From assembly GCA_965649765.1 (NCBI GenBank), contig OZ287759.1, positions 34,038,001-34,102,000 on the forward strand: a stretch of 64,000 nt of DNA. The letters run 5' to 3'. Positions within the stretch are counted from its first letter, which is position 1, and each line of letters starts with the position of its first letter. The notes below the pieces were generated by a model. That model searched no databases, was not told where the DNA came from, and saw only the letters and a list, made by a program, of their open reading frames with translations. The position numbers and the translations under genes were made by a program. Of this stretch, positions 1 through 64,000 are shown piece after piece. This stretch comes from Bispira polyomma (Eukaryota).

Positions 1-210
1 TTCAGGAATGATGATACTTCTACTGATGATATACCACAAACTTTAGAGAGGGTCAGTAATACTGAATGGTGAGATTTGTTTTGCAATTTAGAAATACTTG
101 ACATTTATTAACATTAGACTTACAGTAATTGTACATTGGCTATACATATAGATTTATATATAAATCACAATCTATTCATTTGATTACCAGTGATTCTGTC
201 ATTAGATTAT

Positions 211-1160
211 TGTTGTAGCCCCGGAATTTCCTGGGATATACGGAGCTCTGAGAATAAGTAGTGCCCCAAACTCCCGCGACGGGGAAATAAGCGGCTGTGG
301 CGGATGAGGACGTGGCCGGTGTACAAGATCATTACAAACAGTAAGTTATAAATTGTCTTTATGTGTTTATGTGTATTTATAAAGTGAACCTGTATATTAT
401 TGTATTCGTTGTTTGAAAATACAACATTATGAAGTTAATTTAGTGTTTAAGTATATGCTTTATTAAAGATAAATACAGGGTAATTCCAGAAGAAAAAATA
501 ACATTTAGAAGGAACTATTTTTCGAAAATGTGTACATTCTGAAAATGCAGACGAGGTAAATTGCCTTTGTCTAATGTCCTTTGGGTGAGTAACTATGGAA
601 AATAAATAAATGTATTATTATTCATAAATGTCACTATAATAACCATCCAGAAAGTACTGTATTGCCATTAAAAGCTAGTATCTTATAGAATGTAATTATA
701 TACTGTGGGAAAGCTGTTAGTGAAAATTATAGGAAAACTTTAATAATTAATTCAAGCAACTATGAAATTTGTCCACTCACATCGAATACACATTTACAAC
801 TTGAAAAAAAGAACAAAACAAAAAACCAACTAGGAACAAGAAAGACTTGGAAGTAGAATTTATATAGATATTTGATTGTGAACTAGATCCCCGGTTCGGT
901 ACCATAATGTTATTTTATATGTACTGCGTATTATGTGATTGATTGACCGTGATTATATATTATTTTGTTGCAATGTGTGCTATATGTTAACTAGTATTGC
1001 CCGAATTATTGTAAAGTAAAATAATTCAGTGAAACTTTAGAAAAGACGTAGATCTGAGAGTGATTTGTATGATGTGGAAAGTGGTGATCTGAATCAAATG
1101 GAAGGTAAGTTATGGGATAAGTTAATTGAGATCAGAGGTATTGGTCCAGAGTGAGCTACA
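211..1160 (+). repeat. LTR (probable solo LTR of a related Gypsy subfamily) flanked by 5-bp ATTAT duplication
   Basis: Starts TGTTGTAGC, ends GCTACA. ATTAT lies at 206-210 and 1161-1165. First ~268 nt align to the 3' LTR (8998-9265). No TGG-type PBS after 1160. Confidence 0.75.
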
Positions 1161-1165
1161 ATTAT

Positions 1166-3273
1166 CATAGAGGCAATGAATGCAAATGGAGGTGAGTTAA
1201 CAGAGAGACAATTCTTTCTTTTGCCGAATATTCCTTTGGATGTCAAGGACACAATAGTGTTTGTTAACATTTAAACAACCGTTAGCCATTGGTAGAAAAG
1301 AAGGTGATATTGCTGAGGTTATCACTTTAAGGAAACAAGCTAGTAGCATGATGCTCGCTAATGTTGACAAATCCAGAAACCGTATGGTGGCAATGGATAG
1401 AACAAGTGAAATGAACAGAAATACTGAAACAATTGTTAAAACACTTGACGGAATGGGAGGTTTGGGATCAGTATATCATAGATACCGTGATTCTTCAGTG
1501 ATTAATCAACAGTTGTTGGGTAAAAGGAAGTTACAGGAGCTTAAACATGAGCGGGATCGAATACAAGAAAGATTCAGGTGTAAGCAAGAGAAACTGGAAC
1601 AAGAATCTTGGGTGCGTCGGGATACTTATAGACAGAAATTGCAGAATGATTTATTAAAGCTATTGGAGGACTACAGTGAGGTTTTAATGAGTCACAGAAT
1701 GCCAGGTGATGTAGCAGAGTTTTTCACTACCATGACTGTACCACCACCTGAAGTAACTGGATGTCAGAAAGTACGACACAAAAAATGGTAGTACCACCAA
1801 AGGCACCAGACAGTTTACAATTAGGTGAGTCTACATCTTATAGTGCTCCTGTGACAAGTGTATTTGCTACAACTGCAAGTGTTGCACAGCCATCTGTAAC
1901 ACCGGCACCATTGACCACAAGCACCATAATGTCCACTGTTATGCAAGTGCTACTAGTTTCATTGTCACGTAGTGTAACCGTTACCGCAGGCACAGCATTG
2001 TCCGCTACTTCTTTACTGCTACCTACTTCAATGACAGCTAGTACACCAACACCAGTGGCGACAGCAAGTGCATTTGTACCACTTCCACCAAGAAGGGAAG
2101 TAGAAATGCCATGGCTAAAGGTATCGAGCTTTGAGGGAGTAGCTTGGAAAGCTTTTATTCAGCAGTTTAAATTGTTGGCCATACAGTACAAGTGGACAGA
2201 TGAAGAAAAGATCCAGCGATTGTTTGTTTTATTGCGCAGTAAGACAACACAAACCAACTACACAGAAATCAAAAACAGGTTCACAGCTAAGTTTGACAAG
2301 AAAGATCTACCAAGAACTGCACAGAACCAGCTACTTAGTATCAGACAGAATTTAGATGAAGATCTAGAAGATTTTTCGGAGAGTACAGAAGCTTGTGTTG
2401 CGTGGTTATCCTGAGACCGCAATGGTTAATACAGAACTGTTTGCCATTGAATACTTTTTGAAGGGATGCAAGGACAAGCAAGCTGCATTCCAGATATTGC
2501 ATACTCGACCACAGACCTTGGGAGAAGCCTTGATCCGAGTGAAAGATTCTGTACAACATAAACAGACCATTTATGGAGAAAGGGTTGTCAAGGACTTGCA
2601 ACAGGTTTCAATGAATCCTAGTGATGCAGAAAAGATCTGATGGTCAGGAACTTGTTCGCAGAAATCAAATAACAATCCCGCGTTGAAGTTGTTAAAACCA
2701 ATTACAGTCGAACTTAACAATAGTTGAACTTAACAAACATCAGAGTCAGAAATCTTCAGATAGGGGACATTCTGATAGAAACAGTCAAGGTTGTGCAGAA
2801 AGAACTTATGTTATAACTGTGGGAACGAAGGACACTTAAAAGCAAACTGCCCATCAGCAAGTAGAAATTCTGTTGGTAAGTGCTTCAATTGTGGGAATAC
2901 TGGGCACATCAAGGTGAATTGTTCATCACCAAGGAATTCACCAGGTAGGTTGTTACAGTGTTTTGGTTGTGGGAAAATTGGTCATTTGCATAGAGATTGT
3001 AGACAGTCACCAAGGCATTATGGATCCGGATCCGGACGCTTTTTTCCTAGAGGTAGGTACTCACCAAACAAGTATGGACGAGAATCTAGTTATGATTATA
3101 GATCAGGTAGAAGCCCGTGTTCTAGTGATGGTGATGATAGGAGAAATAGGTCAGGGTCATGCACTTCCACAAATGACAACCACTTTGACAGGTATGTTTC
3201 TCCTGTGAGGAGAGGAAGTGAAGGTTATAAAAGTCCACTACGTGTAGATAGATTGTCAAATAGTCCAGTTTAA
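1166..3273 (+). pseudogene. gag: Gypsy gag (frameshifted): coiled-coil, S/T-rich linker, capsid-like region and three CCHC zinc knuckles
   Basis: ORFs 1261-1791, 1761-2414, 2395-2640, 2791-3273. Knuckles CYNCGNEGHLKANC, CFNCGNTGHIKVNC, CFGCGKIGHLHRDC, followed by an RS-rich tail. Confidence 0.88.
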
Positions 3274-3499
3274 AGTTAGTCGCGTGTGTTTAGCGAAGAA
3301 AGTTGTTTTGCAACTGTGTTCAGTTACAATTATGTGTGCAACTACTGACTTGAATAGTCCTGGTAGTACTTTTGTGTTGCTCTTTTTTGGAGTTGCTTGT
3401 GAAGTAGATTCTATATTTGAAGACACTTCATGTGACATTGACAATGACAACCCAACTTTAACTACTAGCAAAATTCCACAAGTAAGACAAACAATGCTA

Positions 3500-6244
3500 G
3501 GAAAATCAAAATTTCCACCACATCTAGTGGATTTATACAAAAACTCGTACTAATTTAAACCATGAGCAACAGTGTAAATTGAAACATTTACTTAGTGATT
3601 ATTCTGATGTGTTTGCCAACATGAGTTTGAGTGTTTTAAGGAGATATTACACCAAATTGATACCGTTGACGTGAAACCAGTTAGGCAACAGATGAGACGA
3701 GCTCCAATCGGTTTTGAGCGGGAAGAGAAGACTTGTGTTCAAAACATAATTAAGTCTGGAGTTAAACAAGAGTCTTGTTCTGAGTGGGCATCGCCACCAG
3801 TGTTAATACGGAAAAAGGATGGCTCAGTTAGATATGCAATTGACTACAGGAAATTGAATTTTTTAACTGTAACCGCCATTATAACCCGGCTTGGTTTATT
3901 TGAGCATGTACGAATGGGTTTTGGTTTGTGCAATGCACCAGCAACATTTCGGAGGATTATACAGCTGGTATTGCGAGGTTTGACCTGGAATCATGTACTT
4001 TGTTATATAGATGACGTTGTAGTTTTAGGCAAAGACTTTGAGGACCATTTACAGAACCTTGTCGCTACTCTAGACCGTTTTCAGAAATATGACCTCCGGT
4101 TGAAGCCCAGAAAATGCATTTTGTTCCAAAAACAGGTTAAGTTCTTGGGAAAAATGGTGAATAGTAAGGGAATATCAGTGAATCCTGAAAGCATAGAAGA
4201 AATACAAAAATGGCCAACGCCAGTTAACCGGAAGGAAGTTGAACAGTTTCTAGAATTTGTAAACTACCATCGTGAACACTGAAAAAGATTTCGCTGAAAC
4301 AGCGCATTGCTTATACCAACTGACAGGTAGTAAGGTCAATTCCACAAATTTCCGTTGGTTGGAAGAGCATGGTAAGGCATTTCACAAGTTAAAGGAGCAA
4401 TTGACATTGGCACCTTTATTGACATATCCTAATAACCATGATTTGTTTGTGTTAGACACTGATGCTTCTGATGGAGCCATTGGAGCAGAATTGCTTCAAA
4501 TACAGGATGGACAGGAAAAAGTGATCAGTCACAGAAGTTAAATTTTATCTCCTGAGAAAAAGAAATATTGTACTACTCGTAAGGAACTTTTGGCTATAGT
4601 AAAATTTACTAGTCACTGCAGACATTTTTTGTTGGGTCAAAAAATTGTAGTTCGGACTGACCATAGCAGTTTGGCAAGGTTGATGCGATTTAAATATATA
4701 GAGGGTCAATTAGCCAGATGGCTTGAGGAGCTTGGTCAATGTGATATGACTATTATTCATCGGGCAGGTGTAAAACATGCCAATGCGGATGGACTATTTC
4801 GAATACCGGATAGAACAAAGATATGTAATTGTTATGTAGCAGGGGTAGAACCGACGGAATTGCCTTCTGGTGGTTGTTCTTATTGTGTGAGAGCACAGAA
4901 ACAATGGGGACAGTTTAATGACGTAGATGATGTAGTTCCCTTAGCTATGAAAACTGACCCCTTGACTATTAGTAGATCAGAGATAGAACCCTGGTTTCCA
5001 GGATTGTCTAAGGATGAGATTAGATCTGCTCAAGAAAATGACAATTGAGTTATCACATGACATTCCAAGTTCAGGACATTTGGGAATGAATAAGACGTTG
5101 GACAAACTGAAACAAAATTTTGTTTGGTACAAAATAAATATTACTGTCAGAATTTTATTAGGACTTGTAGACAATGTAACATGAATAAAAAACTGTCCAA
5201 AAAACCTAACACTTCCTTGGAATTGTTTCATGCGGGAACACTGATAGGGCGTGTTCATGTTGACATGTTGGGACCGTTTATTCCAAGTGATCAAGGTAAT
5301 GTTTACATTCTGATGATAGTAGATCAGTTTACAAAGTGGCTTGAATGCTTCCCTGTTCCAGATGAAACTGCATAAACTGTTTCTAAGACAATTGTAGATA
5401 ATTTTATTGCTAGATTTGGTTGCCCATTGCAGGTTCACACTGATCAGGGACATAACTTTGACGAAAATCTGTTCCAACAGGTTTGTAAACTATTGCAAAT
5501 CACCAAGACTAGGACTACTCTGTATAGACCTAGTTCTAATGGACAAGTTAAGAGATATAATAAAACGCTTTTGAAAATAATGAGGTGTTACATTGAAGAT
5601 AATCAAAAAGTGTGGGACCAGGATTTGCAATTACTTGCAGGTGCCATTAGGGCTACCAAGAATAGACATACAGGTTATTCAGCTAACATGATGATGCGAG
5701 GTAAGGAGACTTCACAACTGGTAGATCTCATGCTAGGAGTAACAGATCAGAATCTTAGACAGCAAAATCCAGCTGAATATGTGCAACAATTACAGCAAAA
5801 GTTACAAAGTGTGCATACTTTTGCTAGAGACAATCTAAAGACCAGACTTTCATGACAAAAGAGGTCTATATTTAGCGACTAAGGTGCTTTCACCTATTTT
5901 GTAACGAATACCTGGGTAAAAAATCTGAATTGGTAGTGCATCATGATAGACTCAAAAATTGTGAGGATAGGTCAATACCCTTGTGGATTAGGAGAACGAG
6001 ACATCAGTTATTAGAAACCGAGGATGAGGAATTACTTGAGGATTTGAGTGAGGATTCAGGGTTACATTTAGACATTTTGTTTGGGGATGATAGTGAGGAA
6101 ATACCTGAAATTACTGACAATAGTGAATCTTTATTTGACACACCTGAGTTAGACCTTGATGAAGGTGTCTACTACAACTCTTGCGCCAGTGGTAGCTTCT
6201 TCCTATTTGATGACCTTTGTGTCCACTGGTGTCGTACAGACTAG
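3500..6244 (+). pseudogene. pol: Gypsy pol (RT, RNase H, integrase), disrupted; no protease motif recognisable
   Basis: WASPPVLIRKKDGSVRYAIDYRKLN, MGFGLCNAPATF and YIDD (RT). LDTDASDGAIGAEL and RTDHSSL (RNase H). VHVDMLGP, VDQFTKWLE, VHTDQG, SSNGQVKRYN (integrase core). VVHHDRLK C-terminus. Confidence 0.95.
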
Positions 6245-6575
6245 TTGTTTGCAGAGTTGTACTTCAACTACAGACAGTATAATTTTTCCCATACTTGCGA
6301 CCCCTAGGATCTCCACAGAAAGTTAGGGTGAGGATTTAGGTGGAGTAGAACAGAAACAACAGCATTTGAAGGTAACCTTGGACAGTACGGGTACTCCTGA
6401 TGATAGTGTGGCATTCAAGCAGGGGGATGAATAAGACAATCCAAGGGTGCAGGCTGCATTGGTGATTCACCAGAATGAGTATGCAGACGAAGAGCGAAGA
6501 TATGCGTGTTATGTGGATAAGTTATGACAATATGAGTCGGGTTATAGAGGAGAGGATCCGTTTTTGTCTGTTGAT

Positions 6576-7965
6576 ATGGAAAGGCAACCACCAGAGAAGA
6601 GGGCGAGAATAGTGTTTTCACAGGTACAGGGTGCAGTGATGCATACTGTAGCAAGAAACTTAACTCCCAGAAAAGAATGCATCGCGAAGGGGTGCACATT
6701 AGTAACAAAGAAGATGCGCATACACATAGAAAATGCTCATTTGCCAGCGTTCTCTGCTAGAGAATGCTTGGACATGAAGTTAATTTATAACTATCTTTTG
6801 AGGTTGTCTGGACATTTGAATGTAGAAGGAATAGAAGGTTTATTGAAATATTGTCGAGATTCGAGAGTATACCCGTCGCAGGAAACCACAATGTTCATCA
6901 CACCTTGGGATGAGAAGTTAGCGAGCGATTTCATGGACTTTTTGCATGAGGAACAACCCAGATGTAGGATTACCATTTCACCACCAAATTGTGCGGGAAG
7001 TCTTATTGGTGCATGGTGATTTCTATTATGATTTCTGTGGAGATTATAAGATTGGCTAGTGATTCTTTCGCATCAACGCTGGGTTCATCTCCTCATGGGG
7101 AGATGATTGATAGTCATGCTCATGTGTCGGATTGGCTTGATTGGTATGCGCTTTGCCAGACTGGCTTCAGGGATTTTGGACAGGTAATGAAGTTGACGAA
7201 ACCAACCCGTTTGAAGTATGTGAAGATGGCTGCTTTGATGAATGTGTACTGTTTTCCGGATAAGGTGGAGAACAGTTCACTTGTTTTCCAAAATTTCGGA
7301 GTACATCCGAAAGCGTGCAACAAGTACAGTCAAGAAGCTTTAAATGCTGTTAATGCAGCTAGTCGGTATCCATTATGTGTTGCTATTGGAGAAGTTGGCT
7401 TGAATTACTCTAGCAAAAACCACAATAGAAAAAGTCAAAAGGACATGTTGAAGGAACAGTTGTTATTGCAAACAAGTGTTGTTTGTCTGTGGTGATTTAT
7501 TGTCGGGATAGAGCGTGCCGTAGTGAGGCTTACAACGATTGCCTTCAGATTTTGTCTGAGAGTTTGTCATCTGCACATCCCACTTATCTGCATTGTTTCA
7601 CGGCGGGAAAACAGATTTGTAAGAATTGGTCAGCAAGATTTCCCGCAGTGTACTTCGGTGCTTCACCGAAAATAGTGTATAGAAACACTCATAAAGAGAA
7701 CGATCAAGTATTCCCGGAAGTGTCATTAAAAAAAAATTCTTCTTGAATCGGATGCTCTGTATCAACCTAACCGCGCTGTGGACGCTGACAAGAATACTTC
7801 ATGGGACATTTCTTTGTTGGGGAGAAATTGGCCGAAATTAGAAACATTTCAGTGCAGGCAGTGATACGGACCACTCGTTTTAATGCTGAGGCATTTTTTA
7901 AATTGGCAGGGAAATTGAAACAGACAATGGTGTTAGTAGATTCCCTTTTAAAGGGAATGGGGTGA
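6576..7965 (+). pseudogene. Extra LTR-element ORF: C2H2-like zinc-finger domain fused to TatD-family metal-dependent nuclease (frameshifted)
   Basis: Across the frames: CIAKGC-x9-HIENAH; MIDSHAH; FGVHPK; VAIGEVGLNY; VVIYCRD; YLHCFT; ILLESDA; then LAEIRNISVQAVIRTTRFNAEAFF, stop at 7963-7965. This is the ordered TatD motif set. Confidence 0.88.
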
Positions 7966-8235
7966 AGACTGTTTAGTACATTTGTTGTAGTGTTGTTTTC
8001 ACCTTATGGGTGAGTGTATGGGTTAGTTGTTATTACGCTGTTCCTACCTATCTTGTAACTACCTTTTTACTACCTTGTTTCTACCTTGTTGAATCCTCTG
8101 TTATTCGCTTTTAAAGGTGAATTGGGAAAATAAAAATGAACATAATTTGACTGAATATGGGTATTTCACCTCTGAGGTGAAATTTAATAATATGCTTTGT
8201 GTGCATTCAGACAAAGGACAGTCCATGAAGGTGTG

Positions 8236-8369
8236 GGTGTCCGTTGGTGGGCAGAAATTCAAGGCCCCTTCTATCATGAGACAAGTCTGTTTCTGTTGGC
8301 TTGGTGTCCGTTGGTGGGCAGAAATTCAAAGCCCCTCATATCACGAGACAAATCTGTTTCTGTTGGCTT
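8236..8369 (+). repeat. Tandem duplication of a 67-bp unit in the Gypsy 3' UTR
   Basis: GGTGTCCGTTGGTGGGCAGAAATTCAA...TTTCTGTTGGCTT at 8236 and 8303, few mismatches. Confidence 0.9.
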
Positions 8370-8997
8370 GTAGGAAACCTCAAACTTCTTCATTGCATTG
8401 CAATGTTCATCTCTCACTCTATTCACCTTTCACTACATTGTCACCGATGCGGCAATACGGGTGAGTGTGGCTGTAAAGCCGTCTCTCAGTTGAGGAGGCC
8501 TGGGAGGGTCCTCCACTGAGGAGCCGGTGTGACCATCGTTGTGCATCACTTTTGAGCTGTGAACTGGACTTGGTTTGCCGGACCACTCTGGAGACGTATC
8601 CCAAAAAGTGTGAAGTTGTTGTGAATTGTGATCATGTGATAAACGAAGAAGTGGAATATGATCATAGTTTTATAATGGAATCAGCTTATAGATGAGTGAT
8701 AAATAGAATTAATAATTAGATCAGTTAATGGCTGAGTGTTAAATGGAACCGAGAGTCTAATCGGCTATTAGCTGAGTGTGGTATCACGGTGATTAGTGAA
8801 ATAGGATACACGGCTGATCACGGGAATATTATCTGGATACATCAGTGATTAGCAGGATGAATTACTAGTGAATGTGTTGCTTCATCTCGTAGTTCTCAGA
8901 AGGATACCACATGCGGGCCATCTCGGTCATACTGTCAGGATATACTACATGTCAATCCACGGTCACGGAAGCTGCCTTTTAAGAAAACGAGGAGGAG

Positions 8998-9373
8998 TGT
9001 TGTAGCCCTGGAAATTCCCAGGATATGCAGAGCTCCGAGAATTAGTAGCACCCCCAACTCCTGCGACGAGTATATAAGCGGATGTGGCTGATGAAGACGT
9101 GGCCAGTGTACAAGATCATTTCAAACAGTGAGTTATATATTGTCTTTATGTGTTTATGTGTATTTATAAAGTGAACCTGTATATTATTGTATTCGTTGTT
9201 TGAAAATACAACATTATGAAGTTAATTTAGTGTTTAAGTATATGCTTTATTAAAGATAAATACAGATTCGTTTTGTCCTGGGAGAGTATGTGTAATAAAA
9301 ACAAGCACATTAATTTCTTGAGTAACTGTGCTTTTTGACAAATCATATGTACTATGAAAATGGGGAGCTTACA
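8998..9373 (+). repeat. 3' LTR of the Gypsy element
   Basis: Follows the PPT directly. Begins TGTTGTAGCC, is homologous to 211-478, contains AATAAA near 9295 and probably ends GAGCTTACA (end position less certain). Confidence 0.8.
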
Positions 9374-11292
9374 ACTATTTGATAACCTAGGACTGTCTTA
9401 CATATATACAACACCTTTATCAGTGGATAAGTATTAAGCAAGAGAATGCTCTGTATTTATAGGTGGTATTCAAGTGCAAGTCTAACTGTTTTAATACAAC
9501 AAAGTGGTGTCCTATATATATCATATTTAAATGCAGCTATAAATAGATTTAATCTTGCTAAATGAGCTCTTTTTTACCTCCCGACGTAAATGTGGAAATT
9601 GTGCTTTCATGTTGACTGCCATCGAGTCTGTAGGTTGTAAGGAGGTAGAGGGAGTTATGGTTAAATCTGATGAGATAAAAGGATTAAGGTTGTGTGACAA
9701 AATATTCAGGTTTTTAACCTATAACTATGGATACAGGCAGAATTACAAAGCCATGAAGAAACCATGTAAAAATATATATATATACACAGCTTATAAATAG
9801 TTTGTAAGATTGTGCTAACAATACTAAGGAAAATATCAGAGTTCCTGTTCCCTTATGTGTTGTCCGTATTATCAGAGATAAGTTTCCTACACTTGATTTT
9901 ATGAGATGATTTTATTCCACTTGTCTCTTTCACCAATTGGGTGTAACATATATACAAGCAAGAAATGAAATGTTATACATTGACAAGGTAATAGCCAGCC
10001 CTAATGGGCTTATTAGTCACTATTAATCCTATTAAAATGACAGTTTAACAATAACTATACCTAAATTGCTTAAAATTTACTACTAAGTAACACATTTCTG
10101 TTTCTCACATTTACCTAATTTATTATAACTGTTCAAACGATTATTTTCTAAAACAGGAGAGATACACAAGAAATGGATTTCGTCTTTAACACCGGTGTTA
10201 CAAAGTTTACATATTCTTTCATCAACATTTTTTCTATTACTTTCAAGTTTCTATCTGAAGGGGTAAAATTACTATTTTTAAGTGTAGCGCTTCAAGCTTT
10301 TCTTTTATAAGTCCCATATTGATTTCTTGCCCATTATCAAAATACTCAGAACAATTTACTGAATTATGTATATCACACACATGAGACTACCATGTGTCTG
10401 CTGTAAAATTTTTCAAACTCCATTTAAATATGTTTATTGTTACTTCGATCCATTTTACAAATTTTATTCCACAAACGCAAAGTTGATATAAATATCTATA
10501 TTTAGGAAGCAGGCAGCCCATATCGCCTTGGAATGCAAGAACTGGAGCATTTCTGCAAACCAAGATAAAATCTTACTGCTCTATTTTGGACTTTCTCAGT
10601 AAGGTTGTAGTTATTATGTCCCCAGATACTTGAACAATATTCTATTATGGGCAAACACAAGTATTTGTATAAGTTTTATAATTCAGAGCTTTGAAAGTTT
10701 TAAATTTTCCAATTACTATTTTGAGTGCTTTTCCTCCTGCATCAGATAATACCGGTGAATATTCCTGGAGATTTCTTATTTTTGCCTATTAATTTGTTTA
10801 TCCACCACTGTCATTTCAATATATGCGCTTAACAATATATTTGGTGGAGATGAAAATTTGTTCTGGCTTTCTAATTATTTTAAGAGTGAACAAATAGAAC
10901 TGTAGAAATAATCATACTTATTATTTACAGAATCATTGCTATTGTAAACACTGCTAAAATCACTCTTCTATTTATCTAGTACTTCATTGATGGTATGTCG
11001 AGCACGACAACTTTAGGGGTCTGCTGAATCAGTTCACCATCTCAATAAATACCCCTTTTAAAAAGACTATTCTTGTTCACACACATTTTCCTTACACATG
11101 TCCTAATGAACCAATCACTAAATAGGCCACCCTTTATTAGAAATTGTATCCCCACTTTTGGGTGCCATATTGGACCAAGGATTAGAAGGGTCAACAACAA
11201 ATAAAAAAAAAAATTTTTTAACTGTGATACATTTAAAGTTTTATGTTCTTTTAAAACAAGTGATTTTATTAGTGTTTTAATATTTACACAAT

Positions 11293-12400
11293 ATGGGGAA
11301 GACGAAAACACCAGGTAGTGTTTCGTTATCCAAGAAGAAAACGACCTCTAAACGCGGGACAACCAAAGGCACAGATCCAGTAGTTAGGAAACTTACGATC
11401 ACAAAGGAGACAGAAGCACAGACAGCGACGGGTGAGAATGGTATTTCAGACATAATGACTATTTTAAAAAGGCTGGAATCAGCAAATTCTGAAATTAATA
11501 GACGGCTCGATAAGGTGGAATTTAGAGGTGCCTGTAACTCGACCCCATTAACCTCTCCTACACAGCAGGGCGCCAACAATACCATGATAGAACTACGGCC
11601 ACCCATTGCAGACAAACTTCCCCTGATTCCGCCGGGTAATCAGTACGTCCCTCACACGCATACAGACGTCCACGCGGCTCAGGCCATTCAGTACAGGGCC
11701 CCAGTGGCTGCTCTTCACCAAGACTACCAGCGGGATGGCATTATCCCTCGACCGGATGTTTTGAAGACCCTACCTGAGGTTAACGCTGCAGTAAATCAAC
11801 GACTGGCGGCTTATGACGTGCAGCTTAGGACGGACCTGTCGCAAGGTAAGACCTCCCTCAGACACAAATCCGGTCGGTTTAACACCACGGACGTTATTAC
11901 GTCTGATCCACAATCTCAGTGGTCAAACGACCTAGCTTTGATGACCTCTCACTGTCACAGTGGGCTGCCAGGCAGTTATTTAACATTGTACAAGTCTCAG
12001 ATGCCACTACCATGCGGCACATGATGTACCAAATGATTTATACTCTGATGGATTCGGCTTCTCTTCCCTGGCCAGCTGGTAGAGCAGGTTGGGCATTGAA
12101 CATGCAGGAGGTGGAAGAGGGTAGACTGGATTGGTCGAACTCTACACAGTGGGCTCTAAATCGCATGAATACATCGCAGCTGGCTCTGATTAACGGCCAC
12201 GTCGTGCAGGCCCAACAGGCATCACAGGCATCACAAAAACTTGCAGTTTCCAACTTATCATGACATGTCAGGTTTTTGCACAAGGGAGTGGGATCAGGCA
12301 GGTAATACTTTCAATTATACACGCTTGGAAGCCATGCCAGGCTTTCGGTTAGATGTTGTAGAAAGGCAGGAAATCATCATGACCAGTCACAGCTGGAACA
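11293..12400 (+). pseudogene. Element A ORF1 (gag-like), frameshifted
   Basis: Coiled-coil (ILKRLESANSEINRRLDKVE), KSGRF, RPSFDDLSLSQW and EVEEGRLDW blocks shared with ORF1 of elements C, D and E. Confidence 0.75.
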
Positions 12401-12459
12401 GGGCATATAAGTTTAACGACAAGGAAATGATGGGGGCAGCAGACGCTCATGACAACTAT

Positions 12460-14453
12460 AGTAAGGACCTGGCATGTCATATGACTTTTGGTCATGATTA
12501 TTCTCAGTACATGTGTAATATCATAGATAAGATCATTGAAAAAGATATCATGTATGTTAAATGTAATAAAGTTCAAAAACCCAGAGATAATTGGAAAAAA
12601 ATGCACAAGGTGAGTTGTACTTCCGCTCCGCTCATTAACAACCTGGATGGGCTGGTGGGCCCTGACATGGAGGCTAATTCTTCTTCAAAAACGTTACCCA
12701 ATAAGGACATCGACAACCCTGATAAAAACACAGGTTTTATCAAACTTACTAGTACTCCATTTCAATTTGTAAGACCAGACAGGGATTCGGTTCTGCTAGA
12801 TAGTATTGAGAACATTATGCATGTTGCAAACATTATAAGAGACACAGGACTTCCGAATTACAGACAGGCACGAATACCTATCACGTCTCAACTAAATATT
12901 GCTGCATGGGAAAAGATAACGCAGAATCACCCAGATAAGATAGTTACACAATACTTGAAATTCGGTTTTCCGTTGTCATTATATAATGCAGATCAGTTGC
13001 AAGCTAAACACGTGACTAATCATCAATCGGCTCTTGAATACTCAAATGCAATTGTTCAATATCTTGAGAAAGAGAAGTCTAAAGGGGCCATGTTAGGTCC
13101 AGTGGACATACTTCCAGATCCACATTACCATTGTTCCCCCTTGTTAACCAGACCTAAAGATCAGGATAAACGTAGAGTCATTCTAAATCTTTCCCACCCA
13201 TTGGGTGATTCAGTAAATGATCACGTCAGTAGGGACAGTTATGACAACACAAAATTTCTTCTTAAGTTTCCCAACATAGATACGGTTACTTCTAACATTT
13301 TGAAATTTTCTGACCCAGTTATGTTTAAGGTCGATGTGGCCAGAGCTTTTCGAAATTTAAGAGTGGACCCCGTCGATGCTCTTAAACTCGGTATATGTCA
13401 TGACAATAAATACTATGTCGACGCTGCAGTCGCATTTGGGTGGGCGCACGGAAGTGCTGTCTTCCAGCGATGTTCAGACATTATTGCAGATCACATGGCT
13501 AAGCAAGGGTATTACATTTCATGCTATATCGATGATTATATTTGCGTCTGTCAGAAATCGGAGGCGCAACGAGGTTTTGATATCTTCTGCTCATTGTTAG
13601 GAGATCTTGGCCTCCCAATGAACCCGGATAAAATTTCACCCCCTTCTACATGTGTCACATTCTTAGGCATTGACATTAACATCGACGAGGGCACTATTAG
13701 CATAACTCCCCAAAAAATAAAGGAAATTTACGACGCATGTGTGGAAGTACGCACAAAATCATGGTTATCACGTTCAAAATTCCAGTCCATACTCGGCAAA
13801 TTGCTGTATATTCACAAGTGTGTAAAACCAGCTAGGTGCTTTATCAATAGGTTACTTTCTGTATTCAGGGCTTCGCCCGGTGCCAAGCGATTCAAACTCA
13901 CAGATAATATAAAGAAAGATTTAGACTGGTTTGTCGCCTTCCTGTTTAAATACAATGGAATTACTTTCATTGTCCTTTCTACTATTAGCGAATATACTGA
14001 ACTCCATTTGGATGCTTGCTCAACAGGACTAGGTGGCATATGGGGCTCACAGATTTATTATACACCTGTACACAATATTTACCAACAGAAATTACACATA
14101 ACCCAATTAGAGATGGTCAATATTGTAATATTGTAAGGATCTGGGGTGATGACTGGGCTCACCAGAAAGTTACTTTACACTGTGATAACATGGCTGTAGT
14201 CTTGATTGTCCAGACCGGCAAAATTAGGGACCCCTTCTGAGCAGCATGCATTCGGAACATTTGGTTGATATCTTCCATACTGGACATTACTCTGAACATA
14301 CAGCATATAAAAGGTAAGGAGAATATATGGGCAGACGCACTTTCGAGCATATATTCAGATAATCCCCCTAAACAAGAAGTGCTGGAGAAATTAAGCGATT
14401 GCACACGTAAGGAGGTTCCTATAACACATTTTAACCTGGATAAAAATATCTAA
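12460..14453 (+). pseudogene. Element A reverse transcriptase + RNase H (DIRS type); frameshift and stop in RNase H
   Basis: YLKFGFPL, CSPLLTRPK, RRVILNLS, KVDVARAFR, FGWAHGS and YIDD (RT). LDACSTGLGG, ITQLEMVNI, HCDNMAVV and HIKGKENIWADALS (RNase H). Confidence 0.93.
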
Positions 14454-14459
14454 TTGTAG

Positions 14460-15437
14460 GTGCCACAACTGTAATAGATTCACTCACCACTGCTGCGATC
14501 AACAGGATCAACACAGCACTGAGACCTGCGACTACATCAGCCTACATTAGCCAATTTAGGACATTTCTGGCTTTCCTGCAATATGCACACATTCAAGACA
14601 TCACTGTACATTCAGTACTGGCATTTTTGGAATATCTTATGCAGAATAATTTATTTCCAAAAGTAGTGAATAACTATCTTGCGGCATTGAAATTCATGTC
14701 TGCAAAATATCAAATCAATACAGCAGTGTTTAAACACAATGCCATTTCCCTGTTTACACGTAGTTTGGTTCATAAACTCTCCTTTTAGACCAGCTTCAAA
14801 AGGGGTGTTTGACATTAAACAACTGTTAAAAATCTCAAAGGCATGTGAAATTCTTCCAGACACACAGTTATTCAGGGCTATATTTTTGGTGGCATATTAT
14901 GGGTTTTTGCGCATGTCCAACATCGCCCCACATTCAAGAAGCAAATTCGACCCCACTAGAAATTTACTGATTCATGATGTAGTATTTGGCTCTCCTGGGG
15001 TACACCTCATAATAAAGTGGGCCAAAAACATGCAGGACAGATCCAACTCACATGTTGTCCAGTTACCTTCAATTAAAGTTCCATTACTATGTCCAGTTAC
15101 AGCACTTCATGGTTTGATCAATAACAGGGGGCTGGCGCCTTCCGCCCCCTTGTTCACCTCAGCACAACCCCCTCATTACCCTGTAGTGGACTCACACATT
15201 AGGGCAGCATTAAAAATGATACTTCAACATATTGGAATTGATCACTCTACACATGGTTTTCATACATTTCATAGGTCCGGTGCAACATTGGCATTTAATA
15301 GCAACATTTCTTTACAAAATATTATGGCACACGGACTTTGGCGCAGCTCAGCTGTATGGACTTATCTTCAATCTACATGACAAGCTGTCTCTGTGATTCC
15401 ACACACTTTTGCAAACATTGTCCCCACTTCCCTCTGA
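14460..15437 (+). pseudogene. Element A tyrosine recombinase
   Basis: GFLRMSNI, IKWAKN, LCPV, FHTFHRSGA, AHGLWRSSAVWTY. Frame begins at splice acceptor TTGTAG|G (14459/14460). Confidence 0.92.
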
Positions 15438-16594
15438 CTTGGGTTTGGGTTCATTTAAAATCTCAGTTACCTCTTGAAATTTTAAATATTTTATATTAAC
15501 TACTGCATATTGTACATAGCTATACTAACTTGTACAGGAAAATAAACTCCAAAACAGTATCTTTTTATTGTCTTGTATCACCAACTGCAGACACTTTCAC
15601 ATCACTAATTTACTGAGACTTACACATAGGGAACTGTTAATTAAATTTCCATCTTTCCTGACTGATAACGTAATGTTTTCTTTTAGAACCCAAAGAAGCT
15701 GGATTTGAAGTATTGACATCTTCCAGCTTATCCAGAATTTTTTTTATTACTGTCGTTCCTTTTTTCAAAGCAATTTGTAAAACAGTATTTTTGAAAATAA
15801 TTTTCAAAAAAATATTTTACACCTTTGTACTTAACATATTGTTTTTCTGCCTTAGACATACATTTCCAAGAAGTTAATAACTCTTCACCCAAGTGTGGCT
15901 TACTATTTTTGAAATGTTTACAGGTTTTTTACTTATTTACATGTTGGCAATCCAGATACTCATTCATTTCATTCAATGAAAGTTTACATATTTCGTTACA
16001 GATCATCTAATGATTGTTAAGGTACAAAATTTTTCTCCAGACTTGTGATTATTTCTAACAGAGATTGCCTCCAGATTGGATTATTTAAGAAATTTGTGTG
16101 AGCTCTGTCGAAATTATATCTTACAAAACTGCTTTGTTTATCTTGGCAATTTTGATTTTTAATTGTTTGATGCCTTGATGTTTTATCATTTGAATTAGTA
16201 AAATTTTCAATATTTTATGGAGAAAATTCTATACACAAAACAGGGTGATCTTGGGCCTACATGAATAGATATTGAGTTAAACAAATTATATTGATTTATC
16301 AAATCAGTAACCAGTAATACCACACACTTCTTAACAAGACATAAGTTCATGGTGTAACACAACATATTCAACAATAGATTTACCTCTTGAGTTTATACTT
16401 GTATAATTGTGAAATTCTAGCGTTATTCTTCCATTGACCAAACACATTTTAGAATTTTTAGAAATTGACCAAACAAATTTTAGAATTTTTAGAAATTCAC
16501 TGAAGTTTTCACAGAAAGAATTTTTAGTGGTATCCAAAACTATCCATGGTGTTATGGAATCAACTCCTTCATTAAAATCATTATCATTTCCAAC

Positions 16595-17530
16595 TAGCGG
16601 ATGTTCAAAATTGGAAGGCGCTGAATAAGCTCAAGCTAAATCCTGATAAAACCGAATTCATATTGTTTGGCTCGAGCACTCAACGTGCTGAACTGTCAAA
16701 TTCTTTTCTAGTAAACATTCTTGGGACACTGTTATCCCCAACTGATAAAGTGAGGAGCCTGGGAGTTGTGTTTGACAGTGATTTTTCCTTTTCCAGTCAT
16801 ATCCAATCAGCGTGTAAGTCATGCTTCATGGGTCTTAGAGACCTTACAAGAATCAGAAGGTACCTTCCAAAATCGGTTGCAATAATGCAGCAAATGTCCT
16901 GGTTGGTAGCAGACTGGACTACTTCAATTCACTGTGTCGTAGTTTAACCAAAAAGGACCTAAACAAATTGCCATGCATTCAGAATTGATTGGCATGTCTG
17001 GTCAGTTGTTCTGCCCAGCCTTCACATGTTTCACTGATTCTGAAGTCACTCCACTGGCTTCCTGTTTGGTATCAGTGTGTTTTTAAAACTGCTACAATAG
17101 TATACAAGTTTCTCGATTCGGGTTTGCCTAAATACTTTGAACCACACTTGTGTTACTACAAGTATAATGTTAATTTCAGGCAAGCTGCTCCCCGAAATAG
17201 ATTCCTTCTTGTTCCAAAATAGAAGTCCAAAGTGCACAGTTCAACGGTTTACTTTGATAAAAAGTTTTGCAAATGAGGCTCCTACCCTATGGAATAGTTT
17301 ACCTTAACACATCAGGACAGCTCCGTCCCTGTATTCCTTCCGACACAGTTTAAAGACCTATCTATTCAATGATGCATTCCCTCCATAGTCTCTTTCCCAT
17401 TCTTGGTGGATACATTGATGACGACTTTTTTCTGTCCATCACCAATGATTTTTGGCTATGGCTGTGTTTTTTTGCGCTTTAGAATTTATTACAACGAAAA
17501 TAAGCTCTAAAAAGTCTGATATATTATTAT
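16595..17530 (+). mobile_element. 5'-truncated L2/CR1-group LINE 3' fragment
   Basis: KLKLNPDKTEF, VRSLGVVFDSDFSFSSHI, LKSLHWLPV, APTLWNSLP, FRHSLKTYLF, then a short 3' UTR with an AT-rich tail. Confidence 0.85.
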
Positions 17531-20500
17531 AAAATATTATTGAATTCACCACAACAAAGTATACAATCAATGTAAGGATATAATACAAGATTAGAATAAT
17601 ATGACTTAACTTAAGACAAGAAATTTAAAATTGCTTATTTTATCTGCATATTATACACAAAAAATGCCTTCAGTTGACTTATTTGGTATTTTTACATAGC
17701 TAAAACTTCATGGGAGTGTTAAATGCAGCTTACGGTTGTTGGGGTTATTGGATTATGGTGTATGACACGTTGCACTGTGGGGGAATACTTTGACTGAGGT
17801 GACTAGGTGAGGTGGCATTTCTCTGAAATGAAGCACTAGTATGTGGGACATCAAAACTTTACACTTGGCCGAGGTCGTTGATTGTGGGCGGCGGTCTTGA
17901 TTGAGCTCCAGGCTGTAGTCGAACCATTGTGTTTTTGCCAGATTGGTTTGAAAGAACTCTATTTCCTGAAGATCTACTAACATCTGTTTGTCTACTGTTG
18001 TTGGAATCCTCATATTTTTTAACAATCCGTCCATTACCAGCTAACTTATACTGTTGATCTTCAGGGACCTCTGATAACACAGTACGAACATCAAGGTAAA
18101 AAAGTCTCTCAATGTGGCTTTTCGATGATCTTACATAGATATTTCTTAAGTGAGATTTGTTACGCAATAGCTGTACTTTCTCTTCTACTGACCTGAGCTG
18201 GATCTTCAGCACCAACTATCTGCCATTATGCTGTAGGGTCCTCATGAGACTCACAAATATTGATTTCTGACCTCCCAGTGCAACTATCAATCCGGTTACC
18301 CCGTCTGCCATCTGCTTAAAAACACTAGGGGGGTTTGTAACAACCAGTGTGACATCTGGCTTGAAATCCTGATGGGTTTATTTCTTCAAGACTCCAACAT
18401 CCTGTAGTAATCCTTACACCCTAATTTTCCTGTTTCAGTTTGTTTATATCTCTTTCATGAATCTGTGTCATGTCTTCCAACTTACTAACTCCGTGGAGAA
18501 TTCTATCCTGTTTTGTGTCAATCACTTCCACCTTTTTTATCACAAAGTTTAGCTTTGAACAGATTTCTTTTAGAATATCTGCAGTATTTTTGCTGTTTAT
18601 ATTCTCAATACCAATCAGTTTCTGTTTATTGAATAAAGGGGCAAACACACCTGTCCGATTTTGCTTTTGAATCCGTCATCCGACATCCATTTCCGTCATC
18701 AGAAAAAAACAAAATATAAAGAAATTAAGAAGTAGAATACACCTAGCCAACATCACCCCAGATTTGGAAACCGATTTTTTTAAAATATACATAAAGAATA
18801 TTGGCGGATTCGGAAACAAAATCGGACAAGTGTATTCACCTCTTAATACTGGACTTGGTGGGTCCGCTTTTGCTTTTTTGTCCTTTTTTGCCACTTGACA
18901 TAATAAATAAAAAGCACTGCCTTTTGTGTCCCGAACACACACATTTAGCAAGCCAGGTTCCCAACACCATTATTCATATTGTGTCACCAATATAATAAAA
19001 TCATGTGATACAATATGTAAACATGAAACCAGTATATAATACATTAGTTTGTCAGTAATTCTCCTTATAACACCATTATTCAGATTGTGTCACCAAATAT
19101 AATAACTATTATCCTGTGTGGATATCAAATTTATTATGTAAAACTAAGTAATAACACAAGAAAAAGATACTGAGCTGAAAAAGCTCTCTGATCTACAGTG
19201 CCACTCTATATACCCATACAAAGTGTTAAAAGCGACGATAAACCCAAATTAAATCAAATTTACAGATAAATATATAGATAAACACCAAGCGACACTACCT
19301 TATGGGTACTCGGGCCTAAAGACCCTCGTACACTATTAAGCTTACATAATGTAAGTGCCACAAGGTGTTTATCTATTATAAAACCCAACCTAACTAAAAC
19401 AACATGGTAGAAAATCGCTACTACTACATTATTTTCTAATGCTACATTATTAGAAAATAATGTTGTGACAGTTCAATGACAATGCATGCCGCTTGGGCTT
19501 TATCCATATAATAACAGATACCTATTCACTTTTCTTCCTTTGGTTTTGCGTAATGCTTAACACTATTGATTATGGAAGAGTATTAGGGCCACCCACATAA
19601 TTCGTTTTTTAGTTGTTGAAATAATATTTAGATTCATCGACTTATCATCTCCATTAATCAGTCTCAAGTTTAAACAGCTTTCTGACATAAAAAGAAAAAA
19701 AGGAGCAAATCAAGTTCTTGAAACATCAATAATGATCTATAACATTTAACAATCATTTTTTGAGGAATACATAAAAAGGGTCCTCCGTTTAATTTGATAG
19801 ACCTTTGGTAGGAATATTTTTGATGTTTAGGTTGAAGTTTCAATAGTACATGTATCACTTATAATAACATTTCTAACAAAATACCTCACCTGCTTAGTGT
19901 TCAAAGCAAGCTTAAAACATAAACTTAACTAATAAATTAACTTTTAAATTTATATATTTTGAAAATATAGCCATAAAAATAACATCATTTTACATATGGG
20001 TTACGTATATAGGTTGAAGTGTTATTTTAACTTTGAACTTAATAGTGTAATAGTGCAGATCTGTTGCAAAAGTTTATAGCTTAATGTTAATGTACTTAAT
20101 AATTAAATATAGAATTGATGAAATGGACAAAAATAACTAAAACCTAATAAAAAATTTAAAGGAGAATTATAAAAAAATAGATTTTATAACCTACAGTTGC
20201 AATTTATGTATGCAAGAGGACAAACATTATATAACGTATCTACCATTCTCTGATTTTAATGAATGAAATACTTGATGCAATAAAATACAAAGCTAACCAT
20301 AGTAGTATTTTAGTGTTACTGAGGCCAAGATTCATAAAACTACTATATGGATTGCAGGAACAAGTAAGTTATTTTATTGAGATAATAAGTCAATTGTTTT
20401 ACTTGAGATATTAAGTTAAATATTCTAGATATAAAATCGAATAATTGAGCTAATTGGTAGAAAATGTTTTTCCTGTAGGTGACCCTTACAGTTTTTCATG

Positions 20501-20545
20501 GTCTACTTGGTTTCTGGTAAAAACAGTGATTTTCATACATTTTCT

Positions 20546-21090
20546 GGCAGTGGCATCGCGCCTAATTCTGGTACCAGACTAGGTGGAGTAATTAGACCAC
20601 CAAAGGTCAAGGGGACCACCATCATTAACTACAATATACACACAGAGAGTGTTTACAAGTTTGGGGCTCTGCTCTGACATTTTATTTTAAATTTTAACTT
20701 ATTTTTTATACACTAGTTAAAGAATGTACATAAGGCCACATGGGATACTATGCATACTTGTATGGATAAACATGAGAGGCTGGTTTAACGAGATTGTACT
20801 TATCAAATTCCGGTTTCTCCTGGGGGTGACAGCGTCGCCTGTGTGACAGACTCGGTTGGCCATGCTGATCAGGAGGACATCCCGGTATCTGTATCTACTC
20901 AGATTCTCCTCCAGTTAGAAACTATGAATCAGAAATGGGACAGCATGGACCAAGGAGTCCAGATTACTGAGACGGCGTTGTGCTTACCTAGCGACTGGGC
21001 ATGTACTTCTAATCCCATAAACACTAATATTAACATGGCTACCTGTAATACTCCAGTAGACGCTATTGCCTCGTCATTACTTCCATTTTT
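20546..21090 (+). mobile_element. 5' fragment of another Ngaro-like YR element
   Basis: Starts GGCAGTGG like element C. Degenerate N-terminal Zn motif (CMDKHERLV*RDC) and coiled-coil QILLQLETMNQKWDSMDQGV, similar to element C QQILQQLRKVNKRLDVV. Confidence 0.55.
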
Positions 21091-22565
21091 TTAAATTTCT
21101 TTTGTGGAAGTCATTTTTTAAAACGAGAGGAGTTCCTTGACCTAATCATAAAACATGTAAGTACTCCAACAGCATCAGTGACTATTCTATATCTTTTAAA
21201 ACATATCATGCTTGTAACTTACCTCTGATGAGCCTCAAATGCAGATTCCTCGAACAGAAATGCTCAGTGTTGACAACTTGGTCTTTAGTAGGATTTGGTT
21301 GTGTGTTCTGTAATGCTGTAGCAACTTACTCGATGCACACATGTTTAAACATTTGCAAACATCATAATTTAATGATTTCCTTCACTTTGTTTCACAGTTG
21401 CGTGTCCCAAATGCCTGTATAAAGAAGTTTGACAAACATATATGATTGTAGTTATTGTTTTTGTAGTGTGTTACTTTGACACTTGTAGCCTAGATGATAT
21501 GGTGGTAAATGATAGTAGTAAATAAAAAAACTTATGGTGCTGAATAAAACTGAGGCCAAAATACATGTGAAATGTCATTCACCGACCTTGAGAGTTTCGC
21601 AGTTGCATAACATAAATCTAAATTTAGAATGGCGACACTTTTTTAGGTGAATAGTTTGAACATTACATTTTTTTACCCACTTAGGTATACAAGCTTGCAA
21701 ATCAAGGAATATAGCTTTCTTTCTTTAACAACCTTTACAGAACCATTTCCGTCTACTATTTTCCTTCACACTGGCAAAAGTGGAGCTCAATTTATATTGG
21801 CCCAGACAGTGTTTACATTAATGATGCCAATTTATATTTATTAAATCAGAGAAAAAGAACAATGTATATAATTATATTTCAAAAATTTTAAAAGTTAGTA
21901 CTGAATTGAAAATTTTTACAGGTGCAACTACACCTGTCCGATCTTGCTACCTGAATCTATCATCAAAGCAATTACATTATTTGAAGGCTGTTTTGTAAAC
22001 ACCGTTTTTGGTGCAGATCTGGATAAAACTAAATCAGTACTAAGTACTTACTGTTTACTTTATTGAGTATTTACTTTATACTTCAAAAACTACTAGAAAA
22101 CGAGTATTTTGTCAAACTGGGTTAATTTTAGTAAATACTCTAATTCAATATATGTAAAGTTTTACATTGGACTTGTGTCATAACCACTGAAAATAATAAA
22201 GACTCCACATATTCCATTTTAAGGCCGCTGTATGGTATATGTACTAAAATAAAAATTTATGAAGGCAGCGGAATATCTCAGCAGCGCATTTATGTGTTTC
22301 CATTCATAGCCCTTTAAGAGTAATGTTATCATATTTATTAGGTGTGTACAACATTAAAACAAGAGTTACCGTGCCGTAGCATTTATTTATGAAACGTAAA
22401 GATGGTCACCAACATGAAAAATCGAACAATGCTTGCGCTTGTCTCCTTTGTCTCCTTTTCTCACAATCGGTTTGTAAACAAATATTTGGACTTTGGTGAT
22501 ACCAGTGAAGAATGCCAATGTGATTTAATATCTCCTTTGTACAGTAAACTAAGCATTGAATTTGA

Positions 22566-22670
22566 CTATGTAGCTAATTTAACTATATTTAAGTACATAT
22601 TGCACTTTGGACAAAAACTATGTAGCTAATTCAACTATATATATGTACATATTGCATTTTGGACAAAAAC
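22566..22670. repeat. ~52-bp tandem duplication
   Basis: CTATGTAGCTAATT..ACTATAT...GTACATATTGCA.TTTGGACAAAAA occurs twice. Confidence 0.8.
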
Positions 22671-23293
22671 ATTTTCATACGACCTTTAAGGTCAACAAAT
22701 TTGCATTACAAGGTAAGGTCAAACGTACAAATGGAAAATATACCTTTTGTTTCGTTTATCCCTCAATTACCCACTATTGATAGTTCCATATAGCATTTAT
22801 CTTTCTAAACATCAAGACCCGTATGCACTATCGGGCTTAGGAGCTTTACAGACCTCTGATGACACACCACTACAAACAAAACAGTATAAAACCATATACA
22901 TTGATTATTTAGACTGCCTTCTACATGACACAATTTAACTTAACATAAACCTTTAAAAACATTGTGTTGTTGCATATTTTTATATTGATTGTTTACAAAT
23001 GGCTGCAAAGTAAAAAAAACTCAATTTGGGTGATGTAATGATTTTATATGGAATATGTAGTGTTGTGTGTACATATTAATGTCGTGCAGTGTTGTGTCGG
23101 TCCATGTAGTGTAGTGTCATGTAGGAGGCGGTTTAAAAAGCCCTTTAACCAAGTCTTAAGCTTAAATCTAGAACAAAGGTATACTAACTTTGAGCTTGGT
23201 TAAGTAAATACAGGCACTGTAACATACTCTGTCAGTTCCCCCCAATTGTTGCAGGTCAAGCAGTAAAGGTGATGTTTGGTATGTAATGTGTGA

Positions 23294-23543
23294 GGGGCTG
23301 CGGTGGCCTAGTGGTTAGCAAGCATTGCGCTTCACAATCACTGGTCTCTCACCTCTGGGCGGCGTGAGTTCGAATCCCGTCGATGCCTATGTGGGAAAGG
23401 TGGTAGTTCCTTACTGTGGGCCGCTGGTTTCAGTGCAGAACCTTGACCGACTGTATGCAGTGTTTCCTCCAGCGTTTCCAACTACCCGTCCCAATATAAC
23501 CTACTAAAAGGTACTAGAGTGGACGTTAAATATCTAAATTCAA
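23294..23543 (+). mobile_element. tRNA-derived SINE, full length
   Basis: A box TGGCCTAGTGG, B box GTTCGAATCC. 16-bp TSD GGTATGTAATGTGTGA (23278-23293 / 23544-23559). Near-identical to 62996-63254. Confidence 0.93.
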
Positions 23544-24874
23544 GGTATGTAATGTGTGAAAGATGTGGTAAAACTATAAGTTTGACAGTTTATTTTTGTA
23601 CAAATGAGGACATAGTATGCAGTGTAAAGAGGGTTAAAATAGTAAACACCCAATCCAAACTAGCCTTGGTTTAGTGAATACGGGCGCTATAAGTTACTCT
23701 GTTCTTTTCCTCAAAGAGTAAAAAGGTATTTACTGTTTTATATTGATTTGTGGAGTGAGGGACACCTGTGCCATTTTGGGCCTCTCGCCACATTTATGCA
23801 CACAAATAATGTGTATATATATGTGTGTGTTGTGTAATCAAATGATATTGTATGCTTGGTTTAATATTGTCAGTTGAATAAACTGGCTATTCCATCCTTA
23901 CTTGTGGTTTAATCTTAGTTTATAAATATTCCTTAATCTGGGCTGATATAAATGATGATTATATCAAATATATAATCATATTTGTATCGCCAAAGAAAGG
24001 CTAACCTTGTATAAGCTGGGAGTGGAGCTGGAACATTGTTCGGAAAACCTTCTGTGTGTGTGTGTGGCCCAGTTGAACATTTTCTCTTCACTGACACAGA
24101 TATATATTCATGAATTAATGCTAGTGGAAAAAATTACCCACCTTTAACCCAGTCTTCACTCTAAAATTTGAACACATATGATATATTGTCCTTTTTTGTA
24201 TAACCATTTTTGTATGTTGTTTTTGGTCTTGTAAATCATACTTTTTAATATTAGTGGGTTAGATTTTCTCACTATATTTTTGTAAATAAATATAGTACAT
24301 ATAAGTCACTTGTGTTATGAGTGTACTGTTGTAATTAAATGTAAAGATCTTGTATGCTTGGTTTTATCTATCCATTTTTTGTCAGCTAAATAAACTGGCC
24401 ATTTCAATCGACATGTTGTTTTTTCATCTTAGTTTAAAAATACTTAAAAATTTTTGCTGATATAAAACTTACTTATTCACATATATTCATGTACACGTGT
24501 GTGACTTTCCTCTTGTCATTCTAAAATGTTCTGTAATAGAGAAATAATAAGCTGGCCATTTCAATCCATCACAGTTATTTACTTTTGTATAAATATACCG
24601 AGAGCCACGGGCAGCTATAAAAGCCTTTAAAATAACTGGTTTGGACTATATAAAATGTGCATGTTATTGCTTTTTGACCAAAACATAGATAATTTCATAA
24701 TACATAAAAACCACCCTAAATAAAGAGTTGGGTACACATTTTTGATCCAGATAATAAATGTTCCCGACGGAAGTTACATGATTATATAATCTGCTTATGA
24801 GTGGGTATCTTGGGGAGATGACCTTTTATCAATGGTTTTTGTTATGCAGGTCAGGTTGCAGTGAACGGGTATAA

Positions 24875-25355
24875 TGCCCCAGTCACACATTGCCGGTATT
24901 ATAGGCAGTGGTAGAAGGTTATAGAAGGTTACGCACCTTCCATTACCGCCTATTAAATCGGTTGTTCCGTTTATGCCAAAAATACCTCCTAAAACATGTC
25001 CAGATAAGTTTTACAGACAGAAAAAGACGCTAACAATGCTACTTTGATAGACTTACAGTAGTGATGCGCAAAAAGTCGTAAGTGGTCGGAAACACATGAT
25101 TACAGGGACGGAAGACTTACAGTAGAAATTGGTAGTACTTGGAAATGGGCTGAAGTAGTTTAACGCTGTTCACCACTTTGGTGGAGGCCGAAATTTTGAA
25201 CATGCTTATAACCATCGCCTACCACAACTGGTTACAGACAGCAAGGGAAGGAAGCTAAACTTAGGGGAAGCTAAAGATAGTGTTACTGGCGGTAGAAGGC
25301 GATTTCCGAAACGTCTCTAACCGCCCATCCATACCGCCAATGTGAGACCGGGTCT
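24875..25355. mobile_element. Non-autonomous TIR element (PIF/Harbinger-like MITE)
   Basis: 25-bp imperfect TIR (TGCCCCAGTCACACATTGCCGGTAT vs reverse complement AGACCCGGTCTCACATTGGCGGTAT, 20/25), flanked by TAA on both sides. Confidence 0.75.
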
Positions 25356-26299
25356 TAAAGTATAGACTTGGTGCAAACAAATGATCTTTTTTCATACATG
25401 ATTTTATTACACCAAGGAATCAAGTATCATCTAGAAATGAATATTTCTTGTATGTCCCTCAGAATTCAATGGTACAGAGAATACACTGGTACAGAGATAA
25501 AGCCGTGCCAGGAGGTACTAACAGGTCTTGTAACTTTTTTTTTACCTATGAAATTCGCTATTCCCTCTAGGGAAAATATACCCTCAAATGCTTTACATAC
25601 AAAGAAGTTGTAAACAGCACACCCAAGTAGTCCAACCCTTTATGGTTTAGTAACATAACATCAAATAAATCATGCTACATTTACGGTATCTAGTTAGTCT
25701 GTGGTCGTCTAAATTTCGAAATTTTGTTAACCATTTCAAAATATTTAATATTCTGTCCATAAATCATTTTCTATTTTTGCCAGCTTTTATGTGTTTTCTT
25801 ACTAATACGCCTGGGTCACATATTTCCGATTTGCTATTGGGTTTATATCTCTAATCATTGCAAATTGTTCCTTCCATGAATGTCTCAAGACGCTAGCATC
25901 CGGTTTAACCCCATAAACATGTTTCAACTTTTCAAAACAGCTGTGGCGAAGCCCAAAGCTTAGCATGTTTTATCGCAAAGGAATGCATCTATAATATGCA
26001 TCTATATGCGTCTAAACGTCTAAACATAGCAGTAAGTGTGCCTGGGACATATAGTTTTGAAACTATAAAAGTGTGTGCATTATTTAACAATTCCCATTTG
26101 AATTTGTCACATCCTAGAAAAGACTACACTAAACCCAACAATCTTCTTGTTTTTAAATTGACCATTAAATATTTGATTGAACCAGATGAATGTTTAGCAT
26201 GACAAATTTATCTAAAAAAGCCGAAAATATTTGGGATTTATGTATTTCTAGTCATTACAAATACTTTTTGGGGTCGATAATAGCTTCCCTAAAATAAAC

Positions 26300-27595
26300 A
26301 GTTTTATTTAGTGTAACCTAGCTACACATTTATAGTTCCTACAATACCAGACGTAGTCAGAGTGGTAGTAGTTTCCTTGTTGTTCCGAAGTTCCACCCAT
26401 CTACTCAAAAGTCGGTTAAACAGTTTGATCACAGCTTTGCTTTTGATGCTCCCATTGTTTGGAATGCTCTTCCTGATGTGATTCGTGCTTCCCCCTCACT
26501 AGCCTGTTTTAGAAAGCAACTTAAAACCCACTTGTACACTAAAGCATATGCACCTTAGTCTCGATCATCCCCCGGCGCACTCTATGGTGCTGACCCTTTT
26601 CTGTCCCTTGATTTTGGAAATTGGATAACTGTCTTTTGTGCTGGTGTGCGTTAGAGTCCCCTTTGTTAAGGTTTTAGTGACGTAAACACACAAAGACGTT
26701 GCCGATAAATCATACTGCATTTACGAATTTTAACCTTAGCACATATACCTACTACAGGGGACCTAAAATGGTTCTTTTATGCCCGTTTTACACATTTTTA
26801 TATGCAAATACAATTTAAAACTTTATTATTTATTGGTATAGTTATTTAAAAAGTCATATAACGATTTTTGTATTGTGACGTCACACAATTTGAATTTGTG
26901 TGGTGGAACGTCATATTTGTAAACAATTCTCGCAGAGAGCCCCTTCTATTGTGGCACAATACGAGTATTGATCCAGCATATATATAGATATAATATAGGC
27001 TAAACAACTCCAGAGAACATGTATATCAGTTTGAATGATTTACATTTTTCAATATGTTTTCAATAATTTTATCAGAACAAAGAATACAAACATCTTTCTG
27101 TTTGAAAGAGTGTAACTTTAATGTTTTTTTCTAAAATTATCGCCGTTTTTGTGCTTTTCTTAAAAACTAATTCATTCAAAATGATGCTGACGTTTTCCTT
27201 TTTCTGGTCATGCACAATACTCTAGTATTGATTTTTTCTTGGTAAGTGAAATGTGTCACGTTTGTAAAGCATGTACTTTAAAAATATTACCCATTTTAGT
27301 CACAATTTAACACACTGTTATATGCATTGTATGTCTCAAAATGCCTATTAAAATGACCTGTAAAATATATTAATTAGTATATAATTAAAATATATGTAAT
27401 TTTTTTATTATTTCTACTCAGGAAAATGTAAATATGTTATCCATAAATCGAGTTTAAGGCTACCAAAAAAGGTTGTGCAGTTTCTGAGAAGCTCGAACAC
27501 ATATAATGTGGATTAGCAGTGATTTTTTTCGTGTTTACGTTACTGAAGCCTTTAGGGGAGATTAAGCGCAATAAAAGTCAAATTACAATTACAAT
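26300..27595 (+). mobile_element. L2-like LINE 3' fragment, split in its tail by a MITE
   Basis: FLVVPKF...SFAFDAPIVWNALPDVIRASPSLACFRKQLKTHLYTKAY*. The tail resumes at 27555 (GGGGAGATTAAGCGCAATAAAAGTC, then ATTACA repeats). Same family as 16595-17530. Confidence 0.8.
26669..27551. mobile_element. Non-autonomous TIR element (PIF/Harbinger-like MITE) with TTA TSD
   Basis: TIR AGGYTTYAGTRACGTAAACAC at both ends. TTA at 26666-26668 and 27552-27554. Removal restores the LINE tail hairpin TCCCCT-TTGTT-AGGGGA. Confidence 0.82.
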
Positions 27596-30500
27596 ACCAG
27601 TTTTGACATGAAGAGCTTCTATCCTGTCACTAATATGTAAATGCGAATGGTTACTATTACATACTGATAACTTTCACAACAAAGCAAAACTTAACAACAC
27701 ATCTTTATTATACTACTCCAACGAACACGTTGGAGACTGCCAGCTACAGTTATATATTTACCACAAGTTGTGCATAGTGTCACATAATGTGAAAACTGTC
27801 ATAGATAGTGATGTATTGTCAGCGATATGCAACAAATGTGTTACAAACTCTTACTAGTTGTAAGCAAATGCTACGGATTGAAAGAAGGGCTCTCATTGAA
27901 CAACGGTCTGTCACATTCCGAAACCAAACTGATGCTAATAACCTTTTGAAACATTTTGCTAAAAAGTTGCTTATTTTTTAATTGTATGTTGGATAACTGA
28001 GTGCAAAGGTGATATTATGGCAGGCACTAAATCATCACAACCAAAATATCTCGACTCGATTTTTTTTTATGTGCCCCTATTTATTTGATCTGTTGAAAGC
28101 TGAAGGGTCACTGCTGGTCCAGGTTGGTGAATTGGTAACAAGACATCAGGGAGCAGTATGTTAAGAACACCAACATCAAGTCTGTTCCTGGAGTTGTGCC
28201 ACTGACAGACAGACATAAGCAGATCAGAAAAACTATGCAGTGGGTAAAGAAGGATTGGCCATGTATTAAGAATTTGGTACCTGCTGCATAGATATGTCCA
28301 GCCTCAAGGATACCTCTGTTTGTCGTGAAAATGAGACCAGACCGGTGTATAACTGACCATAAATTTGAAGGATTTTGGGATTTGTGCTGTGACATATATG
28401 TACACTGGTATATAATTATGTGGGAGGCAGGATTTAACTAGGTCAATGCATATGCAAGCAGAATGAGGCATAGTTTGGTATACATTCGAGGGCAGTGTAA
28501 AGGCATGGCCTATGTCAGTCCTGCACTACCTTAATTAAGTCAGTGTAGGGTATTGGGATATTTAGAAAACTGGTAAAGAATGTAAACATCCCTCCCTGTT
28601 GTTGAGCTAAATTGTTTTATGTTAGATGCTGATTGGCTAAGCCACGATCAGGGCCGGCCTAATTATTTTTATTATTTGATTCCTTGCAAAATTCTGGAGT
28701 AAAAAAACAAGATGTGAAGTGGTCAAAACAGAGCTCCTACTAAAAAAAATTATATCTAGACATTTGGAAGACATTTGATTTATAAAGTTGCATTACAATT
28801 TATCTCTTACTATCACTTTCAAAGAAGTAGAGTACACTCATACTTTGTATCATTGCATTTGTATCAAGACATATGTTTTATTTTACTATAATGACTAGCC
28901 GACATTATTTAACAACAACATCTAAATTTTGCTTATAAATGTAATCATACACAGGATAAATTTTACAGCACTAATTTAAAGCCGTGACACTTACCAGCCA
29001 AGATTTTTCTGTTGTGTAACAAGTTTTTATTCTGTTATGTAAAATGTTTTATTCTGTTATATAACATGTTTTTATTCTGTCATGAAACAGGTTTTTCATA
29101 CATCAGTTTTTTGTATGTAAAGCACCGTGTATAAAAAGCACATGTGTAAAAAAACAGAACCCTTTAGTAATATTTTAGTGAGTAGTGTCATGGAGTTAGT
29201 AACGTAAACACAAAAAAACGATCGACGCTAAACATCCTGTACACCCTTCCCAAACGTGACACATTACACAAAAACAACATTTACTTGTTTTCATTAATAG
29301 CCCCTTAAGTCGGATGCTATTTTGTGGTTCTGTTCCTCTCCCTGTGAAAAAAGGAACACACAAGTGAGGCAAGGGGGAATCGCCCCTGACTCTTCTATCA
29401 GTGGCTGTTTTTATTTTGAAATTTACATATCTTTGATAAAATCCCAAAATATACTTGCGCAAAAAAAAAAAAGGAATGGCTATAAAAACCACATCAGGTA
29501 ATACAGTCCCCTGATACAATTTTTTTTTTTGAAAGGGGAAGAAGTTAAATTGATAAATAAGAAGAAGGTATTAAAACACAAGTTTTGGGTTTTTATTTTT
29601 ACCACTCTACATGTTAGTAAAATATAGTATAAAGAAATGGTTGTAAATATAAAATTTTACCATAAAATATAGACCCAACGGTCGTATACTAAGAGCCAAA
29701 CAGCAATTAAAAAAATAAGTAAAAATAACTTTAAGTCCAAACGTGGCTACAAATATTATATTTGTTATTACAGTTAGCATAGAACGTAATAATAGTTTAG
29801 CATTCATAACTGTTTGTTTACATAACTAAAATATATAAAACACACAATTGAGTTATCATTGCACCATGAAGTATGATTCATAAGCATCCTATGACAACTT
29901 ATAATCTTGATTTAACAAAAGCATATAACATCATGTATGTTTGAACAATAACACAAAAGTATGTTCAGACTAAAATTTACAGGCGTGTTCTAAACAAGCC
30001 CTGAAAAGTCCGATAGCAAAAGGGTGACTTTTGGCGGAATCCCTTGTATGTTTGTCTTTTGACTATTTATCAAGGAATTTTAAATATGCGCTTTTTTAAA
30101 AGTGTAGAATTTACTCTTAAAAATATGAACTTGTTCAAGATTGCAAGATGGACCGTGGAGTTAATGTTATCGACATTTGATAAATAACTCTATGCAATGT
30201 CTTTTTACGGAGATATTTAGACTTAGTTGGGGTGGAGCGGTTGGGTTTGGGAGAGGGAGGGACTAACAACTATAAATAAATAATGCTAGACACGAGATCT
30301 TAAACACAGCAGATGCACCCAGTACAGAGATCAGTCTATTTAATTCTGCTAACAGGATAATTGGCTGCTTTGTACATGCTTGTCTACAACAAAAGTATTT
30401 TTGTATAAACCTAATGAAGATATTGAAAAAGTTTATTTCTTACTATGTTAAATATACAACATATATCCCCCAGCTCAGTACCTTTCCCCCTAGCCCTAAG

Positions 30501-32472
30501 ATAGGACGTTAGTGAAAATTGTGTATCCAACTGCTAGAAGTACATAAAGTCTTATCTTAGGACTACTCCACTAAATGGGTCCTATGTACGTATATTTATT
30601 TCAAATATAGATGCCTAACTGGGGCCACATGTACTTAAGAGCTCCACAGGAATAGTTCAGTTGTTTCATGGTTATATGGCAAATATTAAAAACACACATA
30701 CATCTATGTAAATACCTAAATCTCTCCACCACACTCGCATTAAATCAAGCAGGGAGCATCAAATACTTCTTTTACTAATACTAAGCATTACCATATTTGA
30801 TGCATTTCTATATCGGTGCAACCAACTTTCATATTAGGTGGACGAAAAAGACTGTTTAATATACTTACAAATACATAATAACAGATTGTGACAGTGCCCT
30901 CTGAATGACCTATGCCTTCATTAAAGGCGAAAGAGTTGTTTGTATTTTGTGTCTAAGTCTAATATTTAATACTTAAGTTTACTTATTAGTATTTCCAAAA
31001 TTGTTAAAAACAAAAGTACTGCAATTATGGCTTGCCAACCATTTTCAATTCCCTTTCTAAAACATTTTTGGTGTCTGAGGCTATATTCATAAAGATTCTT
31101 ATTCTTGGAATGTTCTTTGAAATTTGACTAAGAAATTTCTAAGAAAAATTCTAAGAATAACTGGCATATCGAATTATGGCAACCTTGGCACAGCAGATTT
31201 ATGAAATTTAACCTGAACTGTAAATTTAATCTACAAAACTAGTAAGAAATAGTGTAAATGAAATAATTCTGCAACCAATATTTTCAGCTCCATCGCCTGA
31301 ACTTGAGGTCACTGTTAACAAAAACTAAGAAACATATAGTAAAATATAGTTAATCAATCTACCTGAAGACAGTGATTATCTGATTGTAAAAGTTTTTATG
31401 AAACACTTCAAACATAGACATAAAGTTTAGCCCAGGCTTGAACTATATGTTCTGTCTGAAAAATTCATTCAATTGAACATGTGTTAGCTTTAGTTTTTTC
31501 AAATATGGGCATTAATAAAATATTAAATATTACACCAACACTGGTTTACATTTAATTTTGTTGTGGTAAACTGGTGCTCAAAACAAATATCAAATTAAAG
31601 AGCTCTTATTTTGCTGGTGGTTTTGTAAGAGCAACTCCGGTTACATAGTACACAATGTTGAGTTCTATATGAGCCTGCTTATTATTGCTTTGCATTGAAG
31701 AAACCATTATAGGGGTGTACTGCAGCTTGGTTTAGGAAACATCAGTGTATCTTTATACGGCAGACACCGGGTTACCTCCATATATATTAACTTCGTAAAA
31801 AGCCCAGTAAATTGGTAAGTGAGACTCTCATTAAATATATTAATAACAACAGCTAATTCGGTGAGTCAGACTTCACTTAGCATCAGGCCCTGCCACCCAA
31901 GGAAGATGAAACTCAAGAGATAGGACAATTGAGGTTCACTAGTTTATTATACATACATTCATAACTACCACTACAATTTATTTACACATCCACAGTGCCC
32001 CCCCTTGCTGTGAAGTGACCTTGGAATTGATAAGAGGTGAGTGGGAGTATTAATTTTATTTCTATGTTAAACAACTAAATTATTTACACACTTTAGAGTT
32101 AAGCATTTACTAAGTTTAATTAAAGGCCACCCTAAGGCCAAGCTTAGTTAAGTTTAAGTAAGCCCTAAGTGGGCCATAGTTCAAGGTAGCCTTACCGTGG
32201 CTTTAAGGCAGGGAAAAGGTAAGCTTGGCCTAACCTAGTTTAAGGCTAGGTAGAGTTTAAGGTTAGCATTACCAGTTTAAGGTAGCCTTAACCTGAGTTT
32301 AAAGTTAAGGGAAGAATTTGAGTTGAGGTCACCTTAACCTTGGGTTTAAGGCTAGGTGATTTATGATTTAAGGAGCTTAGGGTGACCTTAAACTAAATAC
32401 AATATGAGAATGTTTACATTATGACTATTTACATATAGATTAGATATTACAAAATAGAGCACCAAAGCCCAA

Positions 32473-33432
32473 TTAGGAAGTAGGAGTTGTGAGAAGGGTT
32501 TGAAAGGAGAGGGCCACTTTATCGGATGCCTTGTGGTCAGAGGTCACGTAACGCTAAACGCAGTCAGATGTCCATGTTCCATGACTCTGGATGTCCTGCA
32601 AGGGGACATTGTTGTTAAAAGCCATGGTCGCGCCAGAGCAGCGAAAGTCATGGAATGTGATGGGGGATTCATTCAAACCCAATCTGATGAGTATTGTATG
32701 GAGGTTTCTACGCAGTCTTGAGTCTGTGAGCCCAAGAGGCATTTTGCTTGTACTGAAATAAGGGATCATTTTTTGAGCCAGGGGTGATGCCCAGGATGTT
32801 TCTAATAGCTGTCACTGGACATATAGGTGAGTTAAGAAGGGCAGGAACTTTAAGGACCCTGACTGTGTTCTTGGTCTGAAGTGTTTTGGCCCATTTGATG
32901 ATAATGTGGAGACCAGGAGGAGCAAAAAGCACATCTGCCCTGGCCAGCTGATGAAGGGGAGAGTTAGTAGAGGAGGAGTGAGGTACAAGATTAGAAATCC
33001 TAAGGAAGGCAAAGAATGCCAGGAGATAAGCTCCTTTGAAAACTTGCCCCATATACATTGAGTCACATACCTTACTTATGAGAGTTAAGAGATCAATGTC
33101 AATAATTTTGTGGATTTTTACCTTGAATGGTCTGTGTAATGTGAGGGCTTTACTGAAATATTTAATACGTGGGTCATTAAAAGGTGTAGTGTCTAACCCA
33201 TAGATTGAAAATTTTGCTTTTATGGCTGCCATGTGATTAACAATAGAGGAATGAGACATTTTTCCCACTGCCAAAAATTCCAGGAATGACAAGAGCAGCA
33301 GAGGAGTTGTATCTTGAATTTTTATTTGAATAAGCCAAGAATAGCCTGAACATTGTTGGGTTGTAGGTCTAAATGCCTGATGGACTCTTTTGGCTGCCTG
33401 AGCTGCTAGGAGTGCTGCCAGGGAAGGGAGAC
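32473..33432 (-). pseudogene. Element B tyrosine recombinase (frameshifted)
   Basis: AFLRISNLVP, IKWAKT, ICPV, FHDFRCSGA, SHGTWTSDCV. Begins at acceptor TTTCAG|G. Confidence 0.92.
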
Positions 33433-33444
33433 CTGAAATGTATT

Positions 33445-35907
33445 ATATACGCCAGTAAATGTCCAGTAATTGGTCTGGAACGTTCACCCATTCAGGGTGG
33501 GGTATAATTTATCTTAATTTGTACTCGTTATGAGCTGTCATGTGCCATCTTGATAAGAGATCAGCAGCTTGATTGTTTTTACCTAATATATGGACTGTTC
33601 TTAAATTTATATCGGCGCCCGCCACTTCCATCAGGATGTTGCGCGCAATGGCTGCCAATGTTAGATCTTTAGTCCTGCCTGAGGTGAGGATGGACACCAC
33701 TGCTTGGTTATCGCAGTGGACCATAAGTGTTTTGCCTGCCCAGAGGTGTTTCCACAATCTGACTGCCACCAGGATGTTTAACATCTCAAGGTGGACGATG
33801 GTAAAATTTAGATAGCCCTGAGGGACTTAGTGTACACTAAACTGTTACATTTACCGCCCAGGCCTGTGAGGCATGCATCTAGCTCTATATGATCGGTGAC
33901 TGGGGCATGGTCAAAGAATGCCACCCCATTAAATTTACTGAAAAATTTGTCAAACCATCAGAGGTCCTGAAAGAATTGCACATCTAGTTTAACATTACAT
34001 TCATCACTTATATTGCGTAATATGTCAAGCATACGATTTAAAAATGCCCTGGCTACTCTGAGACATTTAGCCACATACAGTAGTGAACCCAAGAGTGATT
34101 GCACTTCTCTTTTTGTGCATTTGGTCTTACTCAGCCAGGTTTTACACAATTGAATAGTGTCAGCTAATTTCTGGGGAGGGACCTCAATTGTAAATTTCTG
34201 TGTGTCTACTAGCACGCCTAAGCAATTGACCCTATTGGTAGGTGTTACTATCTTTTTCTTGCTGATTTCAAAGCCTAATTCTTGCAAGAGCTTGTACAGG
34301 TTGTCATATGAATTGTGGGTGTCGTCGTACATCCCGTATCCGATGACGTCATCGACATAATTGATGACATCATAGCCGCGTCCGTGCATGACGTAATGCA
34401 CGGCGTCACTGAGGTGTTGAAAAATGGCGCTTCCGTGCCTGTAGCCAAACGGCAGGCACGTATCTATATAGTAGTCGTCCATTTTGAGTCCGAGAAGGTC
34501 ATAATCTGCCGGATCAATCTTTACATGTCGGAATGCCCGACTTATGTCTAGCTTGTATATGAGGGTGCCTTTTCCGAGTTTTGCTACTTTGTCTGTTATG
34601 TGATCGACTGTTGGTAGAGTTAGAAGGAAATCAGTGCCTAGATATTTGCTCTTTTCAATTGCAGCATTGACCGATTTACCTTTTGGAAAACTCAGACCTA
34701 TTATTACCCGACGATGAGCTGCACCAGGCTTCTCCCTAGTCATGAATGGTGAGATATGTAAAGAGGAGATGGGAGGGGTGCTAAATGGCCCCATTATTGC
34801 CCCATGTTCTTTTTCCTCAGCCAAATATGCTCGAACATCATTGGGAAATTCTGTAGCCGACTTGTGATTTTCTTCAACATGGCTGAGTTCCCTTTGTCGG
34901 TCAAAGTCTAAGGGGAAACCATATTTTATCAAATAAATAAGCTGGGTGTCCCAGTAGTTACTAAGTTCACGTTGCCAGACATCCGGATTTAATTCCGATT
35001 TTAGGAGAATTTGTTCACCCATGTAATTTGGCTTACCACTGTTGTGCACTGTGTGGTGGATTTGGAGTGGTGTATCCTTACTGGATTTTTGTTTGTTGAA
35101 AGCAGGCAATGTTAAGTCACCAAGAGGTATAAAACCGAACTTACCGTGTGTTTGCTTATTCCATAGCTTGTAAACAGAGTTACTGCTAGCTTGTGCAATT
35201 GTATCCCTATGTCGGACTTTAACTTGTAACTGCAAGTCATATTTGTCTTCACTACTAGTGAGTGTATTTTGTTCTAAAATACTGTGTCCCCTTGTACTGG
35301 TATCAGTACTTGTGTTTTTTTCAGTGTTCCCCATATTTGGGTCAGTGTTCACCCCATCCCCTCTATGTTCTACCAAGGGTGCAAACCTATTGTGGGAACT
35401 CAGACATTGTTCTGTTGTCTGACCTATTTTGGTTGCATAACTCTTGTTGATGTTTGGTCTGTTTACACGGGGTTTAGTTGGTTTATCAGTCTTACCGTAT
35501 TGCTTGTTGCGGCTGCACTGCAATAGGTGCCTTTTTACATTATTTTGACATACATTATGTACACAATTTTTTGTCAACTGGCTTTCAACCAGGTGACATT
35601 TGTTCACATTATTATTGTACAATACAATGTTAACTTTTTTAGATACATTATTTACAGTTTTACAGTCCAAGTGGCAACTGGAATTAGGCTTTTGACTGAC
35701 CTTATTAATTTTTACAATATCAGCGTATGTTTTGCAATTTACTCTTGCCCAATCCACCTTCCAATTGTCACTTGCTGCAGCTGCAACCACCCCATTGGTT
35801 ATTATCCTGGAGTAAAAATTGGGCACTGCAGACTTACATCTTTCATTGATTGGTTTTTGATGGTTAGACCCGCAGGCCTCACAGTCATATGTCTTCCTAG
35901 GAGCCAT
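33445..35907 (-). pseudogene. Element B RT/RNase H, fused in frame to the ORF1 N-terminal zinc motif
   Basis: MAPRKTYDCEACGSNHQKPINERC joined to the pol N-terminus. IKYGFPL, ISPFMTREK, KLDISRAFR, PFGYRHGS, YVDD, then HCDNQAVV and NQAADLLSR. Confidence 0.9.
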
Positions 35908-37271
35908 AATACACTCTAGGTAGCTATTAGTCACTTTACGGTAATGTTTTATTTGAAGAATGTCTTTTCCACTACTTAATGAATACCCTGTATTCAGCCT
36001 AGATTTTGTTTCACACCTTGGTGTGGATTGTCACAATTGGGAATGTTTGTGGTTTCGTGGTACACCGTGTGTTAACTGTTTTTATATGTAATCACAAACA
36101 ATTGTACATGATTCTCCTGCGCCATGATTTAAATACAGACACCAGTGTAGTTCAATGTTTTCTGTGTAAATTATTGCGCCATCGTGCACTCGATTGCACT
36201 GATATAAATATATAGTCTAGTTAGTTTTACTGAAAATAGAAATATAGCACAATGTGCTTAGATTTCTGCGTATACATGGAATGAGGGTGTGTTTGTAAAT
36301 TTAATGTAAAAATGCTTTAAAATATTAAATTCTAGCAGTTAAGATAACATAAATCACAGTATACAGCCCTCATTCATAGCCCCAACAAGTAGAGCAGTAT
36401 GCGCATAAATCCAAGCATAAGCAGCTTATAACATGTCAGGAACTCCACAGCAGGATCTCCGTGTGATTTAGTCCAAGAAAGCACATAAAATCTCCAGGTA
36501 AATCCTTTGGAAACACAAAATAAAAGTTCCTTAAAATTTGAAATTGTCAATTTGAAATTATTTAACATAAAATGGCGTCTGCCCTTCTGACTTATAAGTT
36601 AAAAAGTGGGATATTCCACACTTTTGGCGGGACATAATTAATTAATTAGTAAAGTGGACCACCCACCAACGAATCAGAACCCAGGTCAGTGGAACAAGAG
36701 TGTTTATCTTATTAAGAATGTAGGACAACAAGAGGGCACTGAATATACTAGCCGCGTGGGCTACCTTCCATTGTTATACACACTTGAATTGATTGTACAC
36801 ATTTATGTTAATACATATAATTTATTTGTAACAACCTTAAACTGATCTTCAAATTAAGGTTGGTATGGTGACCCACTAAGGTCACCTTAACTTAAAACCT
36901 TTTACTGACCTTCAAGTTAAGGTTGGCTTAAGTACCAGCTAAGATTACCTTAACTTAAAACACTTGGAGTTTGAGGGGACCTTAATATTCCCTTTGTTTT
37001 ACATACTTGATACAGTTATTTAATATGAGGTGAAGTTCAGATACGTATAATTCTGAACATATTGAGTATTAAAATACAATTACTGACTATAACAATAGGA
37101 TTATATAACAATAAATTTTCCTTCTATATACTAAAAGTTGTGAATAAAATAACAGAGTAAAACCACATAATATAAGTTGCTAGACTAAAAACATTTTGCA
37201 ACACAATTTGCTACATATATCCTGACGTTTAGACATACTCTGCCTCACACATAGGGAATTGGGAGAGTGGG

Positions 37272-37501
37272 CACATAAATCACAACTGACTCCTTCATTA
37301 AGTCAGTTTGAACTGACTTGTTTATCCCTTATTCTTAAGCAAGAGCCAGTCTTGTCCAATTAGCTTCGTTGTATACCTAGTTACCTAGTGATAGGGGGGG
37401 GGGATTCTAACCCATGTCATAATTAACCAGTTAGCCTGGTCTCCTAAGAATTTAGATTTGCGTTGGAGGCCTGACCCCTGTGATGCCTAGACACCACTGC
37501 C
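37272..37501 (-). repeat. Element C repeat A2
   Basis: Near-identical to 42808-43039. Confidence 0.95.
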
Positions 37502-37503
37502 GA

Positions 37504-37967
37504 CAGGCCCTGCCACCCAAGGAAGATGAAACTCAAGAAATAGGACAATTGAGGTTCACTAGTTTATTATACACACATTCATAACTACCACTACAATTTA
37601 TTTACACTTCCATTGTTATACACACTTGAATTGATTATACACATTTATGTTAATACATATAATTTATTTGTAACAACCTTAAACTGATCTTCAAGTTAAG
37701 GTTGGTATGGTGATCCACTAAGGTCACCTTAACTTAAAACCTTTTACTGACCTTCAAGTTAAGGTTGGCTTAAGTACCAACTAAGATTACCATAACTTTA
37801 AACATTTTGAGTTTAAGGGGACCTTAATGTTCCCTTTGTTCTACATTTACTTGATACAGTTATTTAATATGAGGTGAAGTTCAGATACGTATAATTCTGA
37901 ACATATTGAGTATTAAAATACAATTACTGACTATAACAATAGGATTACATAACAATATATTTTCCCT
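37504..37967 (-). repeat. Element C repeat B1
   Basis: High identity to 36766-37122 plus 31884-31987. Confidence 0.93.
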
Positions 37968-38005
37968 CAAACCCAACAGTAGGGTAGTGTGCATGTATGA
38001 GCCCT

Positions 38006-38979
38006 TTATGATAATATAGCTTGGAAAGAGAGAGCAACCTGCTCCCCGAGTTTTTGATCTGCCTGAATGTAAGTCCACACACAGTCCGACGTCCAGGTGC
38101 CCTGATGCTTAATTTGTTGGATTGGTATGTTTGCATTATAAGCAAACGAGGCACCTGAACGTCGGAAAGTATGGAAAGAGAAGAAATGTGGATCTAATCC
38201 CATTTGTACATTGATTTTTGAGAGGGTTTTTCTGATACGAGAATCAGTCATGACTTGCCACCCTGTGGCCGTCCTATATTGAAATAGTGGCTCATGCTTT
38301 TGAGGGTTATAGAGCTGGAATACCTCATGCAGTGCTTTGTATGGACAGAGTTTTGATTGACCTAGTTTTGGGAGACTAATAATGCTAACTTTATTCCTGT
38401 CCTGCATTGTCTTAGTCCATTTAATGAGTACTTTGACCAGATTTTTTGTGAAGAAGATATCCCCACCTGGTAAGTGCCTAGTGCTGTCAAACGTGTTTAG
38501 AGAATGAGGAGCAAGGTTGAAGACTCTGAAAAACCCGAAAAATGCTGTTAAGAACACAGCTTTGAACACTTTGCCCTGAGGTATTCGCTCACATAGTGAA
38601 ACCAGTGTTTTTAACATTTCTACATCCATTATATATCTTCTAGTTACTGAAACAGGCCTGTTTATCCTAACTGCTTTCACAAAATATTTCACTTTTGGGT
38701 GTTCCAGGCATTTATAGGGTAAATCATACATGATACATTTTGCTTTAATTGCTGAGAGGTGATTACTTATCATGTGAACTGAAACTCCACTTGCTACTAG
38801 ACATTCCAGAAAAGCTAAAACCACTTTAGTTTTGATTTTTGACAATTTAACTTTAGCATATAAACAGAACGAGACAAAGTTCTTGAAAAGCATATTATAA
38901 CATTGCTGTGTCTTTGGTCTGAATGCCTGTTGCAACCTTGCACCTGCTTGACCCGACAGCTTTGCTACCACAGTGTGAT
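38006..38979 (-). CDS. Element C tyrosine recombinase, uninterrupted frame (~325 aa)
   Basis: Catalytic set visible: FFR, IKWTKT, FHTFRRSGA, HQGTW, VWTY. Frame begins at acceptor TTTGTTGTAG|A. Confidence 0.93.
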
Positions 38980-39029
38980 CTACAACAAAGTATAGCACCG
39001 TTAAATATCAGTTTATGTTGATACTGTTA

Positions 39030-41550
39030 TTATAATTCAATATCTAGTTCCAACATTTGTACTGACACATTAAGCCATACTGGCTGTTCTACATACATCA
39101 ACAGTTCTCTGTTATTTTGTACCGTATGTTGCCATCTGGATAGGAGATCAGCAGCTCTGTTTAATTTACCCATCACATACACGTACTGGAGGTCTACATC
39201 TGCCAGTGCTGCCAAATACCACACATTTCTAGCACAGGCCCCTAAAAATGGGTCCCTGGCTCTACCAGATTGCAACACTTTGACTACATCATCATTATCA
39301 CATTTGATAAGTACTTTCTTCCCACTCCAATGCTTATAGAACAATCTCAAAGCAAGTAATATATTGATCATCTTTAAATGGACAACATCTAGATTTTTGT
39401 AACCCCTACATATTGTAAGATGGTATACCATATCCTTCCATCTGCCCCCTAGGCCTACTAGGCATGCATCAAGTTCTAACACAAAATCAGCATTTTTGTG
39501 GTCATAAATGGAGATCCCATTGTACAGTGGCAGAAATTTTGAGAACCATCTCAAGTCTCTAAAGAAATCAGTGGGCAATTGAATTTTCCCCCCATGCTGG
39601 CTTCTTCTCAGAAGTTCCAGCATTCTATTTAGGAAGAAACAAGCTGGTTTGACACATTTGTGGACGTACAGTAGCAGTCCCAAAAGGGACTGCAACTGAC
39701 GTGTAGTACAAGTCGTTGTTATGCCATTCCTTAACCACTTCATTAATTTTGTTAAATTTTTCACCCGGAATTGAGATGGTTCCGTTCTCAGTGTTTATTA
39801 GTACCCCTAAGCATACAGCTTGCGTACTAGGTGGTATAAGTTTTTTGTCACTTATAGTCAAACCTAACTTCTCCAACAAGTTGTGTAGATAGTCATATGA
39901 GTACTTGGCAACCGTGGGCGTGCCGTACCCAATAAAATCATCTATATAGTTGACAACGCTGTATCCACGACAACGCATGACATACCACACGCCATCGCTC
40001 AACTGCTGAAAGATTTGGCTGACATGTCAACTACCAAACGGCTGACACGTGTCGACGTAAGTGCCATTCCAAGACAGGCCAAGTAAGTCGTAGTCACACG
40101 GATCAATTTTGACGTGTCGAAATGCCCGACTTACGTCAATTTTGTATACATGCGCTCCACACCCCAATTTTTTAAGTTCATCTGTGATATAATCTACCGT
40201 TGGGAAGGTCAATGAAAAATCAGTCCCAAGGTAGTTGTTCTTATCAATGCCTGCATTCAGCGTGTTGCCTTCTGGCCAACTCAAATCAATAATGACACGC
40301 CTATTGGCCGAACCTGGTTTGTCTCTGGTCATAAAGGGGGAACAATGCCCTCCTTTTATTGGATGTTTGTCAAAAGAGCCTATTATTGCCCCAAATTTAG
40401 TTTTTTTTCATTTAAATATGTCTCTATGTCCTCTGGGTGTTCAATTGCAGACTTGTGGTTCTCCCCTTTCCACACTAAGTCATTCTCCCTATTAAAGTCC
40501 AGAGAGAAACCATATTCAATCAAATCAATTACTTGTTGATCCCAATAATCTTTTAGAACAAGCTTCCACTGATCTACATTTAATTGGGATTTAACTGGAA
40601 TTCTTGTTTGTTGGAAATTAAACTTTCCACTTTTTTCACTTCATAATGGGCCTTTATGGGATCTGTTACTACCGGGCCTTGAGTTTTTACCTGATTGTTA
40701 TGTAATGGGTCAGACATTGGAACAAAGCCATATCTACAGTCTGTTTGCTCTAACCACAGTCTGTGTGTCAACACCTTATCCAGTATTTGTGTCACGTTCC
40801 TATGTTTGTAAAACAACGAGTGTACAAACTTGTCATCACCACTCTTGTTTATGTCAAACAATTGTTTTTGTCCACCACCCGTTTTCAGTTTGTTTTCACA
40901 TTCAATTAAGTTACTGCTAACTTTTATTTCAATTTGATTTAGGACGCCCACTTGAGCCCTATCCCCACTTTGTTAACTTGTTGACATCTCTTTTGTCCCC
41001 CACTTACAGCCCCCCATAGTATGGGTTGCTATTAATGGGCGAGAGTGGACCACTTGTTTACACAAAGCCATTGTTTCTCTGCTACTACCAATTACCTTTG
41101 TACACACGTTTTGTTTCACCCCGTCCCCAGTGACAGGGCTGTTCTCATTACCAGACCCCCTTTTGACACGACTCCAGTTAATTGTTTGTTTTGGTTTGTT
41201 TCTCTTCCCTTCCCCACGGGACTATGGAAGTACCTCACCCAATTTTCCTTTCTACTAGCCAACAAGGCTTCTACACTTTTTCTTGCTACTTTAGAATTAT
41301 AGAAATTTCTATTCCTGTGTGGCTCGTGTACTTGAGCCATGTTTTGTTTATTAAACCTGTCACTGAAAACGTGCTTTTTATGACCCTGTTCCACACCACA
41401 CTGTGTAGAATAGACTTCAGCAACCTTGCTGTCACACATATAAACATTGTTTACATCATTTACATTAAACAACACACTATTGGCCTCGCCTGGAAATTCA
41501 GTTTCTTTTAGTCTATGTACATAGCTGCTCCCTTTATTTAAGAAAGGTGA
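39030..41550 (-). pseudogene. Element C RT/RNase H (disrupted)
   Basis: MTRDKPGSANRRVIIDLSWP, KIDVSRAFRH, YIDDF, LDACLVGLGG, KCDNDDVV, NRAADLLSR. Confidence 0.92.
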
Positions 41551-41582
41551 GCAGCCTGCTGCTCGTTTTTTGAGTGATATGA

Positions 41583-42474
41583 TTATTGGCCAAACATACA
41601 ATCTTTTTCTGGGTGAGCACTCACCCTGCCCCTTTCCAGGCAAGCCGAACATATATGTTTATGGAGTTTGCCCCCGTTCTTGTGGTCCTTGGCCTCGCTA
41701 CATGCCCCCGTTTGGTAAAGTTTACAATACCAATGTTTCCTATTTTGATTGAATTCCTGATTTTTACCCCAGGTACCTTTCTGTGTGACTACATGCTTCT
41801 GTGCATGAGCCCTATGTATTCTATCTATCCTATGACTGTCTTCCCATTTAACCGTCTCCCTTTCCATCTCACACAAAAGAACTGCATGGGCTGCTTTAGC
41901 CGATTGCCACGAGAAGAAATCTTGTTTTTAACTACCACCTCAATATTTCCACCCCTTTTAGATTTAATTTTACTTGACCCTTCATTACCTTTTTGACTGG
42001 TGGACTCAGCCTCTAGCTCACGAACTCATGCATCAACCTGTTTTTGTAATACATTAGCACTTCTCAACGTTGATATCCAAGGGACAATTTCCTCATCTGA
42101 GGATGACTCAGACGAGTCTTCTAAAGTGGAAACAGTACGTTTTTAGTTTTTGTTTTATACTTGGAACTACTTAACTTAGTTTTGTCCTTTGGTGATGATC
42201 CGCCAGCCGCAACCTTGCCCCCTACCACGTCCAGTCTTTTGTTGACCTTTCTCAGCTGCTGCAGTATTTGCTGCTGTATGTCCTCCTCTGATGAAGCTGA
42301 CTCTGCTGAGGGAGATCTCCTGCCTTCTGTGTACTTCTTGGTCGCCCTGTCTGTCTTCCTCCCCTGGTTCTGCTCTGCCTGTTGCTCCTCGGCCACTGCC
42401 GTACAGTTTTTTCCAGTTGGAGGATAATGTTTTTTCAAGCACTTTTTACAGTTTACTTTGTTTTTGCTCGGCAT
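41583..42474 (-). pseudogene. Element C ORF1 (gag-like) with N-terminal CxxC-H-C motif and C-terminal Cys/His fingers; internal deletion
   Basis: CKKCLKKHYPPTGKNC, IKSKRGG, RIDRIHRAHAQ, CKLYQTGAC...HKHICSAC...HPEKDC. Confidence 0.82.
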
Positions 42475-42807
42475 ATTTATTATTGCCTTTGCTTTTATTC
42501 AATTGTTCAGTATCTAGAGATAGAAACATACACAAACACCCAGTACGCTTTTCGATGCAAATCCAAGCTTGATAGCCAATTTGAACTAAATACCCTGCTA
42601 ATTATAATAGGTTAGACCATCCCTTTTTGGAGGCTTTTTCAAGCCAAATCGAGCCTGAGGTTGTCGAAGAGCGTGTCTAGCATACGTGTAGCAGTAATCC
42701 AATATGTTGCACACAAAATGTAAATGTCTGATTAAAACAAACTAAAATATTTATAGATTAAAAGTTGCTTCATATAAAAAGTCATAAAAAACATAAGTGA
42801 ATTCAAA

Positions 42808-43039
42808 CACATAAATCACAACTGACTCCTTCATTAAGTCAGTTTGAACTGACTTGTTTATCCCTTATTCTTAAGCAAGAACCAGTCTTGTCCAATTAGC
42901 TTCGTTGTATACCTAGTTACCTAGTGATAGAGGGGGGGGGGATTCTAACCCATGTCAAAATTAACCAGTTAGCCTGGTCTCCTAAGAATTTAGATTTGGG
43001 TTGGAGGCCTGACCCCTGTGATGCCTAGACACCACTGCC
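42808..43039 (-). repeat. Element C repeat A1 (5' terminus, probable promoter)
   Basis: Matches A2. Ends just after an initiator-like TCAGTT on the minus strand. Confidence 0.9.
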
Positions 43040-43619
43040 TAGTAGCAATCAATATTGAATTTAAAACTAAATATTTATTATGAGTTATAACCTTGAAAGA
43101 ATTATAATTCCCCATGTACTCTAATTTAAGGTTGTAGAATGAATTTATGCAGTTTTTTTCTTATGATAAATAAATTATGTGCTTTATTAAAAATGTGTTA
43201 AAATGGGGGTGTCACCTTTATATCATTACACAGGGTGATGCAACATGGGCAGATCTTTAGAGTTTTTTGTTAATATTTTACTGATGGTTTTAACACGCTA
43301 CACAATCTTGAGTTGAAAGAAAAGCAAACCGATTTACCTTATTATTATTATCTAGCAGGTTATATGGGTTAACATATGGGTGACTGTTATATGTTACAGG
43401 TGGTGATATTTATGCTATCAAAGTGAGACCCATTTTATAACCTAATTTGTTGTGAATTTGGATGGGTTTATAACATGATAATCCTTGACACATAAAGAGA
43501 ATACCTATGTGTGAAATATAAAAATGAAACAATCTAGTCAAGTTACTGGGCTTTATGAGTGATACTAAGTACACTGGCTGGTCAAGGTCAAGAGCAATGG
43601 TGTTGAAAACAAGATTATT

Positions 43620-44140
43620 CAGTTTGAAATTGATGCAATATTGAATAGGAAGTCAGTGTAGATCTTTAAGATGATGGGTGCTATATTACCAGGAACAACC
43701 CAACGGACCATGCAAAACAGGCAATTTGGAACAGCCCAGAGCTTTTCACAACTTGCCTTACTGATGTCAGATAAGAAGGAGTTACAGTAAAGAGATTTAT
43801 TGAATACGGGCCAAGATGAATAGATATGGGGACTGAATAAGTCAGTTATATCATTGGACAGCCAGGTTTTTATCTTTTCCACAAAGGCTTATACTTATCG
43901 GGGACAGTAACAGGAAACAAGCTTTTTAACTTCTTTTTGTGTTCTACCTTTGCCAATAGGAATGGTTTTGTCACAATTAGGTTTCGGTTTAGAAAAACCC
44001 TTCAAAGAAACATGGACCTGTGCGTTATCAGCATTAAAATGACAGCTAACTTTGAACTTAGATATTACTTGACTGAGAGGAGTGGTATACAGTAAAAAGT
44101 AATAGAACAAGGTCTGACTTTTAAGGATGGTCAAATGGTT
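43620..44140 (-). mobile_element. Highly degraded L2-like RT fragment
   Basis: LLYTTPLSQVISKFKVSCHFNADNAQVHVS resembles the L2 LYTxPL...YADDTQ block. Confidence 0.55.
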
Positions 44141-45055
44141 ATGACAGAATGTGATCTAATTTGATTATCTGATGTCTGGTTGCTTTTCTTCTGCAAATTT
44201 TTCAAATAAATAGCACTATGTAAACTAATTCCAAAAATCTCACACCCACTGTTTCTGGGTATTAGAACACATCCAGAAATTTACTCTTTGGTAGTGTAAT
44301 ATTTTTACGGAGGTATGCACACTACTGAGTGCCCTGCTTGTAATGAAATGTTTTTATTATTGCCTCATGACTACAGATGTATTGTGTGATTGAGAATTTT
44401 TTATGTATTGGGATGTAATATGATACACTATTGACAATGTCAGTCCACATATTCCAAAAGTTGAACCATACAAAAGTCACTTATCTCAAGTAGATAGAGC
44501 TATAAAACCCTGAAAGTATTGGTTGCGCTACTACTGCTAGGTAAACCCCACAGGGTTAGTAAGGTCAGTGCTGACTCTAAATTCTTTTTAGAAAGCTATT
44601 CTGGTTATGCTGACCTCTAATAGTGATTGACTGGCAGTTGGCCTCCTTCTCTCTTAATTCCCGCCAAAAACTACAAACCTCACTTCAAATTAAGAATTTG
44701 TGAAGAGCAGAGTAAAGTAAATTAAAATTAAGGTGTATAAACACTGTGGTGTTATGCTACGCCTAAAACGTTTTTACAATATAATAAATAATATTATATA
44801 AAACAACAAAATGACTAGACACACAAATAAAAGGCAAACAATGACTAGAATAAAAAAAAAAAAAACAGAACAAAATGACTAGACAAACAGATATATATAT
44901 ATATAAATAAAATACAAAACGATGACTAGAATATAAAGGGTCTACTATTTAATAAATAATATAAAGAACATTATTATAACAAATAACAAAAAACAAAAAC
45001 AGCAATATTAACAAATAAGCTACAAAACAATGACTAGAAATACTAATGCATTAAA

Positions 45056-48000
45056 ATTTATGAAATAAGTTAATTTCTTTTAAATAATTAAAAACACTAT
45101 TACATTTGCATCTAACAACTATTACATTATTACTATTAAAATATTTTCTTTGAATGTCATGTAGGTCGATAGTCTAATAATATGCGTGACTGTATTGGGA
45201 CAATGACATGGAATGCACCAGGGCATATCCTCACCTTTTAACAGATAACTGTGAGTAAAATAGGTGTGTCCTATACAGGCTTGAGTGATAGCTATTTCTT
45301 CCCTACAAGATAAACCCGTCCAAAAATTAAAATCTCCAACATGAGGGTTTATTTGAAATAGTTTGTTATCAGGACACGCATTCCATTGGGCTTGCCACTT
45401 TTGTTTAAAAGTACTATTTACATTAACTTTAAAGTCTGTATAGGGGACTTTCAAGTCTAAAATGTTAAAATTCAATGCTTGTTTGGCAAGCTTGTCTGTC
45501 ACTTTATTTCCCTTAATACCTACCTGACTAGGAACCCATGCTAAAACTACTTTTTTGTTCGCTAACAAACACTGATTAAAAACCTTTAAAATATCCTGTA
45601 AATAGGGATGATCACAGTTATTGCCCTCATTGGCTTTCAGACTAGAAAGAGAGTCAGTGAATACAATAAACTTTAGCCCCTCACAATTTCCAATAATGTT
45701 AAATACCATTTTCAGAGCCTGCAATTCAGCTGTGAATATGCTAGCATTGCCAGGTAATCTAATTTGGGCACTGAGGTCATTTGATGTTGCTGCTGCAGCT
45801 ACTTTGTTTTCATCTTTAGAACCATCAGTATATATTGCCCTGTGGTCAGGATAACAGTTGATCAACTGGCTAAAGAGACTTTGAAATAAATAATCGTCTC
45901 CTATATTTTTTTCTATTTTGTGCCAAGTAGTAATCAATGTGTGGTTTTTGTATAGTCCAGGGTGGGTCTTCTGGCAATGACACAGTCTGAATTAAATCCA
46001 ACCGAGGACAGACAGCAGCTAAGTCTGCTTTAATACGATGCCCAAATGATCTTATAGCAGATGGTTTATTTTCATACTTATCTATGGACTGAAGGTTATA
46101 TACTACTTCATAGGTTGGATTTTAAGAATTACTTCTCAACTTTATTGCATACTGAACACACAGTTTATGAAATATCAGGCATAATGGTGGTTCATTAGCT
46201 TCTACATATAAACTTTGCATTGGAGAAGTCCTAAAGGCTCCTAGGCATATACTTAAGCCCTGGTATTGGATAAATTCCAATTTTCTCAAATAAGACTTAC
46301 GGGCAGAGCTAAAAACTGCGCAACCATATTCCATCCTTGATCTAACAAAAGATTGATATATCCTTAGTAGTACACTTCTGTCCGCACCCCAATCCATTTT
46401 TGAGACTACTTTTAATAAATTCATTGCTTTATCACATTTGTTACGCACATAGTCAATGTGTGCTTTAAAATTCAACTTGTTATCAAGCATAATGCCAAGA
46501 AACATTGTTTGTGTTGCTACAGGTGTCTGAGTGCCATATAATGTCAATCTTGGATCTAGATGGAGTTTTCTTTTGTTACAGAAGTGCATGCATACTGTTT
46601 TAGTTTTAGAAAATTTAATACCATTTTCATCAGCCCATTTTTCAATTTTATTCAGGCATAGCTGTAATTGTCTCTCTATAGAGGCCATATTATTTGAGCT
46701 ATATGTTATTGAAAGGTCATCAACAAAGAGAGGCTTTTCAAAGTTGGATGGAATAATATCACTTATGCTATTGATTTTTAAAATAAACAAAGTAACAGCA
46801 AGGATACTACCTTGAGGAACACCTATTTCTTGATTGTGCATATCTGAATAAACTCACCCCAGACGAACCCTAAAAACCCTATGGGATAACAAATTCTGAA
46901 TAAAAACAGGCATTCTACCACGAAGCCCTGCCTTATACAAATCTCTGGCAACACTATATTTTTATACAGTATCATATGCTTTTTCCAGATCAAAAAATAC
47001 TGAAACAACATGGTTGCCTTTTAAAAATGAATCTCTAATTAAAGATTCAAGTCGAACTAATTGGCCTGTTGTAGTTCGACCTTTTCTAAAACCACTTTAA
47101 TGTACACTTAAAATGTTGTTTTTTTCAAGGAACCAAACCAATCTTGCATTTATCATTCTTTCCATGGTCTTGCAAAAGCAGCTCGTCAAAGATATGGGAT
47201 GGTAATTGGACGGATCTTGTGGGTCTTTATCAGGCTTAGGAATGGGTATAATAGTTTGCTTTTTTCCAGCATTCAGGGATTTCACCTGTTAGCCATATTT
47301 CATAAAATATTTCTAAGAGTACCATAAGTGAATCCCTTGGTAAATGTTTAAGTAATTGATAATGTACATCATCAGGCCCTGTGGCTGTATCATGAGACTT
47401 TTATAATGCATCTATTAATTCCGATATATGAACTCCATGTTATAATTTTCATGGTTTCTTGATGCAAGATTAAGCTTTTCTTTTTCAGTCTTTTCCTGAT
47501 ATTTCTGAAACTTAACAGAGTAATTCTTATTGCTGGAATTTTTGCTTATTTCTTGGGCCAACATATTTACTATATCTCCTCTTTCTGTTATTTTACTTAC
47601 ATCAGTATTTACTAGATGTGTCATTGTTGTATTATTTTGCCTTCCATTTATTTTCCTTAGCATTTCCCATACCTTTTTGGCTGCAGTATTTGTATTTAGT
47701 TTTGATATATATTCCTTCCAGGAGCTTCTTTTGGCTGCTTTAATTACACTCCGAGCCTTAGCTCTGCAGTTTCTATATTCATTTATATTTGCCGATGTTG
47801 GATTTACACAGCATCTATCGAGGGCTTTCTGACGAGCTTTAAGGACTCTTTTACATTCATCATTAAACCATGGTTTAAAACTACCAGTGGACTGTTCTGA
47901 GGTTTTAGGTATACTTTTTGTGGCTGTGCCATTTAATTTATTCATAAAAACAGGAAACTTGTCATTCAAATTTTGAAATGTATCTCTATTAATTTTAAGT

Positions 48001-48733
48001 GAGCAATGTAGCTGATATTTTACCCAATCAGCCTTTTTAATATTCCAACAGGGTATATTGTCTCTTGGTATATTTTTAACTATATCGATTAAAATTGGAA
48101 AATGATCACTACCACATTGGTCACTGTGAACTTGCCAAGTATATTGAATATTGGAACGTAATGATAAATCTATTACAGTTAAACAGCCTGTAGCTGGATG
48201 TAGATATGTAGGAGAATAGTCATTGAGTAAACAAACACTAGGTGAGTCTAATATATGCTCAATCTTTTCTCCTCTACTATCACAGTGATTTGAGCCCCAC
48301 AACTCACTATGGGCATTAAAGTCCCCTATTAATAAAAATGGTTGTGGCAGTTCATTGACTAGATTATCTAAGTTTTTCTGTGCAACTGTACAACTTGGTG
48401 GAATATATATACAATATATAGTTATTGTTTTGTGTAGAGATACTTTACCTGCTACGGCTTGTAACTGTGTAGTTATGGTGATTACTTCATGTGGCACACC
48501 TTTTTTTAACAAATAATGAGCAACCTCCAATTACTCTTCCATTAACTTCTGAAACACTAGTTTTGTAATAGTGATCATAGCCTCTTAATTTGTAATTGTC
48601 GTTGTTTTTAAAATGTTTCCTGCAAAGCTAAAATGTATGGACTAAAATCAGAAATTAAATATTTAATTTCTTCAAAATTTGGCTTATAGCCACATCAGTT
48701 CCACTAGATAATGTGTTTTTGGTTTGGTTTCAT
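45056..48733 (-). pseudogene. LINE ORF2: APE endonuclease, RT, RNase H
   Basis: LIGDFNAHS and GSDHFPI (APE). YHPISLTSCFCKTMERMI, GVPQGSIL and LFVDD (RT). YTDGSK, AELQAL, FTDSLS and WVPSQVGIKGN (RNase H). Confidence 0.93.
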
Positions 48734-48749
48734 TATTTATTACAATTTT

Positions 48750-49776
48750 GACTCTGGGGTCATTCTCACCATCTGAGTAAAGAGTATCTTGTTTATTATA
48801 TTGTTTAATAAGATCATTTGACCCTTTTTGAATTTCTGTTTCCTGTTTTGACAGCTTGGTTTCTATTAAGAATTACCTTGCTCTAGTTATTTGTCACTTT
48901 GACTGTAACTTTGTTTAAAACTACTTTTGAATCCTTTTTATTTGGTAATTTTTTTGGACTTTTTAATGTTTCTGGCCGTGTCCTGTCTGTCTGAGTTTCT
49001 TTGGAGCAAAGTGTCACAGATTTTTGTTACTTGGGCATATGATGTTTTTACACTATTAAATATTGATATTTGTTTCTTGGCTTCTGTATAAGATATTCTT
49101 CTTTCAGTTTTGATCTTTTGGATTTCTTTTTCTTCTTTCCATTTTGGGCAAGTTTTGTCAGTAGCTGCATGATTTCCTTCACAATTAATACACTTGGCAT
49201 CAGTTTCACATTCATGTATATCTGTATGATTCTCACTGCCACATTTTGGGTACACTTCTTTCCTCTACATATAAATTTTGTATGACCAAATTTTTTTACG
49301 CCTTCTTTCGTCCTCTCTAAAAATCGTTATTTGGTCTAACTTTACAGCACCCTCAGATTGCAAACCTTCTAATATTTCATCATCTGCACATTTTTTGATA
49401 TCTGGACATCTTATCACTCCTTTTTTTGTATTCAAAGTATTACAGGGGTTACACTGATTGGTATTGAGTAGTCCATTGTCAAGTCCAATTTTGTTGTTTT
49501 CAAAAGTTTGTCATTTCGCTTTTCTTTATCTACCTCAACTAGAATATTTCCTGATCTTAGTTTCTTGATGGTGACAGGTTTAGTGCCCAATACAGATAAA
49601 ATTGCCTTATTAACCGCAAAAGGTGAAAGTTTCAGTAGGGAATTGTCTGTATCAGAACCTTGTATGACTAAAAATTGAGGCCAAGAACAAGCAATACCAG
49701 TTTCCAAAGTCATAATTCCTGGGTCATTCGTGGGTCTAGTCCTTTTCCTACCATCCGTTTGATTTTGCGATGCCAT
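48750..49776 (-). pseudogene. LINE ORF1 (gag-like, CCHC)
   Basis: KLSPFAVNK, IKKLRSGNILVEV, KCGSENH...C, KCINCEGNHAATDKTCP, ISYTEAKK. Confidence 0.88.
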
Positions 49777-50366
49777 GGTTAAAAAGGTAATATTCACTGC
49801 AAATGCTCTCCACCCACCCTTCGAGCCCAACAAGGGGATATTTAATTGTGTGGGGCTAAGCCCAGCACACAGGTACCAGAGATACATTAGCAGTATACTC
49901 AAAGCCCACCAAAAGTGAACCTCAATTAACCTGTTAAGCAGCCACCTTCTAGATACTCCAAACAAAAGCACAAACCAGACACCAGCAGAATAAAAGTAAC
50001 AAAAACAACGATATAAACCTTCACTAACAACAAACCATCACTTAATTTGGAGCACTAGGGCTTGGCGCTACCAACCGATTAATTAAGCCAGGCCATCTTA
50101 ACCTTCCGTCTAAGTGAAATTGAATCCAAAGCTGTGTATTGCCTCCTCAATGCCGCAGCAAGGTATTGGCTAAACAGCCAGGACCCTCTCTTCCACTGAC
50201 TTGTCAAACAGTTTTGACATATGCAAATTTTGGCTCTTCTTTTAGGGCAACGGTTGAGGGCTGTTCTTTCTTTGATTTAAAAATTTAACCATATTCATTT
50301 GAATTTACAAAACCGCAACCCGAAAATCTGCATATACCAAAGCATTTTTCTGTGTATTTTGTAGAG

Positions 50367-51423
50367 ATGGCAAATTATGATTGTCAGGCATGTAAGACTA
50401 GCCATAAGAAGCCCATTGATGATAAATGTCCGTAAACTGAAACTAATGACAAAGTGCGGGTTAAGTTTACGCATTTTAGAAGAACTGAAAGGCTTTAGTG
50501 GCCGAATGTTAGCAATGGAAAAGCATGTATATCAGACTGAAATTAGAAATAATGTTGCAGGCACTACAAGTTCTGTGGCCACCATGTCTAGTATAGTTCC
50601 TGCTACACCCATGTTTGTTAAACCTTCAGTGGTTGGTACTTCTAGTGTGACTACTGTGGCCCCTGCTCCGGTGAGGTTCCCTGCCACAGCTTCAGCCCCA
50701 GTGACAAATCAAACAGTGACTGGCCGGGCGGCTCTTGCTACTCCAGAGATAGATGACACACTGGTTTCTTTGCTGAATACCCTAAAATCTTCTGACTACC
50801 TACAGCATGCAGTGGATACCAGACTGCGCGTCCTGGCTGAACTCAATGATAAAGGTAATTTCAAGTCCAAAAGAGGCGGAGCTAAAACGATCTGGGTTAA
50901 ACGTCAGGTGGCCTGGCCACAGAATCATATACTTGGGGGTGCCACAAAAGCACGTACAACCTATGACAGCCTTTTAATGGCTCAATGGGTATCCGGTTTC
51001 TGTGCCATAGCTAGAGATGAAAACAATATTGACATAAAATACGTCATGCTAGATTATGCCCAAGACCTAATGGAAGATTGTAATGATTTTTCCTTGGCGG
51101 CTGCCAAAGGTAACCATGCAGTTTTGCTTTGTCGAATGCAAGAGGGTAAAGTTTCATGGGAAGAAACAACAAAAATCAACCGAATTAGAAGGGCTCATGC
51201 CCCCAAAGTGATCAATACTTCGACTCATTCTAACTATCATGGTTCCAGTAGGCAAAAAAGTAATAAAAAGGGGTTTCCCTGTAGAGTCTGTCAAAAAGGA
51301 TCATGTCCCACCAAATTGATCACGAGACAAAAGTGCCAATGTACTTGCATATCTGTGCCACTTATTTTTCCTCGGGTAAAATTTTCCCCATGCCTCCAAA
51401 GACTGTCAGAGGAAAAAGACTAG
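50367..51423 (+). pseudogene. Element D ORF1 (gag-like)
   Basis: MANYDCQACKTSHKKPIDDKC (alternative frame), KSKRGG, VAWPQN, QWVSGF, RIRRAHA. Confidence 0.82.
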
Positions 51424-51449
51424 CAAGTTTAGCGAACTAAATAGTACAA

Positions 51450-53795
51450 AAAACAAATAGCAAAAATTCATAGACAAGATTCTAGTCATGCTACCAAGGT
51501 AACTGTAAATGATTATAAGAGATATTGTACTGGTACAGTTGTAAAAATTGTCAATGTCAAATACTTGTGTAGCGACAACTGAAGGGCTGACTGGGCCAGA
51601 TTTAAGAATAAGTCATATGCTCAAGTAGTAAAACAAAACAATGGTAGCTTAAATAGAAACAGATGTCTGGAAAGGATTTCAAATTCAGATCTAAGAAATC
51701 CCCCAAAATGTCGCTCAAATGTAAATAAAAATGTGTTGATCAATGTTTAAAAAAATAATGTAAACAGTTGGAGGAATTCAAATGTGATGGTGAAAGTAAC
51801 AGAATCGCACGGACTGAAGCCTGGGGCAAAACACCCTACAGTCCATCTTGTGAACAATAGTCCTATTGACACCTCTTATTCAAAAGAGAGGGGTGCCGAT
51901 AAGGTAATGTCATGCCAAAGTCGGGGTCATGTAGTGTCAAACAATGTTGGCATAACATATAAGAATAGGTTCACACCTGCAAACAGTTACTGAAAATGAC
52001 ACAAATGCAATTGACATACCCCATTCTGCTGATAATGTTCCTAATAATCAGTTAGGGGACAAATACAAACTTCAGCTACAAGTTAAGAGGAAACATGGAG
52101 AAGTGGTTGCTAAAGCGGAAGGCAATCCAGTGTTTGAAAAGTAGAACATTCAAAGAAAGAGAAATTTGGCTTCATTCCACTAGGCGATTTAAAACTACTA
52201 GAATTAGTAAAGCCCCAGCCACACTTAGATGACCCTCTAGAAATGCATAAATTAGTCAAAAAAGGTAAAGCTCCTAACTTCCTAGGTACTCAAATACCAG
52301 TAGTGTCTCAGCTTAATGTGGACGAATGGCAAAAGCTCTTAGTCAACTATTCGGACACCCAATTGATTCACTTGATAAAATTTGGTTTTCCGTCAGAATT
52401 TAATAGAACTTCTCCCCTAGAAATTAAAGGGGAAAATCATAGATCAGCTGCCCAATTTACAGAAGAAGTACAAGCATATCTCAAAGAAGAGAAAGATTTT
52501 GGTGCAATCATTGGTCCATTCAAAGAACCCCCATTATCCAAATTGCATGTGCCACCGTTTTAGACGCGCCCCAAACTGGATGCTAAACATAGGGGGGTTA
52601 TTATCGACCTAAGCTGTCCACAAGGGTGGGTGGTTAACTTAGCTATAGAAAGAGACCACTATCTTGAAATCCCTTTTATACTAACACTCCCCACTGTAGA
52701 TGATATCACTCGAAATGTAGTAAAATTGGGAAAGGGGGCTTTTCTATATGAACTACACTTCAGTGGTGCTTTTAGGCATGTGAAAATTGATCTAGCCGAT
52801 TATGATCTCCTTGGACTAAAACTCAATGACTACTGTATTAACACGTGTCTACTGCTGTTTGGCTATTGCCATAGCAGCATGATTTTTCAAAGATTAAGTG
52901 ACACAATTAGATTCATCATGACGTCACAGAGTCATGTCGTCATAAATTACACGATGACGTAATCGGGTATGGTCTTTCCTCAACAATCTCGCACTCAAGT
53001 TAGGATTTACAATCAGTGAGAAAAAACTGGTAGCTCCTAGTACCAAGGTAGTGTGTCTAGGCGTTTTAGTCAATACTGAAAACTACACAGTCTCTATTCT
53101 GGATAATAAATTGGAAGAAATGAAACAAATATGTCAGACTTGGATACACAAGCAAAACTGTACTAAAAGACAGCTACAGTCATTACTCAGGTCACTTCTG
53201 TATATCTCTCACTGTGACAAGCTTACTTAAACAGAATGTTAGATACCCTGAGAGGTACTCAAAATACTCATGAAATCAAACTGGGTAGAGATTTTCCCAA
53301 GATTTGAATTGGTGCAATATCTTATTGACAACCTGGCATGGCCTTTTTTGACCACAAACCAGTTACAGAGCAAGTACATTTTGATGCATGTTTGCAAGGT
53401 CTGGGAGCTCTTGGTTACAAAATTTATACCATTGTACATCTGGAAATGGTCAACATTTAAGTCTCCATTAGGCTCTGGAAAAACCAATGGACTTAAAAAT
53501 TAGTAAAAAATTACTAATACACTGCGACAACCAAGCTGTAGTTTCTATTCTAACCTCAGGTAAAAATTATGATCTCACCCTGGCAGCTATGACCAGAAAT
53601 ATCTTTATGGAAGCTGCAAAAGCAGATATTAAATTAAGAACAATACACATTCTGGACAAAAGAAACAAAATAGCTGACTTACTTTCCAGGTAGGCCATTA
53701 CTACCAACAGAGATAGAAAATTAAATGAGTTAATACAGGACCCCATTTGGCTACAAGTTTCTGATGAATTGTTAGAAGTAGATTGGTCTATATAG
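51450..53795 (+). pseudogene. Element D RT/RNase H (heavily disrupted)
   Basis: IKFGFP, ENHRSA, LTLPTVDDIT, AFRHVKID, HCDNQAVV, NKIADLLSR. Confidence 0.88.
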
Positions 53796-54291
53796 TTCTT
53801 TCACAATTTCAGCTTCCGCGACCTGGGTCTCGAAACTAGCAGACAGAGCAGTCACTCGGGCACACCAGGCATTTTGGTCTTTTACACAAAAGGCCTACAC
53901 ATCCATGTTTAGAGTATTTTAGGCTTACTCCTGTTTTGCCAATATTTCAGTATCTAATGTCACACCTACAGTCATCTTGGCCTTCCTGGAGGTCATAACA
54001 CATCACATACCTCAGTGGCAAATTATCTTTTAGCAATAAAAGCTGAGATGTCATTGTATGGCCTGCAAGTAACTGCTATTGCGGATCAAAGAATCAGATA
54101 CTTTCAGAAAGTCCTCATTCTAGACGAGCCCTTCAGAGCCAAACTTACTGGTATTATTGACATTGAAAGATTGAAAGACATAGCCCTAGTCTGTGATTCT
54201 GGTGGGCTGACGCCTATGCGACAGCCCCCCTCAGTTCTGGTGGCTGGTCACTACGGGGGCCAACTAGGCCACCAGGGGTCACGGGGGCAAG

Positions 54292-54330
54292 TATAAAAGG
54301 GTTTGCCGCCAATAGACGCCGTCATTATTT
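54292..54330 (+). promoter_or_regulatory. Putative TATA box and initiator of element E
   Basis: TATAAAAGGG at 54292 with TCATT about 30 nt downstream. Element B has an analogous TATAAG...GCCATTTT on the minus strand near 36570-36597. Confidence 0.5.
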
Positions 54331-57300
54331 TAAGAGCATTTGATAGATAAACAGTGTTTTACAACTGGGGCTTCTACTACCCCTAATATTACTTTTAAAC
54401 CTCGTTTTATATCTATGTAAATATGCCTAACAAGGAATATCCTTGTAGTGTGTGCTATGGCCGAACATCCGCTTGGCAAAAAGTGTAAATATAACTTGCT
54501 GGACAGCGTCTTCGAGGAGGTACCTGCCATCGGTTCTGCTACTCCAGAGGTTTTTGATTCTGTTTCTGGGTTTCTGGACAGACGGGTACAGGCTACTGAA
54601 GCGGCGCAGTGTACACCCAGCGCCAGTAAGGCATGTAGCACTTCTTCTAAATGAACCTCTAGTGTAGTTAATGCTAGTGAATCAGTAGTTGAGGCCGTTG
54701 TGCCATCTCTAGGGTATTTACGTTCAAATGCAGGGTTACAAAACCAGGTCGATGAGCGTCTGTTGCAATTGCAGCACTTAAATGATTTAACGGGAGATAA
54801 AGTCAAATCCCAAAGGGGTGGTACTGAGCCCCCCGTAAAAAGAAATGTGGATTGGCCACAGAATATTGTCTTATTCGGTGTTAAAAAGGTCAGACCCATT
54901 TTTGATGACCTCTCGTTGGTTCAATTCGTTTCTGGCTTTATTAGGTGTACCCAAGAACAAAAGTTACCTAATGTCCGAGAGGCCATGTTAGAATATCTTG
55001 CCAACTTAATGGACGACACCCATGATTTTTCATGCGACGACGCCAAAGCCTCTCATGCTATTCCGTTAACCAATATGGAAATGGACCGTTTTAACTGGAC
55101 AGATGTTGACAAGGTCGACCGGATAAGGCGTGCTGACGCACAACGTCATGTTACTCCGGCATCGAGTGGGTCTGGCCCTTCTAAAAACAATAGTAATGGT
55201 AAAACCAAAGCACAAAGAAAAACTTCAGGTGTAAATTGTCGTTTCTTCTAAGAAAGAACATGTAAATTTAAGGCTGGCCATCGAACTTCCGGGCAGTGGT
55301 TCAAACACAGCTGTGAGAGTTGTGATGGTGCTCACCAGACCAAGCTATGTCCCAAAAAAGTGATTTAAAAAAAACTGAGGGGCCACTGCGACAGTGCAGT
55401 GGCTGACAAAAAACCTGTAAATAAAATATATTCTGGAGTTGTATATAATTTCTACATTTCTGATTTTAAACTGTTTAACTATGTACATTTTAATTCTCGT
55501 GTGTGGAAAGCAAAGTGTCCCAAGATCTTATCGGGACGTGTTAAAACAGGGCACAGGTGGTGCCGTTGGAAATTCTGGCAAAAAAAGTTGGGCAAAATTG
55601 GGGAAATACTCGAAATCAGGGCCCAGCCTGCCACAGTCCCGAGGCAAAGGTGGTAAACATGTTGTTAACGAGTCATTGTTCCCCACAAAACGTGTGGGCA
55701 CAAACAAAGTTACACCTCTTGTCAACAAGCCATTGTTTCGGTCGAATGCAACTGTTAAAAACCATGTTCAAGACAATTCAGTGAATGTGCCAAACCATAA
55801 CCGTGTTTTCCCTGTCAAACCAATTAAGTTGAGCAGTGGCGGGTGTAACAATGGACAGGGTGTCTCCCCTATTGTTCAACCAATTAAGACGGGCAGTGTT
55901 AAACATAACAATGAACCTGGTGGTTTTAGGTTGGCCCTTCACAACAGGTTTGCTTGATTGGGCAATCAGTGTGCAGAAACAATTAAGGAGGGTGACACTA
56001 CACTCAACAGAAGGAGTCAATACTGTGACACGACTTTACCACAAAATAAACAACCGACTTCCAAATTATCACAATGTGATGACAAATATGCTTTGGACCT
56101 CTTCAGGGGACCTGACAAAAGACAGCGTTTAAATGAGGCTAAGGACTGTGTGACATATAAGTTGTGGGACGTTCAAAATAGTGGCAAGTATGGGTTTATT
56201 CCAATCAGCAACTGGGGTGACACTGTAATTGACTACTCAAGTGACAACTTATCAATGGACGTTTTTACACAGGCATCTTAGGTCGGATGGACGGCCCAAC
56301 TAAAGGGGCCTACAAGTACCTGTCAATACACAACTCAATACCCAAGTGTGGCCCAAGTATCTGAAGAATTATTGGGATTGGGAACTCCCCTTATTGATAA
56401 AATTCGGGTTTCCCTTAGATTGTGATGGTGAACATGAATTTAAGATTGAGATTAATAACCGCTCTTCTGCCAACCAATATCCCGACCACGTGACTCACTA
56501 CTCGGAGGAAGAATGTTCATTGGGTGCTATGTATGGGCCGTTTACAGTTCCCCCCATTGAGAACATTCACACTTTCCCATTCATGACTCGGGACAAATCA
56601 AGCTTGACTAACCGACGAGTCATTATAGATTTAAGTTGGCCCAAGGGCCATTCCGTTAACGCAGCAGTGTCTTCCAAACCATACTTGGATAAGGAATTCA
56701 TACTTACATACCCCTCTATTGACGCTATCACCAGCCAAGTTATGGCCATGGGTAGGGGTTCCTTGATATTTAAAGCTGACATAAGTCGCGCCTTCCGGCA
56801 CGTGACCATTGATCCAAAAGACATAAATCTGCTAGGTCTGTACTGGAATGGCTACTGCATTGACGGTTCATTACCCTTCGGTTATCAGTACGGTTTGGTT
56901 ATTTTTCAGAGAATTTCAGACGGAATAAGGCACATAATGGAGGGTGAAGGTCACCAGATTACAAACTATATCGGCGATCTCCTATGTTACTCTATTCCCT
57001 CTAAAATAAATAAAACCTATAATAGACTTCAGGCCCTCCCAGCAGAGCTAGGTTCGACCCTCAGCCAGAAAAAAGCTGGTTCCTCCGGCAACTCGGGTAA
57101 CATGCCTCGGCATTGTCATAGACAATTTCCATACCAGAAGAAAAGCTAGCCAGCATTCAGACGATGAGTAACAAATGAACCAATAAGAAATCTTGTACCA
57201 AACGGGAACTCCAATGTTTATTGGTTTCTTTGTTGTATGTTTCTAAATACGTGAAATACTCAAGGTTCTTTTTGAACAGAATGTTGTACCTTCTGAGAAG

Positions 57301-57894
57301 CAATCATAAAAGTAAAACTATGAAAATGACCCCTGAGTTCCAAAAAGATCTCAATTGGTTCACCATTTTCCTTCACAAATATAACAGGGTTATTTTTTCC
57401 ATCATGCCCCTGCTGCTGCTATGATTGAGGCATGGGGGAATCTATGGGAAACAAGTTTATTTCCTCCCCATCCCTGCTTCCATGCAACAACAAAACATTG
57501 CCTCCTTAAAAATGCTAAACATTCATGTTGCCTTGAAACTGTGCGAAAGACACTGGCAAGGACAAAAAATACTAATAAAATGCGACAACCAGGCCATTGT
57601 AAGTGTCCATACTCATGGTAGAACTCGGGACAGTGAATTAGCCTTGTACTCCCGAAATATATTCATGCTGGCTAGCCAGTTTGACGTGGAGTTAAAAGTG
57701 ATACACATTTTAGGACATGACAACACAACTGCTGACCACCTGTCTCGTTGCACAAATTCGACAAAAGATAATGTTCTCTTGTAGGAGCTGGCTGGCACTG
57801 TCAAATGGTATACAGTGACTGAAGACCACTTGTTGCTTAATAACTATATATAATGTATTACTATGTCTTCTTCTGGCAGTATTTTGTGTTACAG

Positions 57895-58894
57895 CCAATA
57901 ATCCATTGCAACAGTTGCTAAAAAGAAATGCATCCAAGAAGCTCCACCTGGCCTTTTGCAGATCAACTGACATATCATATACAGCTATGTATAGGGTGTA
58001 CTTGGCTTATGCTACATTCCTGGATCTACCCGTTGATCAGGTGACAATTATTGATGTTCTTGCATTTTTATAATTGTTGCATCATAACGCAGTAAAACCT
58101 GCCCATATGGCAAATTATTTATCTGCCATTAAGGCCAAGTACATTGTCTATAATGTACCTATATGTGCCTTCAGTGACCCTCGTGTGGCCTATTACCAAA
58201 AAGCTGTGCAATTAGCTGCCCCCCCCCCCCCCCCCTTCATGTAAAGCTTAACAAGGTTATAGATATCCCACTGTTGACCAGTATCGTGAGTATTTCACTC
58301 ACTACTTATATGGGCTTAGTATTCAAAGCACTTTACCTTGTCAGCTACTTCTTTCTTAGGCAATCAAATTTAGTACCTCATTCTTGTGCTCAATTTTCCT
58401 CTTTGAAACATTTGGCTAGAGCGGATGCCATGATTCATAAGCATAAAGCTGTCCTCCTTATTAAATGGTCGAAAACAATGCAAAGCAACAACCAGATTAA
58501 GTTGATCACAATCCCACACTTGTTGGGTTCCCCTCTTTGCCCAGTAAGGTTCCTGAAGTGCATTTTTGCTATTACACCTTCTGAACCTAATAGCCCTCTG
58601 TTTCAGTTTAAAGACAATGTAAAGTGGGTACCTCTTACTGACACTCGAGTCCATCGGCATTTTAAAAATGTACTTGCCAGGTTACAATTACAAGACTCTG
58701 GTCTTACCATGCACGCTTTCCAACGTTCAGGTGCAACTTTTGCTTTTAACCATAACGTTAGCATTCAAAACATTTAAAATCATGGCACCTGGACGTCGGA
58801 CTGCGTGTGGCGGTATGTCACCAACTCGGTGGATGCTGGTGATCAGGTAGCTGATACATTCAGGCAACATCTCTCTGCTACTTCCCCTTCCTGA
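57895..58894 (+). pseudogene. Element E tyrosine recombinase (disrupted)
   Basis: FLRQSNLVP, IKWSKT, LCPV, MHAFQRSGA, HGTWTSDCVWRY. Confidence 0.9.
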
Positions 58895-59770
58895 ACTCCT
58901 ACTTGCTGGGTTTGGGTGTTTGTCAACCATAGTTTATATCAAATTTAAATCATTAAGTAATATCGTTGATTCAGTGTACTGAGATGCTAATAATGTACAG
59001 TGTTACCTGCACATTCCAACTAGCTCTTTAAATTAGTATTATTTGCATGTTACAACAATTACTTTAACTGATCTTGTTAACTTTCTATTAACTTAAAATA
59101 GTTAACTTTGCAGTAGAGGTCGGTAACAGTATTTAAGTGCAAATTCCAAAGTTTAACTCTCTCAGTTAAAAAAATTAAGGTCACCTTATTCTGGTAATAA
59201 GCCTACGGGCCATGTAAATTAATATAGACAATAAGCGTAAGATGACCTTAACCTTTCTTACAATCATGTCATGTAAAATATTTATTATTATTTAAGTGAC
59301 CTTAAGTCACCAAAATTGATAAGTGATTCAACTTTAGTTAAGGTCACCTTAACTTCTTTGTATTAAAACTTAGTATGACCTTAAGTCACCTTGTATATAG
59401 TAGTTTTAACATTTAGACTAACAATAAAATAAATATTTTAGCGCATTCTGGTGTTATAATTATCTTGCCTTCTTGACCTCTGACCCTGTCTGGCCTGTCA
59501 CCCGGGGAAATGTATGTATATGGGCCAAATTTACAAAGCTGCCTATCTATTGGCTTTCTTCTCATTTTTTGGAATTTCAAACTTAGTCACTCACTCTCAA
59601 AACACCTACTCACCATTGCAGCAACTTGCCATGGCTGACATCATATTCGACCCGCCAGGTGCCTATATTATAATAAAACGGACGAAAACTCTGCAATCTT
59701 GCAATGCTATCAAGGTTATTAAAATACCTGCTTTGCAAAATAAAACTATTTTCCCTGTAGCAGCCCTGAA

Positions 59771-59927
59771 TTTGAATTTGGATATTTAACGTCCACTCTA
59801 GTACCTTTTAGTAGGTTATATTGGGACGGGTAGTTGGAAAGCTGGAGGAAACACTGCATACAGTCGATCAAGGTTCTGCAGAGAAACTAGCGGCCCACAG
59901 TAAGGAACTACCACCTTTCCCACATAC
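59771..59927 (-). mobile_element. 5'-truncated copy of the tRNA-derived SINE inside the element D recombinase
   Basis: Reverse complement of the SINE 3' half. 13-bp TSD TAGCAGCCCTGAA (59758-59770 / 59928-59940). Confidence 0.93.
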
Positions 59928-61429
59928 TAGCAGCCCTGAAAGTGTTTTTGGCAATCACTCCTGGTACCAAAAATTCTCCACTTTTTTAAGTAAAAACTGA
60001 CACTCAGTGGTTGACTTTAAGAGATAGTAAAATTCAGAAAAATCTCAAACATGTCTTAACTAGATTAAATAAAGAAAACTCAAACATTACTTTCCATACC
60101 TTTCGTCGTTCTGTAGCGACTTTAGCTTTTAATCCACATGCCCCTCTCCAGGACATTCAGAGTCAGGGTATCTGGTCTACTGAATGTGCATGGAGCTATT
60201 TTACACGAGACCATTCAGCCTCTGACCAGGTCGCTCTGGCCGTCCAAACTCTGCTCAACCCTACCTCCTAGTTAGGCCTTGGTGGTTATTGTATCTCTTT
60301 CTATCATTTATATCATATAAAGTTTACACATTTTTATTTAGTAAGGCCACCTTATAGTCAAAACTTTGCGTAACCTTAACTATACACATGTAAGGCTTAG
60401 GCCAATTGAAATCTTGTAATTTTGTTAAGGTTACCCTTAATTCTCGTAAATCTGAAGTCTAATTAAACTTAAGTTGTAACCTTAACTAGACACATGTAAG
60501 GCTTAGGCCAATTTAAATATGGTAAATTTGTAGATTAAAATATATAATCCCCAACTGCTAGTTTCAATCAAGGCCAATCTTCAAACTCTAGGTCAGAGCA
60601 CTGTTTTAACAAGTCATCAATAAAAGGACCATACATATCCAAGTCTTTCTTCAAGAAAATACAAAATGAAAAAAATATTTTTCCCCAATCTTTCTGTAGA
60701 TTTTATTAGATGTCATCCAATTATCTTTTAAACATGGAAAGTTTATCAGCCAATAAAAAATACTTGTCTCCACTATTTCTTATGACACGAATATTGTATT
60801 GCCCTTTTTTTCCTTATTTTTCTTGACAAAGCGAAGTAGGGCCATTCATTGTGTTCAATTTACTTTTGTGGGACAATATTTTTTTTTACATAAATAGTAA
60901 AAAAATACATCAAATCTACAGCATCTTATTTTAATGTAAATCATCTTAATAATGTACTAATTTTCATGGACTGAAACTACAGTATTTTAATATTAACTAA
61001 AAATAACTATTTTTTGACTGAAATATTAAACTTGTTTACAATAACCAAGTTAAGGGTGCTATATTTTTTTTAAAAAATGTAAGTAAATTTGCAAAATAAT
61101 GGCAAACTTTTCTTTTGTCAATTCTTATCTAATTTATATTTCACATCCCTGTATGTAATAATGTACACTTAATGTGAATGTTTTTATGTCACCAAAGGAG
61201 ACAGTCTACATAATGATTATTTTAAATGGTAAAAACAGTAAGTAGACCTTTTTCGTTTGACAGTGGGGTTATATTTTTTAGTTCTAATTAAAACTCTTGA
61301 GTGAATGTATATTTGATATCCCTAGCCAAAATAAAAAATTAAATTTTTATTAATGTTATTATCATTAAAAATTAAAGATATATGTCAACGTCAATTTGAG
61401 CTGGGTTTTTACACACTATCTACTTAACG

Positions 61430-61665
61430 NNNNNNNNNNNNNNNNNNNNNNNNNNNNNNNNNNNNNNNNNNNNNNNNNNNNNNNNNNNNNNNNNNNNNNN
61501 NNNNNNNNNNNNNNNNNNNNNNNNNNNNNNNNNNNNNNNNNNNNNNNNNNNNNNNNNNNNNNNNNNNNNNNNNNNNNNNNNNNNNNNNNNNNNNNNNNNN
61601 NNNNNNNNNNNNNNNNNNNNNNNNNNNNNNNNNNNNNNNNNNNNNNNNNNNNNNNNNNNNNNNNN
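61430..61665. other. Assembly gap (236 N)
   Basis: Run of N. Confidence 1.
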
Positions 61666-62249
61666 CAGAAACTAGGTTCCTGATCCTCATTGCACAATGA
61701 GGACTTTGATTTTTGATTTTTAAGAATTTGAGACTTATCGACAGATATTCAATCCTCTGAGAAAGCACAAAATCAAAAATATCTCAAAAATAAATAAATG
61801 CCATAAAGACAACTCATATAAAAATAGATGTATCTAGGCACAAAGTTATTTATTAAAACTATTTCTATTGCTGCCGTGTATGTGCTGTTCGAATCTACTC
61901 TGTTCAGTAGGATTAGATAAATTCCTGATAGGATAAATTCTGTCAACATAAATTGAATTGTACTTATTAAGAAACATGAGTTTAATTTATAAATTTTAAA
62001 TTCTTCAATTATATTTGACAGAATTTCACATTCAGTGGACAGAAATTAGATTTATTATTTCTGTAAACAGACATAAGAATTTATATTTTTGTCATCAGAA
62101 TTTCAATTTCGGACATATTTCAAATTCTGTCATAACATATACGTATATATACATATACTTATATATATATATATGTATACATGTATATGTACAGATACAC
62201 ATGATGATGACAAGGTATTATACAAATGCAGACCAAGGCGACCAAAGCA

Positions 62250-64000
62250 ATCAAATTTGAAAAATTTATTTAATACCATAGTCCACCCTCCCACCAAAAG
62301 GGTCACATGATCACATGATCACTTGTTTACTTTATTATTTTTGTTGTAAAAGAATTACGTGCAGGATCGGCGGGAGGGACCCCAATTATCAAGAAATTGT
62401 AAGTATTTCTAATAAAAATTTAAATTACAAATAAAATTTTTCAAATTTTATAGCGAAATACTATTTTTATTTCCTACTGTAGCTGAATCCATCCTAATTG
62501 GATGGAGGGAATTCTTTTACTGAGAACCCGTACCACCTTAACAGCAGTGTGCAAAGTCCATAGACAAACCCATTACACAACTACACCAGCAATCTTAATT
62601 AATAAAGGTTAGAATACCATGCTGAAAATGTATGTACTTGTTATAGCAAATTAAGCAATATAAGGTAAAAACACAATACCTCACAAGATGTGAGGTATGA
62701 AGCTGTTCTGTAAATGTAAAGGTGGAAACTATTCAACCTATCTCCATATGTACAGACTACCCATTGAAGAACTACCTCGACTCTAAAGAAGAGGTGTCAA
62801 CTGCAAATAGAAATAGATAGTCAAATCAAACGACTATGTAGAACTATTGTAGGCTATTCATCCTGTAATAGATGAAAGACTAAATTAAATATTCATACCA
62901 AAGAATACTTTTGTAACCTAATCATAGATGCAAGCATAACAAAATGAGCATTAATGATATAATAATAACGTTACAACTGTGATCATCTCAACGTAGAGGA
63001 GCCGCGGTGGCCTAGTGGTTAGCAAGCATGGCGCTTCATAATCACTGGTCTCTCACCTCTGGGTGGCGTGAGTTCAAATCCCGTCGACGCCTATGTAGGA
63101 AAGGTGGCAATTCCTTACTGTGGGCCGCTGGTTTCAGTGCAGAATCTTGACCGACTGTATGCAGTGTTTCCTCCAGTGTTTCCAACTACCCATCCCAATA
63201 TAACCTACTAAAAGGTACTAGAGTGGACGTTAAATATCCAAATTCAAAAAAATTTCATCTCAACGTACATGCAAACATAACATATGAGCACACTACTTAT
63301 GTTCACTGCAATCATCTCAAACATAGATGCAAACATATCATGTGAACTTAACAATGAAATACTACAATGTGATGTGCAAACACAATTGGACCCAATTGAA
63401 GCATGTTACTATTATGCCAACTGAAGTCCTTGAGATAAAAGTTGGTGGAAGTATTTGTGGAAAGCATTAGAAAAATCATCCAAGGAAATTCTCCTCTTTA
63501 AAGCCAAGAAGCAGCCATAGATCAAATCGTGAGCTTACACTTGACCAAGTTGGTATGTCTCACTGTCTGACTTTTCATAAGCCAATAAGACAGTTCGTTT
63601 CAGCCAAGAGGAAATCGTGATTTTAGAAAACCTTTGTTATGACCTTGCTTAATAGCCACCAACAAGAGTTTTGTTCTTTCTTAAGATGCTTGGTTCTATC
63701 TAGGTAGAACTTAAAAGCTCTCACCGGCAAAGTGGGCTATCATCAAGAAGTTATCAAAGCTGGAATGACCAGTTGTTCTATAACATTTGGACAATCAAAC
63801 GCTAATTAGTTGTTTGGTAAAAAGCTGGTGATGGTAAAAAAGTAACTTCAGACCAAAATTCTCCTTATAACTTAAGAAATTATGGGTCCAAGAATGAAAC
63901 TAACTTGTTCTTTTTCCTTTCTCTGTTCACAGCATTGTAAAAAAATGGACCACCTTGACTCATAGATCTTTTTTAGAGGAAAGTCAGTGAGATCTGTTAA
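62250..64000 (-). mobile_element. 3' part of a decayed DIRS1-type YR retrotransposon running off the window
   Basis: Minus-strand 63361-64000 reads QLVIPAL, PVRAFKFYLDRTKHL, SKITISSWLKRTVLLAY, V*AHDL, MAASW, NFYLKD, LGPIVFAHHIV, a DIRS1-style YR C-terminus distinct from A-E. Left boundary approximate. Confidence 0.72.
62996..63254 (+). mobile_element. tRNA-derived SINE, full length
   Basis: A and B boxes. 13-bp TSD TCATCTCAACGTA (62983-62995 / 63255-63267). Confidence 0.93.

Follow-up and report, generated by a model that had tools for sequence, protein, structure and literature searches.

The env message of retroviruses and errantiviruses is spliced. An enzyme-coding third ORF in LTR elements is already known from another fold, that of the DEDDy exonucleases encoded by rotifer retrotransposons (PMC5408684, available portion). 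As described in the available portions of the respective sources, human TATDN2 degrades the RNA of R-loops and hairpin RNA but hardly cuts a plain RNA:DNA duplex, requires Glu593 and Glu705 and needs its N-terminal region for binding (PMC10711561); medaka tatdn2 is a germ-cell gene that guards germ cells against R-loops (PMC12709183); and the group II HxH TatDs (TATDN3, YcfH and YjjV) are 3'-5' exonucleases and AP-endonucleases that cleave AP sites and the ends of ssDNA (PMC10085689). A TatD-encoding retrotransposon is not described in the literature searched (subscription papers and supplements lie outside this scope, and a catalogue entry may exist), and TatD is not mentioned in the available portions of PMC5408684 or PMC13524379.

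The locus compared here with these systems lies in a window of 64,000 nucleotides from Bispira polyomma (assembly GCA_965649765.1, contig OZ287759.1, positions 34,038,001 to 34,102,000), in which positions 211-9213 of the plus strand are occupied by a dead, decayed Ty3/Gypsy retrotransposon with direct LTRs of the TG...CA type and the short target site duplication (TSD) TTAT (207..210 and, the same four bases, 9214..9217). The 216-bp 5' LTR (TGTTG...CAACA) spans 211..426 and the 3' LTR 8998..9213, immediately preceded by the polypurine tract (PPT) AAGAAAACGAGGAGGAG at 8981..8997. Sibling copies have the same LTR end, AATACAACA, followed by the primer binding site (PBS); siblings and copies of other families alike have a PBS of the TGGTACCA type, which presumably matches tRNA-Leu. 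The PBS is gone from the window copy: the tract 352..478, where siblings carry TTGGTACCAGAAGT, is an exact copy of 9139-9265, that is, of the 3' LTR end plus 52 bp of the right flank. All 22 mismatches between the two LTRs fall in 211-351 and none after 351; the 5' LTR end and PBS were overwritten by the 3' LTR end and right flank, probably through local gene conversion. With 22 differences in the 141 bp that escaped conversion, the copy is old, and dating based on the whole LTR would underestimate its age because of the conversion. An LTR length of 268 bp was rejected: comparison with siblings gives 216 bp, and the longer repeat stems from the duplicated tract 352-478. Full-length copies in the genome are about 10.7-13.2 kb long, with LTR identity up to 98%. 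The right flanks of the LTRs across copies start mostly with ATAT, CTAT, GTAT or TTAT, which suggests that the element targets xTAT sites with a 4-bp TSD. Elsewhere in the window, a nest of direct repeats spaced by about 5.5 kb (31884-43039) and a separate gag-like ORF (11281-12263) probably represent other retroelements.

Pfam profiles identify on the plus strand, in this order, Retrotrans_gag, three zf-CCHC, RVT_1, RT_RNaseH, rve and TatD_DNase. The broken gag (1098..3273; Retrotrans_gag E 2e-4, zf-CCHC E 1e-16) encodes a helix-hairpin-helix-like start (IRGIGP, 1131-1148), a capsid region and three CCHC knuckles, and the broken pol (3608..6168; RVT_1, RT_RNaseH, rve) encodes reverse transcriptase (RT), RNase H and integrase with its tail, with gaps relative to siblings. 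The protease (PR) region is deleted, and the window copy thus has all but PR of the full order gag, PR, RT, RNase H, integrase that is present in the element L210 described below. The helix-hairpin-helix-like motif (Pfam HHH/HHH_3, below the cut-off) opens the Gag proteins of the clade, namely those of the window copy, L149:2598-5000, L110:996-1496, L210:1743-3680 and P0130.

Downstream of pol, at 6171..7965 of the plus strand, lies the remnant of a third ORF (ORF3), which retains some 598 of roughly 780 codons and, over 6171-7004, shares 85% identity with the open frame in the sibling L034. A comparison with three sibling copies shows that about 0.9-0.96 kb has been lost at the junction at ~6169-6171, and with it the pol end, the intergenic region and some 180-200 codons from the beginning of ORF3. 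The remnant is disrupted by in-frame stops at 6324, 6432 and 6525 and by frame changes near 7004-7017, 7490, 7735 and 7790-7810. The NLS-like basic patch PPEKRAR (6588..6608), which the initial annotation took for the start of the ORF, is internal, as the frame runs on upstream to the deletion junction. It is followed on the same strand by the C2H2 finger and helical module (6678..7060; HLP ... PP-x6-HW), with columns conserved in 76 homologues and a sibling model of pLDDT 92.9, and by an HxH-type TatD domain (7100..7905; Pfam). All the zinc finger and TatD motifs named in that annotation were found in the right order on the plus strand, spread across three frames: C-x4-C-x9-H-x4-H at 6678-6740, DSHAH at 7109, GVHP at 7298, AIGEVGL at 7382, VIYCRD at 7492, LHCFT at 7588, LLESDA at 7739 and TTRFNAEAFF at 7870. 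The domain assignment was likewise borne out, with two unjoined pieces, 6968-7492 (E 5.9e-13, 49.2 bits) and 7429-7743 (E 2.5e-7, 30.8 bits), above the 27-bit Pfam cut-off for TatD_DNase. In this copy, Tyr is found at one of the His ligand positions (7498-7500) and 39 bp are deleted near 7265. The gene had been placed between the integrase tail and the PPT/3' LTR; this position is correct, but adjacency to the PPT is not, as roughly 1 kb separates the PPT from the end of the ORF. A 67-bp tandem duplication (8236-8369) is located within this 1-kb stretch.

A search of the own genome with the window TatD piece yields 41 matches; apart from the window copy, these represent 36 distinct loci, 26 of which have pol upstream on the same strand. 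With the Pfam model, at least 151 TatD matches are found, 150 of the 296 candidates having been scored. Among the best 51 Pfam matches, RT, RNase H or integrase is encoded upstream on the same strand in 46, gag only in 4 and neither in 1. Thus, 50 of the 51 are in a Gypsy context, which agrees with the earlier proposal that the lineage had adopted a TatD gene, as opposed to a one-off processed host copy. The reverse test used the best 81 integrase matches and 4 more at >=47%, of which one (L189) turned out to be an outgroup, leaving 84 near-clade loci; 65 of the sampled loci were matched by coordinates to the TatD match lists and 20 were assessed by examining their sequence. TatD is present downstream on the same strand in 76 of the 84, inverted in one and absent within 6.5 kb in seven. 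Several near-clade loci without TatD are long-branch decayed copies, L170 has a LINE-like ORF in its place, and L172 was scored as lacking TatD because the match there belongs to a neighboring element. At L183, which has a family S integrase, TatD lies downstream on the opposite strand; this arrangement may be an inversion or an antisense copy. None of 20 outgroup Gypsy loci (19 of the 20 originally chosen, plus L189) carries TatD, and a branch with support 100/98 separates the outgroup loci in the tree from the TatD group; L193, picked as an outgroup, groups inside the clade yet has no TatD. When a host TATDN2 protein is used as the query, the 72 matches listed for this genome resemble copies of the element, with long, single frames at ~30% identity, and the host TATDN2 gene was not located among them.

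The same nine families are recovered in quick trees of integrase and TatD from the 30 copies in which both of these regions stay in a single frame; the deep splits are compatible and the patristic distances correlate with r 0.95. In these copies, TatD evolves about 2.9 times faster than integrase. Between families, pS is 0.80-0.90 and pN 0.21-0.43, and dS is too saturated for a between-family dN/dS. Within families, the ratio for TatD is 0.21 among shared variants and 0.58 among private ones (p 1.5e-5); for integrase, the corresponding values are 0.52 and 0.45, which do not favor selection. Given that integrase gave no such signal, this codon test is weak and the between-family result is preferred. 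In 50 single-frame copies picked by high Pfam score, the TatD ligands are nearly invariant: the two His of HxH in 43/44 and 41/44 aligned copies, Glu in 49/50, His in 50/50 at each of two positions, and the last pair, Glu and Asp, in 46/49 and 49/49. The ligands are also kept in the 76 homologues, at about 27% identity. These data show that the TatD ORF has been conserved as a protein over the long term, co-descending with integrase. The agreement of the two trees and the retention of the protein despite saturated synonymous divergence support the conclusion that the lineage adopted the TatD gene as an accessory ORF.

The ORF3 proteins share a layout that consists of a variable low-complexity N-terminus, a basic patch (present ahead of the finger in 5 of 7 intact proteins by a pattern test), a C-x2-4-C-x9-H-x4-H finger followed by LP, a helical module that ends with PP..L.HW, a variable linker and the TatD domain. 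A second CxxC is found in 47 of the 76 homologues. Neither a signal peptide nor a transmembrane segment is detected in any of 7 ORF3 proteins, the maximal 19-residue hydropathy being 1.2-1.4 and the N-termini hydrophilic; TatD_DNase alone is found in ORF3 proteins, and not the motifs of DEDDy exonucleases. The model of an unbroken natural copy, L110 (pLDDT 87.1), adopts a TIM-barrel fold and matches YcfH, TatD, TATDN3 and TATDN1 at Z 30-33, with the best match to Staphylococcus aureus YcfH (Z 33.1, rmsd 2.0 over 251 residues). The finger-helical module of a sibling alone, about 140 residues, is modeled with pLDDT 92.9. It has no Pfam family, no match in the Atlas at 0.9 and no Foldseek match in PDB or BFVD, and its best VIA match is marginal (Z 3.6, rmsd 4.0, 79 aligned residues); this lack of structural matches is no proof of a new fold.

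All 32 element-type TatD domains compared are nearer to host TATDN2 than to bacterial TatD, albeit by small margins (26-30% identity to host TATDN2 and 23-26% to bacteria). The motif HxHC is found in 25/32 element-type, 6/6 host and 0/20 bacterial domains. In one TatD tree, the element domains form a single clade with support 88/86; a second tree does not resolve them as sister to, or nested in, host TATDN2, the bacteria split off at 99, and the module-bearing P0243 falls inside the host TATDN2 group. Both trees left out TATDN1 and TATDN3. Within this comparison, the ORF3 TatD domain is closest to host TATDN2 and is predicted to be a nuclease; the substrate cannot be read from kinship because the identity to host TATDN2 barely exceeds that to bacteria. 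The Glu residues equivalent to those that human TATDN2 needs are kept in the element domains (PMC10711561, available portion).

A profile search of 1.84 billion cluster representatives shows that the finger-helical module is carried by 135 of 150 listed proteins, two of which are the TatD-less ankyrin proteins described below, and by none of 9 host-TATDN2-like proteins or 110 mostly bacterial TatD proteins. Mytilus, Strongylocentrotus and Lingula are the sources of the named members. L210, a contig of 12,187 bp within the record of a bacterial MAG, consists wholly of one intact Gypsy element, with terminal repeats 96.8% alike, a PPT, Gag, a 1,823-aa Pol frame (PR, RT, RH, IN and PHD) and an unbroken TatD ORF; its presence in the MAG is probably due to host contamination. 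The Pol of this element ends in a PHD finger. In P0130, which belongs to the 90% cluster of the sea-urchin protein, an HhH/PNMA-type Gag that is weakly similar to the Gag of the B. polyomma elements (E 7e-6) is joined to the finger-TatD ORF in the gene model. A search for longer fused forms in the 1681-4800 aa range gave four proteins, all host-TATDN2-like. An alignment-based scan of viral contigs gave 40 pattern matches and no relatives, and a metagenome pattern scan gave 22 loci with TatD-type matches in two (L070 and L085), on short contigs that lack pol and are uninformative on context; a further locus, L079, a motif-only match at 15 bits, was left out.

Five sister Gypsy families (L190-L209) have a third ORF with fingers only, a disordered or coiled-coil tail and no TatD (L194:1482-2654, L191:1984-3114, L201:1656-2405, L204:1342-2088 and L207:1674-2336), which suggests that TatD joined an older accessory gene. 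The L194 group shares the H..HLPW..C..C signature, and several of its copies have pol frames near 1,480 aa. Several other associations of these domains are observed. P0187 and P0229, of about 2,950 aa, contain five finger-helical modules alternating with ankyrin repeats and no TatD; these ankyrin proteins were rejected as gag-pol fusions and may reflect domestication of the module or its independent use. A NADAR domain is located N-terminal to the module and TatD in P0019, P0238 and P0287, and also forms the end of an ORF (L199:1695-3095) that lies downstream of an integrase from the outgroup. In the nematode gene model P0024, a Phlebovirus_G2 fragment (precomputed Pfam) is joined to a TATDN2-like domain without the module; this may be a second link between retroelements and TatD or a merged model.

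A pyrimidine tract and YAG lie directly 5' of the ORF3 ATG in seven families (C, C2, D, E, F, G and H), the acceptor-like YAG being 93-124 nt past the pol stop. The pyrimidine-tract rule holds for 6 of 7 ORF3 starts and for 3 of 622 other ATGs, those in gag-pol of the same copies. Family S has ACAG two bases before the ORF3 ATG, families A and B have similar sites ~35 nt before it, and L210 has no YAG directly before its first in-frame ORF3 ATG. The donor-like motif GTRAGT is located 14-21 nt ahead of the LTR end in 5 of 9 groups (C, C2, G, H and S) and deeper in A, and is not seen near the LTR end in B, D and E; in the window, candidate donors identified by motif only are GTAAGT at 341..346 of the plus strand, within the LTR, and GTGAGT at 585-590. 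Three contig sets aligned to family G contained no GT-AG joint, a result that has no bearing on expression. Given that a splice-acceptor-like site precedes the ORF3 ATG, ORF3 is likely to be made from an env-like spliced message.

The reading that we favor, with a probability of roughly 0.45, is that the ORF3 of an old Gypsy clade, with one or two C2H2 fingers and a probably spliced message, encodes a nuclear, finger-guided nuclease that would clear R-loop RNA or structured nascent RNA from copies of the element itself. A TATDN2-like domain would have joined an older third ORF that encoded fingers without TatD, as those of sister families still do; a short exon from the LTR or leader would be spliced onto the ORF3 ATG, as in env; and the protein would act in trans, not as a part of Pol. 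The fingers would guide the TatD nuclease, in the nucleus, to the element's own copies, where the clearing of RNA:DNA hybrids or nascent RNA would sustain transcription of these copies or make them less conspicuous to RNA-guided silencing. A nuclear, targeted role is favored because of the apparently separate message, the basic patch, the fingers and the finger-only sisters. The structure and ancestry of ORF3 are established by the comparisons above; the substrate is inferred. TatD is not required for transposition in general because many sister Gypsy families have spread without it.

An unlikely, although substantial, alternative is a cDNA-maturation or repair enzyme that would trim 3' ends or incise abasic or damaged sites in the cDNA or the integration gap, within particles or the preintegration complex. 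HxH-type TatDs possess the 3'-5' exonuclease and AP-endonuclease activities that this role calls for (PMC10085689, available portion), the L110 model fits S. aureus YcfH (Z 33.1), the clade Gag opens with the helix-hairpin-helix-like motif, and the same role has been suggested for the rotifer DEDDy ORF3s (PMC5408684, available portion). However, ORF3 is separate from pol and apparently spliced, so that the protein would not be packaged automatically; RNase H and integrase remain intact in the elements; and the finger-only ORF3s of the sister families imply a targeting protein, not a replication enzyme.

It is distinctly unlikely that ORF3 destroys cytosolic by-products, such as aborted cDNA and RNA:DNA hybrids, or small guide RNAs, and so averts nucleic-acid sensing or piRNA silencing. 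Genes in host conflict often change fast, and the ~2.9-fold faster change of TatD would be compatible with this role, but any accessory gene is expected to outpace integrase. That hairpin RNA is cleaved by TATDN2 (PMC10711561, available portion) also fits, whereas the C2H2 fingers, together with the basic patch, point to a function in the nucleus. Very improbable is a role in which TatD binds nucleic acid or metal with catalysis dropped and the finger-helical module does the work, e.g., as a regulator of LTR transcription: the five modules in each of the TatD-less ankyrin proteins P0187 and P0229 and the fingers alone in sister ORF3s are compatible with it, but all seven ligand positions persist across families whose synonymous sites are saturated, and in the 76 homologues. 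That a single element family harbors a processed copy of host TATDN2 as a neutral passenger is hardly credible: although the ORF is intronless, nearest to TATDN2 and broken in most copies, this is refuted by the nine families with congruent trees and saturated pS, and the intact element in another genome (L210) and the module, shared by 135 of the best 150 clusters and missing in 9/9 host-like proteins, also speak against it.

The finger-guided nuclease remains the preferred reading. Its fullest form, namely an undescribed Gypsy clade whose age would let it span molluscs, brachiopods and echinoderms, with a finger-guided R-loop RNase of a new fold that is spliced in an env-like manner and would free its own loci from RNA-guided silencing, the clade being one branch of a larger class with finger-type ORF3s, is doubtful. 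LTR retrotransposons would gain a type of third gene, a predicted nuclease from a germ-line genome-maintenance family, kept by selection in many families and, on present evidence, in several phyla, and with it a candidate animal transposon-encoded anti-silencing or cDNA-processing enzyme. The 140-residue module, predicted to be well folded, is without a match among solved structures. Many of the genes annotated as 'tatD' or 'YabD/YcfH-like' in mussel, sea urchin and brachiopod are probably retrotransposon genes, and likewise one in a bacterial MAG.

Compared with known systems, as far as the available portions of the sources describe them, the elements share the Ty3/Gypsy domain order with the mollusc Gypsy clades MolGy1-16, C-clade, AB-clade, CsRN1 and Cigr-1 (PMC6238403); those clades rest on RT/RNase H alone, with ORFs not mentioned in that portion, and the TatD clade may be one of them. 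The likeness to host TATDN2 includes the HxH, Glu, His, His and Glu-x-Asp ligands, HxHC and a long low-complexity N-terminus with a basic patch (PMC10711561, PMC10085689, PMC12709183), whereas ORF3 is intronless, multi-copy and element-borne, has the finger-helical module and is only 26-30% identical. As with the env of errantiviruses and retroviruses (e.g., Drosophila gypsy; PMC13524379), ORF3 follows pol and has an acceptor-like site at its start; unlike env, it lacks a signal peptide and a transmembrane segment and is no fusion protein. Rotifer Juno and Vesta (PMC5408684, available portion) are similar in that an enzyme-coding third ORF with intact catalytic residues and no membrane segment takes the env position, its function being predicted in both cases. 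The rotifer ORF3, however, is a DEDDy 3'-5' exonuclease of the DnaQ-like fold without the C2H2 fingers and helical module, whereas here these are fused to a TatD TIM barrel. At least two separate gains account for the rotifer ORFs, which show no clear departure from neutrality, in contrast to the purifying selection and inheritance with pol in nine families here; and, unlike the elements of bdelloid rotifers, the clade described here appears to span several phyla.

Follow-up and report, generated by a model that had tools for sequence, protein, structure and literature searches.

Repeat-less YR retrotransposons beside a split-repeat Ngaro element in Bispira polyomma: probable dead-end derivatives of canonical copies

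Introduction

How does a tyrosine recombinase (YR) retrotransposon come to stand in a genome with exact ends, recognizable genes and no terminal repeats? The question is raised by 64,000 nt of contig OZ287759.1 of Bispira polyomma (the whole stretch is called the window below), in which a preliminary description had singled out three such elements, A, B and E, and proposed that either A1-B1A2B2 repeats had collapsed or the monomer was the normal replicating form. We find five YR retrotransposon elements in the window, A to E, four of which are monomers without repeats, D having to be added to the three already described. To our knowledge, the rebuilding of ends by split-repeat YR retrotransposons has never been demonstrated experimentally. 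The experimental work on end rebuilding considered here is that on DIRS-1 (PMC7192593, the accessible part).

Results

Five related elements in one window

Mutual tblastn matches link all five elements, which carry gag-like, RT/RNase H (RT/RH) and YR regions in that order, with the exception of B, where searches using the D or E gag as query matched no gag core. All five pols are broken (tblastn), that of E by four stops and three frame changes.

54201..59513, forward: element E, Ngaro-type, a single leader-ORFs-tail unit without terminal repeats, hosted by the YR gene of D
54292..54298, forward: what we take to be a TATA box of E, at +92, with a presumably initiator-like CATT about 30 nt downstream
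54673..55296, forward: broken gag-like region of E, 34% identity with the gag ORF of D (E-value 8e-32)
56009..57850, forward: pol of E (RT + RNase H), from tblastn with P0075 and P0111 and from RVT_1
58178..58895, forward: C-terminal part of the E tyrosine recombinase, broken, aligning with those of A, B, C and D at 36-51% identity; 3' limit taken by reading the sequence
59165..59396, forward: tail array of E, near-palindromic TTAAGGTCACCTTA-type units
59423..59433, forward: AATAAA signals of E, 91 and 86 nt ahead of the 3' end
31988..36765, reverse: element B, Ngaro-type, without repeats, gag core missing, within the B2 of C
10992..15597, forward: element A, a divergent YR retrotransposon without repeats, ends inferred; RVT_1, Phage_integrase
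42808..43039, reverse: repeat A1 of element C, 232 bp, 97.8% identical to A2
37969..42807, reverse: body of C (gag, RT/RH, YR), broken, from domain and tblastn matches
37502..37968, reverse: repeat B1 of C, 95.6% and 97-98% identical to the two parts of B2
37272..37501, reverse: repeat A2 of C, directly after B1, forming a natural B/A junction
36766..37124, reverse: first part of repeat B2 of C, preceded by about 147 bp of unique spacer
31884..31987, reverse: last part of repeat B2 of C, displaced by B, 2/104 mismatches to B1
44540..44790, forward: tentative 5' leader of element D, weakly similar to the first 70 nt of B, with a LINE between leader and body
50080..54200, forward: body of D up to the insertion point of E (tblastn)
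59514..60608, forward: remainder of the D YR and tail, without repeats; 3' end approximate

Of 5098 windows compared, the one giving the proposed 5' end of D (44540) shared the top rank, though its score was modest. The YR of D is interrupted by a SINE of very high copy number (59767-59926). ARAGORN found no tRNA genes.

Exact ends and absence of terminal repeats

The ends of E, 54201 and 59513, are fixed by the YR frame of D that it splits (left ...ALVCDS, right MYMGQ...), and the frame rejoined across E matches the YR of B (KVCDSMYMGQ). Likewise, the ends of B (36765 to 31988, reverse strand) are fixed inside the B2 of C, for which B1 of the same element serves as the empty site. One T is common to both junctions of E and one G to both junctions of B, and neither insertion shows a target duplication. 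Precise ends had also been claimed from an empty site for A; here the claim holds for B and E, whose interrupted sequences can be rebuilt, and is not confirmed for A, since blastn and tblastx found no empty site in the window, no match of useful significance to its flanks, and no match of one flank to the other. By analogy, we infer that A extends from 10992 to about 15597. All five elements start with GG(T/C).

The absence of repeats in A, B, D and E is real. Self-BLAST of these four elements returned only short tail-array matches (B and D) and one coding match between D and E, and the same procedure returned the repeats of C at 95.6-97.8%. Terminal pieces of 60 and 150 nt compared with body and flanks never exceeded the shuffle maximum (0/36, with one tie), with C as a positive control scoring 115 versus 23-25; a planted 150-nt copy was recovered in 50/50 trials at 30% divergence, 47/50 at 35% and 35/50 at 40%. 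In a separate 150-nt test, three of eight comparisons rose above shuffles: the direct match at the E 3' end lies within the tail array adjoining that end, and the inverted matches at the 3' ends of E and B, only 18-22 nt long, probably also fall in the palindromic tail array. Inverted comparisons of the 60-nt end pieces of all four elements stayed at shuffle level, which rules out a DIRS1-type ITR/ICR organisation. The statement by eye that A, B and E have neither ITR/ICR nor split direct repeats is thus borne out by tests of measured power.

Transcription signals and end pairing

A TATA-like box lies at +92 in E and at +170 in B, and AATAAA precedes the 3' end by 86 and 91 nt in E, 73 nt in B and 57 nt in A (background 0.134 per 100 nt per strand); the spacing in B1 of C is alike, at 67 nt. 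These positions agree with the preliminary description, which had placed a promoter about 90-170 nt inside the 5' end of B and E and AATAAA about 60-90 nt inside the 3' end of A, B and E, and they are consistent with its proposal that a simple mRNA of the monomers would miss both element ends. Subterminal inverted arms across the B/A junction, visible by eye in all five elements, were rejected as a general feature by a duplex-versus-shuffle test. For independently fixed ends the duplex p was 0.008 in B, 0.14 in C and 0.63 in E, so that only B passes; the values for A (0.07) and D (0.03) are circular, the arms having helped to place those ends, and in several cases non-cognate end pairs equalled the cognate scores.

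Class membership

Element C has the canonical layout A1-ORFs-B1-A2-B2, with the split direct repeats that A, B, D and E lack, and the tails of B, D and E match a single B repeat of C in size and type, their palindromic arrays and the spacing of AATAAA being similar. RVT_1 is matched in A, B and E and Phage_integrase in A and C, the YR scores being under curated cut-offs. The methyltransferase domain PF05869 occurs in 0/120 of the pol homologs listed, and the window pols align to the C-termini of these homologs, which end at RNase H. One-nucleotide overlaps with no target site duplication at B and E agree with Ngaro elements, for which Ectocarpus rows give a TSD of 0 (PMC12477816 supplement). 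The Ngaro assignment is based on kinship with C and domain content.

In the RT tree (midpoint root, A on a very long branch, the other tips unnamed homologs), C joins the clade of E (95/97), with B, D and A outside it, and the repeat-less copies are therefore not one lineage. Related loci numbered one in metagenome contigs (22% identity, not used), and none in viral contigs or in the prokaryote genomes scanned.

Among known systems, Ngaro elements of the DIRS order (Xenopus DIRS-53_XT/DIRS-54_XT, Cafeteria Ngaro1-4) share the gag, RT/RH, YR order and the lack of methyltransferase and target duplication, and C shares their A1-ORFs-B1A2B2 structure; A, B, D and E differ by a single leader and a single tail, both ends being exact in B and E. 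DIRS1-like elements (ITR + ICR) are alike in being YR retrotransposons whose mRNA lacks both ends and which depend on a copy of the end junction inside the element, but this identity was rejected because inverted end comparisons were at shuffle level and the window elements have no inverted terminal repeats, ICR or methyltransferase. A PAT-like identity, which combines split direct repeats with a methyltransferase domain in the available part of PMC4157794, was rejected for lack of the latter. Crypton DNA transposons resemble the monomers in their YR, their lack of long terminal repeats and microhomology at the ends, but all five elements encode RT/RH, a gag-like ORF also occurs, and they are closely related to an element with split repeats; this identity too was rejected.

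Contig evidence

No 3'-to-5' joint of E was found among the contig joints (15/188) and gap-joint rows (12/128) listed, a check that covered the two ends of E only, where the SINE at 59767-59926 crowded the joint and loose-end tables and close relatives of E were few. Summed contig depth in X3 was 10874 at 54316 and 10317 at 59407, versus 528-1443 in the E body, which faintly suggests that short AB-type elements are numerous.

Discussion

Our results suggest that the monomers are probably dead-end derivatives of canonical Ngaro elements, if loss of repeats after insertion and integration of one-repeat circles are taken together; the tests made here do not tell a loss that followed insertion from one that preceded it. 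The best explanation, to which we would give slightly less than an even chance, is that the four monomers, A, B, D and E, are dead members of ordinary Ngaro families and that B1xB2 homologous deletion cost each of them one A+B unit once they had inserted. Their parents would have inserted as A1-ORFs-B1-A2-B2, and recombination between B1 and B2 would have removed one A+B unit, keeping both original junctions. To judge from C, crossovers should come about more easily between B1 and B2 (467 bp, starts 840 bp apart) than between A1 and A2 (232 bp, 5.5 kb apart). The B1xB2 product would be stable because no repeats remain, whereas A1xA2 events would remove the genes and leave a solo AB, so that the monomer would be expected to accumulate among old gene-bearing copies. 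With only a simple mRNA as template, such monomers could not restore their ends and would be dead ends.

Collapse after insertion is supported by the full-repeat element C in the same cluster as the monomers and by the fact that every copy here is dead. Each monomer looks like a Ngaro element from which one A+B unit is missing, and complements the published solo AB repeats. The accessible sections of the sources trace the solo AB repeats of Cafeteria Ngaro to recombination between 5' repeats and 3' repeats (PMC8547959) and equate SIRE with A2B2 of VIPER (PMC6681497); both are derivatives formed through recombination between, or loss around, split repeats, although there the repeats were kept and the genes lost, whereas the window monomers kept their genes and lost one repeat pair. 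As far as the available text of PMC9210276 goes, the consensus of Xenopus DIRS-54_XT lacks repeats, which copies 5 and 10 nevertheless possess. Of the DIRS-subclass rows in a curated Ectocarpus library, 13/15 are A-int-BAB and none is repeat-less (PMC12477816 supplement). Cafeteria types 2a and 2b include a class about 420-430 bp shorter (3/11 and 3/8 rows), which is a lead only. Against collapse, the share of monomers is high; B, which must be younger than C because it sits in the B2 of C, has no repeats while C retains them; a Gypsy element in the window has kept both LTRs (91.8% identity), so the region is not stripped of repeats generally; the E joint expected from canonical members is absent among the joints listed; and the data examined contain no canonical members of the A, B, D and E families. 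Of the two original alternatives collapse nevertheless fits best, with C beside the monomers in both window and tree and all copies dead, but it has to account for four copies, not three, and the two-way choice overlooked a further route to the same product.

This further route, which we consider possible though rather unlikely, is that the recombinase integrated one-repeat circles, A-ORFs-B, so that monomers were born as such from canonical parents and were still dead ends. An A1xA2 crossover, by template switch during reverse transcription or by genomic excision (leaving a solo AB), would yield a circle holding the B/A junction, which the recombinase could insert with exact ends; the retroviral 1-LTR circle is its counterpart. 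Such circles would explain the high monomer share and why B is a monomer though younger than C, the junction occurs naturally in C, and all evidence for canonical parents counts equally here. The standing model for DIRS-1 has a circular intermediate with the junction as YR substrate, but the same work, in its available part, reports mostly linear single-stranded cDNA and a circle junction that could not be amplified (PMC7192593). We found no description of such a route in the literature searched, and no circle or junction of E appears among the joints listed (15/188). That one-repeat circles are a main integrating species of Ngaro elements is accordingly a tentative proposal.

The second original alternative, in which these families normally exist and propagate themselves as monomers, finds no positive support in our data and we regard it as unlikely. 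The YR would excise a monomer circle, or head-to-tail tandems would exist, and a read-through transcript over the B/A junction would give a terminally redundant RNA for reverse transcription. It is doubtful that several YR retrotransposon families here replicate without terminal repeats, circling out, making longer-than-unit RNA and reinserting a cDNA circle, in an improbable union of a Crypton-like DNA step with a hepadnavirus-like RNA step. The prevalence of monomers speaks for it, as do the pairing of the two ends of B above shuffles and the movement of Cryptons by YR without long repeats (PMC13465315, accessible part). The lack of a B/A joint for E among the joints listed is expected without canonical copies, but tandems or circles should also yield a 3'-5' joint. 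Self-propagation further requires that repeats were lost independently in three or more lineages, or were regained in the clade of C; the monomers are all broken, B lacking a gag core; end pairing fails for E and C; and curated families elsewhere have split repeats.

It is very unlikely that the assembler collapsed A1-B1A2B2 into A-ORFs-B: the window contains a 236-N gap, none of the contigs listed spans a whole element, and the letters of E at 58929 and 58941 are missing from all three runs, but the repeats of C stayed apart although they share identical stretches of 73 and 99 bp, in copies that carry several stops any repeats should have diverged as those of C did, and in 3/3 runs a contig of single-copy depth (60500-61161) passes from the last 108 bp of D into the flank without a single difference.

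In the literature searched, mostly outside subscription journals, we found no description of repeat-less gene-bearing Ngaro copies, and the gene-bearing monomer is a real structural variant, apparently not described before, of a known element. For curators, a consensus without split repeats, such as that of DIRS-54_XT, may derive from such copies. Should repeat-bearing copies prove to be missing from the families altogether, their replication would call for a new route. If exact-end gene-bearing monomers are common, their share by age would tell an origin after insertion, comparable to the formation of solo LTRs and of use as a clock, from integration of one-repeat circles, which would show directly what the recombinase takes as its substrate.

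Results

Pfam scans of 27 ORFs, together with tblastn searches with the proteins of element E, found five tyrosine-recombinase (YR) retroelements, A to E, in the window, whose DNA is eukaryotic, rich in repeats and, judged by the LINEs, Gypsy element and SINEs that it carries, probably animal.

YR retroelements of the window, and the LINE within D
Element A: about 10992-15597, + strand, ends placed by analogy
Element B: 36765-31988, - strand, sits within C
Element C: 43039-31884, - strand, contains B
Element D: about 44540-60608, + strand, contains LINE, E and SINE
Element E: 54201-59513, + strand, sits within D's YR gene
LINE: 44790-50070, - strand, endonuclease, RT and RNase H; D's leader is its apparent insertion site

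Elements B and E have exact ends. The insertion of E splits the YR gene of D, with the frame reading ALVCDS to the left and MYMGQ to the right, matching the intact stretch of B, and the junctions have a single T in common; B splits the B2 repeat of C, whose B1 is the empty site, with a single G in common. The preliminary description had included A, for which this does not stand, since the flanks of A have no useful match anywhere in the window and its empty site is not reconstructable. The ends of D were placed by a weak likeness to those of B (ranks tied first and first among 5098 windows). All five elements start with GG(T/C), which is not independent for A and D because it helped to place their ends. 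Two of the five (B in C, E in D) lie inside other YR elements, within 10992-60608, recalling the preference for own copies reported for DIRS-1 in the available text of PMC7192593.

The reported lack of ITR/ICR or split repeats in A, B and E was borne out: by self-BLAST of elements A-E, long repeats are confined to C, and in 36 terminal comparisons of A, B, D and E the score never rose above the respective shuffle maximum (one tie). Direct terminal comparisons of C scored 115 vs 23-25, and a planted 150-nt copy at 30% divergence was recovered 50 times out of 50. In a separate set, three of eight comparisons exceeded shuffles, one within the tail array of E and two inverted, 18-22 nt long, which we have taken, unmapped, for palindromic tail arrays. 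The repeat-less condition, a single leader-ORFs-tail copy that we call a monomer, thus covers four of the five YR elements. Among B, C and E, an apparent inverted pairing of the two ends cleared shuffles for B only (p 0.008; C, 0.14; E, 0.63), and is not claimed as a general feature. Near-palindromic units of the TTAAGG(T)NACCTTAA type, some of them in inverted pairs, are arrayed in the tails of E (59165-59396), B (32110-32398) and D (60370-60531) and the B repeats of C (36833-36961, 37675-37808); the short tail of A is without them. A similar CC(T)...TTGGG(T/C)TT(T)G motif was seen by eye directly 3' of the YR stop codon in all five elements (15437-15452; about 32455-32470, -; about 37965-37990, -; 58895-58915; 60260-60285).

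Element C shows the canonical order of split repeats (A1-ORFs-B1-A2-B2), with 3 differing sites and 2 gap columns in 232 between A1 and A2, and 14 sites and 7 gap columns in 361, plus 2 in 104, between B1 and B2. The methyltransferase domain is absent from all 120 pol homologs listed (of 209 found), and the window pols align to the C-termini of the homologs. Taken together, these observations give the Ngaro layout, by the definitions in the accessible portions of PMC4157794 and PMC3783388. Because A, B, D and E lack split repeats, they were classed not as canonical Ngaro elements but as derivatives of families of that type; each corresponds to a canonical element in which one A+B unit, 840 bp long in C, is missing.

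An RT tree was built from 72 rows, namely the five copies of the window and 67 of 120 listed homologs (every second one plus the seven nearest matches). In it, C grouped with E's clade (95/97) and B with D (91/80), and A lay on a long branch, so that, subject to the midpoint root, the repeat-less copies are not one lineage. A metagenome contig (L001, 670-1566) holds a distant RT relative at 22% identity. All five pols are broken, by stops (about 1 in A, 2-3 in B, 1-2 in C, 7-9 in D and 4 in E) plus frame changes. B is without a gag core, like the type 2b Ngaros of Cafeteria in the part of PMC8547959 at hand; at 35778-35910 (-), the initial ~25 codons of a gag-like ORF (Cys-x2-Cys) continue into pol without a change of frame.

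The TATA-like box described ~90-170 nt inside the 5' end lies at +92 in E and +170 in B, and AATAAA, placed ~60-90 nt inside the 3' end of A, B and E, was measured at 57-91 nt before the ends, with the same spacing in C's B1. A simple mRNA without both termini, as had been proposed, is consistent with these positions, which predict a start about 120-200 nt inside and a stop about 50-70 nt short.

A Gypsy-type LTR element (211-9265) has LTRs at 211-478 and 8998-9265 that are 91.8% alike, their 22 differences leaving one identical run (127 of 268 bp) that is perhaps a conversion tract; a TatD DNase domain (E 6e-13) lies at 6968-7492, 3' of the integrase. A very high-copy short element (59767-59926, 23292-23543, 62996-63247), with a summed contig depth of about 1,000,000 vs 21 for single copy in sequencing run X1, is probably a SINE; its longer forms run on into tRNA-like letters, and ARAGORN called no tRNA in it.

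Discussion

The repeat-less condition is a real feature that marks a structural variant of Ngaro elements, one that most likely arises through decay or as a by-product. The end-restoring model of DIRS-1 extends to Ngaro elements, in which B1|A2 would be the internal copy of the end junction. As set out in the available text of PMC7192593, the standing DIRS-1 model has an RNA without both ends, which an internal end-junction copy restores, the recombinase inserting the circle there. A monomer would have no internal B|A copy and, with an mRNA short at both ends, would be a dead end, transcription of circles or tandems aside.

Nearby direct repeats can collapse by annealing. A post-insertion deletion between B1 and B2, to which we give not quite an even chance, would leave both junctions exact, with all repeats gone, and would be final. 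The counterpart deletion between A1 and A2 would take out the genes, so that old gene-bearing copies would be enriched for monomers. Against B1-B2 deletion stand the many repeat-less elements (four of five), the collapse of B ahead of the older C, and the LTRs that the Gypsy element of the window has retained. It is possible, if rather doubtful, that an A1xA2 crossover instead produced a one-repeat circle with B|A still present, and so insertable. Both routes presuppose canonical parents, an assumption backed by C, the tree and the literature; of the two origins proposed earlier, collapse is therefore favoured, in four copies and not three, and replication as monomers is rated lower.

That these families replicate as monomers appears improbable. 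Contigs from three runs (two samples, one study; the window may derive from the best of them) were placed on 49700-61400, with single-copy depth about 21, 12 and 79. No 3'-to-5' joint of E occurred among the joints (15 of 188) and gap-joint rows (12 of 128) listed, in tables filled by the SINE and with the 5' end of D lying beyond the compared stretch. With close relatives of E few (total depth 86, 90 and 313 at 58929; those listed are 84-91% alike), this argues at most mildly against tandems and against canonical relatives. At motifs close to either end of E, contig depth, which is not copy number, was several times that of the body, which no more than hints at short AB-type elements. Collapse of split repeats by the assembly is very improbable; for D, a zero-difference contig that spans its last 108 bp and 550 bp of flank at single-copy depth in all three runs argues against it.

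Published elements offer partial precedents. Cafeteria has solo AB repeats, attributed to 5'/3' repeat recombination (PMC8547959, in the part at hand), which kept the repeats and lost the genes, whereas the window monomers kept the genes and lost one repeat pair. Seven of 11 type 2a copies there measure 6430-6453 bp and three 6018-6023, and four of eight type 2b copies 4733-4783 bp and three 4312-4313 (PMC8547959 supplementary sheet 3); judged by lengths only, and with some rows maybe one locus in several strains, the equal shortfall could be the loss of one A+B unit. In the accessible portions of the following sources, SIRE is the A2B2 of VIPER (PMC6681497); Xenopus Ngaro copies are often partly or wholly devoid of repeats, which for DIRS-54_XT are absent from the consensus and present in two copies (PMC9210276); and 13 of 15 DIRS-subclass rows in Ectocarpus are annotated A-int-BAB, one being without comment and one incomplete (PMC12477816). 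A search of mostly open-access literature found no paper that explicitly describes A-ORFs-B copies with genes and exact ends. In its likeliest reading the variant is an ordinary one, though which route gave rise to it matters for understanding the integration of these elements.
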